Shown piece after piece: positions 1 to 64,000 of a stretch of DNA of 64,000 nucleotides. Source of the stretch: Ignavibacteriota bacterium (lineage in GTDB: Bacteria; Bacteroidota; Ignavibacteria; UBA10030; UBA6906); NCBI GenBank assembly GCA_003157485.1, contig PMJQ01000101.1:11443-75442 (forward strand), written 5' to 3'. Under the pieces are notes generated by a model, which ran no database searches, had not been told where the DNA came from, and saw only the letters and a list, made by a program, of their open reading frames with translations. Position 1 is the stretch's first letter, and every line of letters begins with the position of its first letter. A program made the position numbers and the translations under genes.

Positions 1-193
1 AGAAATGCGTCGCCTGAATCGGGGACGCTCCTCCGACGAGGTTCTGCGTCCTGCGCCGCGCGGGGTATTTCCGCCCGGCGATTGTCGTGAGATCAGCGGT
101 TGTCATGTGTGTGATCGCTGTGAACGCTGTTTGTGTGCCGGAAGTTCTCCTGAGGAGGTGTTCCTCAGTCCATACTCTTCTTCAGCATATCCT

Positions 194-589
194 TCATAGA
201 GAGCGTGATGTCCTGCAGGTCGGCCACAGGGGTGCGGGACCGCGGGAGACGGGGACGCCGTGCCGCCGGGACAGGGCGAGGGCTTCGCGAAAGAGTGCGA
301 GGTTCTCGTCCTTCGAGAACGTGTCCTTTCCCGTGTGACAGTTGATATGAACAGGGGCGCAGCGGGCGGCCAGGGCGAACCGTCCGGCCAGGGAGGTACA
401 GTGCTCCTCCGGCGTCCGGCTTTCGCTCGTGATCCGTGCGTGGAGGGCTCTCGTCTCCTCCGGCGACTCCCGGAGCGAGGGAATGTGAATATCCGAAGCA
501 TCAAACCCGGCGGCGGCGATCGTCTCAAGGAACCTGTCGAGCGGAAGGGTCTCGAACTCCCACGTTGACCGCGCGATGCGCAGGCGCAT
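194..589 (-). CDS. xylose isomerase-like TIM-barrel (sugar phosphate isomerase/epimerase family) protein, N-terminal ~130 aa only; probably truncated or frameshifted
   Basis: The 131-aa ORF 'MRLRIARSTWEFETLPLDRFLETIAAAGFDASDIHIP...VHINCHTGKDTFSKDENLALFREALALSRRHGVPV' looks like the first half of an AP_endonuc_2/xylose-isomerase-like barrel. Family members are normally about twice this length. The tail 'SRGPAPLWPTCRTSRSL' looks non-native. I found no convincing continuation in the other minus-strand frames. Confidence 0.45.
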   Translation of the reverse strand: MRLRIARSTWEFETLPLDRFLETIAAAGFDASDIHIPSLRESPEETRALHARITSESRTPEEHCTSLAGRFALAARCAPVHINCHTGKDTFSKDENLALFREALALSRRHGVPVSRGPAPLWPTCRTSRSL

Positions 590-602
590 GGTCGACTTTC
601 AG

Positions 603-618
603 GTTTCATTTATGAAAC
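603..618. promoter_or_regulatory. perfect 7-2-7 inverted repeat GTTTCAT-TT-ATGAAAC (candidate operator) in the divergent intergenic region
   Basis: Read directly: gtttcat tt atgaaac. It lies 14 nt upstream of the minus-strand ATG at 589 and about 75 nt upstream of the + strand promoter candidate. Confidence 0.3.
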
Positions 619-693
619 GACAGTTCCATGCATGATCTGCGGGACAACATAGGCAATGGACCGGCAAACCGCAACGGCGGAAGAAAAAAAAAC

Positions 694-722
694 TTGACAA
701 AGCACCGGCATTGTGGTATTTT
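694..722 (+). promoter_or_regulatory. sigma70-like promoter: TTGACA, 17-nt spacer, TATTTT, preceded by an A9 tract
   Basis: TTGACA at 694-699, spacer 700-716, TATTTT at 717-722, A-run at 684-692 (UP-element-like). This is the only AT-rich patch upstream of the receptor gene and leaves a leader of about 230 nt before the ATG at 952. Confidence 0.5.
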
Positions 723-951
723 CACTCTGGTAAAACGCCATTCCAATAGTGAAACGCAGGCTTCCCCGGCAATCCGCCTGACGCATTCACACACGGTTGC
801 AGACTCACTTCTCATCCTGTTCATTCCAAAATCACGCGCGTGCGGCCGGCCCCATCCGGGGCGGCGGCAGAATGCAGTTGCGCATAGTTCTCGCAATTCA
901 TCGGATCACTATTCACCGAACCACTCACCACAGAAGTAAGGGAGGAACCAT

Positions 952-3900
952 ATGAGGCAACGATGGTACCATTTCCTGTGTCTTTTGCTGCTCATTGCCG
1001 CGGCCGCCACGCCGCCGGCACTCGCGGCAAACGGCAAGATCGTGGGGATTGTTCGTGACGCTTCCACCAAGGATGTCATCCCCGGCGCGAACGTGCTGGT
1101 GGTCGGGACGACCCTCGGCGGCGCTGCGGACGCGCAGGGACGCTACTATATACTGAACGTTCCCCCGGGAACGTACTCGCTGCAGGCCTCGGCCGTCGGT
1201 TACGGCAAGCTGCGGATCGATGGGATCGACATCGTGCAGGATCAGACGGTGGAGATGAACGTCACGCTGACGAGTCAGGACGTCCAGATCGGCGAGATGG
1301 TCATCACCGCCGAGCGGCGCGTCGTGGACAAGAACCGCACGTCCACGAAGACGACGGTCACCTCCGATGAAATCCAGAATCTGCCGACGGTCACCGTGAT
1401 CGACCTCCTGAACTCGACACCGGGAGCGTTCAACGGGTTCGTGCGCGGCGGGCGCATCACGGAGACGAAGACGATCGTCGAAGGCGTCGATATCACAAAC
1501 CAGTTCTACGAAAACATTACGGAGCAGTCGAACCAGGGTATCCTTCAGTCGACAGGTCACCTCACCCGCCACAACGTCGGTGAGATGAACACGACGACCG
1601 ATATGAACTTCGCGGCAATCGAGCAGTTCTCGCTGAATACGGGCGCATCGGGTGCGGACGTCCAGTCTGCAACCGCGGGAACGATCAACTATTCTCTCAA
1701 GGAAGGAACCGGGCCTCTCTCGGGGAGCATCCAGGCGCGCCTGAGCCAGTTCAACGGACTCCACCACGCCGGTCCCGACGTCTACAACCTCGACTATGTT
1801 TACTTCGCCGACGAGAACACGGTGAACACGCGCCTCGGGTCCAACCGCCATGTGAGGGACTCCCTCGTCAGCGGACACTTCTCGCTCCCGACGTCGCTCA
1901 CCGGTGCCATAACCACCGACAGCATCCGGTCGGGGAAGTACTCGTACTACCCCGGCAAGTACATCAACGGCAACCATCCTCTTCTTGATTTCAGCGGATC
2001 GGTCGGCGGAGCCATTACGGATGAATGGCGTTTCTTCCTGACGGGAAAATACCTGGATTCGCACGGCTATTTCCCGAACGACAGGAGCCGCGAGGCCGAC
2101 ATCACGCTGAAAACATCGTACAACCTCACGAACGCGATGAAGCTGAACGTGTTCGGCATCGTCAACGACAAGGGGAAACTCTTCAACTGGAAGAACTCCA
2201 CGTACAACGACGATGCGCGGTATTTCCTTGAAGGCGTTCCGCAGAACCAGGGACTCGACTACACGGGAAGCGTCAAGCTGACGCACGTGCTGACGCCTGC
2301 CACGTTCTACGAAGTCCAGGTGAGCCAGGTCTATCATAACCTCATCTACGGGTTCACGGACGGCAACGGGGACGGGTACTGTGCGCTGAACGAAAGCGGC
2401 GACTTCCTGACGATGTCCGACACCGCCTCGATAAGCAAATACATCTCCCAGTCGGGCGGGGATCTCAGCAAGTTCTTCCGTATCGGGGATGAAGCCGGCC
2501 CGAGCCAGATCGCCGCTCCCCTGAACATCGGCAACAGGCAGGCCGATATCACGCGCCCGATGTTCATCTATGAGAACTCCAAATCGATCGCCCGCACGGT
2601 CAGGGCTGACCTGACGAGCCAGGTCGATTACCACCATCAGATCAAGACCGGATTCCTGTTCAAGTTCAACGAGGTCTCGTACATCAACAGGAACACAATG
2701 CTCGGCGCCGACGGGATGGACACGCGTTCCCGCCTGATCGTGGATAACTGGAAGTTCTTCCCGACGGAAATGTCCGTGTATGCGTCCGACAGGATGGAGT
2801 TCGGCGGGCTCGTGATCAACCTGGGCCTCCGCGGCGACAGGTGGGATCCGAAAGCCCCCGATTACGCAAATTACTTTTCGCAGTTCACGCCCGACACGAT
2901 CATGATCGACGGCCAGCTGCGCCGTGCGAACTCGATCCTGCGGCAGACCAAGAACATCGACCCGATGTACTTCGTGTCGCCCCGCATCGGCGTGTCGCAT
3001 CCTATCTCCGAGACCGCGGCGCTCTTCTACAGCTATTCGCGCCAGGCGATTCCTCCCCCGTATTCACGGATGTACTCGAGCTTCTACACCGTGTTCGGGA
3101 CAAGCCTCCCGAGCTTCACCGCGCTGAACGAGCCGCTGACGAAATCGTCCAACTATGAACTCGGTGCACAGTGGGAATTCCTCCCCGGGAAACTGGGACT
3201 GAATTTCACGGCGTACATGCGCGACGTGGAAAACTACAATCCGAACACATCGGTCGCAATATTCCCGCCCGCGGGCGGACAGACGCAGATGTATTTCGAC
3301 GCCCAGTATGCGGATGCGCGCGGCGTGGAAGTGAGCATCCAGGCGGCCCGGCAGCGGTACTTTGATATTGCCACCGTCAGCGGGCGCCTGAATTACGCCT
3401 ACACGTACATCAAGGCATCAAGCTGGACGGGAAGCGACGCCACAAAGACGAATGTGACGTCATTCCAGGCTGCGGACTCCGCGAAATACAACAACACGCT
3501 TCCGTTCGGCGACTTTGTGTACTATAACAAGGTGCAGACCGACGTTGCGGGCGGCGCGAGCACGCTGACCGGCGGATATGACCGGACACACAGGATCACA
3601 TACCTGCTGTCCATTGAATTTCCCGAGGACATCATCCTCTCGTCGCTCGGAACGTTCCAGAGCGGGTTCTTCTACCCCATCTACTACCCCCTGGATGCGC
3701 GCGTGGCGGGAAGGGAGCTCGCGAACGCTCCGTGGAACAAAATGGTCGACGTGAAGCTGGAGAAGGGTTTCCGCTTTGAGAACATCCGCTTTGCGGTGTT
3801 CGCGGAAGTGAAGAACTTCTTCAACTGGACGAACATCATCGGCTACGACAATACGGCCAGCGGCGCCGCCCTGTGGGAAGCCACGAACGGCAACGGCACG

Positions 3901-4044
3901 ACGCTGTCGAACCCGTACTACGCGGGGACGGCTGCGACGGGTCCGGATCCCACGGGTCTCTACAAGCGGTCGATGAATTCTGATGGAAGCTGGTTCTATG
4001 ACATCCCGCGCGAATATTACTTCGGGATCCGGGTTGACCTCTAA
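952..4044 (+). CDS. TonB-dependent outer-membrane receptor with N-terminal carboxypeptidase-regulatory-like domain
   Basis: Signal peptide 'MRQRWYHFLCLLLLIAAAATPPALA'. CarboxypepD_reg-like 'GKIVGIVRDASTKDVIPGANVLVVGTTLGGAADAQGRYYILNVPPGTYSL'. Plug-like 'TSDEIQNLPTVTVIDLLNSTPGAFNG'. Long beta-barrel-like C-terminus ending 'YYFGIRVDL'. SD AAGGGAGG sits 6 nt before the ATG. Confidence 0.85.
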   Translation: MRQRWYHFLCLLLLIAAAATPPALAANGKIVGIVRDASTKDVIPGANVLVVGTTLGGAADAQGRYYILNVPPGTYSLQASAVGYGKLRIDGIDIVQDQTVEMNVTLTSQDVQIGEMVITAERRVVDKNRTSTKTTVTSDEIQNLPTVTVIDLLNSTPGAFNGFVRGGRITETKTIVEGVDITNQFYENITEQSNQGILQSTGHLTRHNVGEMNTTTDMNFAAIEQFSLNTGASGADVQSATAGTINYSLKEGTGPLSGSIQARLSQFNGLHHAGPDVYNLDYVYFADENTVNTRLGSNRHVRDSLVSGHFSLPTSLTGAITTDSIRSGKYSYYPGKYINGNHPLLDFSGSVGGAITDEWRFFLTGKYLDSHGYFPNDRSREADITLKTSYNLTNAMKLNVFGIVNDKGKLFNWKNSTYNDDARYFLEGVPQNQGLDYTGSVKLTHVLTPATFYEVQVSQVYHNLIYGFTDGNGDGYCALNESGDFLTMSDTASISKYISQSGGDLSKFFRIGDEAGPSQIAAPLNIGNRQADITRPMFIYENSKSIARTVRADLTSQVDYHHQIKTGFLFKFNEVSYINRNTMLGADGMDTRSRLIVDNWKFFPTEMSVYASDRMEFGGLVINLGLRGDRWDPKAPDYANYFSQFTPDTIMIDGQLRRANSILRQTKNIDPMYFVSPRIGVSHPISETAALFYSYSRQAIPPPYSRMYSSFYTVFGTSLPSFTALNEPLTKSSNYELGAQWEFLPGKLGLNFTAYMRDVENYNPNTSVAIFPPAGGQTQMYFDAQYADARGVEVSIQAARQRYFDIATVSGRLNYAYTYIKASSWTGSDATKTNVTSFQAADSAKYNNTLPFGDFVYYNKVQTDVAGGASTLTGGYDRTHRITYLLSIEFPEDIILSSLGTFQSGFFYPIYYPLDARVAGRELANAPWNKMVDVKLEKGFRFENIRFAVFAEVKNFFNWTNIIGYDNTASGAALWEATNGNGTTLSNPYYAGTAATGPDPTGLYKRSMNSDGSWFYDIPREYYFGIRVDL

Positions 4045-4085
4045 TGATATTCCACCCTCACTTTCAAGGGACGAAAGGTATTCGT

Positions 4086-6677
4086 ATGAATAACCGACTG
4101 AAGATATTGATCGCATGCGCGTTCGTCGCGCTGGCGATCGTCCCGACGTCGCTCATGGCGCAGGTCATCACTCCGACAACCGTGTTCAACTACGGTGGAG
4201 CGGGTGTGATCTGTGCGGGCGACGTCTGGGAATCGTTTCTCCCCCAGGGGACCACGCCCTACTACGGCGAGGCGACGACCGCCGCAACACTCGGCGTGCG
4301 CACGTTCTTCCGTATGGGGAACTTTGACCGCGCCTGGTCGACACCGGGGACGCACTTCCCCGCGGCGTTTCCCATAACGCCGTACTGGAACAAAGACGCG
4401 TGGGTGCTCGTCTACGATCCAGACTCCACGTGGAACCGCGGGCCCGCGAGCGGGAATCCGAGCTTCTTTCCGATCTCTGCCGAAAACGGAGGGGTCGCAA
4501 ATTACTCCTACTTCGCGCAGCTGACGTACAAGTCGACGCTCGCCGGCGCCGGCGACCCGACCCGGAAATACGCAAACGATCCGATCTGGGCCGACGGGAC
4601 GACGCGCCAGCATGCCGTGTACGAGGCGGCATGGCCGACGAATCTCGGCGTCGACGTCAAAATGCGCGCGCACGGGTTTGCCGCGCCGAACTGGGACAAC
4701 CTGAACGACTTCGTCATCGTCGAGATTCAGTTGAAGAACACCGGATTCCTCGACATGAATATGGACGGCAAGCCTGACACGGCGACCTATCCCAATGCCC
4801 TGAAGCACGACATCAAGGCGCTCGCGTTCCAGGTTCAGGAGCAGTCGTACATGTCGATTTCCAGCTACGCGTGCGGCGGCCGGTGCGTCAACGACGTCGT
4901 CCCCACGATCTACGCGCGCCAGGCGGGGTGGGTGGATGATCCCGATAGTGCGGGGAATCCCTGGGCGTTCAGCATGATGTTCCCGAGCGCGACAACGCTG
5001 AATGCGGTCCCTGGGAGCGGGAACGTCGATATCGGGTTCAACGGCGGCACCACGAAGAACTACATGGACCTGCACCACGGATGGGTGATGATCGACGTCA
5101 AGAGCGGCGGACTGCCGTCTTCACCGCTCCACAGCACGGGGAGCCTTCCGTCAAAGCAGACGATATTCGGGACCCACCCGATCGGCACGGGCGCCCAGCG
5201 CGGCTGGTACATGTCGGGCGGAAGCAGCTGGTTCGTCGGTTCGGCCTCCGATCCGAGGAAGATGTTCTATATTACGACGGGCGTCTGGTACGCCAACGGC
5301 GGCCAGCTCTCGCACAACACGGACTTCAATGCGCTCAACCTCGCCCCGAATCCCAATTACTTCGCTTCGGGCACATCGGGCCTTCCGCTCACGTTCGTTC
5401 CGAAGGGATCTCCCACGCGTCCGAACGGCGACTACAAGAGCACGGGCCACATGGACCAGACGTCGTATGAGGACGGTTCTGCGAATGCTACGACATCGTA
5501 TCCGACCGGCTGGGGAAAGTGGACCGCCGGCGTGGCAGGGATGCTCGGTTGCAGCCATACGGAGAATTTCGACGACGACATGTTCACGGGCGTCGGCCCC
5601 TTCGACCTGAAGAAGGACTCGACGATAACGATCGTGTTCGCCACTGTGGCGGGGTACAGGCTCGAAGGGATACAGCGCGCCGTCCGCGCGGCCCGGTGGG
5701 CATATGAGAACGACTACCAGATCCCGAAGACGCCTCCGCTCCCGAACATGAAGGTGTCGAACACGCTGAACAAGAGCGTCGCGCTCGAATGGGACGCGGC
5801 TGCCGAGACCGATGCCGGGTTTGCGGGATACAAGATCTGGAAATCGTCGCAGTTCAAAAAACTCCGGTGGCTGGACGAGGGGATGCGGGTTGTCGACTAC
5901 TATCAGGACCAGATGACGGTCGGACCGCGTCCGGCGAACCTCTACAAGCCGGTGAACCCGAAGTTCGATGCGTTCACGAAGACAAACACGAATTCGTCGC
6001 AGGGGACGTACCAGCCCGACACATGGGGAACCTGGGACCTCCTTGCGGTAATCCCCAAGGCGAACGTCCCGTCTCTTACAAAGTCGACGACAACGGGATA
6101 TGCCTACAGGTACGAAGACAAGGACGTGATCCTCGGCTTCCAGTACTGGTACTATATCTCGGCGTACAAAACGGGGACGTTCACAGGGCCGGGCGGCGAC
6201 CAGACAACCCAGATCGAGACGCACTCGACGAACCGGAACGGCGCCACGGGTCTCTGGCTCAATACGTTCCCCTTTGCGTACACGAACGCGAACTATCCGG
6301 CGAACAACGCGACGCTCCTGAAAAACCTCGGCGGCGCGCAGGTCGTCACGTCCGCGCTCGCCCCGAGAGGGGACCTGAGCAAGGTCGGCGTCAGGCCGAA
6401 CCCGTACAAGAGGGCGGCCCTGTTTGACAACCGATCACAGGTGTACGATCACAAGCTCGTGTTCTACAATCTTCCGCCCCAGTGCAAGATCACGATACTC
6501 GATGTTGCCGGCCAGATCATCGATGTCATAAACTTCGTGTCGAACGATCCCAGCAAGGGAAGCGTGTTCTGGGATATGTTCTCGAAGGACGGCATCGAAG
6601 TGGCGAGCGGCGTGTATATCTATGTGGTGGAATCGCCCACGATGAAGCATGTGGGTCAGTTTGCGATTCTCCGATAA
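4086..6677 (+). CDS. large secreted protein of unknown function with FN3-like region and T9SS/FlgD-Ig-like C-terminal sorting domain
   Basis: Start chosen at 'MNNRLKILIACAFVALAIVPTSLMAQ' (Sec signal); the track ORF begins 14 codons earlier at 4044. FN3-like 'SVALEWDAAAETDAGFAGYKIWKS'. C-terminal 'VRPNPYKRAA...LVFYNLPPQCKITILDVAGQIIDVI...GVYIYVVESPTMKHVGQFAILR' resembles Por-secretion-tail/FlgD-like CTDs. Confidence 0.7.
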   Translation: MNNRLKILIACAFVALAIVPTSLMAQVITPTTVFNYGGAGVICAGDVWESFLPQGTTPYYGEATTAATLGVRTFFRMGNFDRAWSTPGTHFPAAFPITPYWNKDAWVLVYDPDSTWNRGPASGNPSFFPISAENGGVANYSYFAQLTYKSTLAGAGDPTRKYANDPIWADGTTRQHAVYEAAWPTNLGVDVKMRAHGFAAPNWDNLNDFVIVEIQLKNTGFLDMNMDGKPDTATYPNALKHDIKALAFQVQEQSYMSISSYACGGRCVNDVVPTIYARQAGWVDDPDSAGNPWAFSMMFPSATTLNAVPGSGNVDIGFNGGTTKNYMDLHHGWVMIDVKSGGLPSSPLHSTGSLPSKQTIFGTHPIGTGAQRGWYMSGGSSWFVGSASDPRKMFYITTGVWYANGGQLSHNTDFNALNLAPNPNYFASGTSGLPLTFVPKGSPTRPNGDYKSTGHMDQTSYEDGSANATTSYPTGWGKWTAGVAGMLGCSHTENFDDDMFTGVGPFDLKKDSTITIVFATVAGYRLEGIQRAVRAARWAYENDYQIPKTPPLPNMKVSNTLNKSVALEWDAAAETDAGFAGYKIWKSSQFKKLRWLDEGMRVVDYYQDQMTVGPRPANLYKPVNPKFDAFTKTNTNSSQGTYQPDTWGTWDLLAVIPKANVPSLTKSTTTGYAYRYEDKDVILGFQYWYYISAYKTGTFTGPGGDQTTQIETHSTNRNGATGLWLNTFPFAYTNANYPANNATLLKNLGGAQVVTSALAPRGDLSKVGVRPNPYKRAALFDNRSQVYDHKLVFYNLPPQCKITILDVAGQIIDVINFVSNDPSKGSVFWDMFSKDGIEVASGVYIYVVESPTMKHVGQFAILR

Positions 6678-6703
6678 CCACACCAATTGATGAGGACTGA
6701 ACA

Positions 6704-7744
6704 ATGAAACGTAACTATGTCATACCGCTTATCGCTGTTCTCCTGCTGGCGGTCGGCGCGACCCTCGGGGTGGCGCAGACGCAGAAGGCGGGGATCAACA
6801 GCGCCGCGTTCCTCAAGGTTGGTGTGGGGGCCCGCCAGGTTGCTCTCGGTTCGGCCGTCACGTCTCTGAACGGGGACGCAACGAACATGTTCTGGAACCC
6901 CGCCGGTGTCGCGCTCAGAGATGAGTCGGCACAGGCGTCATTCACCTACAACAACTGGATAGGGGGTCTCTCCCAGGAGGCGGTCGCCGCCAGCTACAAC
7001 TGGAGCGACATCGGCACGATCGGGATCGGGTTCCAGTCGTTCGGCATCAACGGCATCACCGCCGACAGGGACAACGGGTACTCCGATCCCACGCTGCAGG
7101 CGCAGGTGACGGACAACAACACGTCCTCCACGTACAACTACCAGGACCTCTGCACGCAGATCACGTACTCCCGGTATATCACCGACTACCTTACGCTGGG
7201 CGCGTCGGTGAAGTACATACACGAGAGCATTGACGGCGTCGGGACGGGGACGGTCGCGTTCGATATGGGGACGGTGTACAACATCGGCCTCCTGGGATGG
7301 AGCGTGGGGGCGCGGATCTGCAATCTCGGGGGCGACATGAAGTTCTACGATTACTCCTCCCCGATCCCGCTGACCTTCTCCATCGGCACCTCCATGGCGC
7401 CCGTGGATGCGGGGATCACCAAGTGGATTCTCGCCCTCGACATCGTGAAGCCGCAGGACGGGACGCAGTACTATTACGCGGGGACGGAGCTCGGGTTCAA
7501 CCAGACGTTCTTCGTCCGGGCCGGCTGGAAGTTCAACTACAGCTGGTTCGGCCTTTCGGGGAGCGGCATTGATGCCGGGGCAACGTACCGGGCGCCGATA
7601 CAGACGACCCTCGAACGGGGATCGTTCGGCGCGGGTGTGCGGGTGCCGTTCGACACGTACGTGATCAATGTCGACTATGCGTACACCGTCTTCTCGGCGC
7701 TGAACGACGTTCATCGATTCACGATAAGCTTTGCCATGAAATAG
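6704..7744 (+). CDS. PorV/PorQ-family outer-membrane beta-barrel protein
   Basis: Signal peptide 'MKRNYVIPLIAVLLLAVGATLGVAQ'. Family-typical N-terminus 'GINSAAFLKVGVGARQVALGSAVTSLNGDATNMFWNPAGVA'. SD GAGGA upstream. Confidence 0.7.
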   Translation: MKRNYVIPLIAVLLLAVGATLGVAQTQKAGINSAAFLKVGVGARQVALGSAVTSLNGDATNMFWNPAGVALRDESAQASFTYNNWIGGLSQEAVAASYNWSDIGTIGIGFQSFGINGITADRDNGYSDPTLQAQVTDNNTSSTYNYQDLCTQITYSRYITDYLTLGASVKYIHESIDGVGTGTVAFDMGTVYNIGLLGWSVGARICNLGGDMKFYDYSSPIPLTFSIGTSMAPVDAGITKWILALDIVKPQDGTQYYYAGTELGFNQTFFVRAGWKFNYSWFGLSGSGIDAGATYRAPIQTTLERGSFGAGVRVPFDTYVINVDYAYTVFSALNDVHRFTISFAMK

Positions 7745-7778
7745 CCGTACCGCGGTTTCCGTTCGATTGAGAAACAAT

Positions 7779-7811
7779 AGTCAGGGTGAGCAACCCCCTG
7801 ACTATTTTTTT
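7779..7811 (+). terminator. rho-independent terminator after the PorV-like gene
   Basis: Stem AGTCAGGG (7779-7786) pairs with CCCTGACT (7796-7803) around a 9-nt loop, followed by A and T7 (7805-7811). Confidence 0.8.
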
Positions 7812-7837
7812 CCCGGGTTGCGCCACGGAGCACAGAC

Positions 7838-8863
7838 ATGGACAGGCTACCGCTTCTCCCGACGACGGTCATAGGCAGCTATTCCCTCCCCCCGTGGCTC
7901 GAAAAGGCACGGGATCTCGCCCGGCAGGGCGGCTTCGCCCCGGCCGATCTGGCGGAGGCGCACGATAACGCCGTGCGGTCCGCCGTCATGGACCAGGAGG
8001 TTGCGGGGGTGGACGTTGTCACCGACGGCGAGCTCCGCCGCGAGACCATGGTCAATTTCTTCTCCATGCGGATCGGCGGGTTCGACATGGCCGGAAAGTT
8101 GAAACCGATAGGGAACCTGGACCCGTCCATACAGATGCTCGATCCGGTCGTCCGGGAAAAGGTGAGCCGGAAAGGCCCGCTCGGGATGGACACGCACTTC
8201 CGTTTCCTCAAAGGGTGCGCGCGCGCCCGGACGAAGGTCTGCGTGACCGGCCCCCAGATGCTCGCAAAGAGGGCGACGAACGAGTTTTACGCGACGGACA
8301 GGGAGCTTGTCTTCGACCTGACGGACATCTTGAACGCGGAGCTCAAGGGGCTGGTGGCCGCCGGATGCGATTTCATACAGATCGACGAGCCGGTCTGGGT
8401 CGGCTACCCGCAGGACATGGGCTGGCTTGTTGAATCATTCAACAGGCTTGTGGAGGGCGTCGGCGCAAAAATCGCGCTGCATACCTGCTACGGCAACTAC
8501 AAGCTCAGGAAGCTGTTCAAGGGGCAGTACGACGAGCTTTTCCCGGCGATCCTTGAGTCGCGCACCGATCAGATAAGCATGGAATTCGCCGTGTCCGGCG
8601 GGGCGGGACTCGATCTCTTCTCCCGGTATCCATCCGACAGGGAGATCGTTGTGGGCGTCATCGACGTGAAGGACGAACAGATCGAAACCCCGGACGTCGT
8701 CGCCGCGCGGATCCGGAAGGCGCTCGAACATGTCCGGGCGGAAAAACTCTGGATCAGTCCGGACTGCGGAATGAAGTTCATGCCTCGCGACCGCGCGTTC
8801 GGGAAGCTGAAAGCGATGGTCGACGGGACCCGGATTGTCCGGACGGAGCTCGGCGCTCCCTGA
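7838..8863 (+). CDS. short cobalamin-independent methionine synthase-like protein (MetE C-terminal domain / Meth_synt_2 family, UROD/MetE-like fold)
   Basis: 'LPTTVIGSYSLPPWLEKA', 'VVTDGELRRETMVNFF', 'DFIQIDEPVW'. Putative Zn ligands 'ALHTCYGN' (H-x-C) and 'WISPDCGMK'. Confidence 0.8.
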   Translation: MDRLPLLPTTVIGSYSLPPWLEKARDLARQGGFAPADLAEAHDNAVRSAVMDQEVAGVDVVTDGELRRETMVNFFSMRIGGFDMAGKLKPIGNLDPSIQMLDPVVREKVSRKGPLGMDTHFRFLKGCARARTKVCVTGPQMLAKRATNEFYATDRELVFDLTDILNAELKGLVAAGCDFIQIDEPVWVGYPQDMGWLVESFNRLVEGVGAKIALHTCYGNYKLRKLFKGQYDELFPAILESRTDQISMEFAVSGGAGLDLFSRYPSDREIVVGVIDVKDEQIETPDVVAARIRKALEHVRAEKLWISPDCGMKFMPRDRAFGKLKAMVDGTRIVRTELGAP

Positions 8864-8885
8864 CCATGAAGACCGGCCCGAATCA

Positions 8886-11114
8886 ATGACAGCGCACGAA
8901 GGTTCCTCCCCGGGGAGGACGCTGCGTGAGGCGTTCAGCGCCATACGGGTGGTGACGTACGCGCCGGATGCACCCCTTGTCGTGCAGACCGTTGCCGCCT
9001 GCGCGGCGGAGGAACTGGCGCCGGGAGCGGCGGTCGTGTGCCTCCGCACCGGAGAGCGCGCTCCGGACGGACCCCGTCTCCACATCGAGGCGGGATTTCC
9101 CCGCGCCGGAGGCGATGACCTCCGCATGGAGCTTCGCATGGAGGCCGAAGGTCTTTGGGTCCTCTCGGCGCCGCGTGCGAATTCTCTCTACGCGCTCTTC
9201 TGCCTCGTCCGCGACGAGTGGCTTGACGGGACCGTGGCCGGATTCGCTCATGTGCGCGCCGTCCGACCATCCTTCCCATGGCTGAGAAACCTGAGCGATT
9301 TTCTTGTCGGGAGTCTCCGCACGTCCCGCGGTTTTTCCGGCGAGAATTACGTCCGTCATGCCGCACGGCTCGGGTTCACACACTGCACAGTCAATGGCCT
9401 TGCGGAGGGCCCTCCGTTTGAAAGCGGGCCTCCCGGGGACGTCTACTCCTGGTTTTACGATTACAGCCCGGATCTCGACCAGTTCGTCGACAGCGCACTC
9501 CTCCGCGGGTATTACCCGGCGGAGTACCTCCGGGCGAACCTCGCCGCGCTGAAGGCGAATGCCGCGCTCGCCGAACGCTACGGGCTCGTCCCGGGCCTCC
9601 ATATCAACTCCCCCCGGTCAATGCCCGAGGCGTTCTGGGAACGGTATCCGTACCTCAGAGGCGCGCGCGTCGACCACCCGCGCGAATCGTTCCGCCCCCG
9701 CTACACGCTCGCACTGGCCCATCCCACCGTCCGGGAGCATTACCGGGAGCTCCTCCGGAACATCCTGCGGGAGGTCCCCGCGATCGGCTTCATCCATCTC
9801 TGGACGAATGACAGCGGTGCGGGGTTTGAATTCGTCTCGTCGCTCTATGCGGGGAGGAACGGTGGGCCGTACCTGATACGCGAATGGAAGAGCGACGCGG
9901 ACATCGCGCGGGCCGCGGCGGGGAATGTCCTCGCGTATCTCGGTCTCCTGCGCGATGAATGCGCGGCCGTGAATCCCGAATTCCGGCTGATATGCGACGT
10001 CGCCTCGTTCGGGGCGGAGCGCCGGTACATCGTTTCGTCCCTTGGCAGCGGCATCGATGCCGGTGAATTCGGCTCGTTCGCCGGAGGGGTCTCGCGCCGG
10101 GAAAAGAGTATACTCGGGTTTGTCGGCGCGTGGATGCACGGGAGGGAGGATCCCGGGTGCCCGTGCGTGATCGGGGTCCCGTCGCCTGTTCTTCTTCATG
10201 AACGGCTCTCGCGCGCGCTCCGCGAGGGGATGCCCGGCCTCCTTGCATCCCCCGCTCCGGCGTCTCTTGCTCCCTATGACGTCAACAGCGAGGTCATCCG
10301 GTCTTTCCAGTTTGCCCCCTCACGGCCGCTCGGGGAGATACTCGCGCGCGCGGCGATTGCGTGGGCGGGAGAGGGGGGTGCGCGCGACCTCGTCGCGATC
10401 TGGCTTCTCGCGGACGAGGCGGTCCGTTCGGTCCCGCCCGGCGTCCCTCTCGGCACGTTTGCCTACCCCTGGTTCAGGCTCAGCGTCCGGCCCTTTGTCC
10501 CTGACATCGGGGCGATACCGGAACGCGAGCGCGAGTACTACGAGCGGTACATGCTTGCGACGTTCAACAACCCGGCCCGTGTGGATCTGAACAATGATAT
10601 GCTCTGGAACTTCCTGACCGTGGAGGAAGCGCTGGAGAAAATGCGCGCATTCGACATTGCGGTCTTTCCCCCTCTGGAGAAGGCCGTCGCCGGTGCGGGG
10701 GACTCTCTGCGGCGTTCCGCGTCCGCGGAGGCCGGGCGCGTATTTGCCGACGTCCGCGACAGGCTGCGAGCCTGGCGGTCTTATGCCATGACGCTCCGGA
10801 ACATGCTTGCGTGGACCGCCTCCGTCCACGGATACATCAACGCGGTGCCGGGGCCCGCGAAGGACCGGTTCAGAACGCTCTGCCGGGAGATGGTGCAGAG
10901 TGAGCTCGGGAATGCGCGGGATCTCCTTGAGCTATGGCGGGAATCGGACGTGACATTCATGCCGGTTGCCGCGCGGGGGGAGACGCTCCACACGTACGGG
11001 ACGAATTTCGGCGGCCTTCTTGAGGAGAAGATCCGCCTGATGGAGCTTCACGCAGGGGACGAACCGCATATCGATCCCGGCTTCATGTGGAGAATGCAGC
11101 GCATGTCGCACTGA
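8886..11114 (+). CDS. uncharacterised ~740-aa cytoplasmic protein, family A copy 1 (paralog of 52143..54467); possibly glycosidase-like
   Basis: Clear paralogy with 52143..54467: 'RYPYLRGARVDHPRESFRPRYTLALAHPTVREHY...WTNDSGAGFEFVSSLYAGRNGGPYLIREW' versus 'RYPVLRGARVDHPMRSFHPRYNLSVAHPVVLEHY...WSNDSGAGFEYTSSLYVGRNGGGYLVREW'. No signal peptide. Start at 'MTAHEG' (the track ORF starts 17 codons earlier and overlaps the upstream gene). The functional guess is only an impression. Confidence 0.6.
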   Translation: MTAHEGSSPGRTLREAFSAIRVVTYAPDAPLVVQTVAACAAEELAPGAAVVCLRTGERAPDGPRLHIEAGFPRAGGDDLRMELRMEAEGLWVLSAPRANSLYALFCLVRDEWLDGTVAGFAHVRAVRPSFPWLRNLSDFLVGSLRTSRGFSGENYVRHAARLGFTHCTVNGLAEGPPFESGPPGDVYSWFYDYSPDLDQFVDSALLRGYYPAEYLRANLAALKANAALAERYGLVPGLHINSPRSMPEAFWERYPYLRGARVDHPRESFRPRYTLALAHPTVREHYRELLRNILREVPAIGFIHLWTNDSGAGFEFVSSLYAGRNGGPYLIREWKSDADIARAAAGNVLAYLGLLRDECAAVNPEFRLICDVASFGAERRYIVSSLGSGIDAGEFGSFAGGVSRREKSILGFVGAWMHGREDPGCPCVIGVPSPVLLHERLSRALREGMPGLLASPAPASLAPYDVNSEVIRSFQFAPSRPLGEILARAAIAWAGEGGARDLVAIWLLADEAVRSVPPGVPLGTFAYPWFRLSVRPFVPDIGAIPEREREYYERYMLATFNNPARVDLNNDMLWNFLTVEEALEKMRAFDIAVFPPLEKAVAGAGDSLRRSASAEAGRVFADVRDRLRAWRSYAMTLRNMLAWTASVHGYINAVPGPAKDRFRTLCREMVQSELGNARDLLELWRESDVTFMPVAARGETLHTYGTNFGGLLEEKIRLMELHAGDEPHIDPGFMWRMQRMSH

Positions 11115-11130
11115 GGAGGGAGGGAATCCT

Positions 11131-11922
11131 ATGGAACAGTACCCGCTCACGGAGGATCACGTCGCGTTTTTCCGGGACAACGGATATGTCCGGCTGGACG
11201 GGGTCCTGAGCGTTCAGGAAGTGGAAGCGCTGCGTGTGGCGCTCGATGTGGCGGTGGAAGACCGCCGCAGGTACGAGGGGAACGAAGGACCGCGCACCGA
11301 CCCGGGCTATGCAAAGGTGTTCCTTCAGATGGTGAACCTCTGGGAGCGCTATCCCGCCTTCCGAACCCATGCGCTGAACCCCCGCATCGGCGGGATCGCG
11401 CGCAGGCTCGCACGGGCCGGCAGCGTACGCCTGTGGCACGACCACGCGCTCATCAAGTACCCGAAAGACAGCAAGCCGACGGTCTGGCATCAGGACTGGG
11501 TCTACTGGCCAATGCACGAGACGGGAGCCCTCTCCTGCTGGATGGCGCTCGACGACGTCACGGTCAAAAACGGCTGCATGTCGTTCATCCCCGGCTCGCA
11601 CAGGCTCGGACCGTGCGACCCGATCGACCTGGGGAATGCGACGGAAGAGACGCTGCTGGCGAAGTTTCCGCCGGAGCAGAGGAAGAAATTCCTTCCCGTC
11701 GCCGTCGAGATGAAGGCGGGGAGCTGCACATTTCACGACGGACTGACGTTTCACTACGCCGGGCCGAACACGTCGGAAAGCCCCCGCCGCGCGATGGTGA
11801 CGATCTACATGCCGGGGGGGACAAGGTACAAAACGCTGGAGCATATTATCGGCGACAGGTCGGGGCTCAGAGAGGGAGAGGAGTTTCACGGCCCGCTCTT
11901 CCCCGTCGTGGCGGGGGAGTGA
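11131..11922 (+). CDS. phytanoyl-CoA dioxygenase (PhyH) family Fe(II)/2-oxoglutarate-dependent oxygenase
   Basis: 'FFRDNGYVRLDGVLS', 'VWHQDWVYWP' (H-x-D), 'ALSCWMALDDVTVKNGCMSFIPGSHRLG', 'GSCTFHDGLTFHYAGPN'. SD GGAGGGAGGG upstream. Confidence 0.8.
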   Translation: MEQYPLTEDHVAFFRDNGYVRLDGVLSVQEVEALRVALDVAVEDRRRYEGNEGPRTDPGYAKVFLQMVNLWERYPAFRTHALNPRIGGIARRLARAGSVRLWHDHALIKYPKDSKPTVWHQDWVYWPMHETGALSCWMALDDVTVKNGCMSFIPGSHRLGPCDPIDLGNATEETLLAKFPPEQRKKFLPVAVEMKAGSCTFHDGLTFHYAGPNTSESPRRAMVTIYMPGGTRYKTLEHIIGDRSGLREGEEFHGPLFPVVAGE

Positions 11923-11925
11923 GCC

Positions 11926-13533
11926 ATGCGCCCCTCACACACAGGCGGCACAACGCTCCGCTCGGGGAACCCGTCGCTCGATGCGCTCGTCCCCCGGGTC
12001 CGGGATTTCCTCTCACGCGACGTCAGCTCGTACGTGATGTTCGGCCGTTCCGTCAGGGGGTACCGTTCTCCGGACACCCCGGCCATCTGGATCCGCGATC
12101 ATTCCGACATGCTGCGGGGGGCGAAGTACTGGGAGCGCGACATGAAGAGCGCCGTCGATCATTTCGCGGAGATGCAGTCGGAGGCGGGGTGGCTCTTCGA
12201 CTATTTCACGATGACGCCGGAGAAAGTGCCGTGCGAGAAGGAGAACTGGGCCAAGTACGTGCGTGTCCCGGTGGAGGCCGACGTCGAATACCGGTTCATC
12301 AAGGCCGTGTACCTGGCGTGGCAGGCGACGGGAGACGATCGGTGGATGAAGGGGATGATCCCGCGCATGGAGAAGGCGCTTCGCTACGTGATGACCGATC
12401 CCTGGCGGTGGGACCGGAAGCTCAGGCTCGTGAAACGCGCCTACACGATCGATACGTGGGATTTTGACTATACGGCCGGGCGTTACCCCTGGCTGAATTT
12501 CCGGGTGGACGATGAGACGTACTGGGGGATCATGCACGGAGACAGCTCCGGGTATTACGAGGCGTTCATGAATCTCGCCGCCATGCACGCGCACGCACAC
12601 GGCCGCGCTGCCTCCCTCAGGTGGAGAAGGTTCGCCGCCGCATTTCGCGCTCGAGCGAACAGGGCGTCGTTCAACGGCAGGTTTTACCGCCACCGCGTAC
12701 CCATCACGCCGGTGGAGATACCGGGGGTGGACCCCGAATCGCAGCTCACGATAAGCAACCCGATGGACATCAACAGGGGACTGGCGGCACACCCGATGGC
12801 GCTCTCCATCATAGAAGAATACAGGCGGCGCGGCGCGGCGAACGGGTTCGCCGCCGACTGGGTGAGCGTCGACCCCCCGTTTCCCGCGGGGATCTTCGGC
12901 GAGCCGAAGCTTGTTCCCGGTTCGTACTGCAACGGCGGGCTCATGCCCCTTGTGGGGGGCGAACTTGCGCGCGCGGCGCTGGAGCACGGAAGGGAGGCCT
13001 ACGGCGTGGCGCAGCTCCTCCGGTACGAGGAACTCACGCGGGGGAACGAAACGTACCTCTGGTATTTCCCGGACGGGCGGCCCTCCTCGATCGAGACCAG
13101 CACGAGTCCCGATGCCTCGCCGAGCGACGGATGGGGCTCCTCGGCGATGCTCTTCGCTCTCCTGGAGGGCCTCGGCGGCGTCGTTGACGCGTCGTCCCTG
13201 TACAGGGACGTCCGGCTCTCGCCGCGCTGGGCTGCCGCGGAATGCGACGATGTTTCCCTGTCGGTTTCATATGCCGCATCGGGAGCCGGTATCGGTTACC
13301 GCTACACGCACGATGCGGCGAAAAAGACAATTGTCCTCGGCATTCACGCCCGGGCGGCAATCGACATGCACCTCCTTCTTCCGGATGCCGCGCGCGTGCT
13401 CACGGTACGCGTCAACGGAAAGACCGTGCGGCACATGGATGTGAGCGTGGAACAGAGCTCATATGCAGATGCCCGGTTCCCCGTCCGGGGGAATGCGGAA
13501 GTCGTCGTTCACTATGATGAAAAGAGGAAATGA
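11926..13533 (+). CDS. six-hairpin (alpha/alpha)6 glycosidase-like protein, family not assignable by eye
   Basis: 'PAIWIRDHSDMLRGAKYW', 'EADVEYRFIKAVYLAWQATGDDRWM' and 'YCNGGLMPLVGGELARAALEHG' are typical of GH63/GH15/debranching-type toroids. No signal peptide. Confidence 0.55.
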   Translation: MRPSHTGGTTLRSGNPSLDALVPRVRDFLSRDVSSYVMFGRSVRGYRSPDTPAIWIRDHSDMLRGAKYWERDMKSAVDHFAEMQSEAGWLFDYFTMTPEKVPCEKENWAKYVRVPVEADVEYRFIKAVYLAWQATGDDRWMKGMIPRMEKALRYVMTDPWRWDRKLRLVKRAYTIDTWDFDYTAGRYPWLNFRVDDETYWGIMHGDSSGYYEAFMNLAAMHAHAHGRAASLRWRRFAAAFRARANRASFNGRFYRHRVPITPVEIPGVDPESQLTISNPMDINRGLAAHPMALSIIEEYRRRGAANGFAADWVSVDPPFPAGIFGEPKLVPGSYCNGGLMPLVGGELARAALEHGREAYGVAQLLRYEELTRGNETYLWYFPDGRPSSIETSTSPDASPSDGWGSSAMLFALLEGLGGVVDASSLYRDVRLSPRWAAAECDDVSLSVSYAASGAGIGYRYTHDAAKKTIVLGIHARAAIDMHLLLPDAARVLTVRVNGKTVRHMDVSVEQSSYADARFPVRGNAEVVVHYDEKRK

Positions 13534-15773
13534 AACGTAGAGAGTTTCTCGTTGCCCCCGTATTCTCTCTCGCAGCTCCCGCGTTTGCCCGCATCGGTCC
13601 GCTCCTCCCCGGTGACCCTGAAAATCCGGCCCCGGCTCCCGGAACGGCCGTGAACGTCCAGCAGCGCCTCCATCAGGATTTCATCACGTACGCCCCCGGC
13701 ATTGAATACTTCATGCTCGGCAACGGCGACATACAGGCGGTCGTGCAGTACTGCCCCGACCGCACCGGCGCCCTTCCGCAGACGTTTCTCGGGCTGACGG
13801 TATTCGATCCCGAGCGCTTCGGGCGGAAGTGGAGCACGTTTCTGTTCGATCCCGAGAGGGGGTTCGAAAGGACCCGCGTCTCTGTCATCGTGGGGGGAAA
13901 AGGAGGAGTCTCTGTGGCGCCGGAGAATTTCTCCTCGGTCGGGTGGACCTATCCCCGTGCGATTCCGACCGTCGAGTGCCGGTGGCACGCGGGGACCATC
14001 GGCGTCGTTGAGCGATTCTCCGTCCCCGCCTCAGGGGCGCTCCTCTTCCGGGAGGTGACGCTTGAAAACAACGGCGCTGCCCCCGCAGATCTGAAGCTCT
14101 TCGCGGCGCTTCTTCCGAACTTTGCGCTCTTTGATGAGATAGGGCCCGACGAGAAGTCGGCCGCGGTCCGGGGCCGCGGATTCGCCTCGATCTCGCTCCG
14201 GTCGCTCGACGGGGAGGTTGCCGTCTCGGGACGGTACGACATGACGGTCGCGCCCGGCACGATACCTGCGGGCAAAAGCGCGCGGGTACGGCTGGTGTAT
14301 TCCATCGATCCCGCCGGCGCGCTCATCGGCCCCGGCGCATACGACACGCTCGTCGACGGGACCGAAACATGGTGGAACGCCCGCTCCTCCGTCACGACAG
14401 GGCATGAAGTCCTCGACCATCTCTTCGGCGTCTCGCGCTCGGGCCTCCGCGCAATGCTTGCCAGGAGCGGAAAGAGGGACTCCGGGACGTGGATGTACAA
14501 CATGGAGTGGGTCAGGGACGACGTGATGGTCGTGATCGCGCTCCTCCAGTCCGGGATGGTCGCCGAAGCGAAGACGCTCCTCAAGAAGCTGCTGGAAAAA
14601 TCGGTCGGGCCCGATGGGAGAACGTTCGAATCGAGCCGCTGGGCGGGTTTCGACTACACGGAGCTTGACCAGAACGGCGAGCTCCTCTACGCACTCTGGA
14701 TGTATGCGGCGTGGACGGGAGATTTGGATTTCGTCAAGAATTACTGGACGCGGATCACGCACGTGGCCTCGTTCCCGCTGCAGGATCGATTCCGCGACGG
14801 GGATTCCGGTCTCATGCATAACAGGCGGGAATTCTGGGAGCGGAACGACTCGTTCGGCGTCGAAGACGGGTACGAACTGACATACCAGTTCTGGGTCTCG
14901 TTCGGGCTCGCGCATGCCGCGGAGCTCGCCGACGCAATCGGTGCGTCCGAGGGGAAGTCATGGAGGGAAGCCGCCGGGGGGTTGCGCGAGGCGATACTCA
15001 CCCACCCGAAATTCAGGCTTGTGGAAGAGGGGCATTTCATAAAGCGGAGAACCCGCGACGGGAGGTGGCAGCGGTTTATGATCCCTCCCGATCCGGCGCG
15101 TATGCCTCCGGGGTCGCCGCTCGCAGGGAACGCGAGGCCCGCGTGCGAGCCGGATCTCGGGAGCGTCATTCCGGTGATGTACGGTTTCGTCGAACCGGGG
15201 AGCGACATCGCCCTCGGCACGCTCCGCGACTGCGAAAGGCTCTGGAGCCAGGCGTGGGATTTCGGAGGCTATCCGCGCTACAACACGGAGAGCGAACCCG
15301 ACCCCCCGGCTCCCTGGCCTCTGGCAACGCTTTTCATGGCGAGAGCATATGCGGAGGCCGGGAACTGGCCGAAATTCTGGCAGTGCGTGAAGTGGGTAAG
15401 GACCATTCACGGCGGCCTCTCGGGGGGGTGGTTCGAGCGGTACGGGCCGAGCATTACTCCTCCCGCTCCCCCGGTCTGCGTGATCGGCTGGGCATGGGCG
15501 GAGATAACGTCTCTTCTTGTCCATCATGTCGCGGGGGTTCGCCCGGGCCTGGACGCTCTGACGGTCCGCCCGCGGCTCCCGGAAGGGGTCGATGCGTTGA
15601 CCGGATCGTTCCTGATCCGCGGCACCGTCTGCACGCTCTCCGTCCGCCGGACGCACGCGGCTCCCTCGGCACGCGTGAACGGCCGGAATGTCCCGGTGGC
15701 GAATGGCGCTCTCATTGTCCCGTATGGCGGCCTCACACCGGGAGGGGGAGTGATCGAGATGGAGGTCCCGTGA
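13530..15773 (+). CDS. GH15-like (glucoamylase/glucodextranase/trehalase-type) six-hairpin glycosidase with Tat-type signal
   Basis: 'MKRREFLVAPVFSLAAPAFA' (RR-x-F-L). 'GTWMYNMEWVRDDVMVVIALLQSG', 'TELDQNGELLYALWMYAAWTGD', 'HNRREFWERNDSFGVEDGYELTYQFWV'. ATGA overlap with the upstream stop. Confidence 0.75.
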   Translation: MKRREFLVAPVFSLAAPAFARIGPLLPGDPENPAPAPGTAVNVQQRLHQDFITYAPGIEYFMLGNGDIQAVVQYCPDRTGALPQTFLGLTVFDPERFGRKWSTFLFDPERGFERTRVSVIVGGKGGVSVAPENFSSVGWTYPRAIPTVECRWHAGTIGVVERFSVPASGALLFREVTLENNGAAPADLKLFAALLPNFALFDEIGPDEKSAAVRGRGFASISLRSLDGEVAVSGRYDMTVAPGTIPAGKSARVRLVYSIDPAGALIGPGAYDTLVDGTETWWNARSSVTTGHEVLDHLFGVSRSGLRAMLARSGKRDSGTWMYNMEWVRDDVMVVIALLQSGMVAEAKTLLKKLLEKSVGPDGRTFESSRWAGFDYTELDQNGELLYALWMYAAWTGDLDFVKNYWTRITHVASFPLQDRFRDGDSGLMHNRREFWERNDSFGVEDGYELTYQFWVSFGLAHAAELADAIGASEGKSWREAAGGLREAILTHPKFRLVEEGHFIKRRTRDGRWQRFMIPPDPARMPPGSPLAGNARPACEPDLGSVIPVMYGFVEPGSDIALGTLRDCERLWSQAWDFGGYPRYNTESEPDPPAPWPLATLFMARAYAEAGNWPKFWQCVKWVRTIHGGLSGGWFERYGPSITPPAPPVCVIGWAWAEITSLLVHHVAGVRPGLDALTVRPRLPEGVDALTGSFLIRGTVCTLSVRRTHAAPSARVNGRNVPVANGALIVPYGGLTPGGGVIEMEVP

Positions 15774-18046
15774 AACGGCGCGAGTTCATGGCAACGCCCC
15801 TGATAGGCGCGCTCCTCCCCGGCCTCGTGCGGTCGAAACCGCCCGGGCGCCCGGCGCGTCCGGAGGAGGACGGCGCACCCGGCACATCGAAGCCCCCGGA
15901 AGGCCTGCAGAGGCTGCACCCCGACTTCGTGACGTACGCGCCGGGGATTGAATATTTCTATCTCGGGAACGGAGACATACAGGGAGCCGTGCAGTATTCG
16001 CCGGAGCCCGGAGAAGAGTCGTTCATAGGGTTTACGCTGATGGATCCCGAGAACTTCTGCCGCAAGTGGAGCACATTCCTCTTCTCTCCCGAGCACGGGT
16101 TTGAAAACACGCGGCTTGGCGTCACTGTCGGTTCGGGAGGAGAACCGGGAGAAGCAAAGTCAGGGATGTACCCCGGCGTCAGGGGGTACGCCGTCGGGCG
16201 GGACAATTTCGTCCGGATCGCGTGGGAGTATCCGGACGGCGTCCCTGTCGTCGCGCTTGACTGGAACGCAGGGGAATGCGGCGTGAGGGAAGAGTTCTTC
16301 GTGCCGCATGAAGGCGCGCTCCTCTTCCGCCGCGTGCGGCTCACGAACCATTCGGCGGCCCCCCTGTCCGTGAGCCTCTCCCTCTCCCTGTACGCCAATT
16401 TCGGGCTCTTCACGGACATTCGCACCGTCGGGAAGAACCGCAGAGCCCGCGCCGACGGGCTTGCCTCCATGAGCCTTTTCTCGCTCGACCCTCTTGCGAC
16501 GGTGTTCGGCCGATACGATGTCCGTGTGGACGCCGGACGGATCGCCCCGGGAGAGGGGGCGGAACGGGTGTACGGATACGCCATCAGGGACGGCGAGCAA
16601 TCTCTCCGGAAGCGCACGTTTCCCGTCATCTGGCGAAAGACATCGGCGGTGTGGAAGAAGCGGAATTCTTTTGAAACGGGGAACGCGATTCTCGACAGGC
16701 TCTACAATGTCTCCCGCACCGGACTCCGGAGCGTCATCTCGCGGAGCGGAAGGATGGATGCGGGGACGTGGATGTACGATATGGAATGGCTTGGCGACCA
16801 TGCGATGGCATCCGAGGCCCTCCTGCGCGCAGGGTTCGTTGAAGAAGCGCGTCTCCTCATCGAGAAGAACCTGCGCGACTCGATCGGCCCCGACGGGAGG
16901 ACAATCGAGTCCGGAAGGTTTTTCGGGTATGAGTATACGGAGATCGTCCAGAACGGCATCATGATGTTCGCCGTCTGGAATTACCTCTGCTGGACGGGGG
17001 ACAGGACGCTCCTCCGGAAGTACTGGCCGAAAATCCGCCTGTGCGGCGACTTCCCTCTGGAGAAATACTTCCTCGACGGGAAGACCCATCTTGTCCACAA
17101 CAGGCGGGAGTTCTGGGAACGGAGCGACTCCCACGGCATCGAGGACGGATTCGAGCTTGCATACCAGTTCTGGGTTTCTTTTGGGCTCGCGAAAGGTTCT
17201 GCGCTGGCCCGTCTGGCCGGTGATGCCGCCGCGGCGGCCCGATGGGAGAAGGCCTCCCGTGCCATGCACGAGACCATGTTCTCCGATCCGGTCTACAGGT
17301 TCATCGAAGACGGTCACCTCATAAAGAGGCGGACGCGCGACGGCAGGTGGCAGAAAGAAGCGGTCCCGCCTGACAGGGGAAAGCTCCCTCCGGGTTCTCC
17401 CATCGCCACCGAAGCGCATTCGTATCTCGATCCGGACACGATCACGCTCCTGCCGATACTTCTTGAGATGATACCGCCGGGATCTCCCCTTGCCGCCGAA
17501 ACGCTGCGTTATGTGGACGGGATCTGGAACCAGCGCTGGGAGGGGGGAGGGTACCCCCGGTACAACGTCACCGGGGAAGACAACCCTCCGGCTCCCTGGC
17601 CGCTTGCGTCCATGCTCGTGGCGCGCGCGAGCGCGGCAGCGGGTGAATACGACCGTGTCTGGCGGGTCCTGGAGTGGCTGGACCGGCTCGCGGGACGGTC
17701 CGGGTCATGGTTCGAACGGTGCGCACAGTCCATCACTCCCCCCATGCCCCCCGTCGGGGTCGTGGGGTGGACCTGGTATGAAATAATCAATCTCTGCTCG
17801 CATCACATCGCGGGATTCAGGCCGGACGTCGACGCGCTTGTTGTCAGGCCCCGGCTTCCGGACCGGATCGACACGCTCGCGTCGTCTCACAAGGTGCGCG
17901 GCGCGGTTATTCATGTTGCCGTGCGCAGGGGGAGCGGGACTCCCCGTGCCGCCGTCAACGGCAAAGCATCCCCGCTTACGGACGGCGCTCTTCGCGTTCC
18001 TTATCCGCAGCGCGGGTCGGCACTCACACTGGAGTTTACGCTATGA
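15770..18046 (+). CDS. GH15-like six-hairpin glycosidase with Tat-type signal (paralog of 13530..15773)
   Basis: GTG start overlaps the upstream TGA (GTGA). 'VKRREFMATPLIGALLPGL'. 'GTWMYDMEWLGDHAMASEALLRAG', 'HNRREFWERSDSHGIEDGFELAYQFWV'. The 270-codon upstream extension in the track overlaps the previous gene and is rejected. Confidence 0.75.
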   Translation: MKRREFMATPLIGALLPGLVRSKPPGRPARPEEDGAPGTSKPPEGLQRLHPDFVTYAPGIEYFYLGNGDIQGAVQYSPEPGEESFIGFTLMDPENFCRKWSTFLFSPEHGFENTRLGVTVGSGGEPGEAKSGMYPGVRGYAVGRDNFVRIAWEYPDGVPVVALDWNAGECGVREEFFVPHEGALLFRRVRLTNHSAAPLSVSLSLSLYANFGLFTDIRTVGKNRRARADGLASMSLFSLDPLATVFGRYDVRVDAGRIAPGEGAERVYGYAIRDGEQSLRKRTFPVIWRKTSAVWKKRNSFETGNAILDRLYNVSRTGLRSVISRSGRMDAGTWMYDMEWLGDHAMASEALLRAGFVEEARLLIEKNLRDSIGPDGRTIESGRFFGYEYTEIVQNGIMMFAVWNYLCWTGDRTLLRKYWPKIRLCGDFPLEKYFLDGKTHLVHNRREFWERSDSHGIEDGFELAYQFWVSFGLAKGSALARLAGDAAAAARWEKASRAMHETMFSDPVYRFIEDGHLIKRRTRDGRWQKEAVPPDRGKLPPGSPIATEAHSYLDPDTITLLPILLEMIPPGSPLAAETLRYVDGIWNQRWEGGGYPRYNVTGEDNPPAPWPLASMLVARASAAAGEYDRVWRVLEWLDRLAGRSGSWFERCAQSITPPMPPVGVVGWTWYEIINLCSHHIAGFRPDVDALVVRPRLPDRIDTLASSHKVRGAVIHVAVRRGSGTPRAAVNGKASPLTDGALRVPYPQRGSALTLEFTL

Positions 18047-19368
18047 AACGGAATGAGTTTCTCCGCTTCTCCGCCTCCGCCGCTTTCGGCGCGGCGGTGT
18101 TCCCCTCCCTGCTCGGCGGCCGGAGGCCGCCGGAGGGAGCGCATCGGGCGCCCGCGACTGCCCCCGGTGCGCTCCCCGGGATGCCCTCCTATACGCCCCC
18201 CGATGCGGAAGAAGAACGGTACTGGGAATTCGTCCGCGCGCAATTTCCCCTCGAGACGACGCGCGCCTATCTCAACACCGGAGGGCTCGGCGCGTCCCCG
18301 TATCCGGTCATCGACGCCGTGACGGGGAAGATCGAGGAGCTTGAGAAGATATGCGAAACCGGTCACGCGGATTCCGTCCTGGACGAAATCCGGAGGGATG
18401 CGGGCGCCCTCCTGGGGTGCGACGGCGCGGAGCTCGCATTCACGCGGAACACGACGGAAGGAATCAACATCGTCGCCAACGGGCTCCCCTTCCGCAGGGG
18501 GGACGAGGTCATACTGACGACGCAGGAGCATATCGCAAACGTGTTCACGTGGCTCGCGCTGGCGAAGCGCGAGGGGATTGTGCTCCGCCTGTTCGAGCCC
18601 TCCACGGTCTCCGATGCGGAGAACATCGACGCCCTGACCCGCTGCATCACGCAGCGGACCCGCCTCATCAGCATCCCGCACGCGCTCACGACGACGGGAA
18701 TGATCATGCCCGTCGCGCAGATCGCGCGCATCGCCAGGGAAAAGAAGATCTGGTTTTTCGTGGACGGGGCGCAGACCGCCGGGATGTTCCCGTTCAGCCT
18801 GCATGAGATCGGGTGCGACGCCTACGCCACGAGCGGCCACAAGTGGCTCCTGGGGCCGAAGGAAACGGGACTCCTGTACGTCCGCAGGGAGATGCTCGAC
18901 ACGATCGCCCCGAAATTCGTGGGGGCCTACTCCGGGGGCGACTTCGACATTCAGAAAGGGACGGTGTCATTCAACCCGGCGGCACAGCGCTACGAATACG
19001 GAACCGTGAGCATGCCGCTGCGCGTGGGACTCGGCGCGGCGATTGCGTTCATCAGGAGCATCGGGATCCGGAGGATTTGGGACCGCGACAGGATGATGGC
19101 GGACTCCCTTGTCGCCGGGCTCGGGGCGCTCCCCGACATCATTCTCGTCTCCCCGGCGCGGGCCGAAATGCGGACGGCGATGGTGACGATTCAGCACCGG
19201 ACGCTGCCTCACGAGAAACTCCAGGCGCACCTTGACACGTACAATCTGCGCACGCGCTCCGTGACCGAAGGAGGCATGCATGCTCTCCGGCTCTCGTTCC
19301 ACCTGTACAACACGCCGGGGGAGGTCGCCCGGGTCCTCGAAGCACTCCGCACCGCCCCGAAAGGATGA
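18043..19368 (+). CDS. class V aminotransferase-fold PLP enzyme (cysteine desulfurase / isopenicillin-N epimerase-like) with Tat-like N-terminus
   Basis: 'MKRNEFLRFSASAAFGAAVFPSLLGG', then 'AYLNTGGLGASPYPVIDAV', 'FTRNTTEGINIVANGL', 'DAYATSGHKWLLGPKETGLLYV' (PLP lysine context). ATGA overlap upstream. Confidence 0.75.
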   Translation: MKRNEFLRFSASAAFGAAVFPSLLGGRRPPEGAHRAPATAPGALPGMPSYTPPDAEEERYWEFVRAQFPLETTRAYLNTGGLGASPYPVIDAVTGKIEELEKICETGHADSVLDEIRRDAGALLGCDGAELAFTRNTTEGINIVANGLPFRRGDEVILTTQEHIANVFTWLALAKREGIVLRLFEPSTVSDAENIDALTRCITQRTRLISIPHALTTTGMIMPVAQIARIAREKKIWFFVDGAQTAGMFPFSLHEIGCDAYATSGHKWLLGPKETGLLYVRREMLDTIAPKFVGAYSGGDFDIQKGTVSFNPAAQRYEYGTVSMPLRVGLGAAIAFIRSIGIRRIWDRDRMMADSLVAGLGALPDIILVSPARAEMRTAMVTIQHRTLPHEKLQAHLDTYNLRTRSVTEGGMHALRLSFHLYNTPGEVARVLEALRTAPKG

Positions 19369-19374
19369 CCCTGC

Positions 19375-21291
19375 ATGAAATCGGTCAACATATTCGATGT
19401 GGGCTTTATCTTCGTCTACTTCCTCATCATCATGGGGATCGGGCTGTATTTCATGAAGGTCAACAAGGGGGGAAAAGAGTACTTCACGGGGGGGAGCATG
19501 ATTCCCTGGTGGATGTCGGGGATCTCGCTCTACATGGGGAACTTCAGCGCCTGGATTTTCACGGGTGCGGCCGGGTTTGCCTACACCTCCGGCTGGTTCA
19601 CGATACTGTATCTTGCCGTCGGCCCCGTTGCGTATCTCGTCGGATCACACCTCACGGCGAAGCTGTGGCGCCGGACCCGCTCGATCTCCCCTCTCCAGTA
19701 CATCCAGACCCGGTACAACCTGAGCACGCAGCAGCTGATGAGCGGCGTGATCGCGACAAATTTCATACTCTCGGCGGGCGTCCAGCTTGCCTCCACGTGC
19801 AAGCTCTTTGCGCCGATCATCGGCATCGACATGACGACAATCGTGCTCATCATCGGCAGCATCGTCCTCCTGCACAACATGCTGGGCGGCCTCTGGGGGG
19901 ACATGGCGATGGACGTCGTGCAGGGGGTCGTGCTCCTGGGGATCACGTTCACCGTGATGCCGCTGAGCCTGGGGCTCATCGGGGGTTTCGGGGAGCTCCT
20001 GAAGGCGATGCCCCCCGTGTCGTTCGACCAGACGTACAACGGCGTTCACTACACGCAGCACTGGCTTGTTGCGATACTCATAATCACGAGCATCGGGTTC
20101 GCGGCAGGTGGCGCGCAGCGGTTCTACTCCGTCAGGGACGAGAAGAGCGCAAAGCGGGTCGGCAGGCTCGCCGCGCTCCTTGCGTGCTCCGTGCCGCTCG
20201 TGTTCGGGATCCCGCCCCTCGTCGCGAAGGTGTACTGGCCCGACCTCTCCCAGGTCGATTTCTTCAAACCCTTCATCGGGAAGAACCCGCAGGACCTCGT
20301 GTTCGTCGGACTCGTGTTCAGGCTCCTCCCGCACGGCCTTATCGGTGTGTTTATCGCCGCGATGCTCGCCGCGACGATGACGACGCTCAGCACGGTGTAC
20401 AATATGGTCTCGTCGATCATCTCCCACGACATGTACAAGGGGGTCATCAAACCCGATCTGTCGGACAGGGCGCTTCTGAAGGTCGGCCGCATCACGTCGC
20501 TCTGCCTCGGACTCATCGTGATGGGACTGGCGATCACGTTCATACACAGCACGTTCGGGCTCTTCAATCAGATGCAGGCCTTCTTCACGCTCTTTAACAT
20601 CCCGGTGACGGTCCCTCTCGCTTTCGGGCTCATATTCCGCCGCATCCCGAAGTGGGCGGCGCTCGGGTCGATACTCTGGAGCCTGATCATGGGGTCGGTG
20701 GCACGGTACCTTCTCGGATGGGACATCGGTCCGCAGGTGTACCTCTCGACGATTCTCTCGTTCGGCGTCCTGCTTTCCTCCTCCTTCGTGGCGGACCTGT
20801 ACAGAACGCGGAAGCCCCTTCTCTGGACGATAAGCATTCTCATAAGCGCGGTCCTCGCCGTGATATTCGCGCTCTCTCCCGGAGCGAACGCGGCTCCGTG
20901 GCAGATCGCGGCGTCCATCGCCTGCGCGGTCGTGCTCGGGCCCACGCTCGTCCCGCTGGCCCGGCTTTTTGCGCGCGACACGGACGAGGAAAAGAAGGAG
21001 ATTCTCCGGTTCTACGAGAAGCTCGACACGCCCGTTGATGTCCAGGCGGAAGTGTTCGCGGCGGGACGCAAGCAGGTGGCGACTCTCCCCGTTGTGGGAA
21101 GGACGATCGTGTTCCTTGGCGTCCTCGTCGGACTGGCATTCCTCAACACGCTCGGGACGGACGAGACGATCGCCGTGATCGCGATGATGACGATCCTTCT
21201 CGGGTTCGGGGGGACGCTCTGGATTGCCGGGAAAAGGGTGCAGATGCGCGAGGCAAGGGAGATGGGTGTCTCACCCAACCCTGTTCAGTAG
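19375..21291 (+). CDS. sodium:solute symporter (SSS) family transporter
   Basis: Polytopic membrane protein. 'GGKEYFTGGSMIPWWMSGISLYMGNFSAWIFTGAAGFAY'. Paralog of 55641..57425. Confidence 0.85.
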   Translation: MKSVNIFDVGFIFVYFLIIMGIGLYFMKVNKGGKEYFTGGSMIPWWMSGISLYMGNFSAWIFTGAAGFAYTSGWFTILYLAVGPVAYLVGSHLTAKLWRRTRSISPLQYIQTRYNLSTQQLMSGVIATNFILSAGVQLASTCKLFAPIIGIDMTTIVLIIGSIVLLHNMLGGLWGDMAMDVVQGVVLLGITFTVMPLSLGLIGGFGELLKAMPPVSFDQTYNGVHYTQHWLVAILIITSIGFAAGGAQRFYSVRDEKSAKRVGRLAALLACSVPLVFGIPPLVAKVYWPDLSQVDFFKPFIGKNPQDLVFVGLVFRLLPHGLIGVFIAAMLAATMTTLSTVYNMVSSIISHDMYKGVIKPDLSDRALLKVGRITSLCLGLIVMGLAITFIHSTFGLFNQMQAFFTLFNIPVTVPLAFGLIFRRIPKWAALGSILWSLIMGSVARYLLGWDIGPQVYLSTILSFGVLLSSSFVADLYRTRKPLLWTISILISAVLAVIFALSPGANAAPWQIAASIACAVVLGPTLVPLARLFARDTDEEKKEILRFYEKLDTPVDVQAEVFAAGRKQVATLPVVGRTIVFLGVLVGLAFLNTLGTDETIAVIAMMTILLGFGGTLWIAGKRVQMREAREMGVSPNPVQ

Positions 21292-21380
21292 CGGCGGAAT
21301 CGGGCGGCTTCAGGCCGGACCCGCGTGAAGAATTCTGCCGCATTCGTCCGGCAAGGCTTCCCTCCGGCCTTACCGGAGAC

Positions 21381-21409
21381 TTGTGCGGTGGGGTGTTTTT
21401 TTGTATACT
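21381..21409 (+). promoter_or_regulatory. candidate promoter TTGTGC, 17 nt, TATACT upstream of the IclR-type gene
   Basis: TTGTGC at 21381-21386, 17-nt spacer, TATACT at 21404-21409, in a 166-nt intergenic gap. Confidence 0.4.
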
Positions 21410-21417
21410 TATAAATC

Positions 21418-21442
21418 ACTAATAAAACAACGTTTTATTAGT
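21418..21442. promoter_or_regulatory. perfect 11-3-11 AT-rich inverted repeat ACTAATAAAAC-AAC-GTTTTATTAGT; candidate IclR operator
   Basis: Read directly. It sits just downstream of the candidate -10 box and 16 nt upstream of the IclR ATG, and it stands out in a GC-rich background. Confidence 0.55.
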
Positions 21443-21457
21443 CACACGAAGGCACCT

Positions 21458-22237
21458 ATGGCCAGGGACTACTCGGTTCCCGCAATTCACAGGGCGGTGC
21501 AGGTGATAGAACTGCTCGCCGCCTCTCACAGCGGCTTCTCGCTGGCGGAAGTGTCGCGCCAGACCGGCATTCCGAAAAGCTCGCTCTTCCGCATTCTCGC
21601 CGCACTCGAGCAGCACTCGATCGTCCTCCAGGATCACGAAAGGAAGATCTTCCGCCTCGGGATGAAACTCCTCGACTGGGGGAACGCCGCGCTCGAAAAA
21701 ATCGACCTCAAAACGATCGTCCATCCGCATCTCATACGGATGGCGCATGAAACGCGCGAGAGCTATTACCTGACGATTCTCGACGGTTTTGAGGTCATCA
21801 TCATCGACCGCGCCGACAACCCCGAGATGTGGTCGATCGTGGCCCGCCTCGGGGCGCGCTCCCCGGTGCATGCCACCGCCTCGGGTCAGGTGCTCATCGC
21901 GGACCTTCCCGAGGAGACGCTCCACCGGATCATCGGACAGAGCGGCATGAAAAAGTTCACCGCGAAGACAATCACGAGCGAGCTGCGTCTGAAGAAACGG
22001 CTCCGCGAGATCGTGCGCGACGGGTTTTCCGTCGCCGATGCGGAGTACAAGCCGGATCTCTGCGCGATCTCGGTCCCCATTTACGATCACAACGGGAAGG
22101 TGGTGGCCGCGCTCATGACGGGGATCCAGTCCGAGCGGAAGAAGAAAGAGGAGTCGATCGCCCGGATCATCCGCACCCTGAAGAAGGAGGCCGCGCTGAT
22201 CTCCCATGCCATCGGCTTCGTGGAGGCGGCCGCGTGA
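21458..22237 (+). CDS. IclR family transcriptional regulator
   Basis: wHTH 'VPAIHRAVQVIELLAASHSGFSLAEVSRQTGIPKSSLFRILAALEQHSIV', followed by an IclR effector domain 'SPVHATASGQVLIADLPEE'. Confidence 0.9.
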   Translation: MARDYSVPAIHRAVQVIELLAASHSGFSLAEVSRQTGIPKSSLFRILAALEQHSIVLQDHERKIFRLGMKLLDWGNAALEKIDLKTIVHPHLIRMAHETRESYYLTILDGFEVIIIDRADNPEMWSIVARLGARSPVHATASGQVLIADLPEETLHRIIGQSGMKKFTAKTITSELRLKKRLREIVRDGFSVADAEYKPDLCAISVPIYDHNGKVVAALMTGIQSERKKKEESIARIIRTLKKEAALISHAIGFVEAAA

Positions 22238-22248
22238 GCGCCTCCGGA

Positions 22249-23070
22249 ATGAAGCCCCTGGAGCTGGGGATCGTCAGTGACGAGATCGCGGCCGATTTCC
22301 GGACGGCGGCGGGCCACGGGATTGCTTGGGGGATCACGCGGTACGAAATCCGGTGCCTGGCGAGCGGCCGGGTGCCGGACGTGCACATGGCCGAATGGGA
22401 AGACGCGGTCGCCGCCGCCCGGGAACACGGGCTCACGATTACCGCTCTCTCTCCCGGCATACTGAAGCACTCGCTCGACAGGTACGCCGACCTGGAGAGA
22501 GAACTGCGCGAGACCCTCCCGCGCACAATCGATTGCGCGTGGCAGTGCGGCGCGGGCCTGATCATCGTGTTCGGCGTCCAGAGGAGAAAAGGTGACACCG
22601 CCGCCGATCACGCGCGGGTCGTCGAGCTTCTGCGCCGTGCGGCTGATGCGGCGGGGAGCGCAGGGGTGAAGATTGCCATAGAGAACGAACCCGGGTTTCA
22701 CTGCGACACGGGGGCGGCAACACGGGCGATCATCGACGAGGTGGGCTCGCCGGCGCTCGGTGCAAACTGGGATCCGTGCAACGCCTACGGGACGGACGAG
22801 ATCCCGTACCCGGATGGGTACGCGGCGCTCAAACCCGTGATCCTGAACGTCCATGCCAAGGATACCGCCCGCGGATCCCTCATCCAGTGCGTTCCGATCG
22901 GCGAGGGGGCGATCGACTGGGAAGGACAGATCAGGGCGCTTGTCGCCGACGCGATAGTGCCGCACGTTACGATCGAGACCCACTGCCTGCCGCTCGTTGA
23001 GCAATCCGCGAAGAACGTCCGGACGCTCCGCGCGCTCCTCGGGAAGGCAGTCCTGGCGGCGGGCGTATAA
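22249..23070 (+). CDS. sugar phosphate isomerase/epimerase (xylose isomerase-like TIM barrel)
   Basis: 'VKIAIENEPGFHCDTGAATRAIIDEVGSPALGANWDPCN', 'VHAKD', 'TIETH'. A GTG at 22234 that overlaps the IclR stop is an alternative start. Confidence 0.8.
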   Translation: MKPLELGIVSDEIAADFRTAAGHGIAWGITRYEIRCLASGRVPDVHMAEWEDAVAAAREHGLTITALSPGILKHSLDRYADLERELRETLPRTIDCAWQCGAGLIIVFGVQRRKGDTAADHARVVELLRRAADAAGSAGVKIAIENEPGFHCDTGAATRAIIDEVGSPALGANWDPCNAYGTDEIPYPDGYAALKPVILNVHAKDTARGSLIQCVPIGEGAIDWEGQIRALVADAIVPHVTIETHCLPLVEQSAKNVRTLRALLGKAVLAAGV

Positions 23071-23086
23071 TAGGAACCGGTGTCCG

Positions 23087-24157
23087 ATGCCCTCACTTTT
23101 CGGCCGGGATATCGGGAGGAACGACCTCCTGAAACGGGTAGGCGATCTTTCGCAGGTCGCCGGCATCCGCATGATGACGCTCGCGGACGGGGCGGAACGG
23201 GGGGTGAGGATCGCGGACGTGCGAACCGGATCGGGCCTCCGTTTTCAGGTCACGCTTGACCGGGGGATGGATCTCTCCGTTGCCGAATACCGCGGCATAC
23301 CGCTTGCGTACAGGAGTCCGGCGGGAGATGCGCACCCCGCACGGTTCGAGCCGGAGGGGAGGGGCTGGCTCAGGACGTTCGCCGGTGGACTGATGACAGG
23401 GTGCGGCATGACGTACCTCGGCTCCCCGTGCACCGATGAAGGGGAGAGCCTGGGCCTCCACGGTCGGCTCTCGCATCTCCAGGCAGCCGCCGCGGCCGCA
23501 TCGGAGCGCTGGGAGGGGGACGAATGTACGCTTCGTCTCTCGGGATCGCTCAGGGAATGCGTGATGTTCGGGGAGAACATACTCCTCTCACGCGTCATCG
23601 AAACGGCGGTCGGCAGCTCGCGCATTACGCTGAGGGATGCGGTGCGGAACGAAGGAAACGCGCGGTCCCCTCTGATGATGCTCTATCATGTCAACGCCGG
23701 CTGGCCGCTCATCGACGCCGGGACGCGCCTTCTCCTCGGAGGTGCGAAAACGACTCCGCGCGATCCGATTGCCGCAGCGGGACTGGAGTTCGCCCGGTCA
23801 TTTACCGCCCCCGTCGCCGGTTTCGAAGAACAGGTGTTCTATCACGAGCCCGCGGCGGACAGCGAGGGATATGCCGCCGCGCTTCTCGAGAACGGAAGGC
23901 TCGGCCTCGCCCTCATGGTCCGGTTTCGTCCGGGCCAGCTCCGCCGTCTCGTCGAGTGGAAGATGATGGCCGAAGGATCGTACGTCGTGGGGCTCGAGCC
24001 CGCCAACTGCGGCGTTGAAGGAAGGGATGCCGAACGGCGGGCGGGGACGCTGGAATTCCTTGAACCGGGGGAAGAGCGTCATTTTGAGGTGCAGATCGAA
24101 GTCATCGACGGCGCGGAAAAGATCGCATCGGCGATTGCACGAAACCGCCTGGCCTGA
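23087..24157 (+). CDS. aldose 1-epimerase-like protein (DUF4432 family)
   Basis: 'LFGRDIGRNDLLKRVGDLSQVAGIRMMTLADGAERGVRIADVRTGSGLRFQVTLDRGMDLSVAEYRGIPLAY' and 'LMMLYHVNAGWP' match my memory of DUF4432/mutarotase-like proteins. Confidence 0.65.
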   Translation: MPSLFGRDIGRNDLLKRVGDLSQVAGIRMMTLADGAERGVRIADVRTGSGLRFQVTLDRGMDLSVAEYRGIPLAYRSPAGDAHPARFEPEGRGWLRTFAGGLMTGCGMTYLGSPCTDEGESLGLHGRLSHLQAAAAAASERWEGDECTLRLSGSLRECVMFGENILLSRVIETAVGSSRITLRDAVRNEGNARSPLMMLYHVNAGWPLIDAGTRLLLGGAKTTPRDPIAAAGLEFARSFTAPVAGFEEQVFYHEPAADSEGYAAALLENGRLGLALMVRFRPGQLRRLVEWKMMAEGSYVVGLEPANCGVEGRDAERRAGTLEFLEPGEERHFEVQIEVIDGAEKIASAIARNRLA

Positions 24158-24200
24158 CCCCCCTTAAGACGGCGCTGCCGGGCACCGGTACATAGTGAGA

Positions 24201-26312
24201 ATGGACATGCCTACTTCACGAAGGGATTTCCTGAAGGCCGGTGCGCTTGCAGCAGCCGGATTACCGATCATCCCCGCTCTCCGGGTTCCCGCTGCGCCCC
24301 CGCCGGCACAGACGCACCCGGCAGGACTGAAAGTCCCGCCTTCTGTGGCGGGACTGAAAGTCCCGCCTTCTGTGGCGGGGGGAGGTCTCTTCTTCGACGA
24401 CGCGGATATTCCGCGCATGCGCCGGGCGATCGAACACCCCCACGTCGCCTCATACTGGAAGTCGATAACCGGGGCCGACCTGTCCGCAGACGCGGAATTC
24501 ATCCGGAGCGGGGCGAAGCTCAACAACCACTCGAAGGACATGCTCCGGGTGCGCCAGATACTGGAGCGGACCTCGTTCGTCTATGCGCTGACCGGGGATG
24601 CCGCACAGCGCGACGTTGCGCGGCGTGCCGTGGATAAGATGCTCGAATATCCGAAGTGGGATTATTTCCTCGAAGGGGGAAAGGACGTGATCGGCTTCCA
24701 GCGGGCCCCCGAGGCGACGATCGCAATGTCATGTGCGCGCCAGTGGCTCAGGGGCGCCCTGTCGGATGAGACCGCACGCGAGATCGAGACTCAGATCGGC
24801 GAGAAGGGAGCCCCCGCCTGCTTCCGCACCCTGTACGGCATGAAGTATCCCGACCGGGTGCAGGGGTGGGGATTTGACCCGGAAGACGACTACCCGTTCC
24901 ATGTCGACCTGCGGAGGTGGCCGCTCATACTGAATTCCACAAACCTGAAGGCGATCCCGATCGCGGGTCTGGGGATCGCCGGGTGTCTCCTGCGCGGCAA
25001 ACATCCGCAGGCCGAGCGGTGGATAGCGATGGCGGAACAGAGCGCGCGCGCGTTCGCGCTCATGTACGGGCCGGACGGCGCGTATGACGAAGGGGTGGGA
25101 TACTGGGGGTACACTTCCACGCACATTACGCTCCTTGTCGAAGTCCTCCGCAGGACGCTGGGGAGGGATATCGCCGGGATCATCAACTATCCCGGGACGG
25201 TCAGGTACGGCCTCAGGATGTGGATGCCGGGTGCCGGCCGGCCGAACGACTGCGTCAATTTCAGCGACGCATGGGCGATGGGGGACATGTCGATCGCCGC
25301 ATGGACTGCAGGCCGGTTCAGAGACGGCGTCGCTCAGTACGTGGCCACGCACGCGGGGGAACTCTCCAGCCCCTGGTCCGTTATCTGGCTGGATCCCGCG
25401 CTGAGGGAGGAAAAGCCCGGGGCCGATCTGTTTGACGTCCGTTTCTCGAACGACTGGGTGGTCGCGCGGAGCGGATGGGACGAGTCGGACGGCGTCGTCG
25501 CGCTCAGGAGCGGCGGACCGTCGAATCACGAACACGCCGACCGGAACAGCGTGATATTCAAGGTGCATGGGGAACGGATCTACCATGACCCCTATCATGC
25601 CGCCTACCCGAACACCGACCCGCTCTGGGTCCTCCGCCTGACGAAATCGCATTCCTCGGTCCTCATCGGGGGACAGGGGCATCAGTACCACGACGGTCAC
25701 GAGGGGACGAACGCATCATTTGCCGAGGCGCATGTCGTGGAGTACCGGGCGGACGACCGTTCGATGGTCGTTACAAGCGACGCCACGGCGGCCTACGCTC
25801 TTGTGAATCCCGACGTCACGCTTGTCCGGAGAACTCTCGTCTTCCTGAAGCCGGACGTGCTTGCGGTGCTCGATCGCGTGAGGCTTGCCAGGAATCCCCT
25901 CCCGGTGCAGGTGCGGTTCCAGATCGACAACTCCGACGGCAGGGGATCCGTCGCCGCCGCGCAGTCGGGGTTCACCGTCTCCCGCCCGAATGCGGCTGCG
26001 TACGCGGCCGTTCTCGGCGGCGGGGAGGTGCGCGTGAGATGCGCGAATCTCGAGATCCCCGCCGACAAAGGGGTCTTCCCGTACGCGGAGGCGGAATCCG
26101 CCCCCGCACTTGATCACCTCATACTCACTGTGTGTGACGCCTGCGGCACCTGTGGCGCCGGAGGCGCCACCGGAGGCGCCGCCGGTACGGCGAAGGGCCG
26201 GTCGCTCCGCACGACGCGTGAGGGGAACGTGTGGCGCATCGCCGGCGGGGGCGGCGTTCCCGCCGTGGCAATCGACACGACGACAGACACGCCGGCAGTG
26301 ACAATCGGATGA
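24201..26312 (+). CDS. heparinase II/III-like polysaccharide lyase family protein with Tat signal
   Basis: 'MDMPTSRRDFLKAGALAAAG'. C-terminal 'GGPSNHEHADRNSVIFKVHGERIYHDP' (Hepar_II_III-type H-x-H-x-D). GTG 24195 or ATG 24207 are alternative starts. Contains the 27-bp tandem repeat and a GGCGCC-rich element. Confidence 0.75.
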   Translation: MDMPTSRRDFLKAGALAAAGLPIIPALRVPAAPPPAQTHPAGLKVPPSVAGLKVPPSVAGGGLFFDDADIPRMRRAIEHPHVASYWKSITGADLSADAEFIRSGAKLNNHSKDMLRVRQILERTSFVYALTGDAAQRDVARRAVDKMLEYPKWDYFLEGGKDVIGFQRAPEATIAMSCARQWLRGALSDETAREIETQIGEKGAPACFRTLYGMKYPDRVQGWGFDPEDDYPFHVDLRRWPLILNSTNLKAIPIAGLGIAGCLLRGKHPQAERWIAMAEQSARAFALMYGPDGAYDEGVGYWGYTSTHITLLVEVLRRTLGRDIAGIINYPGTVRYGLRMWMPGAGRPNDCVNFSDAWAMGDMSIAAWTAGRFRDGVAQYVATHAGELSSPWSVIWLDPALREEKPGADLFDVRFSNDWVVARSGWDESDGVVALRSGGPSNHEHADRNSVIFKVHGERIYHDPYHAAYPNTDPLWVLRLTKSHSSVLIGGQGHQYHDGHEGTNASFAEAHVVEYRADDRSMVVTSDATAAYALVNPDVTLVRRTLVFLKPDVLAVLDRVRLARNPLPVQVRFQIDNSDGRGSVAAAQSGFTVSRPNAAAYAAVLGGGEVRVRCANLEIPADKGVFPYAEAESAPALDHLILTVCDACGTCGAGGATGGAAGTAKGRSLRTTREGNVWRIAGGGGVPAVAIDTTTDTPAVTIG
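24324..24377 (+). repeat. perfect 2 x 27-bp tandem direct repeat inside the CDS (encodes AGLKVPPSV twice)
   Basis: ggactgaaagtcccgccttctgtggcg at 24324-24350 is repeated exactly at 24351-24377. The junction forms a 9-bp stem GGCGGGACT-GAA-AGTCCCGCC (24347-24367). Confidence 0.95.
26139..26180 (-). repeat. GGCGCC-rich 42-nt element, copy A (reverse orientation relative to copy B at 35114)
   Basis: The reverse complement ggcgcctccggtggcgcctccggcgccacaggtgccgcaggc matches 35114-35155 at 39 of 42 positions by my manual alignment. It is in frame and encodes 'ACGTCGAGGATGGA'. Confidence 0.8.
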
Positions 26313-27565
26313 ATGCCATGAAGCCGTCCGACGCCTATTTTGAAGAGGCCCTCCGCTACATCCCGTGGGGGACGCAGACAAACGCGAAGCGCCCGATCCC
26401 GTTCTTCTCCGGAACGATGCCGAAATTCATCGTGAGGGGGAAAGGGTGCAGGATATGGGACATGGAAGGGAAGGAGTACATCGACTACAGGCTTGCGCTC
26501 GGGCCTGTGACGCTCGGGTACTGCTTCGACGAAGTCGACGACGCCGTCAGGGAGCAGATGACGAAGGGGGTGCTCTTCAGCATGGCGAGCCCGATCGAGC
26601 TTGAGCTCGCACGGAGAGTCTGCGCCATGGTGCCGAACGCCGACATGGTCCGGTTCATGAAGACCGGCGAGGACGCCAACTCGTGCAACGTCCGGATCGC
26701 GCGGGCGTACACGAAACGGGATATGATACTGATAAGCGGGTATCACGGGTACCCCGACTGGTTTGCGGCGGAAGAGGGCCCGGCCAACGGCGTCCCCCGG
26801 TTCATGAGGGAGTACGTCAGGCCGATTCCCTGGGGTGATTGCGAGGCGGCGGAAAAACTGATACGCCTCTACGGCGAACGTATCGCATGCGTCGTGTCGA
26901 TCGGATACGATTTCAACGAGGAGACCGGGGGCGCGTACCTCCGCCACCTGAGAAAACTGACCCGCCAGTGCGGTGCCCTTCTCGTGCTTGATGAAATCCT
27001 CACCGGATTCCGCCTGGCGCCGGGGGGGGCGCAGCAGTACTACGGGGTCGACGCGGATCTCGCAGGGTACGCAAAGGCGATCGCCAACGGCTACCCGCTC
27101 TCGGCGTACTGCGGGAAGAGGAAATACATGGAGACGCTCAACTCGTTCAAGATCACGACGACGTACGCCGGAGAGACGCTCTCCATGGCGGCGGCGATCG
27201 CGACGCTCGACTGCATGACCCGGGAGAAAGTCCACGAGCACATCTGGGCGATGGGGAGGCGGCTCATGGACGGGTTCGACAGGATCGCCGCGGAGCTAGG
27301 CGTCGCAGGACATGCGTCCGGCCTTCCTCCGGCATCATGGCTCAAATTCGAACACGCGGATCCGACCTATCCACCCCGGCTGGAATACCTCTGGCACCGG
27401 GAGCTCTACAGGGAGGGGATATTCGCCAACCCGCGCTGGTTCATCTCCTTCTCCCACCGTGCGTCGGACATCGATGAAACGCTCGCGAGGGCCCGCACCG
27501 CGCTCCGGCGCGCACTCGATGCTGAGGTGAAGGAACGGGACAGCGTGAAGCCGTTCTGGTGGTAG
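26309..27565 (+). CDS. class III aminotransferase (glutamate-1-semialdehyde 2,1-aminomutase-like)
   Basis: 'IVRGKGCRIWDMEGKEYIDYRLALGPVTLGY', 'ACVVSIGYDFNEE', 'LLVLDEILTGFRLAPGGAQQYYGVDADLAGYAKAIANGYPLSA'. ATGA overlap upstream. Confidence 0.8.
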   Translation: MNAMKPSDAYFEEALRYIPWGTQTNAKRPIPFFSGTMPKFIVRGKGCRIWDMEGKEYIDYRLALGPVTLGYCFDEVDDAVREQMTKGVLFSMASPIELELARRVCAMVPNADMVRFMKTGEDANSCNVRIARAYTKRDMILISGYHGYPDWFAAEEGPANGVPRFMREYVRPIPWGDCEAAEKLIRLYGERIACVVSIGYDFNEETGGAYLRHLRKLTRQCGALLVLDEILTGFRLAPGGAQQYYGVDADLAGYAKAIANGYPLSAYCGKRKYMETLNSFKITTTYAGETLSMAAAIATLDCMTREKVHEHIWAMGRRLMDGFDRIAAELGVAGHASGLPPASWLKFEHADPTYPPRLEYLWHRELYREGIFANPRWFISFSHRASDIDETLARARTALRRALDAEVKERDSVKPFWW

Positions 27566-27566
27566 T

Positions 27567-29363
27567 GTGAACCGAAACCGTGTGATACTCCCTGCTCTCG
27601 CTGCAACGCTTCTCGGTCTCCCCGTGTCTGCCGGCGGTGCCTCCGGCACCGCCGCCGACGCGCGGTCGAACGTCAGCCGGGCGGAGTATCTCAGGGGGTA
27701 TCAACAGAGGGCGCAGGTCATCGCTTCATATTACGACACATCGATGGCCGGGGATTATTACTGCGCGGCGGCCCGGTATGCAAGCGGCAAAGACATTCGG
27801 ACGGCCGACAGCATGTTCGTCGCGGCACTGAAACGGCCGGGCGGAGACATGTTCTGGATGTTCTCCTGCATCGGGGCATACCTGAACGGGAAAGACAGGA
27901 TGTCTCCGGAAACGAAAGCCGCGGTGCGGAACGCCTGGAAGACGTACGCGCCGTACAGGGGAGACACGGAAAATCACTGGGCGATGTACTATTCGTCCCT
28001 GTTCCTGGCAAGTGAGCAGTGGCCGGGGCTGCCCGGATCAGAATGGTACAACGGGAAAAGCTCTGAAGAGAACAGAGCAGACGCAAAGGATTACCTGATC
28101 CACTGGATGGAGATCGCCACGACGATCGGGCAGGGTGAATTCGATACGCCCCATTATTTCACCGAGTACGCGGTCTCGATGTCCCTCCTTGCGGATTTTG
28201 CGAAAGACCCCGACATGAAACAGCGGGGGAAGATGATGCTCGATTATCTCCTCGTCGATTTTGCCGATGAGCAGCTCGACGGGCAGTACCTTGGGGGGTA
28301 CAGCCGCATATACCAGCCGGAAGTGTATATGCCGATCACCTGCCCGGCATCCGCGTTTGCGTGGCTCTATTTCGGCACAGGAGAACCCGTTGTTTCGTAC
28401 TGGGTCCTTCTTCCTGCCATCGGTGAGTACCGGCTTCCGCAGATAATTCACAGGATTGCCACCGACCGGTCCCGCTCCTATGTCGAGCGTGAGAGGAAGC
28501 GGGTGCGCAACGTCATCCGGTTCGGCAAAGAGAAGAACCCCCCCGTGTACAAGTACACGTACGTGACGAAAGAGTACGGGATCGGCTCGCTCCAGGGGGG
28601 ACTCCTCCAGCCGATACAGCAGCACACCTGGGGAATCCAGTACACATACGGGCGCCCGTTTACGACGATATTCGGTCTTCATCCCTACTGGTCAAGCTAT
28701 GAACTCGGCATGTTCTTTCCCGAAGAGATCAAGCCCCTCATCGCCGACGTCGTCGGATCGAAGGGGACATATAATAACCCCGACAAATGGACGGGAGGGT
28801 CTCCCTTCGAAAGGACGTTCCAATACCGGAACACGCTGATCGTGCTCTACGATATCGAGCCGGGGACGATGACCGAGCACATCGACGGGTTCTTCCCCCG
28901 CAATCTCCAGGAGCGCGTCGCCGACTCTTCAGGGTGGGTATTCTGCAAGGCGGGTGACACGTACATCGGCTGGTATCCTCTGCAGGCAGGAGTGTGGACC
29001 CAGGAAGCCGATAACTGGCGCTTCCGAAGCAACCACCTCCGCAACGGCGAGGTCGTTGAAGTCCGCTCGAAATCCGAGATCGGTTCTTTCGAGAAGTTCT
29101 GCGGCGCCCTCCGCCTGAGGAGGCCCGGGGCGGAACTGGAACCCGGGAATGTCGCCGTTGAATACACGACGCTCGGCGGCGACAGGATGAATTTCCGCTT
29201 CCCCGGGCGCAGAACGCTCAACGGAAAGAACGTCGACCTCACAAAGACCCCGCTCTTCGACGGGCCGTTCCTGCATGCCGCGGTGGGGAGCCAGAAGCTC
29301 TCGATCACGTACGGAAAGGAGAAGCTCAACCTCGACTTCAAACAGCTGACGATTACCGAATGA
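27567..29363 (+). CDS. secreted protein of unknown function, family B copy 1
   Basis: GTG start 1 nt after the upstream stop. Signal-like 'MNRNRVILPALAATLLGLPVSAGG'. Long identical runs with 31490..33349, e.g. 'CIGAYLNGKDRMSPETKA', 'VRNAWKTYAPYRGDTENHWAMYYS', 'RKRVRNVIRFG', 'EKNPPVYKYTYVTK'. Confidence 0.65.
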   Translation: MNRNRVILPALAATLLGLPVSAGGASGTAADARSNVSRAEYLRGYQQRAQVIASYYDTSMAGDYYCAAARYASGKDIRTADSMFVAALKRPGGDMFWMFSCIGAYLNGKDRMSPETKAAVRNAWKTYAPYRGDTENHWAMYYSSLFLASEQWPGLPGSEWYNGKSSEENRADAKDYLIHWMEIATTIGQGEFDTPHYFTEYAVSMSLLADFAKDPDMKQRGKMMLDYLLVDFADEQLDGQYLGGYSRIYQPEVYMPITCPASAFAWLYFGTGEPVVSYWVLLPAIGEYRLPQIIHRIATDRSRSYVERERKRVRNVIRFGKEKNPPVYKYTYVTKEYGIGSLQGGLLQPIQQHTWGIQYTYGRPFTTIFGLHPYWSSYELGMFFPEEIKPLIADVVGSKGTYNNPDKWTGGSPFERTFQYRNTLIVLYDIEPGTMTEHIDGFFPRNLQERVADSSGWVFCKAGDTYIGWYPLQAGVWTQEADNWRFRSNHLRNGEVVEVRSKSEIGSFEKFCGALRLRRPGAELEPGNVAVEYTTLGGDRMNFRFPGRRTLNGKNVDLTKTPLFDGPFLHAAVGSQKLSITYGKEKLNLDFKQLTITE

Positions 29364-30406
29364 ACTTTACCGGCATTTCACGTCCCGGGTGGACATTGAT
29401 CCTCCGCATGCTGTTCGGGCCGGCTCTCGCACTCATGTTCTTCGATCCTCTTGTGGCGCAACCTGCGCCCCCGAAGGCGGAAGGAAGCCGGCTTTTTGCG
29501 GCCGTGTTCATTGTCCGGGGGAGCGTCTCAGGGAATGCCACGGGAGGTTACGGCCTCTATGTCGGGGCGCAGAACGACACGGTGTGGACGCGCATATCGA
29601 GGTCCTCCACGCTCACGTTCGGGCTTGCGCTTTTTGACAACGGGCGGACCCGGAGGTACTATATGGCCGCCGGGAACGGTGTCCACCGCTCGACCGACGG
29701 GGGGAAGAGCTGGAAGATACTCACGTCGTGGCGCACGGAGGAGATACTCTGCGTGGTTCCCGACCCCGTTGATTCATCCGTCATCTACGTTGCGACGCCG
29801 TTCGGCGTGTTCAAGACGGTCGACGACGGAGCGACGTGGGAAAAGAAAATGAACGGGATCCCTGCTTGGTTCATCCAGCGGATCCTCATGGACCCGCGGG
29901 ACAGGAGGACGCTCTACGCGGCCGCGCAGACAGACGTGTTCAGGACCACCGACGCCGGGGAACACTGGCAGGCAATGGGCTCGGGGCTCGAGCAGGTGCT
30001 CGCTCTCATGCAGATGCCTCAGGACCCCGGAGTGATGCTTGCCGCCGGGGAGCTGAAGGGGATCCGGCGGACGACGGACGGCGGAAAGACCTGGTCCGCG
30101 GCGCGCGGAGTTGATTCGGCGATTATATACACGTTCCGCTCGTCCCGCGACGGAAATGAAGTATATGCCGCGGGCTGGAAGACGGGACTGCTCGGGAGCT
30201 CCGATCAGGGTGCTTCGTGGCATCAGGTCTGGCCTGCGCCGGGGATCGATGCGATATATTCCCTCTTTGTCTATCCCGATGATCCGGCCCATCTCCTCGT
30301 CGGGACAGTCGGGGACGGCATAGAGGAGTCGCTCGATCATGGCGTCACGTGGCGGAGCGCGGGACTTCCGGGGACGCAGGTGAAACAGATCGAGCTGTAT
30401 CCGTAG
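29360..30406 (+). CDS. BNR/Asp-box repeat beta-propeller protein (Ycf48/sortilin-like), family C copy 1
   Basis: Repeated S/T-x-D-x-G-x-(S/T)-W motifs: 'STDGGKSW', 'TVDDGATW', 'TTDAGEHW', 'TTDGGKTW', 'SSDQGASW', 'SLDHGVTW'. Hydrophobic N-terminus. ATGA overlap upstream. Confidence 0.75.
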   Translation: MNFTGISRPGWTLILRMLFGPALALMFFDPLVAQPAPPKAEGSRLFAAVFIVRGSVSGNATGGYGLYVGAQNDTVWTRISRSSTLTFGLALFDNGRTRRYYMAAGNGVHRSTDGGKSWKILTSWRTEEILCVVPDPVDSSVIYVATPFGVFKTVDDGATWEKKMNGIPAWFIQRILMDPRDRRTLYAAAQTDVFRTTDAGEHWQAMGSGLEQVLALMQMPQDPGVMLAAGELKGIRRTTDGGKTWSAARGVDSAIIYTFRSSRDGNEVYAAGWKTGLLGSSDQGASWHQVWPAPGIDAIYSLFVYPDDPAHLLVGTVGDGIEESLDHGVTWRSAGLPGTQVKQIELYP

Positions 30407-30468
30407 AGTTCCGGCCCCCGGAGTGCGGGGCACACGATGTCCAACGATCACACATCCGAACCGACACA

Positions 30469-31476
30469 ATGCACGGAATGAATACGATCCGAACGCTCGC
30501 CGTTGTCGTCATACTTGCAGCGCTTCTCCCTCCGTGTGTCCCGGCACAGTCGACGGTCTACTCTTCCGTCCTGGCCACGCACCTGTTCGTCGTGGGGGCT
30601 GCCAACCCGCAGACCGGCGTCTTCTTCCAGCACCCCGGAGACGACACGGTATGGTCCCACACGGGCTCGAAGACGATTCGCGCGTTTAACGTCGCCCTCG
30701 GACCCGGCTCGCACGGGCGTGTCATCTATATCGCCGGAGGAAACGGCGTCCATCTCTCGCGGGACGGCGGGCGGACGTGGAAGATCACGACCGGGTGGCA
30801 GATCACCGAGGTGATGTGCGTGGCCCCGGACCCCGCGGACACGAACACAGTCTATTGCACGACCCCGTACGGAGTGTTCAAGACGACGGACGGATGCTCG
30901 ACCTGGCGGGAGATGAACACCGGCCTGACGGCACTGTACATCCCCTCGCTGATCGTGGAAAAGGGGGGCCTGCTCTGCTGCGTCTCGGAGGACGGCCTCT
31001 TCAGAAGCACCGACGGCGGGGGCCGCTGGGACAGGATGGCCCTGAGTGTCTCAGGGACGCGCATTCTTGCTCAGAGCCCGGCCGATCCCTCGTTCCTCAT
31101 CGCCGGGACTGAAAACTACGGGCTGTATGTCTCGCACGACGGGGGAACGATATGGACCCGGAGCGAATCGGGGGTCGACCACCTGACGTTTTATGCCGTC
31201 GCGTTCGATCCCGTGAACCCCGATATCGTCTACGCGGGGGGATACGTTACGGGTGTGTACAAATCCCTCGACGGGGCGAAAACCTGGAAAAGGACGAACG
31301 AAGGGCTTGCCAATCTGAACGTCCACGCGATCGCCGTCGATCCGCTTGATCACAACCGGGTGTACGCAGCGACGCTGTGGGGAGGCGTGTTCTCGTCCGT
31401 GGACGGCGGCGCACACTGGAAAAGCGCCGGACTCAGCGGCTCGCAGGTGTGGAGCATTGTCATACACACTCTCTGA
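30469..31476 (+). CDS. BNR/Asp-box repeat beta-propeller protein, family C copy 2
   Basis: Signal 'MHGMNTIRTLAVVVILAALLPPCVPAQS'. 'SRDGGRTW', 'TTDGCSTW', 'STDGGGRW', 'SHDGGTIW', 'SLDGAKTW', 'SVDGGAHW'. Confidence 0.75.
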   Translation: MHGMNTIRTLAVVVILAALLPPCVPAQSTVYSSVLATHLFVVGAANPQTGVFFQHPGDDTVWSHTGSKTIRAFNVALGPGSHGRVIYIAGGNGVHLSRDGGRTWKITTGWQITEVMCVAPDPADTNTVYCTTPYGVFKTTDGCSTWREMNTGLTALYIPSLIVEKGGLLCCVSEDGLFRSTDGGGRWDRMALSVSGTRILAQSPADPSFLIAGTENYGLYVSHDGGTIWTRSESGVDHLTFYAVAFDPVNPDIVYAGGYVTGVYKSLDGAKTWKRTNEGLANLNVHAIAVDPLDHNRVYAATLWGGVFSSVDGGAHWKSAGLSGSQVWSIVIHTL

Positions 31477-31489
31477 TCGGAACGGGCTC

Positions 31490-33349
31490 ATGAAACGAAT
31501 CGTTTTTCCCTTTGTTGTCTCCGCGTGCGTTGCTGCTCTCCCGATATTTCATGCCGGGGGGAGCGGCCCGGCAGGCACCGCCGGATCAACAGCGACCCGC
31601 GAGGAATACCTCGGGGGATATGAGCAGAGGGCAGCGTACATAAGCTCGTACTACGACACGTCGATGGCCGGGGGGTACTACTCGGCGGCGGCCCGGTACG
31701 CGCACGGAAAGGATCTCCGCACCGCCGACAGCATGTTCGCCGCCGCGCTCAAAGAACCCAGGGGGGATATGTTCTGGATGTTTCCCTGCATCGGGGCGTA
31801 CCTGAACGGGAAAGACAGAATGTCCCCGGAGACGAAGGCGGTCGTGCGGAATGCCTGGAAGACGTATGCGCCGTACAGGGGGGACACGGAAAATCACTGG
31901 GCGATGTACTATTCCACGCTCTTTCTGGCGGCCGAACAGTGGCCGGATCTCCCCGGATCCGAGTGGTACAACGGAAAGAGCTCGGACGAGAACAGGACCG
32001 ACGCGAAGGAGTACCTGATACACTGGATGGAGATCGCAACGACGATCGGACAGGGGGAATTCGATTCACCCGATTACTTCGCGGAGTACGCGATATCGAT
32101 GTCCCTCCTTGCGGATTTTGCGAGTGACCCCGGCATGAAACAGCGGGGGACAATGATGCTCGACTATCTGCTGGCGGATTTTGCCGACGAGCAGCTCGAC
32201 GGGCAGTACCTGGGAGGGTTCAGCCGCATCTACCAGCCGGCGGTCTTCAAGCCGCTCCTCTCTCCCGCCTCCGCGTATGCGTGGCTCTACTTCGGGACGG
32301 GCGAGCCGTCGCAGTCGGGGTGGGTGCTTCTGCCGGCTCTCGGCAAATACCGTCTTCCGCAGATCATCGGGGATATCGCGACCGACCGGTCGCATGCGTA
32401 CGTGGAGCGTGAAAGGAAACGCGTGCGGAACGTCATCCGGTTCGGGAATGAGAAGAACCCCCCCGTCTACAAATACACCTATGTGACGAAGGACTACGGG
32501 TTGGGGTCCCTTCAGGGGGGCCTCCTCCAGCCGATACAGCAGCACACGTGGGGTCTCCGGTACACGTACGGCCGTCCCTACACGACGATATTCGGGCTTC
32601 ATCCCTACTGGTCAAGCGAGGAGCTCGGGATGTTTTTCCCTGAAGAGATCAAGCCCCTGATCGCGGACGTCGTGGCGTCGAAGAGCACGTACAACAACCC
32701 CGACAAGTGGACGGGAGGCTCCCCCTTCGAGAGGACGTTTCAGAACAGGAACACGATCATCGTGCTGTATGACATAAGGCCCGGGACGAGCACCGAGCAC
32801 ATCGACGGATTCTTTCCCCGGAATCTCGAGGAGCGCATCATCGACCCTTCGGGATGGATATTGTGCAAGGCGGGGGACACCTATTGCGGGTGGTATCCCC
32901 TCGAGGGGGGGGAGTGGACCGAGGAGCATGACACTCCGGGGCAGGTGAAGAACGCGATCGGGAGACCGGAGGATATCGCCAGGAGCGGGGAGACGGGGAA
33001 CTGGCGCTTCCGGAGCACCAACCTCCAGAACGGCGAGGTCGTCGAGGTCCGCTCAAGAGCCGAGATCGGTTCCTTCGGGAAGTTCTGCGCCGGCCTCCGC
33101 GCTCGCCGCCCGAGGGCGGTGCTGAAGCCCGGCGCGGTCAGCGTCGACTACACAACGCTCGCCGGCGACAGGATGAGGTTTGCCTTCCCCGACACCCGCG
33201 TGTTGAACGGGAAGACGATCGACCTGACGACGACCCCGCTGTTCGACGGGCCGTTCCTTCACGCCGCGGTGGGGAGCCGGAAGCTCTCGATCACGTACGG
33301 GAAACGGAAGCTCGACCTCGACTTCACGAAACTGACAATCACGGAGTAG
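31490..33349 (+). CDS. secreted protein of unknown function, family B copy 2
   Basis: Signal 'MKRIVFPFVVSACVAALPIFHAGG'. Highly similar to 27567..29363 along the whole length. Carries an extra 22 codons (32933-32998, 'TPGQVKNAIGRPEDIARSGETG'). Confidence 0.65.
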   Translation: MKRIVFPFVVSACVAALPIFHAGGSGPAGTAGSTATREEYLGGYEQRAAYISSYYDTSMAGGYYSAAARYAHGKDLRTADSMFAAALKEPRGDMFWMFPCIGAYLNGKDRMSPETKAVVRNAWKTYAPYRGDTENHWAMYYSTLFLAAEQWPDLPGSEWYNGKSSDENRTDAKEYLIHWMEIATTIGQGEFDSPDYFAEYAISMSLLADFASDPGMKQRGTMMLDYLLADFADEQLDGQYLGGFSRIYQPAVFKPLLSPASAYAWLYFGTGEPSQSGWVLLPALGKYRLPQIIGDIATDRSHAYVERERKRVRNVIRFGNEKNPPVYKYTYVTKDYGLGSLQGGLLQPIQQHTWGLRYTYGRPYTTIFGLHPYWSSEELGMFFPEEIKPLIADVVASKSTYNNPDKWTGGSPFERTFQNRNTIIVLYDIRPGTSTEHIDGFFPRNLEERIIDPSGWILCKAGDTYCGWYPLEGGEWTEEHDTPGQVKNAIGRPEDIARSGETGNWRFRSTNLQNGEVVEVRSRAEIGSFGKFCAGLRARRPRAVLKPGAVSVDYTTLAGDRMRFAFPDTRVLNGKTIDLTTTPLFDGPFLHAAVGSRKLSITYGKRKLDLDFTKLTITE

Positions 33350-33354
33350 ACGGC

Positions 33355-34317
33355 ATGAACCTTCCCCCTCCTTCATCGGTGCGCGATCTCGACGTCGTTG
33401 TTGCCGGCGTCTCCGTTGTGGACGTCATCGGCCGCCCGATGGACCTCGCAGCGCCGCCGAAGCCCGGCGGCATGCAGCCGATCGATTCGATCACGATGAC
33501 GACCGGCGGGATCGTGCCGAACGTGGGAATCGACCTGGGGAAGCTCGGCTTCCGGGTCGGTGCGGTAACGCGCGTGGGGAACGACACGTTCGGCGGATTT
33601 CTGAGGAGCCAGCTCGACATGCACGGCATCACGTCCGCGGGGCTCATTCTCGATGATTCCAGCCAGACCTCCTCCACGATCGTGGGGGTGGACGGAAACG
33701 GCGAGAGGACGTTCTTCCACACGCGGGGATGCATGGAGAATTTCCGGGTGGAGGACCTGCTCGCCCACGTCGACGTCGTCCGGCGGGGGAGGCTGCTGGT
33801 GTTCGGGTACTACGGCCTCCTCCCGGAATGCGACAGGCATCTCGGGAGGCTGTTCCGGGCGATCCACGTGAGAACAGGCACCCCCGTCCTCCTCGATACG
33901 GCGGGCGCCCCGCGCCGCGACGACAGACTGCTCCGTTCGTTTCTTCCCCACGTGGACTACTTCTTCCCGAGCTACGATGAAGCCGCCGTCATTACGGGGG
34001 AATCCGAGCCGGAGCGGATCGTGCACGCGCTTCTCGAAGCCGGCGCGCGGGGCCCCGTCGGCATCAAGCTCGGTGCCGGGGGATGTCTTGTGTCATGGCG
34101 CGGGAAAACAAAACGGATTCCGGCGCGCAAAGTCCGCCGCGTCGTCGACACGACGGGCGCCGGGGACGCATTCATCGCCGGCTTCGTCGCAGGGCTCCTC
34201 GGGGGCGCCGACCCGTTTGCCGCCGCGAAGCTCGGGAACGCGGTGGCGGCTTCCAGTCTCTCGGCCGTCGGCGCCTCGACGGCGATCAGGCCGGTCAACG
34301 AATACAGGAGAGCATGA
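33355..34317 (+). CDS. PfkB-family carbohydrate kinase (ribokinase/2-keto-3-deoxygluconokinase-like)
   Basis: 'DVVVAGVSVVDVIG', 'GGIVPNVGIDLGKLG', C-terminal 'VVDTTGAGDAFIAGFVAGLL'. Confidence 0.8.
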   Translation: MNLPPPSSVRDLDVVVAGVSVVDVIGRPMDLAAPPKPGGMQPIDSITMTTGGIVPNVGIDLGKLGFRVGAVTRVGNDTFGGFLRSQLDMHGITSAGLILDDSSQTSSTIVGVDGNGERTFFHTRGCMENFRVEDLLAHVDVVRRGRLLVFGYYGLLPECDRHLGRLFRAIHVRTGTPVLLDTAGAPRRDDRLLRSFLPHVDYFFPSYDEAAVITGESEPERIVHALLEAGARGPVGIKLGAGGCLVSWRGKTKRIPARKVRRVVDTTGAGDAFIAGFVAGLLGGADPFAAAKLGNAVAASSLSAVGASTAIRPVNEYRRA

Positions 34318-37070
34318 AACCGACGTATCATATCGTCTCCCACTCGCACTGGGACAGGGAATGGTACAAGAGCTTCGAGCAGTTCCGTGCGATGCTCGTC
34401 GCGATGATCGACGATCTTCTCGACATCCTCAGGCGCGACCCGGAGTTCCTGCATTTCACGCTCGACGGGCAGACCGTCGTACTGGAAGACTATCTCGCGG
34501 TCCGTCCGGAAAAGCGGGACGAGATCCGGCGTCTCGTCGGCGAGGGACGCATCGTGACGGGGCCGTGGTATGTCCTCCCCGACGAATTCCTCGTCAGCGG
34601 CGAATCGACGGTGCGGAATCTCATGACCGGCACGCGCATGGCGGCGTCGTTCGGCAGGATGATGCCCGTGGGATATATCCCCGATTCATTCGGCCACATT
34701 GCGATGATGCCGGCGATACTTCGCGGGTTCGGCATCGGGACGGCTCTCGTCTACAGGGGGTTTGGGGGGGAGCCCGGCCAGCAGATGTCGGAGTACTGGT
34801 GGGAGGCTCCGGACGGGACGCGCGCGCTCATGATCCACCTCTTCCGTCACGGGTACAGCGCGGGGTATTTTCACGGGGAGACTGACGGGGAGATCCTGAA
34901 GAGGTTTGCCTCCCTCAAGGAGGAGCTTGACCGATGCGCCTCGACGTCGCACCGGCTCTTGATGAACGGCGGGGACCACCACTGGCCCGACCCGCACATC
35001 CCCGCCACCCTGGATCTTCTCCGGAGATCGTTCGAGGGGACGTTTGAGCACAGCACCGTCGAGCGCTACGCCCGCGCAGTGCGCGCTGAGATACTTCCAT
35101 CCGGAGCGGAGATGGCGCCTGCGGTGGCGCCTGCGGCGCCACAGGCGCCGCAGGCGCCAATCCCCGTTGTCGAGGGGGAGCTCAGGTTCGGGTACAGGTA
35201 CGCTTTTGCCGTCCTGGGGGGGGTCTATTCCAGCAGGATGTACGTCAAGCAGGCGAACTGGAAATCGGAGATGCTCCTCGAACGGTATGCGGAGCCCCTG
35301 AACGCGCTCGCCCGGGCGTCGGGGAAGCGCTCCCAGTTGCCCCTCCTGCGCCATGCCTGGCGTTCGCTCATGAAAAATCATCCCCATGACAGCATCTGCG
35401 GCTGTTCGATCGACGCGGTGCACAGGGAAATGATGACCCGCTTCGCGGCGGTGGAGCAGACCGGCGGAGCCGTTGTCGATGCCGCGCTCGGTCACATTCT
35501 CCCGTACGACGATGCCGCCTCCGGCGACGACACGCACCTGTTCCTGTTCAATCCCTCCCCCTTCCCGCGGACGGAGACCGTGGAGGCCGAAGTCCGCTTC
35601 TTCCGCAGGGACGTTGTCGTCGGGTTGAATCCCGACGTGGTTGTGGACCCGGAGATTCCTCCCGTGAAAGGTTTTGCACTCATCGATTCCTCCGGAAGCG
35701 AAGTCCCCTTCCAGCTTCTCCGCAGGGAGAAAACGTACGATATCACGTACAGTCACTACAACTATCCCCGCCAGACGCTTGCCGACAGGTTCAGCATCCT
35801 CGTCGGCGCGAAAGACGTCCCCCCTCTCGGCTTCAGGGGTTTCCGCGTCGAGAAGAGAGCGCAACTTCCCGCTCCCCCGCCCGCCGTGAAGGCCGGGAAG
35901 AATTACATCGAGAACAGGTATCTCCGTGTCTCGGTCAGCCCGGGGGGTGCTCTGACGGTGCAGGACAGGATCAGGGGGAAGAAATACCGGGGGCTGAACG
36001 TGTTCGAGGATTCCGGAGACGTCGGGGACGAGTACAATTATTCCTACCCCGGGCATGACAAGGTTGTCCGGTCGGGGAAGGGCGGCGCGCGCGTGAGCGT
36101 TCTTGAGCGCGGCCCGCTGAGGGCATCGCTCCTCGTTGCGGCGACGCTCCGGATCCCCGGGGAGGCCTCCGCCGACAGGAAGCGGAGGGGGACAAAGACG
36201 GTTGCGCTTCCGGTGAAGACGCGAATCTCCCTGGGAGAGCACTCCCGGTTCGTGGAGTGCGAGACCACGGTGGAGAACAGGGGACGGGATCACCGCCTCC
36301 GGGTCCTCTTTCCTCTGGGGACCCGGACCGACCGCGTGCTCGCCGACTCGCAATTCTGCATTGTGGAGCGGGTGCAGAGAACGTATGACCTCCGGAGTTT
36401 CACGATCGAACATCCGGCGCAGGTCGCCCCGATGCAGCGGTTCGTCACAGTGAACGGACCGGACCGTTCGCTGACGCTCCTTGCGTACGGACTTCCGGAG
36501 TACGAATTGATCCTGGACGGGAAGGGGACGCTGGCGCTTACGCTTCTCCGCTGCGTCGGGCTTCTCGCCGGGGACGATCTCATCACGCGCCCCGGAGGGA
36601 AGGCGGGCTGGCACAACGAGACGCCCGATGCGCAGTGCCAGGGGCTCCACGTGTTCCGTTATGCGCTTCTTCCCCACGGTCCCGAAGATCCCGCGTGGGG
36701 GGAATTCGTCACGCGTGAAAGCGAAAGCTTCCATCTCCCGATCCTTCCGTTCAGGAGGAAGAACGTCTCGCCGCTCCCCCTGGAGTCCTCGCTCTTCGCG
36801 CTGGAGGGGGCCCCGCTCGTCCTGAGCGCACTCAAGGAGTCCGAGGACGGGACGGGAATTGTCGTCCGCGTCTACAATCCCGGACCCGCGGCCGTTGAAG
36901 GAACACTGCGGTGCGCGCGTCCGGTGAAGGAAGCGCAATTCGTGAACCTGAACGAGGAGCCCTCCGCCCGGGCGGAGGTAGCCGGCGATCCGTGCGGGTC
37001 GGCGATTCCGCTCCGCGTTCCCTCCGGCGGGATCGTCACCGTCTGCGTCAGGTTCGAGAGGACGTCATGA
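34314..37070 (+). CDS. GH38 family alpha-mannosidase / mannosylglycerate hydrolase-like, cytoplasmic
   Basis: 'MKPTYHIVSHSHWDREWYKSFEQFR', 'GPWYVLPDEFLVSGESTVRNL', 'GYIPDSFGH', 'LMNGGDHHWP'. No signal peptide. ATGA overlaps on both sides. Confidence 0.9.
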   Translation: MKPTYHIVSHSHWDREWYKSFEQFRAMLVAMIDDLLDILRRDPEFLHFTLDGQTVVLEDYLAVRPEKRDEIRRLVGEGRIVTGPWYVLPDEFLVSGESTVRNLMTGTRMAASFGRMMPVGYIPDSFGHIAMMPAILRGFGIGTALVYRGFGGEPGQQMSEYWWEAPDGTRALMIHLFRHGYSAGYFHGETDGEILKRFASLKEELDRCASTSHRLLMNGGDHHWPDPHIPATLDLLRRSFEGTFEHSTVERYARAVRAEILPSGAEMAPAVAPAAPQAPQAPIPVVEGELRFGYRYAFAVLGGVYSSRMYVKQANWKSEMLLERYAEPLNALARASGKRSQLPLLRHAWRSLMKNHPHDSICGCSIDAVHREMMTRFAAVEQTGGAVVDAALGHILPYDDAASGDDTHLFLFNPSPFPRTETVEAEVRFFRRDVVVGLNPDVVVDPEIPPVKGFALIDSSGSEVPFQLLRREKTYDITYSHYNYPRQTLADRFSILVGAKDVPPLGFRGFRVEKRAQLPAPPPAVKAGKNYIENRYLRVSVSPGGALTVQDRIRGKKYRGLNVFEDSGDVGDEYNYSYPGHDKVVRSGKGGARVSVLERGPLRASLLVAATLRIPGEASADRKRRGTKTVALPVKTRISLGEHSRFVECETTVENRGRDHRLRVLFPLGTRTDRVLADSQFCIVERVQRTYDLRSFTIEHPAQVAPMQRFVTVNGPDRSLTLLAYGLPEYELILDGKGTLALTLLRCVGLLAGDDLITRPGGKAGWHNETPDAQCQGLHVFRYALLPHGPEDPAWGEFVTRESESFHLPILPFRRKNVSPLPLESSLFALEGAPLVLSALKESEDGTGIVVRVYNPGPAAVEGTLRCARPVKEAQFVNLNEEPSARAEVAGDPCGSAIPLRVPSGGIVTVCVRFERTS
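35114..35158 (+). repeat. GGCGCC-rich 45-nt quasi-palindromic element, copy B, inside the GH38 CDS
   Basis: ggcgcctgcggtggcgcctgcggcgccacaggcgccgcaggcgcc. Contains a perfect 11-bp stem CCTGCGGCGCC-ACA-GGCGCCGCAGG. It is in frame and encodes 'APAVAPAAPQAPQAP'. Confidence 0.8.
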
Positions 37071-38194
37071 ACGCGCTCAGAGATATCGTCCGTGCGCCGA
37101 TCCGTCTTCTCCCCAATCGCGTCTGGCGGATGTACAGCGGAGGGGCGATGATCGGACTCATGCAGGGGGCGGGGGGGAGGACGGACACCGAGTTCCCCGA
37201 AGAATGGGTGGGATCCTCGGTCCAGGCGCGGAATCCCGGGTCACACTTCAGGGCGGGAGAAGGGCTGGCACTCTTCAGTCCCGGACAGGGCGATCCGGTG
37301 ACGCTCAAATCCGCGCTCGAGGCCTTTCCCGCCGAGATGCTCGGACCGTCCCATGTCAGGGAATTCGGCACAAACGCGGCGCTCCTTGTCAAGCTTCTCG
37401 ATGCAGCGGTGCGGCTCATGGTCCATGCCCACCCGTCGAAAAAATTCGCCGCAGAACACCTGGGGAGCTGCTTCGGCAAGACCGAGGCGTGGTTTGTCCT
37501 GGGGACGCGCCCGGACCAGGAAGACCCGTTCGTCCTGATCGCATTCCGGGAAGAGGTGAGCCGCGGGCGTTTCCGTGCGATGATCGACGCGCAGGACGTC
37601 GACTCCATGATCGGCGTCCTGCACAGGGTTCCTGTCAGGGCGGGGGACGTCGTCTATGTCAGGGCCGGGCTCCCCCACGCAATCGGCGGGGGGGTGTTCA
37701 TGGTGGAACTCCAGGAGCCCACCGACTACTCGATCATGCTCGAGCGGCGGGCCCCCAACTACACGTTCAGCGCGAAGGAGTCGTTTCTCGGCCTCGATCA
37801 GTCGCTTACCCTCTCCGTCATCGACCACCGGGTCTACTCCGCGGAGGACATCGCACGGGAACTGCTCATCCGCCCGCGGCTCGTCCGGAGCGAGGGGGAA
37901 AGCGCGGAGGTCGAGCTTCTCGGGTATGACACAACGGAGTGCTTCGCGGGACGGAGACTCACAGTCAGAGGGAGCCTCGCCGGAGACACGGAGGGGCGCT
38001 ACTGCCTTCTTGTTGTCCTTGAAGGGGAAGGTTCGATGAATCACGCGGGGGGGGAGACGCGCCTTGTGCGGGGGATGGAGCTTTTTGTCCCGGCCTCCGT
38101 CGGCACACATGAGTTCAGAAGCAGGGAAGGCCTCGTCATGTTCAAGAGCCTCCCCGCCAGGATTACTGGAAAAGAACCCGTACAGGGAGCATGA
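37067..38194 (+). CDS. manA: class I mannose-6-phosphate isomerase
   Basis: 'RVWRMYSGGAMI', 'LLVKLLDAAVRLMVHAHPSK', 'GKTEAWFVLG', 'VYVRAGLPHAIGGGVFMVELQEPTDYS'. ATGA overlap with the GH38 stop. Confidence 0.8.
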   Translation: MNALRDIVRAPIRLLPNRVWRMYSGGAMIGLMQGAGGRTDTEFPEEWVGSSVQARNPGSHFRAGEGLALFSPGQGDPVTLKSALEAFPAEMLGPSHVREFGTNAALLVKLLDAAVRLMVHAHPSKKFAAEHLGSCFGKTEAWFVLGTRPDQEDPFVLIAFREEVSRGRFRAMIDAQDVDSMIGVLHRVPVRAGDVVYVRAGLPHAIGGGVFMVELQEPTDYSIMLERRAPNYTFSAKESFLGLDQSLTLSVIDHRVYSAEDIARELLIRPRLVRSEGESAEVELLGYDTTECFAGRRLTVRGSLAGDTEGRYCLLVVLEGEGSMNHAGGETRLVRGMELFVPASVGTHEFRSREGLVMFKSLPARITGKEPVQGA

Positions 38195-38430
38195 TGACGT
38201 TTCCGAAAAAACCCGGAATGACGGAGGGGCACGACGAGCGCTCGGTCCAGCTCCTGGAGTTCCTTCTCGCCGACGAGGTGAACCATGTTCTTTACGGCAT
38301 TCACTGGATCGACGATCTGACGAAGGACGACCCCGAACGCCGCGCCCATGTCCTCGCGTGCCCGAATCAGGTGCTCACAGCGCAGCATCCGGTCGGCGGC
38401 CGGTTCAACGAAACGATCAATGTCCGCTGA
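38191..38430 (+). CDS. 79-aa ORF resembling only the C-terminal end of a DUF455/ferritin-like protein (probable gene remnant)
   Basis: 'LLADEVNHVLYGIHWIDDL...GGRFNETINVR'. The GC3-rich codon pattern is consistent with coding sequence. ATGA overlap with the manA stop. Full-length family members are several times longer. Confidence 0.4.
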   Translation: MMTFPKKPGMTEGHDERSVQLLEFLLADEVNHVLYGIHWIDDLTKDDPERRAHVLACPNQVLTAQHPVGGRFNETINVR

Positions 38431-38438
38431 GGCCTCCC

Positions 38439-39335
38439 ATGCACGTCGCGCAGTTTGAAGACCGCTCCGGTCCTTTTGTCGGGATCCGGGAGGGGAAAAA
38501 GTGGATCAACTACGGGAAGGCGGAGCGCGTCATGTACATGCTCCGCCACGGGGTCGTGGCCGCGGGAACGGAGACGATCGAAGATCTGTTCGCCCGCGGG
38601 CTGTTCGAGCCGGCCCTCTTCCGGGAGGTGCTCGGCTACATACGCCGGGAGCGTCTGGAGAGATTCGTCTCCGCGAGCCGTGATGCCCGGCTCGTCGCCC
38701 CCCTGAGATCCCCCCGCAAGATCATCGCGCTGGGACTCAACTACGCGCTCCACGCGAAGGAAGGGGCTCTCCCCGTTCCGGACGAGCCGATCATATTCAT
38801 GAAAGCGGGATCCTCCGTGATCGGGCCGGACGAACCCGTGCGGCTCCCCCGCGGCATGGGGAGGATGGATCACGAGGTCGAGCTGGCGGTCGTCATCGGA
38901 CGGAAGGCCGTCGCCGTCCGCGAGAAAGACGCCTGGGGCCATGTCGCCGGGTATACGATCTGCAACGACATCAGCGCGCGCGATATCCAGACGGCTGATC
39001 TCGGCAAAAAACATCCCTGGTTCCGTTCGAAGAGCTTTGATACGTTCACGCCGCTCGGGCCATGGATTGTCACTGCGGATGAGATCAGGCCCCCCGTCCA
39101 CCTCGATCTCGAATGCCGCGTGAACGGCAGAATCCGGCAGAAGGCGAACACGCGGGATCTCATCTTCGGGATTGCAGAGGTCATCTCCTGGATCTCACGG
39201 ACGATCACGCTGGACCCGGGGGACGTGATTTCCACGGGAACGCCGGAGGGGATCGGACCCGTGAAGGGGGGAGATCTGATTGTCTGCCGGATACAAGGGA
39301 TAGGCGAACTCCGCAATCCGGTGCGCTGGCGATGA
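38439..39335 (+). CDS. fumarylacetoacetate hydrolase (FAH) family protein
   Basis: 'KIIALGLNYALHAKE', 'IIFMKAGSSVIGPDEPVRLP', 'DHEVELAVVIGRK', 'GYTICNDISARD', 'PGDVISTGTPEGIGPV'. Confidence 0.85.
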   Translation: MHVAQFEDRSGPFVGIREGKKWINYGKAERVMYMLRHGVVAAGTETIEDLFARGLFEPALFREVLGYIRRERLERFVSASRDARLVAPLRSPRKIIALGLNYALHAKEGALPVPDEPIIFMKAGSSVIGPDEPVRLPRGMGRMDHEVELAVVIGRKAVAVREKDAWGHVAGYTICNDISARDIQTADLGKKHPWFRSKSFDTFTPLGPWIVTADEIRPPVHLDLECRVNGRIRQKANTRDLIFGIAEVISWISRTITLDPGDVISTGTPEGIGPVKGGDLIVCRIQGIGELRNPVRWR

Positions 39336-40438
39336 AGCTTGAGCGGATAACGCTGACGCATGTCCGGATCCCCCTTCTGGAGCCGTTCCGGATCAGCAAC
39401 GGGGAGGTGAGCGAGAAGGACGGCATACTCGTTCGCGTCGAAGCCGGTGGGATCGCCGGGATGGGGGAGGCGTCCCCCATGGCCGGGACGTTTTACTCGG
39501 ACGACACCCCGGCGTCGGTGTGGAAGTTCCTGACGGAACGGCTGATACCGGCCGCGTTTGCGGCCAAGGCGGTCTCTGTCGCCTCGATCAACAGGGTCCT
39601 CGACAGGGCGGGCGGGAGCCCCTTCGCGCGCGCGGGACTCGAGACCGCGTTCTGGGATCTTGAGGCCCGCGCCGCCGGAAAGCCCCTGTACGAAGCGCTC
39701 GGCGGGTACAATGTCCCCGTCGAATCGGGTCTTGCGGTCGGCATTACGAAGGGGATCCCTGCGCTCATCGCCACGATCGAGAAGTACCTGGCAGAGGGAT
39801 ACAAGCGGGTCAAAATCAAAATCGAACCGGGGTGGGATGTCGGGCCGCTCGGTGAGATACGGCAGCGGTTCGGCGACATCCCCCTGATGGTCGATGCGAA
39901 CGGAGCGTACGGGAGGGAGGATAGTGCGCATCTCCGGCTTCTTGACGCATTCGGGCTCATGATGATCGAACAACCCCTCCCGCGCAGTGATCTGAAGGGC
40001 CATGCGGACCTCCAGGCGGTGATGAGAACCCCCCTCTGCCTTGACGAGGGAGCGGAAGACTCCGCTGCCGTGAGGCGTGCAATCCGCATGAAGAGCTGCA
40101 GGATCATCAACATCAAAATACAGCGCGTCGGCGGGCTGGCAAATGCCAGGGCGATCCACGACATCTGTGCGAAGGCGGGGATGCCGGTCTGGGCGGGCAC
40201 GATGCCGGAACTCGGGATCGGCGCGGCGCAGACGCTGCACATGGCGACGCTTCCGAATTTCGCGTACCCGACGGACGTCGAATCATCCGCCCGGTGGTTC
40301 CTCGACGACGTCATCGAACCGCTCATCACGGTGCAGGGGGGAAAAATCTCCATACCGGCGGGGACCGGCAACTGCTATGAACCGTCTGAACGGACAATCG
40401 GCCGTTTCCGGGTCGCCGAACGGGTCTTCACGCCGTAG
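39332..40438 (+). CDS. enolase-superfamily MLE-subgroup enzyme (o-succinylbenzoate synthase / N-acylamino-acid racemase-like)
   Basis: 'GMGEASPM', KxK 'YKRVKIKIEPG', 'LMVDANGAY', 'MMIEQPL', 'LCLDEG', 'CRIINIKIQRVGG'. ATGA overlap upstream. Confidence 0.8.
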   Translation: MKLERITLTHVRIPLLEPFRISNGEVSEKDGILVRVEAGGIAGMGEASPMAGTFYSDDTPASVWKFLTERLIPAAFAAKAVSVASINRVLDRAGGSPFARAGLETAFWDLEARAAGKPLYEALGGYNVPVESGLAVGITKGIPALIATIEKYLAEGYKRVKIKIEPGWDVGPLGEIRQRFGDIPLMVDANGAYGREDSAHLRLLDAFGLMMIEQPLPRSDLKGHADLQAVMRTPLCLDEGAEDSAAVRRAIRMKSCRIINIKIQRVGGLANARAIHDICAKAGMPVWAGTMPELGIGAAQTLHMATLPNFAYPTDVESSARWFLDDVIEPLITVQGGKISIPAGTGNCYEPSERTIGRFRVAERVFTP

Positions 40439-40452
40439 GAGGAAGGAGTCAC

Positions 40453-41463
40453 ATGTCACTTCGGACATCGTTCCTGGGGCTGGACCTCCAGAGTCCCGTC
40501 ATCGTGGCTTCCGGTCCTGCCAGCCACGACGTCAACCAGGTCCGCACCGCGGAGGAACAGGGGGCGGGTGCTGTCGTTCTGAAGACTGCATGTTCCGACC
40601 GATACGCTGAAATGCGTTCCTGGCCCAGGCCCAGGTACAAGCTGCTGGACTGGGACAGGCAGATCAGGGGCCGTTCGAAAGCCTTCTCGCTCTACTCGTA
40701 CGAACAGGGGTACAGCGGGACGCTCGGAGATTACTGGGAGTTCATACGCGCCTGCAAAAGCCGCACGTCACTGCCGGTGATCGGGAGCATATTCGCCGGC
40801 CCCCCGGGGGAGTGGGAAGACCTCGCCGGGCATGTGGAATCAAACGGCGCCGACGCGGTCGAGCTTGATATCTCCTCCCCGCACCGCCCGGGGAGCCTCG
40901 CATTCGAATCGACGTTCGTCGCGGCGATACGGGCCGTTGCAAGGGGGGTGAAAATACCCGTACTCGTGAAGCTCGCCCCCGGTCCCGACGTGCCGGACCA
41001 GTGCGTTGCCGCAGAGCAGGCGGGAGCCTCGGCCCTTACCCTGTGCAACAGGCTGCGGGGGATCGACGTGGATTGCGAATCGCAGCGTCCGATACTTCAC
41101 GGTTCGTACGGGGGGATCGGCGGTCCGTGGGCAAAGTACTACACGATGAGGCACGTGGCCGAGGCTGCGCAGCGGATCAGCGTCCCCATCAGCGCAACGG
41201 GGGGCGTGATGACGGGGGAAGACGCCGTCAAGTACATCCTGCTCGGTGCATCGACCGTTCAGGTGCTCTCCGTCATACTCGTGAACGGGTGGGAATCCAT
41301 AGGGAGAATCAACGACAGTGTCCTATCATATTGCGACAGGAAGCAGGTTCACGCTGTCCGTGAACTGTGCGGCAGGGCGCTGGAGCACCTGACCCCTCCG
41401 GGAGAGATCACGCGCTGGTCAGGAGAACCGATTGACGGACCGCGAAATGACTGGAAAGAGTGA
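40453..41463 (+). CDS. dihydroorotate dehydrogenase-like / PreA-like flavoprotein domain
   Basis: 'FLGLDLQSPVIVASGP', 'AGAVVLKT', 'ADAVELDISSPH', 'IPVLVKLAP', 'ISATGGVMTGEDAVKYILLGASTVQV'. SD AGGAGGAAGGAG upstream. Confidence 0.75.
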   Translation: MSLRTSFLGLDLQSPVIVASGPASHDVNQVRTAEEQGAGAVVLKTACSDRYAEMRSWPRPRYKLLDWDRQIRGRSKAFSLYSYEQGYSGTLGDYWEFIRACKSRTSLPVIGSIFAGPPGEWEDLAGHVESNGADAVELDISSPHRPGSLAFESTFVAAIRAVARGVKIPVLVKLAPGPDVPDQCVAAEQAGASALTLCNRLRGIDVDCESQRPILHGSYGGIGGPWAKYYTMRHVAEAAQRISVPISATGGVMTGEDAVKYILLGASTVQVLSVILVNGWESIGRINDSVLSYCDRKQVHAVRELCGRALEHLTPPGEITRWSGEPIDGPRNDWKE

Positions 41464-41749
41464 TAAATATCCCGGACTCTCCCCGCTCCCCCCGCCGTTC
41501 GCAGGAGAGGATCCTCCGATCGCGGAGGTCATCGTGGAGAAGTGCATCGGGTGCGACAGGTGTCCCCCGCTCTGTTTCTTCGATTCGCTCTTTATGGAAG
41601 AAGCGCCGGGACACCCGTTCGGGCGCGTCGCCCTGGTCGTTCCCGGAAAATGCACCGGGTGCGGCCTCTGCTTTGAAGCATGCCCCGTGGATGCGTTCCG
41701 GTGGGTTCCCGGCCCGCGTCCTGCCCGCGGGGGGAGGGAGGACAGATGA
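41432..41749 (+). CDS. 2x[4Fe-4S] ferredoxin-domain protein
   Basis: 'CIGCDRCPPLC' and 'CTGCGLCFEACP'. Overlaps the end of the DHOD-like gene in another frame; ATG 41447 is an alternative start. Confidence 0.65.
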   Translation: MTDREMTGKSDKYPGLSPLPPPFAGEDPPIAEVIVEKCIGCDRCPPLCFFDSLFMEEAPGHPFGRVALVVPGKCTGCGLCFEACPVDAFRWVPGPRPARGGREDR

Positions 41750-42375
41750 AAATCATCGACCTGACGCACCCCGTCAGAGAATCGATCCCGGCGTATTTCC
41801 CATGGCATCCCCCCACGGTGCTTGAGCGGACCGCCAGCTACGCCGAGAACTCCTGCGTCGTGACGCGCCTGAGCATAGGGACGCACACCGGCACGCACAT
41901 CGACGCGCCGAGCCACATTTTCGAGGGGATGCATACAATTGACGGTTACGATCCCTCCCTCTGGTACCTCGATGCGCGGGTCCTCGATTTCACGCCGCGC
42001 TCTCCGCGCCAGGAGATAACGCTCGCCGATTTGAAACGAAAACGTCTCCGGAAGGGGGGGGCGGTGATTCTCAAAACCGGGTGGGACAGATATTTCGGCC
42101 GTCCGGACTATTACGCGACGTATCCTCCGCTCGGAACTGAAGCGGCGCAGTATCTCGTCAGGTGCGGGGTCCGTGCGGTGGCCTCAGACACGCCGTTCAC
42201 GCTTGATGTGCACAGGATACTCCTGAAGGAGGGAATTCCCCTCATCACGAACCTGAACAATACAGCCCGGCTGAATGCCGGGACCGTTCGCCTTGTCGCC
42301 GCCCCTCTTCTTATAGAGGGGGGAGATGGTGCGCCCGCCCGGGTCTTTGCCGTCGTGAACGGGAGTGGGAAATGA
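41746..42375 (+). CDS. cyclase family protein (kynurenine formamidase-like)
   Basis: 'SIGTHTGTHIDAPSH' (HxGTHxDxPxH), 'GAVILKTGWD'. ATGA overlap upstream. Confidence 0.8.
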   Translation: MKIIDLTHPVRESIPAYFPWHPPTVLERTASYAENSCVVTRLSIGTHTGTHIDAPSHIFEGMHTIDGYDPSLWYLDARVLDFTPRSPRQEITLADLKRKRLRKGGAVILKTGWDRYFGRPDYYATYPPLGTEAAQYLVRCGVRAVASDTPFTLDVHRILLKEGIPLITNLNNTARLNAGTVRLVAAPLLIEGGDGAPARVFAVVNGSGK

Positions 42376-43505
42376 ACTCCGATCCGCTGCTCCGGCTTCT
42401 TGCCGACCTCGTCGCCATACCGAGCGTGAATCCTATGGGACGCGGCAGGACCGGGGCGGGGTACTCGGAGAATGACGTCGCTGTGTGCGTCGAGGCATAT
42501 CTCCGCGCTCACAGGGTTGATTGCCGCCTGACGGAGGTTGCGCCCGGGCGCCCCAACGTGACGGCGTTTGTCGACGCCGGGGCGGACACGACGCTCCTCC
42601 TGGAAGCTCACACGGACACCGTGAATGCGGACTCGATGACGATTCCTCCGTTTATCCCTGAGGTGAAGAACGGGAGGTTGTACGGGAGGGGATCGTGCGA
42701 CACGAAGGGATCGCTGGCCGCGTTCCTTCACGGCGTCTGCTCGCATCTCGATGCGGGGTGCCGGCTGAGGTTCAATGTCATGATCGTGGCGGCCGCCGAC
42801 GAAGAATATCAGTTCAGCGGCGCTCTGCATGCCGTCGCCGGCGGGCTGAAGGCCGACTTCGCCGTCGTGGGGGAGCCGACGCTTCTTCATATCGTCCGCG
42901 CGCACAAGGGGGTTACCCGCTGGCGCATCGTTACGCGGGGTGTTGCAGCCCATTCCGCGTACCCCGAGAGGGGGGAAAATGCGATATACGCGATGGGACG
43001 AGTTCTCGGGAGGCTCGAGGCGTACGGGACATCTCTGAGAGGTTCCCCGCCCCATCCTCTCCTGGGGCCCCCCTCGTTCAGCGCGGGGGTCATTGAAGGA
43101 GGGGAGGCGGTCAATATCGTCCCCGGCCGGTGCACGCTGGAAGTGGACAGGCGGACGCTCCCCGGAGAGACCGCCGCGCAGGTTCTCGGTGAAGCGGCAG
43201 GCGTGCTTGGAGGCCTCGGCGGGTGGTCGTTCGACCCTCCCCACCTCTCTGTCCCGGGAATGGAAGTGTCCGTGGAGAGCCCGGCTGTCCGTTTCCTTTC
43301 CCTTGCCCTACGTGACGTGTGCGGGGAGACGCAGGTGGAGGCGGCGCAATATGCCACGGACGCGGGGGTGTACAACGGTGCGGGAATACCCGCGGTTGTG
43401 TTCGGGCCCGGCGACATCGCGCAGGCTCACACCGCGGAGGAGTGGATCGATATTGAGAACCTGCACGCGGCTGCGGCCGTGATTCGCAGACTTATTCAAC
43501 ACTAG
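42372..43505 (+). CDS. M20 family metallopeptidase / deacylase (ArgE/DapE-like)
   Basis: 'LVAIPSVNP', 'LLLEAHTDTV', 'GRLYGRGSCDTKGSLAA', 'VAAADEEYQFSG', 'AHTAEEWIDIENL'. ATGA overlap upstream. Confidence 0.85.
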   Translation: MNSDPLLRLLADLVAIPSVNPMGRGRTGAGYSENDVAVCVEAYLRAHRVDCRLTEVAPGRPNVTAFVDAGADTTLLLEAHTDTVNADSMTIPPFIPEVKNGRLYGRGSCDTKGSLAAFLHGVCSHLDAGCRLRFNVMIVAAADEEYQFSGALHAVAGGLKADFAVVGEPTLLHIVRAHKGVTRWRIVTRGVAAHSAYPERGENAIYAMGRVLGRLEAYGTSLRGSPPHPLLGPPSFSAGVIEGGEAVNIVPGRCTLEVDRRTLPGETAAQVLGEAAGVLGGLGGWSFDPPHLSVPGMEVSVESPAVRFLSLALRDVCGETQVEAAQYATDAGVYNGAGIPAVVFGPGDIAQAHTAEEWIDIENLHAAAAVIRRLIQH

Positions 43506-43527
43506 CAATCGAAGGACGAACGAAGAC

Positions 43528-44910
43528 ATGGACGAAACAACGATGGCCTATGATACGCTTCTCATACCGGACACATCAGGATTCACGTTTGGCAGGGCCC
43601 CGAAGCCGGTCGAGTGCGGATCGGGTCTGAATGTCGGGGGCGGGAAGGTCTTTCCCGAGCTGAACTTCACGCTCCCCCCGATGGCGATTACGGCGGGGAC
43701 ATGGCAGTCCGTCATGGCCGAATACAGGGAGATCGGAGAGATGATACTGCGCGCGGCCCCGAGGCTCCGTCTCCCGGGCCTCATGGTGGAATTCGAGCTC
43801 CTTCCCCCGATGACTGAGACGCCGGAGTGGGGGGCGGAGATTGTGACGCTCCTGCACGAGACGCTCCGGCGCCTGCATGAAGAGAGCGGTATTCCCTGCG
43901 CGCTCCGCGTGACGCCGACCGACATAAGGGACATGGAACGCCCCCCGCTCCTCCGCCGGGGGCGCTCGTGGGAGGCGCTGTGCGTTTCTCTCACCTCGTG
44001 CGCGCGCGCGGGTGCGGATCTCCTTTCGATCGAATCGGTCGGCGGCAAGGAAGTGCACGACCAGTCTCTCCTCTACGGGGACGTGCACGGAATGATCTTC
44101 GCCCTGGGCGTCCTTGCTCCGCGTGACATGGAATTTCTCTGGGACGCGATCGTGCGGATCTGCAAAGAGACTGGGGTCGTCCCCGGTGCCGACTCGGCGT
44201 GCGGATTTGCGAACACTGCGATGCAGCTGGCTGGACAGGGGATGCTCCCCGAGGTCCTGGCTGCCGTCGTACGCGCCGCCTCCGCGGTCAGGAGCCTCGT
44301 CGCATTCTCGCGCGGGGCCGTGGGCCCTTCCAAGGATTGTGCGTACGAAGGACCTGTGATCAAGGCCATCACCGGAGCTCCGATCTCCATGGAAGGGAAA
44401 TCGGCGTCATGCGCGCATTTCAGCCCGGTGGGGAATATCGCCTCCGCGCTGTGCGACCTCTGGAGTAACGAATCGGTCCAAAACGTCAGGCTCCTCTCCG
44501 GATCCGCCCCCGAAGCGTTTCTGGAATCTCTTGCGTACGACTGCCGGGTCATGAACCAGGCGCTCCGCAGTGGGCGTGAGAGGGAGTACCGCGACCTCCT
44601 TGTCGAATCTGATGTCCATCTGAGCCCACAGGCGCTTGTCCTCTCCCCGGATTCCACGATCAGGATTGCGGAGTCTATCGTCCGGGAAACGACGCCGTAT
44701 CGTCAGACATGCTCCGCGGCCCGTGAGGCGGTCACGCTGATCCGGGATGCGATACGCGAGGAGAGGCTCGTTATCCCGAAGCGGGAGTCGCAGTGGCTCG
44801 ACAGGATAGAATCCGCTCTCGATTCTCTTCCTGAAAAGGAAGAGGAGCTGATCGCGCCCATGATCGGGAGCTACGGCAGCCTGTTCACCCCGTCGAGTTA
44901 CGGACTCTGA
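43528..44910 (+). CDS. mtaB: MtaB-family methyltransferase (methanol:corrinoid methyltransferase homolog)
   Basis: Full-length collinear similarity to my recollection of Methanosarcina MtaB: 'ADLLSIESVGGKEVHD', 'GADSACGFANTAM', 'AVGPSKDCAYEGPVIKAITGAPISMEGKSASCAH', 'CDLWSNESVQ', 'LAYDCRVMNQAL', C-terminal '...PSSYGL'. Confidence 0.8.
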   Translation: MDETTMAYDTLLIPDTSGFTFGRAPKPVECGSGLNVGGGKVFPELNFTLPPMAITAGTWQSVMAEYREIGEMILRAAPRLRLPGLMVEFELLPPMTETPEWGAEIVTLLHETLRRLHEESGIPCALRVTPTDIRDMERPPLLRRGRSWEALCVSLTSCARAGADLLSIESVGGKEVHDQSLLYGDVHGMIFALGVLAPRDMEFLWDAIVRICKETGVVPGADSACGFANTAMQLAGQGMLPEVLAAVVRAASAVRSLVAFSRGAVGPSKDCAYEGPVIKAITGAPISMEGKSASCAHFSPVGNIASALCDLWSNESVQNVRLLSGSAPEAFLESLAYDCRVMNQALRSGREREYRDLLVESDVHLSPQALVLSPDSTIRIAESIVRETTPYRQTCSAAREAVTLIRDAIREERLVIPKRESQWLDRIESALDSLPEKEEELIAPMIGSYGSLFTPSSYGL

Positions 44911-44918
44911 GTGAGACC

Positions 44919-45869
44919 ATGAGCGCGTCGGCGGCCCTTGGAGAGTGGATCATGGGACTGGATATCGGCGGGACAAAGACCGCCGTTGTCGCAGGAGACT
45001 CACTCGGCGGCGTCCTCCACCGTGATCAGTTTCCCACAGAACCGGCGCGGGGGTTCAGTGACGTCTATGCCCGGATACAGAGATCGATGGCCCGGGTTGC
45101 GTCGCACATGGGGAGTTCCCCGCACGCGGTGAGCGTCTCCATCGGCGGCCCTCTCGATGTCCGGCGGGGGATCATCAAGTCACCGCCGAACCTCCCGGGG
45201 TGGACGGACATCCCGCTTAAGGAGATGCTCTCCCGGGAGTTCCCTGTCCCCGTGTTCGTCGAACACGACGGGAACGCGGGTGCGCTGGCTGAATGGTACT
45301 TCGGGGCCGGAAAGGGGTTCAGGAACATCGTGTTTGTGACAATGGGGACGGGGTTCGGGGCGGGACTGATACTGGACGGGAGGCTTTACAGGGGGACGAG
45401 CGATGTGGCCGGGGAGATCGGTCATGTGCGCGTTGCCGAGGAAGGGCCCGACTGCTACGGCAAAGCGGGCTCGCTTGAAGGATTCGGCAGCGGAACGGGG
45501 ATCGCGCGCCTCGCCCGGACGATGTACCCCGCTCTCTGGGGCGAAGACTCCACGGTCATCGACGTTGAGGAATCGTACAGGGGGGGATCGCGCGAGGCGG
45601 CGTCTGTTTTTTCAAGGGCCGCGATCGGTCTGGGGCGCGGACTGGCGATCGTGGCCGATATGCTGAATCCCGAGCGGATCATACTCGGCGGGCTCGGCAT
45701 GCGTCTCTCGGAGTCGCTCGTCAGACCCGCTATGAGGATCTATGAGGCCGAGGCTCTTCCCGGGGCTCGGAACGTGTGCGAGATCGTCCCGGCCGGCCTG
45801 GGTGAGAGGATCGGCGACATCGCCGCTCTCTGCGCTGCATACGACCAGGGCGCACTCCTCGCGCCCTGA
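44919..45869 (+). CDS. ROK family sugar kinase
   Basis: 'MGLDIGGTKTAVV', 'VFVEHDGNAGALAEW', 'GTGFGAGLILDGRLYRG', 'AGEIGHVRV...CYGKAGSLE'. The start may be the internal 'MGLDIGG' at 44952. Confidence 0.85.
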   Translation: MSASAALGEWIMGLDIGGTKTAVVAGDSLGGVLHRDQFPTEPARGFSDVYARIQRSMARVASHMGSSPHAVSVSIGGPLDVRRGIIKSPPNLPGWTDIPLKEMLSREFPVPVFVEHDGNAGALAEWYFGAGKGFRNIVFVTMGTGFGAGLILDGRLYRGTSDVAGEIGHVRVAEEGPDCYGKAGSLEGFGSGTGIARLARTMYPALWGEDSTVIDVEESYRGGSREAASVFSRAAIGLGRGLAIVADMLNPERIILGGLGMRLSESLVRPAMRIYEAEALPGARNVCEIVPAGLGERIGDIAALCAAYDQGALLAP

Positions 45870-45908
45870 TGTGCCGCCGGGGAAAATTCACATGACACGG
45901 AGATTCAC

Positions 45909-47048
45909 ATGAGAGAGCTTGCGATCCCCCTGGATCACCCTTCACCCGACGGGGGCGAATTCATCGACATACTCTCGGGGCGGTCCCCTTCACACAGGGT
46001 CCCTCTCGTCGAATATCTCGTGGACGACGCAGTGATGAAGCCGGTCCTGGAGGAGATGCTCGGACGGCGGTGGGTCAACCCCGGCAGTGACAGGGAGTCG
46101 CAGCGGGCCTCTCTCGACAACCGCATTGAATTCTGGTACCGGATGGGATACGATTTCATCCGGCACGAGGAGAGCCTCCCGCTGCCGGAGAAAAAACTCA
46201 TGGGGCATGATCCGGCGATGCCCGTGGCGCAGAAGGCGCCGCCGGATGCGCCGGCTCGTCTGTGGGCGGACGAGCATCAGGGTGCGATCATGTCATGGGA
46301 GGATTTTGAGAAGTATCCCTGGCCTGCCGTGGAAGAATTTGATTTCTTCGGATACGAGTACCTGAGCCGGAACCTCCCGGAGGGGATGGGGCTCGTCGCC
46401 TGCCACGCCGGAGGGGTGTTCGAACATCTCTCATGGATCATGTCTCTCGAGGGGCTCTCTGTGGCGCTTCACGAAGATCCGGAGCTCGTCAGAGCGGTCG
46501 CAGACAGGCTGGGGCATCTGATGGAGGGGTTCTACAGGCACGTCCTTGATCTCGATAACCTCATCGCCGTCTTCCCCGGGGACGACATGGGGTACAAGTC
46601 GGCGACGCTCGTGGCGCCCGGGATTCTCCGGACGTATGTTCTCCCCTGGCATGCGAGGTTTGCGGCGATGACGCACGCGAAGAATCTTCCCTATTACCTC
46701 CACTCCTGCGGCAGGGTGGATGCGGTCATGGAGGACCTGATCACGGACGTGGGAATCGACGGAAAACATTCGTTCGAGGACGGCATCGTCCCCGTCCAGG
46801 ATTTCCAGGCCAGGTACGGCGGCAGGATCGCTGTCCTCGGGGGGATCGACATCAACATACTCGCAGGCCCTTCCCCTGATGACGTGCGGCACGCGACGAG
46901 CCGGCTGATCACCGTGTGCGGATCGCGCGGCCGCTACGCCGTCGGATCGGGGAACTCCATCCCGAGTTACGTCCCATGCGGAAATTATCTCGCCATGATC
47001 GACGAGGCGCACCGCGCGAACAATGATATGCTCTCTCCCCGGAGATAA
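45909..47048 (+). CDS. uroporphyrinogen decarboxylase (UROD) family protein, MtaA/CmuA-like, with H-x-C-G motif
   Basis: 'VFPGDDMGYKSATLVAPGILRTYVLPWHARF', 'YYLHSCGRVDAVMEDLITDVGIDGKHSFED', 'AVGSGNSIPSYVPCGNYLAM'. Confidence 0.75.
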   Translation: MRELAIPLDHPSPDGGEFIDILSGRSPSHRVPLVEYLVDDAVMKPVLEEMLGRRWVNPGSDRESQRASLDNRIEFWYRMGYDFIRHEESLPLPEKKLMGHDPAMPVAQKAPPDAPARLWADEHQGAIMSWEDFEKYPWPAVEEFDFFGYEYLSRNLPEGMGLVACHAGGVFEHLSWIMSLEGLSVALHEDPELVRAVADRLGHLMEGFYRHVLDLDNLIAVFPGDDMGYKSATLVAPGILRTYVLPWHARFAAMTHAKNLPYYLHSCGRVDAVMEDLITDVGIDGKHSFEDGIVPVQDFQARYGGRIAVLGGIDINILAGPSPDDVRHATSRLITVCGSRGRYAVGSGNSIPSYVPCGNYLAMIDEAHRANNDMLSPRR

Positions 47049-47057
47049 GGAGGTCAA

Positions 47058-49316
47058 GTGAAGGTTCGCCTGACGATGGTCCTGCTCTGCGCGCTCGCGT
47101 TTCAGGTTGTGCAGGCACAGAAGCGGGAGTACCTGGAGGACATACGCGCCGCGGCGGAAAAAGGGTGGAATGACGACCCCGCTGTTGTCGCCGCGTGGAA
47201 GAAGCACGCGGATCCGAACGTCCTCTGGGGATACAACCCGCCGGCGCATCCCGTCTATTGTGCGGCCGTGTCCGGCTTCCTCTTTGAACAGACGCACGAG
47301 CGTGTGTACGCCGAGAGAGCGGCCGCGCTTCTCAGTTCGTACGGCGATCTCCGGGCCTCGATCCCTCACGGGTACGCCGGGTCGCGCATCGAGTACGAAA
47401 ACGGCGTCCCGTCCCTCACGAACTTCTTCTTCCTTCCCCCGTACGTCCGAGCATATCTCGCGATCCGGTCAAGCGACGCGCTTGACGCACGCCAACGCGC
47501 GAATATCGAAGGAGAGATCGCGGAGAGCGTCGACTTCATATTCCGCTTCCCCGAGTGGGGGGCACACAACCGCGCCATGCTCAGGGCAGAGGCCCTTGCG
47601 TACGCCGCGCTGGCGCTCCCGTCCCATCCGCATGCGGCGAAGTGGAGGCAAATGGCGCAGGTCCTCGCCTCGGACAATATCCGTTCCTGGGAGATCGAAG
47701 ACGCGTCGAACTACAACCCGGTCTGGCTTCACGCCCTCTTCTCGTATGCCTCCGCCGCGGGGGATTCGGGGGTGTACACCTCGGCGGTGATGAGATACTA
47801 CATGGAGTACTACACGAGGCTCATCTCCCCCGCCGGGACCGTTCCCGATTTCGGAGACGCGGGATGGAATAACGCCTCCGGAGGGCTCCGTCTCGTGGCG
47901 GTGTTCGAGAAAGGCGCGGCGGTGTTCCGCGATCCCGCATTGAAATGGGCCGCACAGTCCGTGTACAACACCGCGAAGAGGAGAGAGAGCATTCTCGGGA
48001 TAGACGAGGCATATCACCTCGCGGATGCGTTCCGCTGGGCCGCGGAGTCCGTTTCCCCGGTCGTCCCTTCCGGCGGGAGCCAGGAGGTTCTGGACGATGT
48101 CGTGGGGAAGAAGGTGGTCTTCCGCGGGGGGTGGGATTCTTCCGCGTCGTATCTCCTTCTCAACTACAGGGACGAGGGGGACGGAGGATGGCTCTCCCGG
48201 CAGTACCTTCGTCAGACGATCACCGTCGAGGAGGAAAAGATGACGCACGGCCATGCCGACGAGAATTCGATCGTGCTCCTGATGGACAGGGGATCCGTCC
48301 TGCTTCACGACGGGGGGTACAGAGATTCCCTCCCGAGCGGCCGGTTCGGCGCGTGGAGGCAGGATTACTTCCACAATCGGATTGTCGCGCGGAAGAACAA
48401 GCGCGACATGAGCCAGTCGCTCCTTGCATTCGTGCGGAACTCCGGAGCGTACCGCCGCGTGAAAACCGAAAAGATCGATTTTCTTGCGCTTCGCTCGGTC
48501 GACATGAGCCGGACGCGGCTCGTGGACGAGGAACTCGGGTATCGCTGGGACCGCGTGATCACGTGGGTGAGGGACCCGGGGTACTATGTCGTTGTTGACG
48601 GCATACAGGCCATCCGCCCGGAGTATTTCACGTTTGCCTCGCTCTGGCACGCGCAGAACGTCCTGGAGCGGGGGGAGCATTACTTCGACATTGCCACGGA
48701 TTCCGTCCCGGGATACAGGTTTCCGCCGGGGCGGTCTCTCCTCGTCTTCTTCCCGGAGACATACGCGAAAACCGAGGGGGTGGAGGATGAGCGGAGGCAC
48801 TCCCAGCAGGAGCACGTCGTGTTCCAGACGATCTCGAGCCAGTACAAGGCGCTCGACATGGAGCTCTTCGTCACCGTTCTCGTGCCGCACGACCGTTCGG
48901 TCTCACCCCGTTCGTTCATCCCCGCCTTCCGGCTTCTCCCGACGTCCGCCCCCTACCGCGCCGTGGCGCTTGAGGTCACGCGGGGAAACCTCAAGAGCAC
49001 GCTCTTTGTGAAGCTCGACCTTGAAATGGAAATTGCGCGCGAGAACATCCGCCCGCGGTATCTCTACGATGCCGGCAGGGTCAGGTTCGGGGACTTTGAG
49101 ACCGACGCCCACTTCCTCTACGCGGAGGAGACCCCCGACTCGATCCGGTATTCCGCTTCGAACATGCTGAAAGTCGTCTACAGGGGGAAAGCGCTCATGG
49201 AGGCGCTTCCGAACACGCACGGGCTCCAGCCCGACGGCGGGCCGGACAACCACGTCGGGTACTCGAAATGGCGGTACTGGGAAGAAGCGTTCTCACTCAA
49301 GGAAAAGGGACAATGA
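47058..49316 (+). CDS. secreted heparinase II/III-like polysaccharide lyase family protein
   Basis: GTG start with SD AAGGAGG 5 nt upstream. Signal 'MKVRLTMVLLCALAFQVVQAQ'. 'EWGAHNRAMLRAEALAYAALAL', 'THGHADENSIVLLMDRGSVLLHDGGY'. Confidence 0.7.
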   Translation: MKVRLTMVLLCALAFQVVQAQKREYLEDIRAAAEKGWNDDPAVVAAWKKHADPNVLWGYNPPAHPVYCAAVSGFLFEQTHERVYAERAAALLSSYGDLRASIPHGYAGSRIEYENGVPSLTNFFFLPPYVRAYLAIRSSDALDARQRANIEGEIAESVDFIFRFPEWGAHNRAMLRAEALAYAALALPSHPHAAKWRQMAQVLASDNIRSWEIEDASNYNPVWLHALFSYASAAGDSGVYTSAVMRYYMEYYTRLISPAGTVPDFGDAGWNNASGGLRLVAVFEKGAAVFRDPALKWAAQSVYNTAKRRESILGIDEAYHLADAFRWAAESVSPVVPSGGSQEVLDDVVGKKVVFRGGWDSSASYLLLNYRDEGDGGWLSRQYLRQTITVEEEKMTHGHADENSIVLLMDRGSVLLHDGGYRDSLPSGRFGAWRQDYFHNRIVARKNKRDMSQSLLAFVRNSGAYRRVKTEKIDFLALRSVDMSRTRLVDEELGYRWDRVITWVRDPGYYVVVDGIQAIRPEYFTFASLWHAQNVLERGEHYFDIATDSVPGYRFPPGRSLLVFFPETYAKTEGVEDERRHSQQEHVVFQTISSQYKALDMELFVTVLVPHDRSVSPRSFIPAFRLLPTSAPYRAVALEVTRGNLKSTLFVKLDLEMEIARENIRPRYLYDAGRVRFGDFETDAHFLYAEETPDSIRYSASNMLKVVYRGKALMEALPNTHGLQPDGGPDNHVGYSKWRYWEEAFSLKEKGQ

Positions 49317-50155
49317 AAACAACGACGGTGAATTCGGGCCGCACGATACGCATACAGAGGATCTGGAAACACCCCCGTGCGGTCATCATCCCCTATGATC
49401 ACGGCACCTACTCGGGAGTTGTCAAAGGACTCGAGGACCCCCTGCGCCTCACGGAGAGGATCGCCCGTTCGAAGGCCGACGCGGTTCTCGTGACGCCGGG
49501 CGTCCTCAGGATCATCGCCCCGGCCGTCGGAAATCTCGGCGTCGTCCTCAGGATCGACGGCGCGTATACGTCATACGCCACTGCCCCGACTGATTTCCTC
49601 TCGATGATAACGCCGGAGGACGCCCTGCGGCTCGGCGCGGATGCGGTGATCGTCTTCACGTTCATCGGCATTCCGGACGAGGCGTCTTCACTCCAACGGC
49701 TGGGGCGGACCTCCGCGGACGCCGGGCTGTGGGGGATCCCTCTCATCGCGGAAGTCCTCGCTCCCGGCTACCTGAACAATCACTTCGGCACGGATATATT
49801 CCCCCGTGCGGGGCGGAAGACGGATATGGTCGCCGACACGAGGAATGTCTCGCGCATCGCCATGGAGGCGGGGGCGGAGATCATCAAGACGAGGTACACG
49901 GGGGACGTCGCCGGGTTCCGCTCCGTCGTGGAAACCTGCGGGGCGCCCGTGATCGTCGCCGGGGGGCCGAAACTGGACGGGACGGACGAATCCCTTCTCC
50001 GGCTCGCGCACGATTGCATGGGCGCGGGGGCCGCCGGGATCATATTCGGCCGGAACGTCTGGCAGCACCCGAAAATGGAACGCCTGATCAACGCGATCTG
50101 CGCGATCGTCCATGAGGAGGAGAGCGTCCAGTCCGCCCTGAAACTGCTCAGATGA
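49313..50155 (+). CDS. class I aldolase of the DhnA/FbaB (DeoC/LacD superfamily) type
   Basis: 'AVIIPYDHG', 'DAVLVTPG', 'AEIIKTRYTGD' (Schiff-base Lys context), 'APVIVAGGPK', 'AGIIFGRNVWQHP'. ATGA overlap upstream. Confidence 0.75.
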   Translation: MKTTTVNSGRTIRIQRIWKHPRAVIIPYDHGTYSGVVKGLEDPLRLTERIARSKADAVLVTPGVLRIIAPAVGNLGVVLRIDGAYTSYATAPTDFLSMITPEDALRLGADAVIVFTFIGIPDEASSLQRLGRTSADAGLWGIPLIAEVLAPGYLNNHFGTDIFPRAGRKTDMVADTRNVSRIAMEAGAEIIKTRYTGDVAGFRSVVETCGAPVIVAGGPKLDGTDESLLRLAHDCMGAGAAGIIFGRNVWQHPKMERLINAICAIVHEEESVQSALKLLR

Positions 50156-51078
50156 TACTGACGGTCACGCTGAACCCGATGCTGGACAAGACGGTCTCCG
50201 TCGGCGCACTGCGCCGGGGGGCCGTCACGCGTGCCTCCGGCGTGTCGATGATCGTCGGGGGAAAAGGGGTCAATGTGTCACGGCAGCTGCGCACGCTTGG
50301 AGAGGAGACGCTCGCCACCGGGTTTGTCGGGGGCGAAATTGGCTCGCTCCTGGAGAGGCTCCTTGACGGCGAGGGGATTGCGCACCGGTTCATCCGCACA
50401 GGGGGGATGACCCGGGAAGGCGTTACATACCTGGAGCCGGACGGTACGATGACGTCCGTGTTCGAGCCCCCCGGTGCGGTGACCCGCGCGGAAGTGGAGC
50501 GCCTCCTGGAAACGTGCGATGCGCTCGCCGGGAAGAGCGACTGGGTTGTCTGCAGCGGAAGCTCCCCCGCGCCTGATGCGGACGACGTATTCCGGACAAT
50601 CGCCGCGTCGTGCCGATCGCGCGGCGTTCCCGTGGTCCTCGATTCGTACGGCAACGCGCTCGTGCGGGGCCTCGAGTCCGTTCCCGACATACTGAAGCCG
50701 AACAGGGAGGAATACGAGCAGGCGTTCGGGACGCACATTTCGGGGGAAAGCGGCATGATCGCCGCGGCGCGGGACCTCGTCGGCCGCGGGGTCCGGTATG
50801 CAATCGTGACCGACGGGGCGCGCCCGTTTGCGGCCGCTGACGCGGACGGAGCGTGGATCGTCACACCGCCGCGTGTGACATCCGTCGACCCGACGGGGTC
50901 GGGGGACAGCATGATTGCGGGTATGCTCTACGGGCTCAGAAGGTCCTGGCCGTTCGCCGACTGTGTGCGGTTCGGGGCAGCCTCCGGCGCCGCCAATGCC
51001 CGGGTCCGGGAGGTCGCGCGCTCCTCCCGGGAGGTGATCGAGCCGCTCCTCCCGGACGTCGTCATGAAACGCATATAA
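50152..51078 (+). CDS. 1-phosphofructokinase / tagatose-6-phosphate kinase-type PfkB hexose-phosphate kinase
   Basis: 'MILTVTLNPMLDKT', 'GGKGVNVSRQL', 'DILKPNREE', 'VDPTGSGDSMIAGMLYGL'. ATGA overlap upstream. Confidence 0.8.
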   Translation: MILTVTLNPMLDKTVSVGALRRGAVTRASGVSMIVGGKGVNVSRQLRTLGEETLATGFVGGEIGSLLERLLDGEGIAHRFIRTGGMTREGVTYLEPDGTMTSVFEPPGAVTRAEVERLLETCDALAGKSDWVVCSGSSPAPDADDVFRTIAASCRSRGVPVVLDSYGNALVRGLESVPDILKPNREEYEQAFGTHISGESGMIAAARDLVGRGVRYAIVTDGARPFAAADADGAWIVTPPRVTSVDPTGSGDSMIAGMLYGLRRSWPFADCVRFGAASGAANARVREVARSSREVIEPLLPDVVMKRI

Positions 51079-51088
51079 CTCTTCCCGG

Positions 51089-52117
51089 ATGCCGAACCGT
51101 TTTCTCCGCGCCGTGAATCTCGAACCCTCCGACGGGGTCCCGTTTGTCCCCGCGGTGTACGAGCACAAAGCCTGGTTCATCGGCAGGACCCCTTCGGAGG
51201 TCTGCCGCGAAGGCTCGCTTCTCGTCGAGTCCGTCCTCGCGGAATACGAAGCGCTCCATCCCGACGCACTCGTCGTGGGGATTGACGTGTACAACGTGGA
51301 GGCGGAGGCCTGCGGATGCCCCGTGACGTATTTCGAACCGCCGGATTCGTCAATCCCGTCACTGGCGCCCGGCTCGGAGGTCATCACGGAAGAGAGGCGT
51401 CCCCGCACGCTCGTCCTCCCGGATCCTTCGGATGCGGGAAGGATGCCCATGATTCTCGAATCGACGGCAAGAGCGAGGGACGCTCTGGGACCGGAAGTCG
51501 AAGTCATGGGGGCGCTCTCTGCGCCGTTCAGCCTTGCGGCCTCGCTGATGGGGGGGGCGAACCTCTTCATGGCAATGGCGGCGGAACCCGCCGCCGCGCA
51601 CAGCGCAATCAGCTTTGCCGCGGATGTCGTTACACGGTACGGGCAGGCATTCGCCCGGCGGGGGCTCCAGGCGGCGCTCTTTGACTCCCAGGCCTCTCCC
51701 GGACTCATCTCTCCGCGCTCGTACAGGGAATTTGTCCTCGGACCCACTCAGAGGGTCGTGAGGGACCTCACAAGCGCGGGGATGAGCTACGTCCCCCTCG
51801 TTATCGGGGGAAACACCGATCCGATCGTGGAGGCGTATGTCGAGACGGGGGGGAACTACCTCCTGTGCGACGGCGGGGGGTCGGTGGAACGGTTTCTCCC
51901 GGCGTGCTGCGCTGCGAAGCGCGCATTCAGGAGGAATATCCCCGCCCCGTTCCTCCTCTCCGCATCCGTACCGGAAATTGAACAGAGGGTCCGGGAGGAG
52001 ATAGAATCCGCCGGGGGGTACGAGGGATTCATGCTCGGCACGGGGATCGTTCCGTACGGCATACCGACGGAGAAAATACTTGCCGCGCGCCCTGCGCGAT
52101 CGCAGAATCATTCATAA
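51089..52117 (+). CDS. UROD family protein, MtaA/CmuA-like, lacking the H-x-C motif
   Basis: 'FLRAVNLEPSDGVPFVPAVYEHKAWFIG', 'YNVEAEACGCPVTYFE', 'MGALSAPFSLAASLMG', 'LFDSQASPGLISPRSYREFVL'. 'LVIGGNT' occupies the position of H-x-C-G. Confidence 0.7.
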   Translation: MPNRFLRAVNLEPSDGVPFVPAVYEHKAWFIGRTPSEVCREGSLLVESVLAEYEALHPDALVVGIDVYNVEAEACGCPVTYFEPPDSSIPSLAPGSEVITEERRPRTLVLPDPSDAGRMPMILESTARARDALGPEVEVMGALSAPFSLAASLMGGANLFMAMAAEPAAAHSAISFAADVVTRYGQAFARRGLQAALFDSQASPGLISPRSYREFVLGPTQRVVRDLTSAGMSYVPLVIGGNTDPIVEAYVETGGNYLLCDGGGSVERFLPACCAAKRAFRRNIPAPFLLSASVPEIEQRVREEIESAGGYEGFMLGTGIVPYGIPTEKILAARPARSQNHS

Positions 52118-52142
52118 CCGAACAACAACGACAGGACACGAG

Positions 52143-54467
52143 ATGCCCACGCTCCGCCAGTTTCTCTCAACGATGAACGTCATCGCATGCACACCTTCCG
52201 GCCCGCTCGTCGAAAAGACCGTCGCACGCGCCCTCCTCGCCTCCGCCCCGGGGGCGGAGATCCGTGAATCCCCGGGTCTCGGCGCCCCCTCCGGGACCAT
52301 ACGCGTCGCCGTCGTCCCGGATGGAACGCGAGGGGAGTCGATTCACCCCGCGCTTGCGGGGAAGACAGGCTGGATGATCATCCGGGTGAAGGGGGGGGTC
52401 GAGATCCTCACGGACAGGGAGCATCTCCTCTACGGGCTCTACACGCTTGTCGATGAGGAATTGCATGCGGCCGACGCCGCCTCGCTCCGCGAAGGGCGGA
52501 TATTCACAAGTGCGTTCCCCGAGGTGCGTCCGGTGTTTGACTTATTTCTGACGCAGTGGGGGCGCACCGTCGGGAAATTCGACAGGGAAGAGCATATCCG
52601 GACAATGGCGCGCATGGGAAATTCCCACGTCGAGGTGAACGGGCTTGCCTTTCACGTTCCGTTCGAGAGGGGGCCGAAGGGGGAGCTCCTCCACCGCTTT
52701 TATACGTATGCGCCGGCGCTCGATCAGTTTGTGACAAGCCGCCTGAACAAGGGGTCTTACGACGATGATTACCTGCAGGCGAACCTGAATTATCTCAGAA
52801 CCAACGCGGCGCTGGCGGAGAAATACGGCCTGACGCCGGGGATTGTCTGCTTTGAGCCGAGGTCTGTCCCCGACGGGCTCCTGGAGCGCTACCCTGTGCT
52901 GCGCGGCGCGCGCGTCGATCATCCGATGAGGAGCTTCCATCCCCGCTACAATCTTTCCGTGGCGCATCCGGTGGTGCTTGAACACTACGCCGAAATGATG
53001 GAGAATCTGATGAAAGAGGTCCCCCGTCTCGGGTACATGTCGGTCTGGTCCAACGACAGCGGCGCCGGATTCGAGTACACGAGTTCCCTCTACGTGGGAA
53101 GGAACGGGGGAGGATACCTTGTCCGGGAATGGCTTGCGGCGAAGGACATCGCCGCCGCCGCCGCGTTCAATCTCGTCCGGTTCATGAAAACGCTCCGGGA
53201 CGCGGGAAGGAAGACCAATCCACGGTTCCGCACGCTCATCCGGCTCGAACCGTTCTGGGAGGAGCTGGACCACATCTGGAAGCTCCTCGAGGACGGGCTC
53301 GACGTCGAGGTGTCATCCCTTCTGACACGGGGGTGGGAGCTCTCATACAAGCACCCGAAGTACGAGGAGGTTCCCCAGATACACGGTACCGCCCTGTTCA
53401 GCCAGTTTGCGGAGTCGGAGAAGCCGGTCATGCAGGAGCTCGTGGCGAAGGGCGCACGTGCCGACATCTATTTCGTTCCGGAGATACTCGGGAACCACGA
53501 GCCGCTCATGGGGATCCCATTCCCGCGCCTGGTCCATGAAAAACTGGCGGCCATGCGGCGGGCCGGGGTGGCCGCCGCGGCGTATCAGGGAGGGCCGACC
53601 CCTCCGTCGTTCGTTCCGTACAACATCAACCAGGAGATCGTCCGCGCGTATCAGTTCGATCCGGGCATGGATCTCGACGCATTCATGAGGCGGAAGGCGG
53701 AGGAGTGGGCGGGGCGCTCGCTCGCCGGAGATCTCGTGAAGCTCTGGGAACTCTCCGACGACGCGTTCCGTTCGTTCCCCATACCGATCTGGATTTATGC
53801 GGGATGGGGCGTCTGGTACCGCCTGTTCATCCGTCCCATCGTCCCGAACATCGAAGCAATCCCGGAAAAGGAGCGGGAATATTACGAGAACTTCCTCCTG
53901 GCAACGACGCACAACAGGACGCGCGTGGATTTCCGGTACGACGTCGGGTTCGATCTCATTGAGCCTGAACGCGCGTGGAAGGCCGTCGCGCACATGGACG
54001 GGGACCTCCTCCCGGCGATGGCGAATATACTCGATCTCGTGGCGGCGATGGAGAAGAGGGCCGTGACGCCCGCGGAGAGGGCGCTCGTGGAGGACCAGCG
54101 CGACCGGATGGTCGCGCTCAAATGCTGGTACAGGACGGAGCGGAACGTCACGGCATGGGTCGCGGGCGTTCACGGGTACATGGAATCGAAGGACGAATCG
54201 TTCCGGAAGAAATGCCGCGCCCTGCTGAAGGGGATGGTCCTGGACGAAATCGACAACACAAAGGATCTGATCAGGCTCTGGGAGACGGCCCGGACGAACT
54301 GGATGATGGTTTCGGATGTGGGTGAAACGACGTTCGTCTACTATAAGAACATGGGGGAGCTCATGAAGAAGAAAATTGCCCTTATGCAGGGGCATGAAAA
54401 CGATGAGCCGTATGTGGATCCCGACTTTCAGTGGCGCGTCCCCGGGTTCACACCGGAAAGCAGGTAG
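52143..54467 (+). CDS. uncharacterised ~770-aa cytoplasmic protein, family A copy 2 (paralog of 8886..11114)
   Basis: See 8886..11114. The N-terminal 'GWMIIRVKGGVEILTDREHLLYGLYTLVDE' is reminiscent of GH20b/GH67N-type N-domains (impression only). No signal peptide. Confidence 0.6.
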   Translation: MPTLRQFLSTMNVIACTPSGPLVEKTVARALLASAPGAEIRESPGLGAPSGTIRVAVVPDGTRGESIHPALAGKTGWMIIRVKGGVEILTDREHLLYGLYTLVDEELHAADAASLREGRIFTSAFPEVRPVFDLFLTQWGRTVGKFDREEHIRTMARMGNSHVEVNGLAFHVPFERGPKGELLHRFYTYAPALDQFVTSRLNKGSYDDDYLQANLNYLRTNAALAEKYGLTPGIVCFEPRSVPDGLLERYPVLRGARVDHPMRSFHPRYNLSVAHPVVLEHYAEMMENLMKEVPRLGYMSVWSNDSGAGFEYTSSLYVGRNGGGYLVREWLAAKDIAAAAAFNLVRFMKTLRDAGRKTNPRFRTLIRLEPFWEELDHIWKLLEDGLDVEVSSLLTRGWELSYKHPKYEEVPQIHGTALFSQFAESEKPVMQELVAKGARADIYFVPEILGNHEPLMGIPFPRLVHEKLAAMRRAGVAAAAYQGGPTPPSFVPYNINQEIVRAYQFDPGMDLDAFMRRKAEEWAGRSLAGDLVKLWELSDDAFRSFPIPIWIYAGWGVWYRLFIRPIVPNIEAIPEKEREYYENFLLATTHNRTRVDFRYDVGFDLIEPERAWKAVAHMDGDLLPAMANILDLVAAMEKRAVTPAERALVEDQRDRMVALKCWYRTERNVTAWVAGVHGYMESKDESFRKKCRALLKGMVLDEIDNTKDLIRLWETARTNWMMVSDVGETTFVYYKNMGELMKKKIALMQGHENDEPYVDPDFQWRVPGFTPESR

Positions 54468-54468
54468 C

Positions 54469-55644
54469 GTGCGGCTCGATCCGGGCCGGATACTTGTCGC
54501 CCCCGATTCGTTCAAGGGGACGTTGACCGCGTCGGAAGCCGCGATGGCGATGGGAAAAGGGGTCCGGCGCGCCCTTCCGGGCGCTTCCGTGAGGCTGTTC
54601 CCCGTCTCTGACGGCGGGGAGGGGTTTATCGATGCGCTCGTCCCTCCCGCGCGGGGGACACAGGAGTGGACCGAAGTCCGCGGACCGCTCCCCTCCCAGC
54701 GTGTCCGGGCCCGGTGGGCGCTCGTGGCGAAGGGAACGACGGCGGTGATCGAGATGGCGGCTGCGTCGGGACTGGCGCTTGTCCCTCCGGACCGGCGCGA
54801 TCCATGCGTGACAACCACGTTCGGCGTCGGCGAGCTCATACGGCACGCGCTCGATCGCGGTGTCGGGTCAATGCTCATCGGGATCGGCGGGAGCGCGACA
54901 AACGACGGGGGGACCGGCATGGCGTCCGCACTCGGCGTGAAGTTTCTGGATTCCTCGGGCGGCCTTCTTGCGCAGGGAGGGAGCGCGCTCGCCGGACTCC
55001 GCCGGATTGACGCGGGCGGTCTCGACGCGCGCCTTGCGAGGACCGTCGTGACGGTCGCCTGCGACGTGACAAGCCCGCTCACTGGGCCCGGAGGGGCATC
55101 ACGAGTGTTCGCCCCGCAGAAGGGGGCCGGCCCGGCCGACGTCGAGATCCTCGAGCGCGCGATGATTCGTTACACGGATGTACTCAGCGAACAGCTCGGC
55201 ATCGATGTCGGCAGTATTCCCGGAAGCGGAGCTGCGGGGGGACTCGGGGCCGGACTTGTTGCGTTCTGCGGCGCGGCGCTTGAATCCGGGATCGACGTCG
55301 TTCTCGACGCCACCGGGTTCGACGCCGCTCTCTCTTCGTGCGATCTCGTCCTGACGGGTGAGGGACGGGTCGATTCCCAGACCCGGCACGGCAAGGCGCT
55401 CGCCGGGATCCTCCGCCGCGCCGCAGGAGCGCGCGTCCCCGTTGCGTGCGTTGCCGGGAGCGTCCAGGGCCCGCACGCGGAGTACACCGGGGAGAAGGGG
55501 TTTATCGCGCTGGAGTCGCTCGCGGACGGCCCCGGCGGCCCGGATGCTGCAATGGCGAACGCGGCGCGTACACTCGAGGAAAGGACCCGATCGATGCTGC
55601 TCACGCTCACCGCCCGGAAGGCGGCGGAAGGCTCACACGGATGA
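54469..55644 (+). CDS. glycerate kinase (GlxK/GarK family)
   Basis: GTG start 1 nt after the upstream stop. 'ILVAPDSFKGTLTASEAA', 'FPVSDGGEGF', 'IGIGGSATNDGGTGMASALG', 'SGAAGGLGAG', 'DLVLTGEGRVDSQT'. Confidence 0.85.
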   Translation: MRLDPGRILVAPDSFKGTLTASEAAMAMGKGVRRALPGASVRLFPVSDGGEGFIDALVPPARGTQEWTEVRGPLPSQRVRARWALVAKGTTAVIEMAAASGLALVPPDRRDPCVTTTFGVGELIRHALDRGVGSMLIGIGGSATNDGGTGMASALGVKFLDSSGGLLAQGGSALAGLRRIDAGGLDARLARTVVTVACDVTSPLTGPGGASRVFAPQKGAGPADVEILERAMIRYTDVLSEQLGIDVGSIPGSGAAGGLGAGLVAFCGAALESGIDVVLDATGFDAALSSCDLVLTGEGRVDSQTRHGKALAGILRRAAGARVPVACVAGSVQGPHAEYTGEKGFIALESLADGPGGPDAAMANAARTLEERTRSMLLTLTARKAAEGSHG

Positions 55645-57425
55645 TCGACCAGATCAAGCACGTCAACGTCGTCGACTACTGCGTCATCGCGGGCTATCTG
55701 CTCATGCTGACGGGGACCGGGTTGTACGTCACGAAGTTCAACAAGAACGCCGACGACTATTTCAAGGGGGGCGGGAAGATCCCGTGGTGGATCTCCGGAC
55801 TTTCGACGTTTGTCGCCGGGTTTTCGGCGTTCATGTTTGTCGGGGCCGCGGGGTATACGTACAGGAAGGGGATCGGATCGGCCGTCCTCTTCACGAGCGC
55901 GTTCTGGGGGTACGGCATGGGGTATTTTCTGTACGCCGTGCGCTGGAAGAGGGCACGTCTCTCCTCGCCGATGGAGTTCCTGACCCGCAGGTTCTCCCAG
56001 GGAACGACGTATTACTATACGCTGCTGTCGATCGTCCCCGCGGTGATGGGGCTCGGGCTCGGGATCTACATCCTGTGCATATTCGTTGCCACCGCGATGG
56101 GGATCATGGACCTCTCGGTGACGATCGGCTTTCTCACGCTGAGCGGGCTCGAGCTTTCGATGGTTGTCACGGGGATCGTCCTCCTGATTTACACGAGCGC
56201 CGGCGGCCTGTGGGCGGTGATGATAACCGATGTCATGCAGTTCTTCATTATCCTCATCGTCACGCTTCTCATTTCCCCCCTCGCGTTCTTCGCGCTGGGG
56301 GGGAGCGGGGGGTTCTTCCATGCGTTTGCGCGGATCGCACACGAGACGCCCCCCGGGTACCTCAGTTTCGCCGATGTGCTGCGGAACCCGCTCTTCTATC
56401 TCGCGTACCTGTTCAGCACGTTTATCGGGTACAACGCGGCATGGCATATCGGGCAGCGGTACTACAGCGTGCCGACGGAACGCGACGCCAGGAAGATCTC
56501 GGTCCTCTGCGCGCTCCTGATGCTGACGGTACCGCTCTTCTGGCTTGCGCCGACGATGGCCGCGCGCGTCCTGTTCCCCGACATGGCCCGCCTCTGGCCG
56601 CAGCTCTCGGAGCCGTCGGAGGCGTCGTTCGTGACACTGGCCCTCTCCCTCCTCCCCAACGGGCTGATCGGGCTGACGATATCGGCGATCCTGGCGGCGA
56701 CGATGACGCATACGGACACTGCTTTGAACTACCTCGCCTCCATACTCGTCCGGGACGTCTACATGAAGCTCAGGAAAACGTTCTCTCACTCGGTGCCGGG
56801 AGAGCGCCGCCAGCTCTTCGTCGCGCGCGTGACGACGTTCACGCTCGGGTTCCTCGCGATCGCGACGGCGATCATCGTCCAGCGGACAAAGGGGGTCTTC
56901 GATTTCGCCCTGCTCTATTATTCGTGGTTCGGCCCGTCTATGATGACCCCCGTCATGCTCGGATTTCTCTACACGAAGACCCCTTCCTGGTCGGCGAGCG
57001 CCGCGGCCACCGTGAGCCTTGCCGTCGTCCTGGCATGCAACACGGTGATCGACGTGCGTCCCTACCAGTACGAGGTGAACATATTCGGCGGGATACTCGT
57101 CTCGGCCGCGGTGTTTTTCCTCTCCGCTTTCTGGCCGGAGAAAAATCCGGCCTCGCGCGCGAGGATCGAGGCATTTGCGGCCGATCTCAGGACTCCCGTG
57201 ACGGGGACGAGCTCCGTGTGGGACAGGAACGCGCTCCACTCCTATCTCGTCGTCGGCGTCCTGACCGTGATCATCGGCTGTGCGCTTCTTGCGCTCACGA
57301 TCGTTCCCGCCGGCATCGAAGTGCGGACGCTGACGCTTGTCATGGGAATCGCGACGATGGCGCTCGGCGGCGGTATGCTCCTCTATTTCCGGAGTCAGCT
57401 TGCGAAAGGGACAGAAAATGGATAA
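55641..57425 (+). CDS. sodium:solute symporter (SSS) family transporter
   Basis: 'NADDYFKGGGKIPWWISGLSTFVAGFSAFMFVGAAGYTY'. Polytopic. ATGA overlap upstream. Confidence 0.85.
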   Translation: MIDQIKHVNVVDYCVIAGYLLMLTGTGLYVTKFNKNADDYFKGGGKIPWWISGLSTFVAGFSAFMFVGAAGYTYRKGIGSAVLFTSAFWGYGMGYFLYAVRWKRARLSSPMEFLTRRFSQGTTYYYTLLSIVPAVMGLGLGIYILCIFVATAMGIMDLSVTIGFLTLSGLELSMVVTGIVLLIYTSAGGLWAVMITDVMQFFIILIVTLLISPLAFFALGGSGGFFHAFARIAHETPPGYLSFADVLRNPLFYLAYLFSTFIGYNAAWHIGQRYYSVPTERDARKISVLCALLMLTVPLFWLAPTMAARVLFPDMARLWPQLSEPSEASFVTLALSLLPNGLIGLTISAILAATMTHTDTALNYLASILVRDVYMKLRKTFSHSVPGERRQLFVARVTTFTLGFLAIATAIIVQRTKGVFDFALLYYSWFGPSMMTPVMLGFLYTKTPSWSASAAATVSLAVVLACNTVIDVRPYQYEVNIFGGILVSAAVFFLSAFWPEKNPASRARIEAFAADLRTPVTGTSSVWDRNALHSYLVVGVLTVIIGCALLALTIVPAGIEVRTLTLVMGIATMALGGGMLLYFRSQLAKGTENG

Positions 57426-58212
57426 TCAGGTTCCGGTTGTCATCGTAACGGGCGCCAGCCGCGGGCTCGGACGGGGTATCGCGCTCCGGCTCGCGGACCT
57501 CGGCTATTCTGTCGCAATCAATTACGCGGGAAATGCAGCGGCGGCGGCGGAGACCGCCGCTCTGTGCGACAAAAAGCGGATTCTCCCGGCGCAGAAATTT
57601 CTCCCCGTGAAGGCGGACGTGGGGTCCGGAGCGGACAGGGCCGCGCTCGTCGAGCGGACGCTCGGGGAGTTCGGGCGGATCGACGCGCTTGTCAACAATG
57701 CCGGCGTCGGGCCTGGCACGAGGGCCGATATCACGGAAGCGTCCCCGGCGGTATTCCGGGAGGTCATGTCGACGAACCTCGAAGGCCCGTACTTCCTCAC
57801 ACAGGCGGTGGCGAACTACTGGCTGAAGGAGAAGCCCGCCCCCCTGCTGCGGCGCGGGTTTGTCGTGGTATTCAATACCTCGATATCGGCGCTCACGGCG
57901 TCGCTCAACAGGGGAGAGTACTGCGTGTCGAAAGCCGGGCTCTCCATGGGGGCGAAGCTCTGGGCGCTCCGGCTGGCGGGGGAAGGGATACAGGTGTTCG
58001 AGCTCCGCCCCGGCATCATGGCGACGGACATGACGGCGGGTGTGAAAGGAAAATACGACGCCATGATTGCCTCCGGGGGAGTGCCGATGAAACGCTGGGG
58101 GACGCCGGAGGATGTGGGGTTTGCTGTCGGCGCCATCCTGTCCGGCGATTTTCCCTACTCGACCGGCGAAATCATCTACGTTGACGGCGGGCTGCACCTG
58201 CCGGGACTGTGA
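57418..58212 (+). CDS. short-chain dehydrogenase/reductase (SDR), 3-oxoacyl-ACP reductase / KduD-like
   Basis: 'VVIVTGASRGLGRGIA', 'LVNNAG', 'YCVSKAG' (YxxxK). 8-nt overlap with the symporter gene. Confidence 0.85.
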   Translation: MDNQVPVVIVTGASRGLGRGIALRLADLGYSVAINYAGNAAAAAETAALCDKKRILPAQKFLPVKADVGSGADRAALVERTLGEFGRIDALVNNAGVGPGTRADITEASPAVFREVMSTNLEGPYFLTQAVANYWLKEKPAPLLRRGFVVVFNTSISALTASLNRGEYCVSKAGLSMGAKLWALRLAGEGIQVFELRPGIMATDMTAGVKGKYDAMIASGGVPMKRWGTPEDVGFAVGAILSGDFPYSTGEIIYVDGGLHLPGL

Positions 58213-58218
58213 GGAATT

Positions 58219-59598
58219 ATGATCGCGATTGACACATCGATTGACGCGGGGGATCTCCGTGCCCCGCTTGAGAACCTCTTTGCCCTCTCCGGCGCCAAAA
58301 TCATGTCGCTCCGGAGGAGATGGAATCCTTCGAAGGGAGCCCCGGTATTCACGGTGGACGGGCTCTACACGTCGCGGGGGTGGACCGAATGGACTGAAGG
58401 GTTCATGTTCGGGTCCGCTCTCCTGCAGTTCGACGCGACGGGGGAGAAGGAATTCCTGGAGATCGGCCGCACGGGCACGGTGAACGAAATGGCGCCCCAT
58501 GTCAGTGCAACGGGGGTGCATGACCACGGGTTCAACAATGTGAGCACGTACGGTAATCTCCACAGGATGATGCGCGAGGGGCTCATCCCGCATAACGCAT
58601 GGGAAATGGATTTTTATGCGCTCGCGCTCAAGGTGAGCGGCGCCGTCCAGGCCTCCCGGTGGACGGACTTGGCGAAGGGTGGGGGGTACATCTGTTCATT
58701 CAACGGTCCTCATTCCCTCTTCGCAGACACTGTCCGCTCGCTCCGTTCGCTCGCGCTCGCCCACCAGCTCGGCCACGTGCTCGCGGGGGAAAGGGACGTG
58801 AAGATATCGCTCCTCGGGCGTCTGATCGCCCATGCGGAGGCGACAGCGAAATACAACGTCTACTTCGGGGAAGGTCGCGATATATACGACGTGCGTGGCC
58901 GCGTGGCCCACGAGTCGATATTCAACACGAGGGACGGTTCCTACCGGTGCCCCTCATCGCAGCAGGGATATTCCCCCTTCACGACGTGGACCCGCGGGCT
59001 GGCCTGGATCATCTGCGGATTTGCCGAGGAGGCCGAGTTCCTTGCCTCCCTCCCGGAGGGCTCGTTCGGGGAGTACGGGGGGAAATCGAATGTGCTGGGC
59101 GCCTTCCTGAGAACTGCGGAGGCGACAGCCGACTTCTACATCGAGAACACTCCCGCCGACGGCGTCCCCTACTGGGATACCGGCGCGCCGGGGCTCGCGC
59201 GGCTGGGCGACTACCTCGCGCGCCCCGCCGATCCGTTCAACGGGGAGGAGCCCGTGGACAGTTCGGCTGCGGCGATTGCCGCGCAGGGGCTCGTCAGGCT
59301 CGGTATGCATCTGAAGTCCGCGGGACGCGGGGCCGACGGTAACAGGTACCTCCGTGCGGGGCTCACGACTGCGCGGACCCTTTTCTCCGACCCGTACCTG
59401 AGCCGTGCGGAGTCGCACCAGGGACTCCTGCTCCACTCGGTGTATCACCGTCCCAACGGATGGGATCACGTAGGTGCAGGGAGGAGAATCCCCTGCGGCG
59501 AATCCTCCATGTGGGGGGATTACCACGCCAGGGAACTCGCGCTCCTCGTAAGAAGGATGGGAGAGAAGAAGCCGTACTACAGGTTCTTTATCGGCTAG
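58219..59598 (+). CDS. GH88/GH105-type unsaturated uronyl hydrolase
   Basis: 'GVHDHGFNNVSTYGNL', 'TTWTRGLAWIICGF', 'DSSAAAIAAQGLVRLG', 'GESSMWGDYHARELALL'. No signal peptide. Confidence 0.75.
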   Translation: MIAIDTSIDAGDLRAPLENLFALSGAKIMSLRRRWNPSKGAPVFTVDGLYTSRGWTEWTEGFMFGSALLQFDATGEKEFLEIGRTGTVNEMAPHVSATGVHDHGFNNVSTYGNLHRMMREGLIPHNAWEMDFYALALKVSGAVQASRWTDLAKGGGYICSFNGPHSLFADTVRSLRSLALAHQLGHVLAGERDVKISLLGRLIAHAEATAKYNVYFGEGRDIYDVRGRVAHESIFNTRDGSYRCPSSQQGYSPFTTWTRGLAWIICGFAEEAEFLASLPEGSFGEYGGKSNVLGAFLRTAEATADFYIENTPADGVPYWDTGAPGLARLGDYLARPADPFNGEEPVDSSAAAIAAQGLVRLGMHLKSAGRGADGNRYLRAGLTTARTLFSDPYLSRAESHQGLLLHSVYHRPNGWDHVGAGRRIPCGESSMWGDYHARELALLVRRMGEKKPYYRFFIG

Positions 59599-59614
59599 GG
59601 GAGTGTGCGTGCGG

Positions 59615-59641
59615 CCTCGCGGAAGAACGCGTCGAGGTTTT
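59615..59641 (+). terminator. weak candidate terminator after the GH88-like gene
   Basis: CCTCG(CG)...(CG)tCGAGG imperfect stem followed by TTTT (59638-59641), in the 96-nt convergent gap. Confidence 0.3.
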
Positions 59642-59694
59642 CGTGCGGCGCATCGCCAGAGGCCTCTGCGCGTTTCTGACAATCTCTGAGAGGG

Positions 59695-61212
59695 TCATCG
59701 ATCTCCGGTTTCCGTGGGGAATCTCATTTCTTCGACGTAGACATCCTGGAAATCGCCGTCGGAGTCAAGCGCGATATGGCGCACGCCGGAGGCGAGTTCG
59801 TCGTAGGCCCCGGGCTCGTCGAAGAGCGCCCGCTTTGCCCCCCGCAGCGCGGTATTCCCCGAAGGGACGATCCTGTCGGGGGGGAAATTCACAAGCCCGA
59901 TTGTTTTCGCGCTCGCGGTGTTGACGTAGTTGCCGAAAGCGCCCGCCAGGTAGACGCGCGCGATATCCCCCTCCGCAAGTCCGGACTTCCCGAGCAGTAT
60001 GCGGACCCCTGCCGCTATCGCCCCCTTTGCAAGCTGGAGCTCGCGGATGTCCGTCTGCGTCAGTGCCACCGGGTCCGCAATCATGATGGACGGCTCGCGC
60101 CCGGTGAACCGGCCCCCCGGAGTGATGCGCCCCAGGCGCAGGAGGACCGCCGCGGCGTCCACAAGCCCGCTTCCGCAGATCCCCCGCGGTGCGACGTCGC
60201 CGAGCGTCCTGCACGCGAGTCCTCCCCCCGGACCTGGCTCGACTTCCGCGATCGCCCCCGTCGCTGCCCGCATTCCCATGGAGATCCTCGCTCCTTCAAA
60301 CGCGGGGCCTGCCGCTGTGGAGCAGCAGAGTAGTCCTCCCCGGGATCCGATCACGATTTCGCCGTTCGTCCCGAGGTCGATCAGGCAGAGGGGGACGTCG
60401 CTCCTGTGGAGGTTGACCGCGAGTATCCCCGCGAGTATGTCGCTCCCCACGAACCCTCCAAGGCAGGGGAGAAACCGTATGCTCCCTCCGGCGCTCCACC
60501 CGAGATCCTCCGCGCGGAATGGCTCCATGCCGTCGCGGACCGGCTCGAACGGGTAACGGGAGAGCGGCGTGCAGTCGATCCCGCAGAAGAGGTGATGCAT
60601 CACCGTGTTGCCGACGAGAACGACGTCCGTGAGCGACGCGGGGTCCGCCTTCCCCTTCCGGAGGAGTTCGCCGATCATTGCGCCTGTCTGGGTACGTATC
60701 AGCGCGGTGAGGAGCTCCTGTTTTTTCTCGTTGACGGCGAACCCGACGCGGCTCATGACGTCCGCGCCGTGCCTGGCCTGTGCATTGAGCGCAGTGGCGA
60801 CGGCGAGGACGTCGGCGGTGCGGAGATCAAGGAGCTGGGCCACGAGCGTTGTTGTCCCCACGTCGATGGCGATGCCGAGCCCGCTCCGCGGCGTGAATGC
60901 GAATGGCGATTCGTCGGAGAGTATCGCCGCTTCCCACTGGGCGAGCTCGAGCGTGAGGTCTTCCTCCGCCCGGCAGTGGCATGCAAGGCGCCAGCCGGCG
61001 TCGAGCTCCCCGGGCGAGAGTATCCGCTCCTGCTCGGCCGTGACCGGGAGCGTTCCTTCGAGAACGCGCACGCGGCAGCCCTTGCAGCGGGCGCGCCCGC
61101 CGCAGGGGAATTCCACGCCGTACGGGAAGAGGACCTCCTGCAGCGGCGAACCGCGGGGGACCTCGAACGCGGCGCCGAGCGGCCGGAGCGTGATGCGGAC
61201 GCTCGCCGTCAT
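59695..61212 (-). CDS. RACo-type reductive activator of corrinoid proteins (2Fe-2S ferredoxin domain + ASKHA/DUF4445 ATPase)
   Basis: N-terminal 'FPCGGRARCKGCRVRVLEG...WRLACHC'. ASKHA 'GIAIDVGTTTLVAQLLDL', 'LIDLGTNGEIVIG', 'STAAGPAFEGARISMGMRA'. Confidence 0.85.
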   Translation of the reverse strand: MTASVRITLRPLGAAFEVPRGSPLQEVLFPYGVEFPCGGRARCKGCRVRVLEGTLPVTAEQERILSPGELDAGWRLACHCRAEEDLTLELAQWEAAILSDESPFAFTPRSGLGIAIDVGTTTLVAQLLDLRTADVLAVATALNAQARHGADVMSRVGFAVNEKKQELLTALIRTQTGAMIGELLRKGKADPASLTDVVLVGNTVMHHLFCGIDCTPLSRYPFEPVRDGMEPFRAEDLGWSAGGSIRFLPCLGGFVGSDILAGILAVNLHRSDVPLCLIDLGTNGEIVIGSRGGLLCCSTAAGPAFEGARISMGMRAATGAIAEVEPGPGGGLACRTLGDVAPRGICGSGLVDAAAVLLRLGRITPGGRFTGREPSIMIADPVALTQTDIRELQLAKGAIAAGVRILLGKSGLAEGDIARVYLAGAFGNYVNTASAKTIGLVNFPPDRIVPSGNTALRGAKRALFDEPGAYDELASGVRHIALDSDGDFQDVYVEEMRFPTETGDR

Positions 61213-61958
61213 GTGTCGGCCTTCTCCGCGCGTATCAGATCATTCGTATAGTCCGGGGCGATTCTGAACCCGGGGGGGACGGTGAGGAACTCCCGTTCAT
61301 CCCACGGCCCGTTGACGAGGGCGCGGAGAAGCCGGATGTCCCCCTGTTCGGTTGTGAACTCCAGCCCTTTTTCCCCGGCCCGCTTCCTCGCCGTGGCAAG
61401 GAACGAGCCGTCGGGTTCCAGTCCCATGGCGATGAACGTCAGCTTCTTGTAGTGTTTTGTCTGGTCGCAGAGCTGGTCGTAGAGGTACTGCGCGTTGTCT
61501 TCGCCGTATTTTTCGACGAGCTCCCCGTATGTCATGTCCATCCCGTTGGCGTGCTGTATCGAAAGCTGGCGGAGGTCTCCGGTCGCTTCCCCCCGTTCGA
61601 TCCACCCGGTCGTGAGGAAATACGTCCCCGGATTTTTCCGGAAATACTCTTCGTAGCGCTCCCTGCTCCCGAAGAAGAGCGTCATGCAGTCGTGTGCGCG
61701 GGGGACGACAAGAGGCAGCCCGCGGGCGGCGAGCCCGGCGATCCCGTTGTTGCAGAGCCCGTAGCCGAGGAGGATCATGTCGCAGAGCGATTCGTCCACG
61801 CGGTCGACGGCGGCCTGGAGCCGCTCGCGCATGCCGGAGCATCCGATGTCGTGGAGACCCTTGGGGAGAAACACGAGGTCCACCTGGTGGGGAGAGCGCG
61901 CGGCCGTCTCGCAGAGCTCGCGCGTAAACACTTCGCAGCTGATGAGCGTGAGTCGCAT
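61209..61958 (-). CDS. DUF1638 domain protein (typically linked to corrinoid methyltransferase operons)
   Basis: 'MRLTLISCEVFTRELCE', 'ILLGYGLCNNG', 'VVPRAHDCMTLFFGS'. 4-nt overlap with the RACo start. Confidence 0.7.
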   Translation of the reverse strand: MRLTLISCEVFTRELCETAARSPHQVDLVFLPKGLHDIGCSGMRERLQAAVDRVDESLCDMILLGYGLCNNGIAGLAARGLPLVVPRAHDCMTLFFGSRERYEEYFRKNPGTYFLTTGWIERGEATGDLRQLSIQHANGMDMTYGELVEKYGEDNAQYLYDQLCDQTKHYKKLTFIAMGLEPDGSFLATARKRAGEKGLEFTTEQGDIRLLRALVNGPWDEREFLTVPPGFRIAPDYTNDLIRAEKADT

Positions 61959-61982
61959 GCGCGTGCGGCCTCTCCTGTTCGT

Positions 61983-62861
61983 CTAGCGGGCCGGGTGGAG
62001 CGCCGCCGCAAGGGCGCGGATGAATTCCGGTGTCGTGCCGCAGCAGCCGCCGATGAAGTCCGCGCCCGCCCGGCGCAGCGCGAGGGACCCGGCGCTGAAC
62101 TCCTCCGGCGTCGTCCGGTACGTGATATGTCCCTCCGCCATCTCCGGCATCCCCGCGTTCGGCTTGATCCAGAGGGGGAGGGTCGTCGCTTTTCTGAGGC
62201 GTGTGCAGACGGGGATGTATCCTTCGATGCCGAGTCCGCAGTTGGCGCCGATGGCGTCGGCGCCTGCGTCGGCAAGGGCGGCGGCGACCTGTTCGGGGGT
62301 CGTACCCATCATCGTCCGGTCATGCTCTTTGCCCGAATCGAAGACCATGCTCGCGATGACCGGCAGCCCGGTGGTCCGGGCGGCGCGGAGGGCGATCCGC
62401 GCCTCTTCAATATCGGACATCGTCTCGATGAGTATCGCGTCGGCGCCGGCGACGGCGAGCGCATGGCATTGCTCGGCGAATGCCTCCGTGAGCTCGTCCT
62501 CCGTCACTTCCCCGGACATGAGCATTTTCCCGCTCGGCCCGACGGAGGCGAACACCCGCGCCCGCCCGCGGGCGGCCTTCCGCGATATGCCGACTCCGGC
62601 GGCGTTGAGCGCCGCGGCGTCCACCCCCCCTCCGTGGGAGGCGAGCGCGATCCGGTTCGACCGGAACGTGTTCGTCAGGATCACGGCGCTCCCCGCCTCG
62701 ACGTAACGGGAAGCGACCTCTTCCACCCGGTCCGGATGGGAAAGGTTCCAGAGGTCGGGATGCTCTCCCGGTGCCAGGCCCTGTTTCTGAAGCTCGGTCC
62801 CCCATGCGCCGTCCGTGACGACGGGGGCGTGTGCGAGAAGGGACGTGAGAAGGGGATGCAC
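61983..62861 (-). CDS. homocysteine S-methyltransferase domain protein (MetH N-terminal module / BHMT-like)
   Basis: GTG start chosen 10 nt downstream of the corrinoid-protein stop. 'VVTDGAWGTELQK', 'ILTNTFRSN', 'ADAILIETMSD'. Zn-ligand contexts 'IGANCGLG' and 'IGGCCGTTPEFI'. Confidence 0.8.
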   Translation of the reverse strand: MHPLLTSLLAHAPVVTDGAWGTELQKQGLAPGEHPDLWNLSHPDRVEEVASRYVEAGSAVILTNTFRSNRIALASHGGGVDAAALNAAGVGISRKAARGRARVFASVGPSGKMLMSGEVTEDELTEAFAEQCHALAVAGADAILIETMSDIEEARIALRAARTTGLPVIASMVFDSGKEHDRTMMGTTPEQVAAALADAGADAIGANCGLGIEGYIPVCTRLRKATTLPLWIKPNAGMPEMAEGHITYRTTPEEFSAGSLALRRAGADFIGGCCGTTPEFIRALAAALHPAR

Positions 62862-62871
62862 CGGCGTGGCC

Positions 62872-63507
62872 CTACGCCGCGACAAGCCTGCGGGCCAGCG
62901 CGACGGCCGCGTTCGCGTTGCTCGAGTAGCCGTCCGCGCCGATTTCATCGGCGTATTTCTGCGTGACCGGCGCGCCCCCGATCATCACCTTGACGCCGGG
63001 GCGCATCCCCGATTCGTTCAGCTTCTCCACGACGCCCTTCATGGAATGCATCGTCGTCGTCAGGAGGGCGGAGAGCGCGACGAGCGTCGCGTGCTTCTCT
63101 TTTGCCGCGTTGATGAATTTTTCGGGGGAGACGTCGACGCCGAGGTCGATGACTTCGAACCCGGCCCCCTCGAGCATCGCGCCGACGAGGTTCTTGCCGA
63201 TGTCGTGCAGGTCCCCTTGTACCGTGCCGATAACCACCCGTCCGACGGGCTCCGACCCGCGTGCGGACAGAAGAGGCCGGATGAGTTCGAGGGAGGCTTT
63301 CATCGCCCGTGCGGCGATGAGAAGCTCGGGGACGAAATACTCGTTTGCCTCGTAGCGGCGGCCGACTTCGTTCATCGCGGGGATCATCGTGTCGTCAACG
63401 AGGGCCTGGGGGTTCACCCCGGAGGCGAGGCTCGTCTGTGTGATTTCTTTCGCGGCTTTGGCGTTGCCGTTGAGTATCGCGTCGTAGAGCGTCTGGATCA
63501 CTGGCAT
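62872..63507 (-). CDS. cobalamin-binding corrinoid protein (MtaC/MtbC/MetH-B12-domain-like)
   Basis: B12-binding-2 cap 'AILNGNAKAAKEITQTSLASGVNPQALVDDTMIPAMNEVGRRY'. 'GTVQGDLHDIGKNLV' (DxHxxG), 'ALSALLTTTM', 'VMIGGAPV'. SD GAGGAG upstream. Confidence 0.9.
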   Translation of the reverse strand: MPVIQTLYDAILNGNAKAAKEITQTSLASGVNPQALVDDTMIPAMNEVGRRYEANEYFVPELLIAARAMKASLELIRPLLSARGSEPVGRVVIGTVQGDLHDIGKNLVGAMLEGAGFEVIDLGVDVSPEKFINAAKEKHATLVALSALLTTTMHSMKGVVEKLNESGMRPGVKVMIGGAPVTQKYADEIGADGYSSNANAAVALARRLVAA

Positions 63508-63527
63508 GGCGTTCTCCTCTCGTTGGG

Positions 63528-64000
63528 TTACAGCGCACCGTATTCGTGAATGGTGTCGTACATTGTGACAATGTTGAGCGTCGGCGTGACAGGCTGGAGA
63601 TTGTGGCAGGGGGCGCAGACCCATCGCGCGCTTCTGAAGATCTCGATGTTCTGGAGAACCTCCCGTCTGACGTCCCCGGCGGACCCGAACGGGAGCGTCT
63701 GCTGGTTGTCCATCGCTCCGTGAAACACGACCCTCTTCCCGAAGTCGCGCACGAGGCCTTCCCGTTCCATTCCCGGACACCGCCATTGTATCGGATTGAG
63801 AAGCTCGATCCCGGTGACGTCGAGAAGATCCGGGATGACCGGGCGCACCGCGCCGTCCGTGTGGTAGAACACGTGGATGCCGTAGCTGCGCGCCAGGTCC
63901 GCCATCTTCTTCTGGTTCGGGAGAAAGAACCTCCGGATCTGCGGGAGGCTCATGAGGAGCGACGTCTGCCCTCCGAGGTCCTCCGCGATGTACGTCACGC
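63528..64000 (-). CDS. UROD family (MtaA/CmuA-like) methyltransferase-type protein, C-terminal part only (runs off the window)
   Basis: 'IAEDLGGQTSLLMSLPQIRRFFLPNQKKMADLARSYGIHVFYHTDGAVRPVIPDLLDVTGIELLNPIQ', 'APCHNLQPVTPTLNIVTMYDTI'. Stop TAA at 63528-63530. Confidence 0.7.
   Translation of the reverse strand, partial: VTYIAEDLGGQTSLLMSLPQIRRFFLPNQKKMADLARSYGIHVFYHTDGAVRPVIPDLLDVTGIELLNPIQWRCPGMEREGLVRDFGKRVVFHGAMDNQQTLPFGSAGDVRREVLQNIEIFRSARWVCAPCHNLQPVTPTLNIVTMYDTIHEYGAL

Follow-up and report, generated by a model that had tools for sequence, protein, structure and literature searches.

A candidate corrinoid-dependent methionine synthase operon with a URO-D-family protein and a stand-alone homocysteine module in an Ignavibacteriota bacterium

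The window, the whole 64-kb stretch of Ignavibacteriota DNA analysed here, ends in an operon that on balance appears to encode a methionine synthase made up of several proteins, dependent on a corrinoid and supplied with methyl groups from a source other than folate. The combination of a corrinoid protein, a homocysteine (Hcy) module, a DUF1638 protein and a RamA-like activase is a split methionine synthase that is already known. In Phaeobacter (PMC5764234; the split-synthase genes of P. inhibens are PGA1_c13340/13350/13370/15200/16040) and in Ruegeria (PMC12478193) methionine synthesis needs a stand-alone PF02574 protein, a corrinoid protein, a DUF1638 protein and a RamA-like protein, each one being indispensable; the pterin module is unlinked in both. 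Homologues of these genes are present in the operon and speak for the methionine-synthase reading. The most likely methyl flow runs from an O-methyl donor to the corrinoid protein and on to homocysteine, yielding methionine; we infer both this direction and the nature of the donor.

The five genes of the operon

The features of the operon and its downstream border are the following:
59599-59694, unstranded: convergent intergenic region of 96 bp between the operon and the plus-strand sugar locus (from the coordinates)
59695-61212, minus strand: RACo/RamA-like activase, 505 aa (Pfam Fer2 6e-08, Raco_middle 2.5e-46, RACo_C_ter 4.8e-64)
61209-61958, minus strand: DUF1638 protein, 249 aa (PF07796 5.7e-36)
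61983-62861, minus strand: stand-alone MetH-type Hcy module, 292 aa, called start GTG (PF02574 S-methyl_trans 3.6e-67)
62872-63507, minus strand: corrinoid protein, 211 aa (PF02607 B12-binding_2 1.2e-22, PF02310 B12-binding 2.1e-30)
63528-64000, minus strand: C-terminal ~157 residues of the URO-D-family protein UROD349 (Pfam URO-D 3.2e-12 on the part in the window)

All five genes lie on the minus strand in the order given by the original prediction, as assigned by Pfam, and are regarded as one operon because the distances between them are 20, 10, 24 and −4 bp. An exact extension of the window (L001, 0 mismatches over 10 kb) carries the UROD349 gene 578 bp past the window end, the full 349 aa being encoded at positions 7382-8431 of L001, and the complete operon thus consists of five genes with UROD349 as the first. 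Upstream of UROD349 come 130 bp and then a divergently transcribed gene whose product is a secreted protein of 276 aa, and after that FA_hydroxylase and NAGLU genes. Neither a SAM nor a cobalamin riboswitch was found at the operon; it bears no mark of methionine regulation of that kind, which weighs against the favoured reading.

The best solved relative of the Hcy module is the Hcy domain of T. maritima MetH (3.8e-45). Both zinc contexts named in the original prediction were confirmed, GANCG matching Cys207 of that protein and GGCCGTTP its Cys272/Cys273, and the Glu146 equivalent is kept in an ET motif; the equivalents of all four residues are invariant among 18 homologs of the module. The motifs DGAxGTE, TNTF, ETxSD, NC and GGCCGTTPE are all conserved, as in a canonical module of the MetH type, the type assigned in the original prediction; the scores were 158 bits for MetH compared to 70 for BHMT and 59 for MmuM. 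Judged by its sequence, the module is a stand-alone homocysteine-binding zinc methyltransferase of the MetH type. Its gene was rightly placed next to that of the corrinoid protein, starting 10 bp downstream of it and ending 24 bp before DUF1638, and the linkage with both is kept across phyla. The module's subfamily is present in at least 592 species-level genomes from several phyla.

The corrinoid protein pairs a B12-binding cap with a Rossmann domain (NCBIfam MtgC/pyl_corrinoid-like, 209-219 bits), with the signature DxHxxG...SxL...GG from residue 99, and no second corrinoid protein was found in the 64-kb window. The DUF1638 protein has conserved C8, C16, H36, C69, H89 and C91 (36 sequences), and the RACo protein, AcsV/RamA-like by NCBIfam and with an N-terminal [2Fe-2S] ferredoxin domain of the pattern Cys37/43/46/78, is predicted to be an ATP-dependent reductive activase of corrinoid proteins. 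The MetH activation domain had no match in the window or in 80 related loci. A full-length MetH was rejected for the operon, the Hcy module and the B12 protein being separate and the pterin and activation domains absent from the window.

Over its full length UROD349 is a divergent protein of the URO-D/MtaA-CmuA fold (Pfam URO-D 3e-15), and its AF2 model (pLDDT 89.6) has MtaA (4ay7) as the nearest structure (TM 0.67-0.69). The zinc ligands H-x-C...C of MtaA correspond to H239-x-D241...C324/H325, positions that are invariant; at the ligand positions HTD...CAPCHNLQ stands against HIC...APGCG in MtaA. A methylcobamide:thiol methyltransferase of the MtaA/MtbA/MtsA type was therefore rejected, the His-Cys-Cys site being replaced by His/Asp/His-Cys. 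According to a published rule, His-Cys-Cys marks S-methyltransferases and an Asp/Glu substitution O-methyltransferases (PMC10418091), and the O-demethylase MT1 enzymes MtvB/MtoB are members of the URO-D family (PMC8630106). With its non-thiol site and by this rule, UROD349 fits a candidate donor-side O-demethylase. Compared on the same contigs, UROD349 has diverged about as fast as the Hcy module, and the identity of UROD349, 64-100% among the best 120 matches, tracks that of the module. An ortholog with 66% identity (L094) lies alone beside an MFS transporter, with neither a corrinoid protein nor an Hcy module within 8 kb, which weighs against the favoured reading.

The pterin-binding module and the donor slot

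E. coli MetH 346-650 and 13 related ORFs served to build a pterin profile, which matched none of the six-frame ORFs of the window, even at E<=10, and PF00809 was absent from the Pfam tables, which cover almost all of its genes; the original prediction that the window lacks a pterin-binding gene thus holds. Such a gene directly upstream in the operon had been named as the finding that would speak against the prediction. The extension was inspected and contained none over its 8 kb.

The further proposal, a split MetH in which a URO-D-family enzyme replaces the methyl-THF-binding module, stands in part. The lack of a linked pterin gene, the non-thiol site of UROD349 and a swappable donor slot speak for it; the split set itself has already been described. 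Since the pterin module is encoded at another place in the genome in Phaeobacter and Ruegeria, the lack of a linked pterin gene here is not unexpected and does not prove replacement. UROD349 would be the replacing protein, and a shared corrinoid hub that takes methyl groups from several donors is an equally good fit or better.

The donor slot was compared among related loci, of which 43 had at least 5 kb of flank on either side of the Hcy-module gene. Within 6 kb of that gene, a UROD gene occurred in 30/43, a corrinoid protein in 30/43 and a pterin-binding gene in 9/43, with pterin and UROD genes together in 5 of the 43. In loci of the Bacteroidota/Ignavibacteria type no pterin gene was found within 10 kb, and the order UROD349, corrinoid protein, Hcy module, DUF1638, RACo is repeated where relatives share 66-84% identity in the Hcy module. 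Acidobacteriota operons of one common frame carry in the donor slot a UROD349-like gene (L045), MtaB (L056, 550 bits) or MTHFR and Pterin_bind (L091), and UROD349-like and pterin genes co-occur in the clusters L025, L054, L074, L068 and L088. These comparative data favour a swappable donor slot. Most relatives also have a thiol-type (His-Cys-Cys) UROD in the operon, namely UROD320 and cluster 0, which were found in relatives only; that such a gene is missing from the window operon weighs against the favoured reading.

Methyl flow and competing explanations

The operon may be pictured to work as follows: RACo, probably aided by DUF1638, would use ATP and a low-potential electron to bring the corrinoid protein from inactive Co(II) to Co(I). 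UROD349, an MtaA-fold TIM barrel, would bind an O-methylated substrate and polarise its O-CH3 bond; the methyl group would then pass to Co(I), leaving the corrinoid protein in the CH3-Co(III) form. At the MetH-type module homocysteine, bound as a zinc thiolate, would accept the methyl group, so that methionine is formed and Co(I) regenerated. The single corrinoid protein is probably a hub, which may be shared with the orphan proteins of the adjacent glycan and uronate locus (MtaB-like, UROD-like and core-MetE-like), and the donors are likely methylated sugars or uronates, or methanol, from polysaccharide breakdown. Two points weigh against this picture. A catabolic methyl flux is more than homocysteine alone could take up, and another methyl sink would be needed if methylated sugars are major substrates. 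A pterin module, a full MetH or a MetE may also be encoded elsewhere in the genome, as in the characterised split systems.

A credible though clearly less probable explanation is an ordinary split methionine synthase, charged by methyl-THF through a pterin-binding subunit encoded elsewhere, with UROD349 as an accessory or alternative input or as a protein of the sugar locus. The unlinked pterin gene of the characterised systems agrees with it, as do the nine loci with a pterin-binding gene nearby, the five in which pterin and UROD genes occur together and the L091 operon with MTHFR and Pterin_bind in the same frame. Against it, UROD linkage far exceeds pterin linkage, UROD349 heads the operon and is as well conserved as the Hcy module, and the Bacteroidota/Ignavibacteria-type loci lack a pterin gene. 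It is improbable that UROD349 is instead a non-homologous stand-in for the pterin module and would itself bind methyl-THF and load the corrinoid protein of a complete housekeeping synthase that uses the normal donor. Its conservation is of a housekeeping type and dependence of methionine synthase on an environmental donor would be unreliable, but the co-occurrence of UROD349-like and pterin genes in five clusters argues against redundancy and activation of N5-methyl-THF needs no metal site in known enzymes. We know of no URO-D-family enzyme that uses methyl-THF; MtoA was rejected as such a precedent, being MtrH-like and not a UROD protein.

Similarly improbable is an Hcy module that acts solo and cobalamin-free with a sulfonium or betaine donor, as BHMT and MmuM do, or in reverse, a sulfonium loading the corrinoid protein with UROD349 on the acceptor side. 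A precedent is Phaeobacter Bmt, a stand-alone PF02574 protein that in vitro uses DMSP or betaine to form methionine directly (PMC12366255). The tight placement of the module between the corrinoid protein and DUF1638 genes, kept across phyla, and its much higher score for MetH than for BHMT and MmuM speak against it, and UROD349 is without the thiol-type zinc site expected of a known acceptor-side UROD enzyme. Marginally less probable again is another acceptor thiol, a possibility named in the original prediction, with the module methylating sulfide, cysteine, a low-molecular-weight thiol or a selenol as a catabolic sink. Catabolic flux needs a sink larger than methionine, and the PF02574 family takes in selenocysteine and other S/Se methyltransferases. 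However, the DGA loop and Glu146, which in MetH and BHMT grip homocysteine by its amino-acid part, are invariant, among characterised proteins the nearest are Hcy domains of MetH and stand-alone modules that form methionine, and the L091 ortholog beside MTHFR and Pterin_bind is in a context of methionine synthesis.

Several known systems come close to the proposed methionine synthase with non-folate input. PF02574, corrinoid protein, DUF1638 and activase are common to the window operon and the split synthase/MtgBCDE of Rhodobacterales (Ruegeria pomeroyi MtgC, MtgD, MtgE, RamA, DUF1638), as are the Cys3 zinc site, the separate corrinoid protein with B12 cap and DxHxxG, and the lack of a MetH activation domain. 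In MtgBCDE the corrinoid protein can be the hub for more than one methyl donor, and neither there nor here does the operon contain a pterin gene. The extra donor enzyme there is an MttB-family glycine betaine methyltransferase, whereas the linked candidate here is of the URO-D family; the pterin-binding MtgD is genetically essential, whereas no pterin gene is present in 64 kb here; and the hosts are an aerobic marine alphaproteobacterium and an anaerobic glycan degrader, respectively. With the O-demethylases of acetogens, Desulfitobacterium and Methermicoccus (OdmB/VdmB/MtvB/MtoB) the operon has in common that a URO-D MT1 candidate, here with a predicted O-type site, is encoded together with a small corrinoid protein and a RACo-type activase. 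Their acceptor enzyme is of the pterin/MtrH type and forms methyl-THF or methyl-H4MPT, the place taken here by the MetH-type Hcy module, and DUF1638 and a context of carbohydrate rather than aromatic catabolism set the window operon apart. A complete three-component O-demethylase was rejected, as a pterin/MtrH-like MT2 is absent from both operon and window and the PF02574 module is found instead. In the folate-independent MesA/MesB and core-MetE, too, the immediate donor for turning homocysteine into methionine is a methyl-corrinoid protein and not methyl-folate, as proposed here, but these enzymes are of the MetE fold (PMC7857596), the Hcy module being of the MetH fold. For type 1 mlp clusters a methyl route into methionine was proposed by Kountz and Balskus; the Mlps have His-Cys-Cys sites, belong to S/Se metabolism and occur mainly in Firmicutes, and a PF02574 module and DUF1638 were undescribed there (PMC10418091). 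A cluster of this type (Mlp2/Mlp3 with His-Cys-Cys, corrinoid protein and Ram) was rejected, the window operon having one UROD with a non-thiol site.

The adjacent sugar locus and possible methyl donors

Beside the operon, on the plus strand and convergent to it, lies a conserved glycan and uronate locus, which also holds orphan methyltransferase-like genes:
7838-8863, plus strand: core-MetE-like protein, 341 aa, with the H-x-C, Glu and Cys zinc ligands kept
43528-44910, plus strand: orphan MtaB-family protein (methanol:corrinoid methyltransferase-like; PF12176, NCBIfam MtaB 425 bits)
45909-47048, plus strand: UROD379, orphan of the URO-D family, H-x-C kept and third Cys ligand lost
51089-52117, plus strand: UROD342, orphan MtaA-like protein (NCBIfam mtaA_cmuA 74 bits)
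52143-59598, plus strand: p774, glycerate kinase, SSF transporter, SDR and p459, the conserved convergent neighbours

UROD342, directly upstream of p774, has lost all three zinc ligands, with LVIGGN and GTG at the ligand positions of 4ay7. No corrinoid protein adjoins the MtaB-family gene. After the core-MetE-like gene comes p742, which is paralogous to p774. The unclassified glycoside-hydrolase-like p774 resembles GH20/GH138/GH67/GH115 in its fold, and p459 is distantly GH88-like, with resemblance to unsaturated glucuronyl hydrolase (6.7e-10). The neighbours from p774 to p459 recur in relatives with an Hcy module of 66-84% identity, and in L095 they point the same way as the methyltransferase genes, the operon lying inside the locus. 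These neighbours are likely substrate-supply genes, and from the gene neighbourhood and medium-confidence fold matches (TM 0.45-0.53) we infer a link of the operon to sugars.

A wider reading, which we put forward tentatively and with considerable doubt, is that in anaerobic glycan-degrading Bacteroidota (and, with other donors, in many Acidobacteriota, Planctomycetota and Verrucomicrobiota) cob(I)alamin chemistry strips sugars and uronates that are O-methylated or methyl-esterified of their methyl groups, which pass by one corrinoid protein straight to homocysteine. The URO-D-, MtaB- and MetE-fold proteins beside novel glycoside hydrolases may be the sugar-demethylating enzymes. If right, the model proposed for the operon would itself give a candidate answer to how methylated sugars such as 4-O-methyl-glucuronate, 6-O-methyl-galactose, 2-O-methyl-fucose and 2-O-methyl-xylose are handled free of O2; to our knowledge the only known route for 6-O-methyl-galactose is an aerobic P450. 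The operon specifies a small defined protein set that is suited to in vitro reconstitution. If the wider reading is true, this would be the first system to demethylate sugars anaerobically and a folate-free MetH-type methionine synthase. The model of the operon, if right, would carry the recently described idea of a shared corrinoid hub beyond the betaine of marine aerobes, with URO-D and MtaB donors taking that part in anaerobes. Methionine synthesis in many uncultured anaerobes of soil, peat and sediment could then be fed directly by O-methyl groups from the environment, or by methanol, bypassing methyl-folate.

Gene content of the corrinoid operon

The final 4.3 kb of the window contained five tightly spaced minus-strand genes, with intergenic gaps of 20, 10, 24 and −4 bp. 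Pfam and NCBIfam matches confirmed the operon as described in the original prediction. In order of transcription the genes are:

63528-64000, minus strand: URO-D family protein (UROD349), cut by the window end
62872-63507, minus strand: corrinoid protein, 211 aa, with B12 cap and B12-binding domains
61983-62861, minus strand: stand-alone homocysteine S-methyltransferase module (Hcy module), 292 aa, GTG start (PF02574, E 3.6e-67)
61209-61958, minus strand: DUF1638 protein
59695-61212, minus strand: RACo/RamA-type reductive activase with an N-terminal 2Fe-2S ferredoxin domain

The window had a single copy each of the corrinoid protein, Hcy module, DUF1638 and RACo genes. The corrinoid protein carried the complete DxHxxG...SxL...GG signature. 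The Hcy module aligned best with the homocysteine domain of T. maritima MetH (1q7m, E 3.8e-45). This alignment kept all three Zn cysteines, the ET-motif Glu, DGAxGTE and TNTF, none of which varied among 18 homologs with identities as low as 64%. The contexts GANCG and GGCCGTTP, previously read as Zn sites, are therefore genuine Zn-ligand motifs. In DUF1638, Cys8, Cys16, His36, Cys69, His89 and Cys91 were conserved among 36 sequences from several phyla, which suggests a putative metal or iron-sulfur site. Rfam at gathering thresholds found no SAM or cobalamin riboswitch in the window, in L001 (its extension, below) or in the related contigs L010, L011 and L045, and thus gave no regulatory clue; a scan for promoters and terminators in the operon region was likewise uninformative.

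An exact look-up of the DUF1638 protein retrieved several metagenome contigs. One of these, L001, showed no mismatches to the window across 10 kb and is therefore a valid extension of it. In L001, UROD349 was complete at 349 aa and opened the operon. On its 5′ side were 130 bp, a divergent gene for a 276-aa protein (L001 6421-7251, just past the window end) and then FA_hydroxylase and NAGLU genes. The 276-aa protein had a signal peptide and no Pfam match even at E<=10; it was conserved in L010 and L013. A pterin profile built from E. coli MetH 346-650 and 13 related ORFs found no pterin-binding gene among the six-frame ORFs of the window, even at E<=10, in agreement with the original prediction. 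The extension past 64000 revealed none upstream in L001 either, and the prediction therefore stood on this point.

UROD349 and the proposed donor position

The UROD349 family was tight (64-100% identity in the best 120 matches), and its members were annotated only as uroporphyrinogen decarboxylase family proteins. A sequence search of the PDB gave nothing at E<=0.01. The AF2 model was confident (pLDDT 89.6) and in Foldseek closest to M. mazei MtaA (4ay7, TM 0.67-0.69, 19% identity), followed by true URODs and then MetE, the placement beside MtaA coming from this model and Foldseek only. In a profile alignment the MtaA Zn ligands H-x-C...C corresponded to H239-x-D241...C324/H325 of UROD349, and these four residues were invariant in the family. 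In this superfamily the S-methyltransferases have His-Cys-Cys, and in O-methyltransferases Cys is replaced by Asp/Glu or by non-ligands (Kountz and Balskus, PMC10418091). The O-demethylase MT1 enzymes MtvB and MtoB also fall in this family tree (PMC8630106).

The URODs linked to the Hcy module were of two types, one UROD349-like (H-[STN]-[DC]...H-N-x-Q) and one thiol type (H-x-C...G-C-[ED]), the latter represented by cluster 0 in various phyla and by UROD320 in Bacteroidota. The window operon held the UROD349-like type only. This ligand pattern fits UROD349 as a candidate donor-side O-demethylase and argues against a role as thiol-methylating acceptor enzyme. The thiol type was absent from the operon of the window genome, where RACo and the convergent gene are only 96 bp apart. 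Close relatives had an additional UROD of the His-Cys-Cys thiol type (320-327 aa) 3′ of RACo; it was located in L010 (13208-14170) and also seen in L011, L012, L013, L016, L026 and L036. A similar thiol-type UROD was found 3′ of DUF1638 in most operons of other phyla, including the folate-type L091. One UROD349 ortholog (66% identical; L094 8001-9050) was an exception to the operon pattern, being alone beside an MFS transporter amid hydrogenase maturation genes and lacking a corrinoid protein or Hcy module in its vicinity.

Classification as a type 1 mlp cluster was rejected for this operon, since the metal-ligand pattern differs. MtoA of Methermicoccus, as a supposed UROD-family methyl-pterin enzyme, was considered as a precedent for a folate-using UROD. 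It was dropped because MtoA is MtrH-like (PMC8630106).

The Hcy module was one of a very numerous group of related stand-alone proteins, about 290 aa long, with 7983 matches at E<=1e-20. Relatives were encoded in at least 592 stretches in a scan of species-representative genomes. The best 80 of these loci were all MAGs, from Bacteroidota/Ignavibacteria, Acidobacteriota, Planctomycetota, Verrucomicrobiota, Kiritimatiellales, Spirochaetales, Deltaproteobacteria/Myxococcota, Omnitrophota, Sumerlaeota and Caldithrix. The neighbours were surveyed with seed proteins against the six-frame ORFs of these 80 loci and counted within 6 kb of the Hcy module in the 43 loci with at least 5 kb on each side. 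Corrinoid protein and URO-D-family genes were each present in 30 of the 43, DUF1638 in 22, RACo in 21 and a pterin-binding gene in 9; a UROD without a pterin gene occurred in 25, and the reverse in 4. Genes of the UROD family are thus the usual neighbours of this Hcy module, and only a minority of loci link it to a pterin gene (30/43 versus 9/43). In the Bacteroidota/Ignavibacteria-type relatives, with Hcy modules 66-84% identical, the operon was as in the window, usually with one UROD added after RACo.

The strongest support for the original prediction came from variation in the donor slot among three Acidobacteriota operons, all built as corrinoid protein ... Hcy module - DUF1638 - UROD(b) - RACo and varying in one position. 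L045 had a UROD349-like gene 5′ of the corrinoid protein. In L056 an MtaB gene (PF12176, 550 bits) separated the corrinoid protein from the Hcy module, and in L091 MTHFR and Pterin_bind took that place. Judged by its predicted genes, L091 is a folate-dependent split methionine synthase of textbook form and confirms the predicted methionine-forming role of the Hcy-module family. The gene content of L045 and L056 shows that a predicted UROD-type or methanol-type input can take the place of the folate one.

The adjoining carbohydrate locus

The remainder of the window was one long plus-strand carbohydrate locus encoding a SusC-like receptor domain, GH38, a heparinase-like lyase, BNR proteins, sugar kinases, an aldolase, dehydratases and two SSF transporters. 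Scattered in it were four orphan corrinoid-type methyltransferase-like genes, none with a corrinoid protein or activase of its own:

7838-8863, plus strand: core-MetE-like protein, Zn ligands kept
43528-44910, plus strand: MtaB-like protein (425 bits)
45909-47048, plus strand: UROD379, a divergent UROD
51089-52117, plus strand: UROD342, a divergent UROD, all three MtaA Zn ligands lost

Directly 3′ of the core-MetE-like gene and of UROD342 were the paralogs p742 (8886-11114) and p774 (52143-54467), respectively, 38% identical and members of a family of about 742-774 aa. Neither had an NCBIfam match, or a Pfam match at E<=10. There were more than 1400 homologs, and those listed with a name were called hypothetical protein. 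The AF2 model of p774 (pLDDT 77.6) had a GH20/GH138/GH89/GH67/GH115-like architecture (TM 0.45-0.53), a group that takes in alpha-galacturonidase and alpha-(4-O-methyl)glucuronidases, and p742/p774 may on this model be a new glycoside hydrolase family. Two more pairs of large paralogs, 13530-15773 with 15770-18046 (47% identical) and 27567-29363 with 31346-33349 (76% identical), matched no family at Pfam thresholds; a 535-aa and a 598-aa protein had no Pfam match at E<=10.

The 459-aa protein adjoining the operon (58219-59598) had no Pfam match above threshold and distantly resembled unsaturated glucuronyl hydrolases (GH88), which it matched in the PDB at E 6.7e-10; this points to uronate-containing compounds as likely substrates of the locus. 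The block p774 - SSF - SDR - GH88-like was convergent to the operon in all close relatives. In one relative, L095, the UROD349 ortholog, corrinoid protein, Hcy module and a second UROD were co-directional within the sugar block, flanked by a sugar kinase and an aldose epimerase. This sugar operon (L095 1-17050) encoded p774-like, SSF, CN_hydrolase, SDR, GH88-like, FGGY kinase and aldose epimerase proteins, with no DUF1638 or RACo within 8 kb.

Relation to split methionine synthases and proposed methyl flow

In Phaeobacter inhibens, a stand-alone PF02574 protein, a corrinoid protein, DUF1638 and a RamA-like (DUF4445) activase were shown by genetics to form a split methionine synthase, the pterin-binding subunit of which is encoded at an unlinked site (Price et al., PMC5764234). 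The window operon has these four components too. MtgC of Ruegeria pomeroyi is a corrinoid hub common to MtgB (a glycine betaine methyltransferase), MtgD (a bidirectional pterin module) and MtgE (an Hcy module) (Mausz et al., PMC12478193), and direct use of DMSP or betaine in vitro has been reported for the Phaeobacter Hcy module (PMC12366255). A MetH-type Hcy module adjoining a corrinoid protein is therefore not new. Since the pterin subunit is unlinked in the characterised systems, one cannot conclude from its absence in the operon alone that the pathway bypasses folate. The predicted split MetH with a UROD-family donor-side enzyme in place of the CH3-THF module was thus supported in part: the UROD ligand pattern, the donor-slot swap and the lack of a pterin gene in the window and L001 speak for it, while the gene set was already known and known systems keep the pterin subunit elsewhere. 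A literature search found no paper describing this gene combination, and nothing relevant on anaerobic demethylation of methylated sugars.

The most likely methyl flow begins with RACo and DUF1638, which would keep the corrinoid protein as Co(I). UROD349 would then methylate Co(I) at the expense of an O-methyl compound, and the Hcy module would use the methylated corrinoid protein to convert homocysteine to methionine. The orphan MtaB-, UROD- and MetE-like proteins of the island may draw on this one corrinoid protein as well. To judge from the gene neighbourhood, the methyl group probably comes from methanol or from sugars or uronates that are methylated or methyl-esterified. Homocysteine alone cannot be a sink for a large catabolic methyl flux, so either the flux would be small or the methyl groups would have another outlet. 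This could be a pterin module encoded elsewhere; in relatives it could be the thiol-type UROD. The system of the window is one variant of an established type, the split methionine synthase with a corrinoid hub, and has a candidate URO-D-type donor where others keep the folate module. Elsewhere a candidate MtaB-type donor occupies this place, and in Bacteroidota the donor variant is linked by its gene neighbourhood to glycan catabolism.
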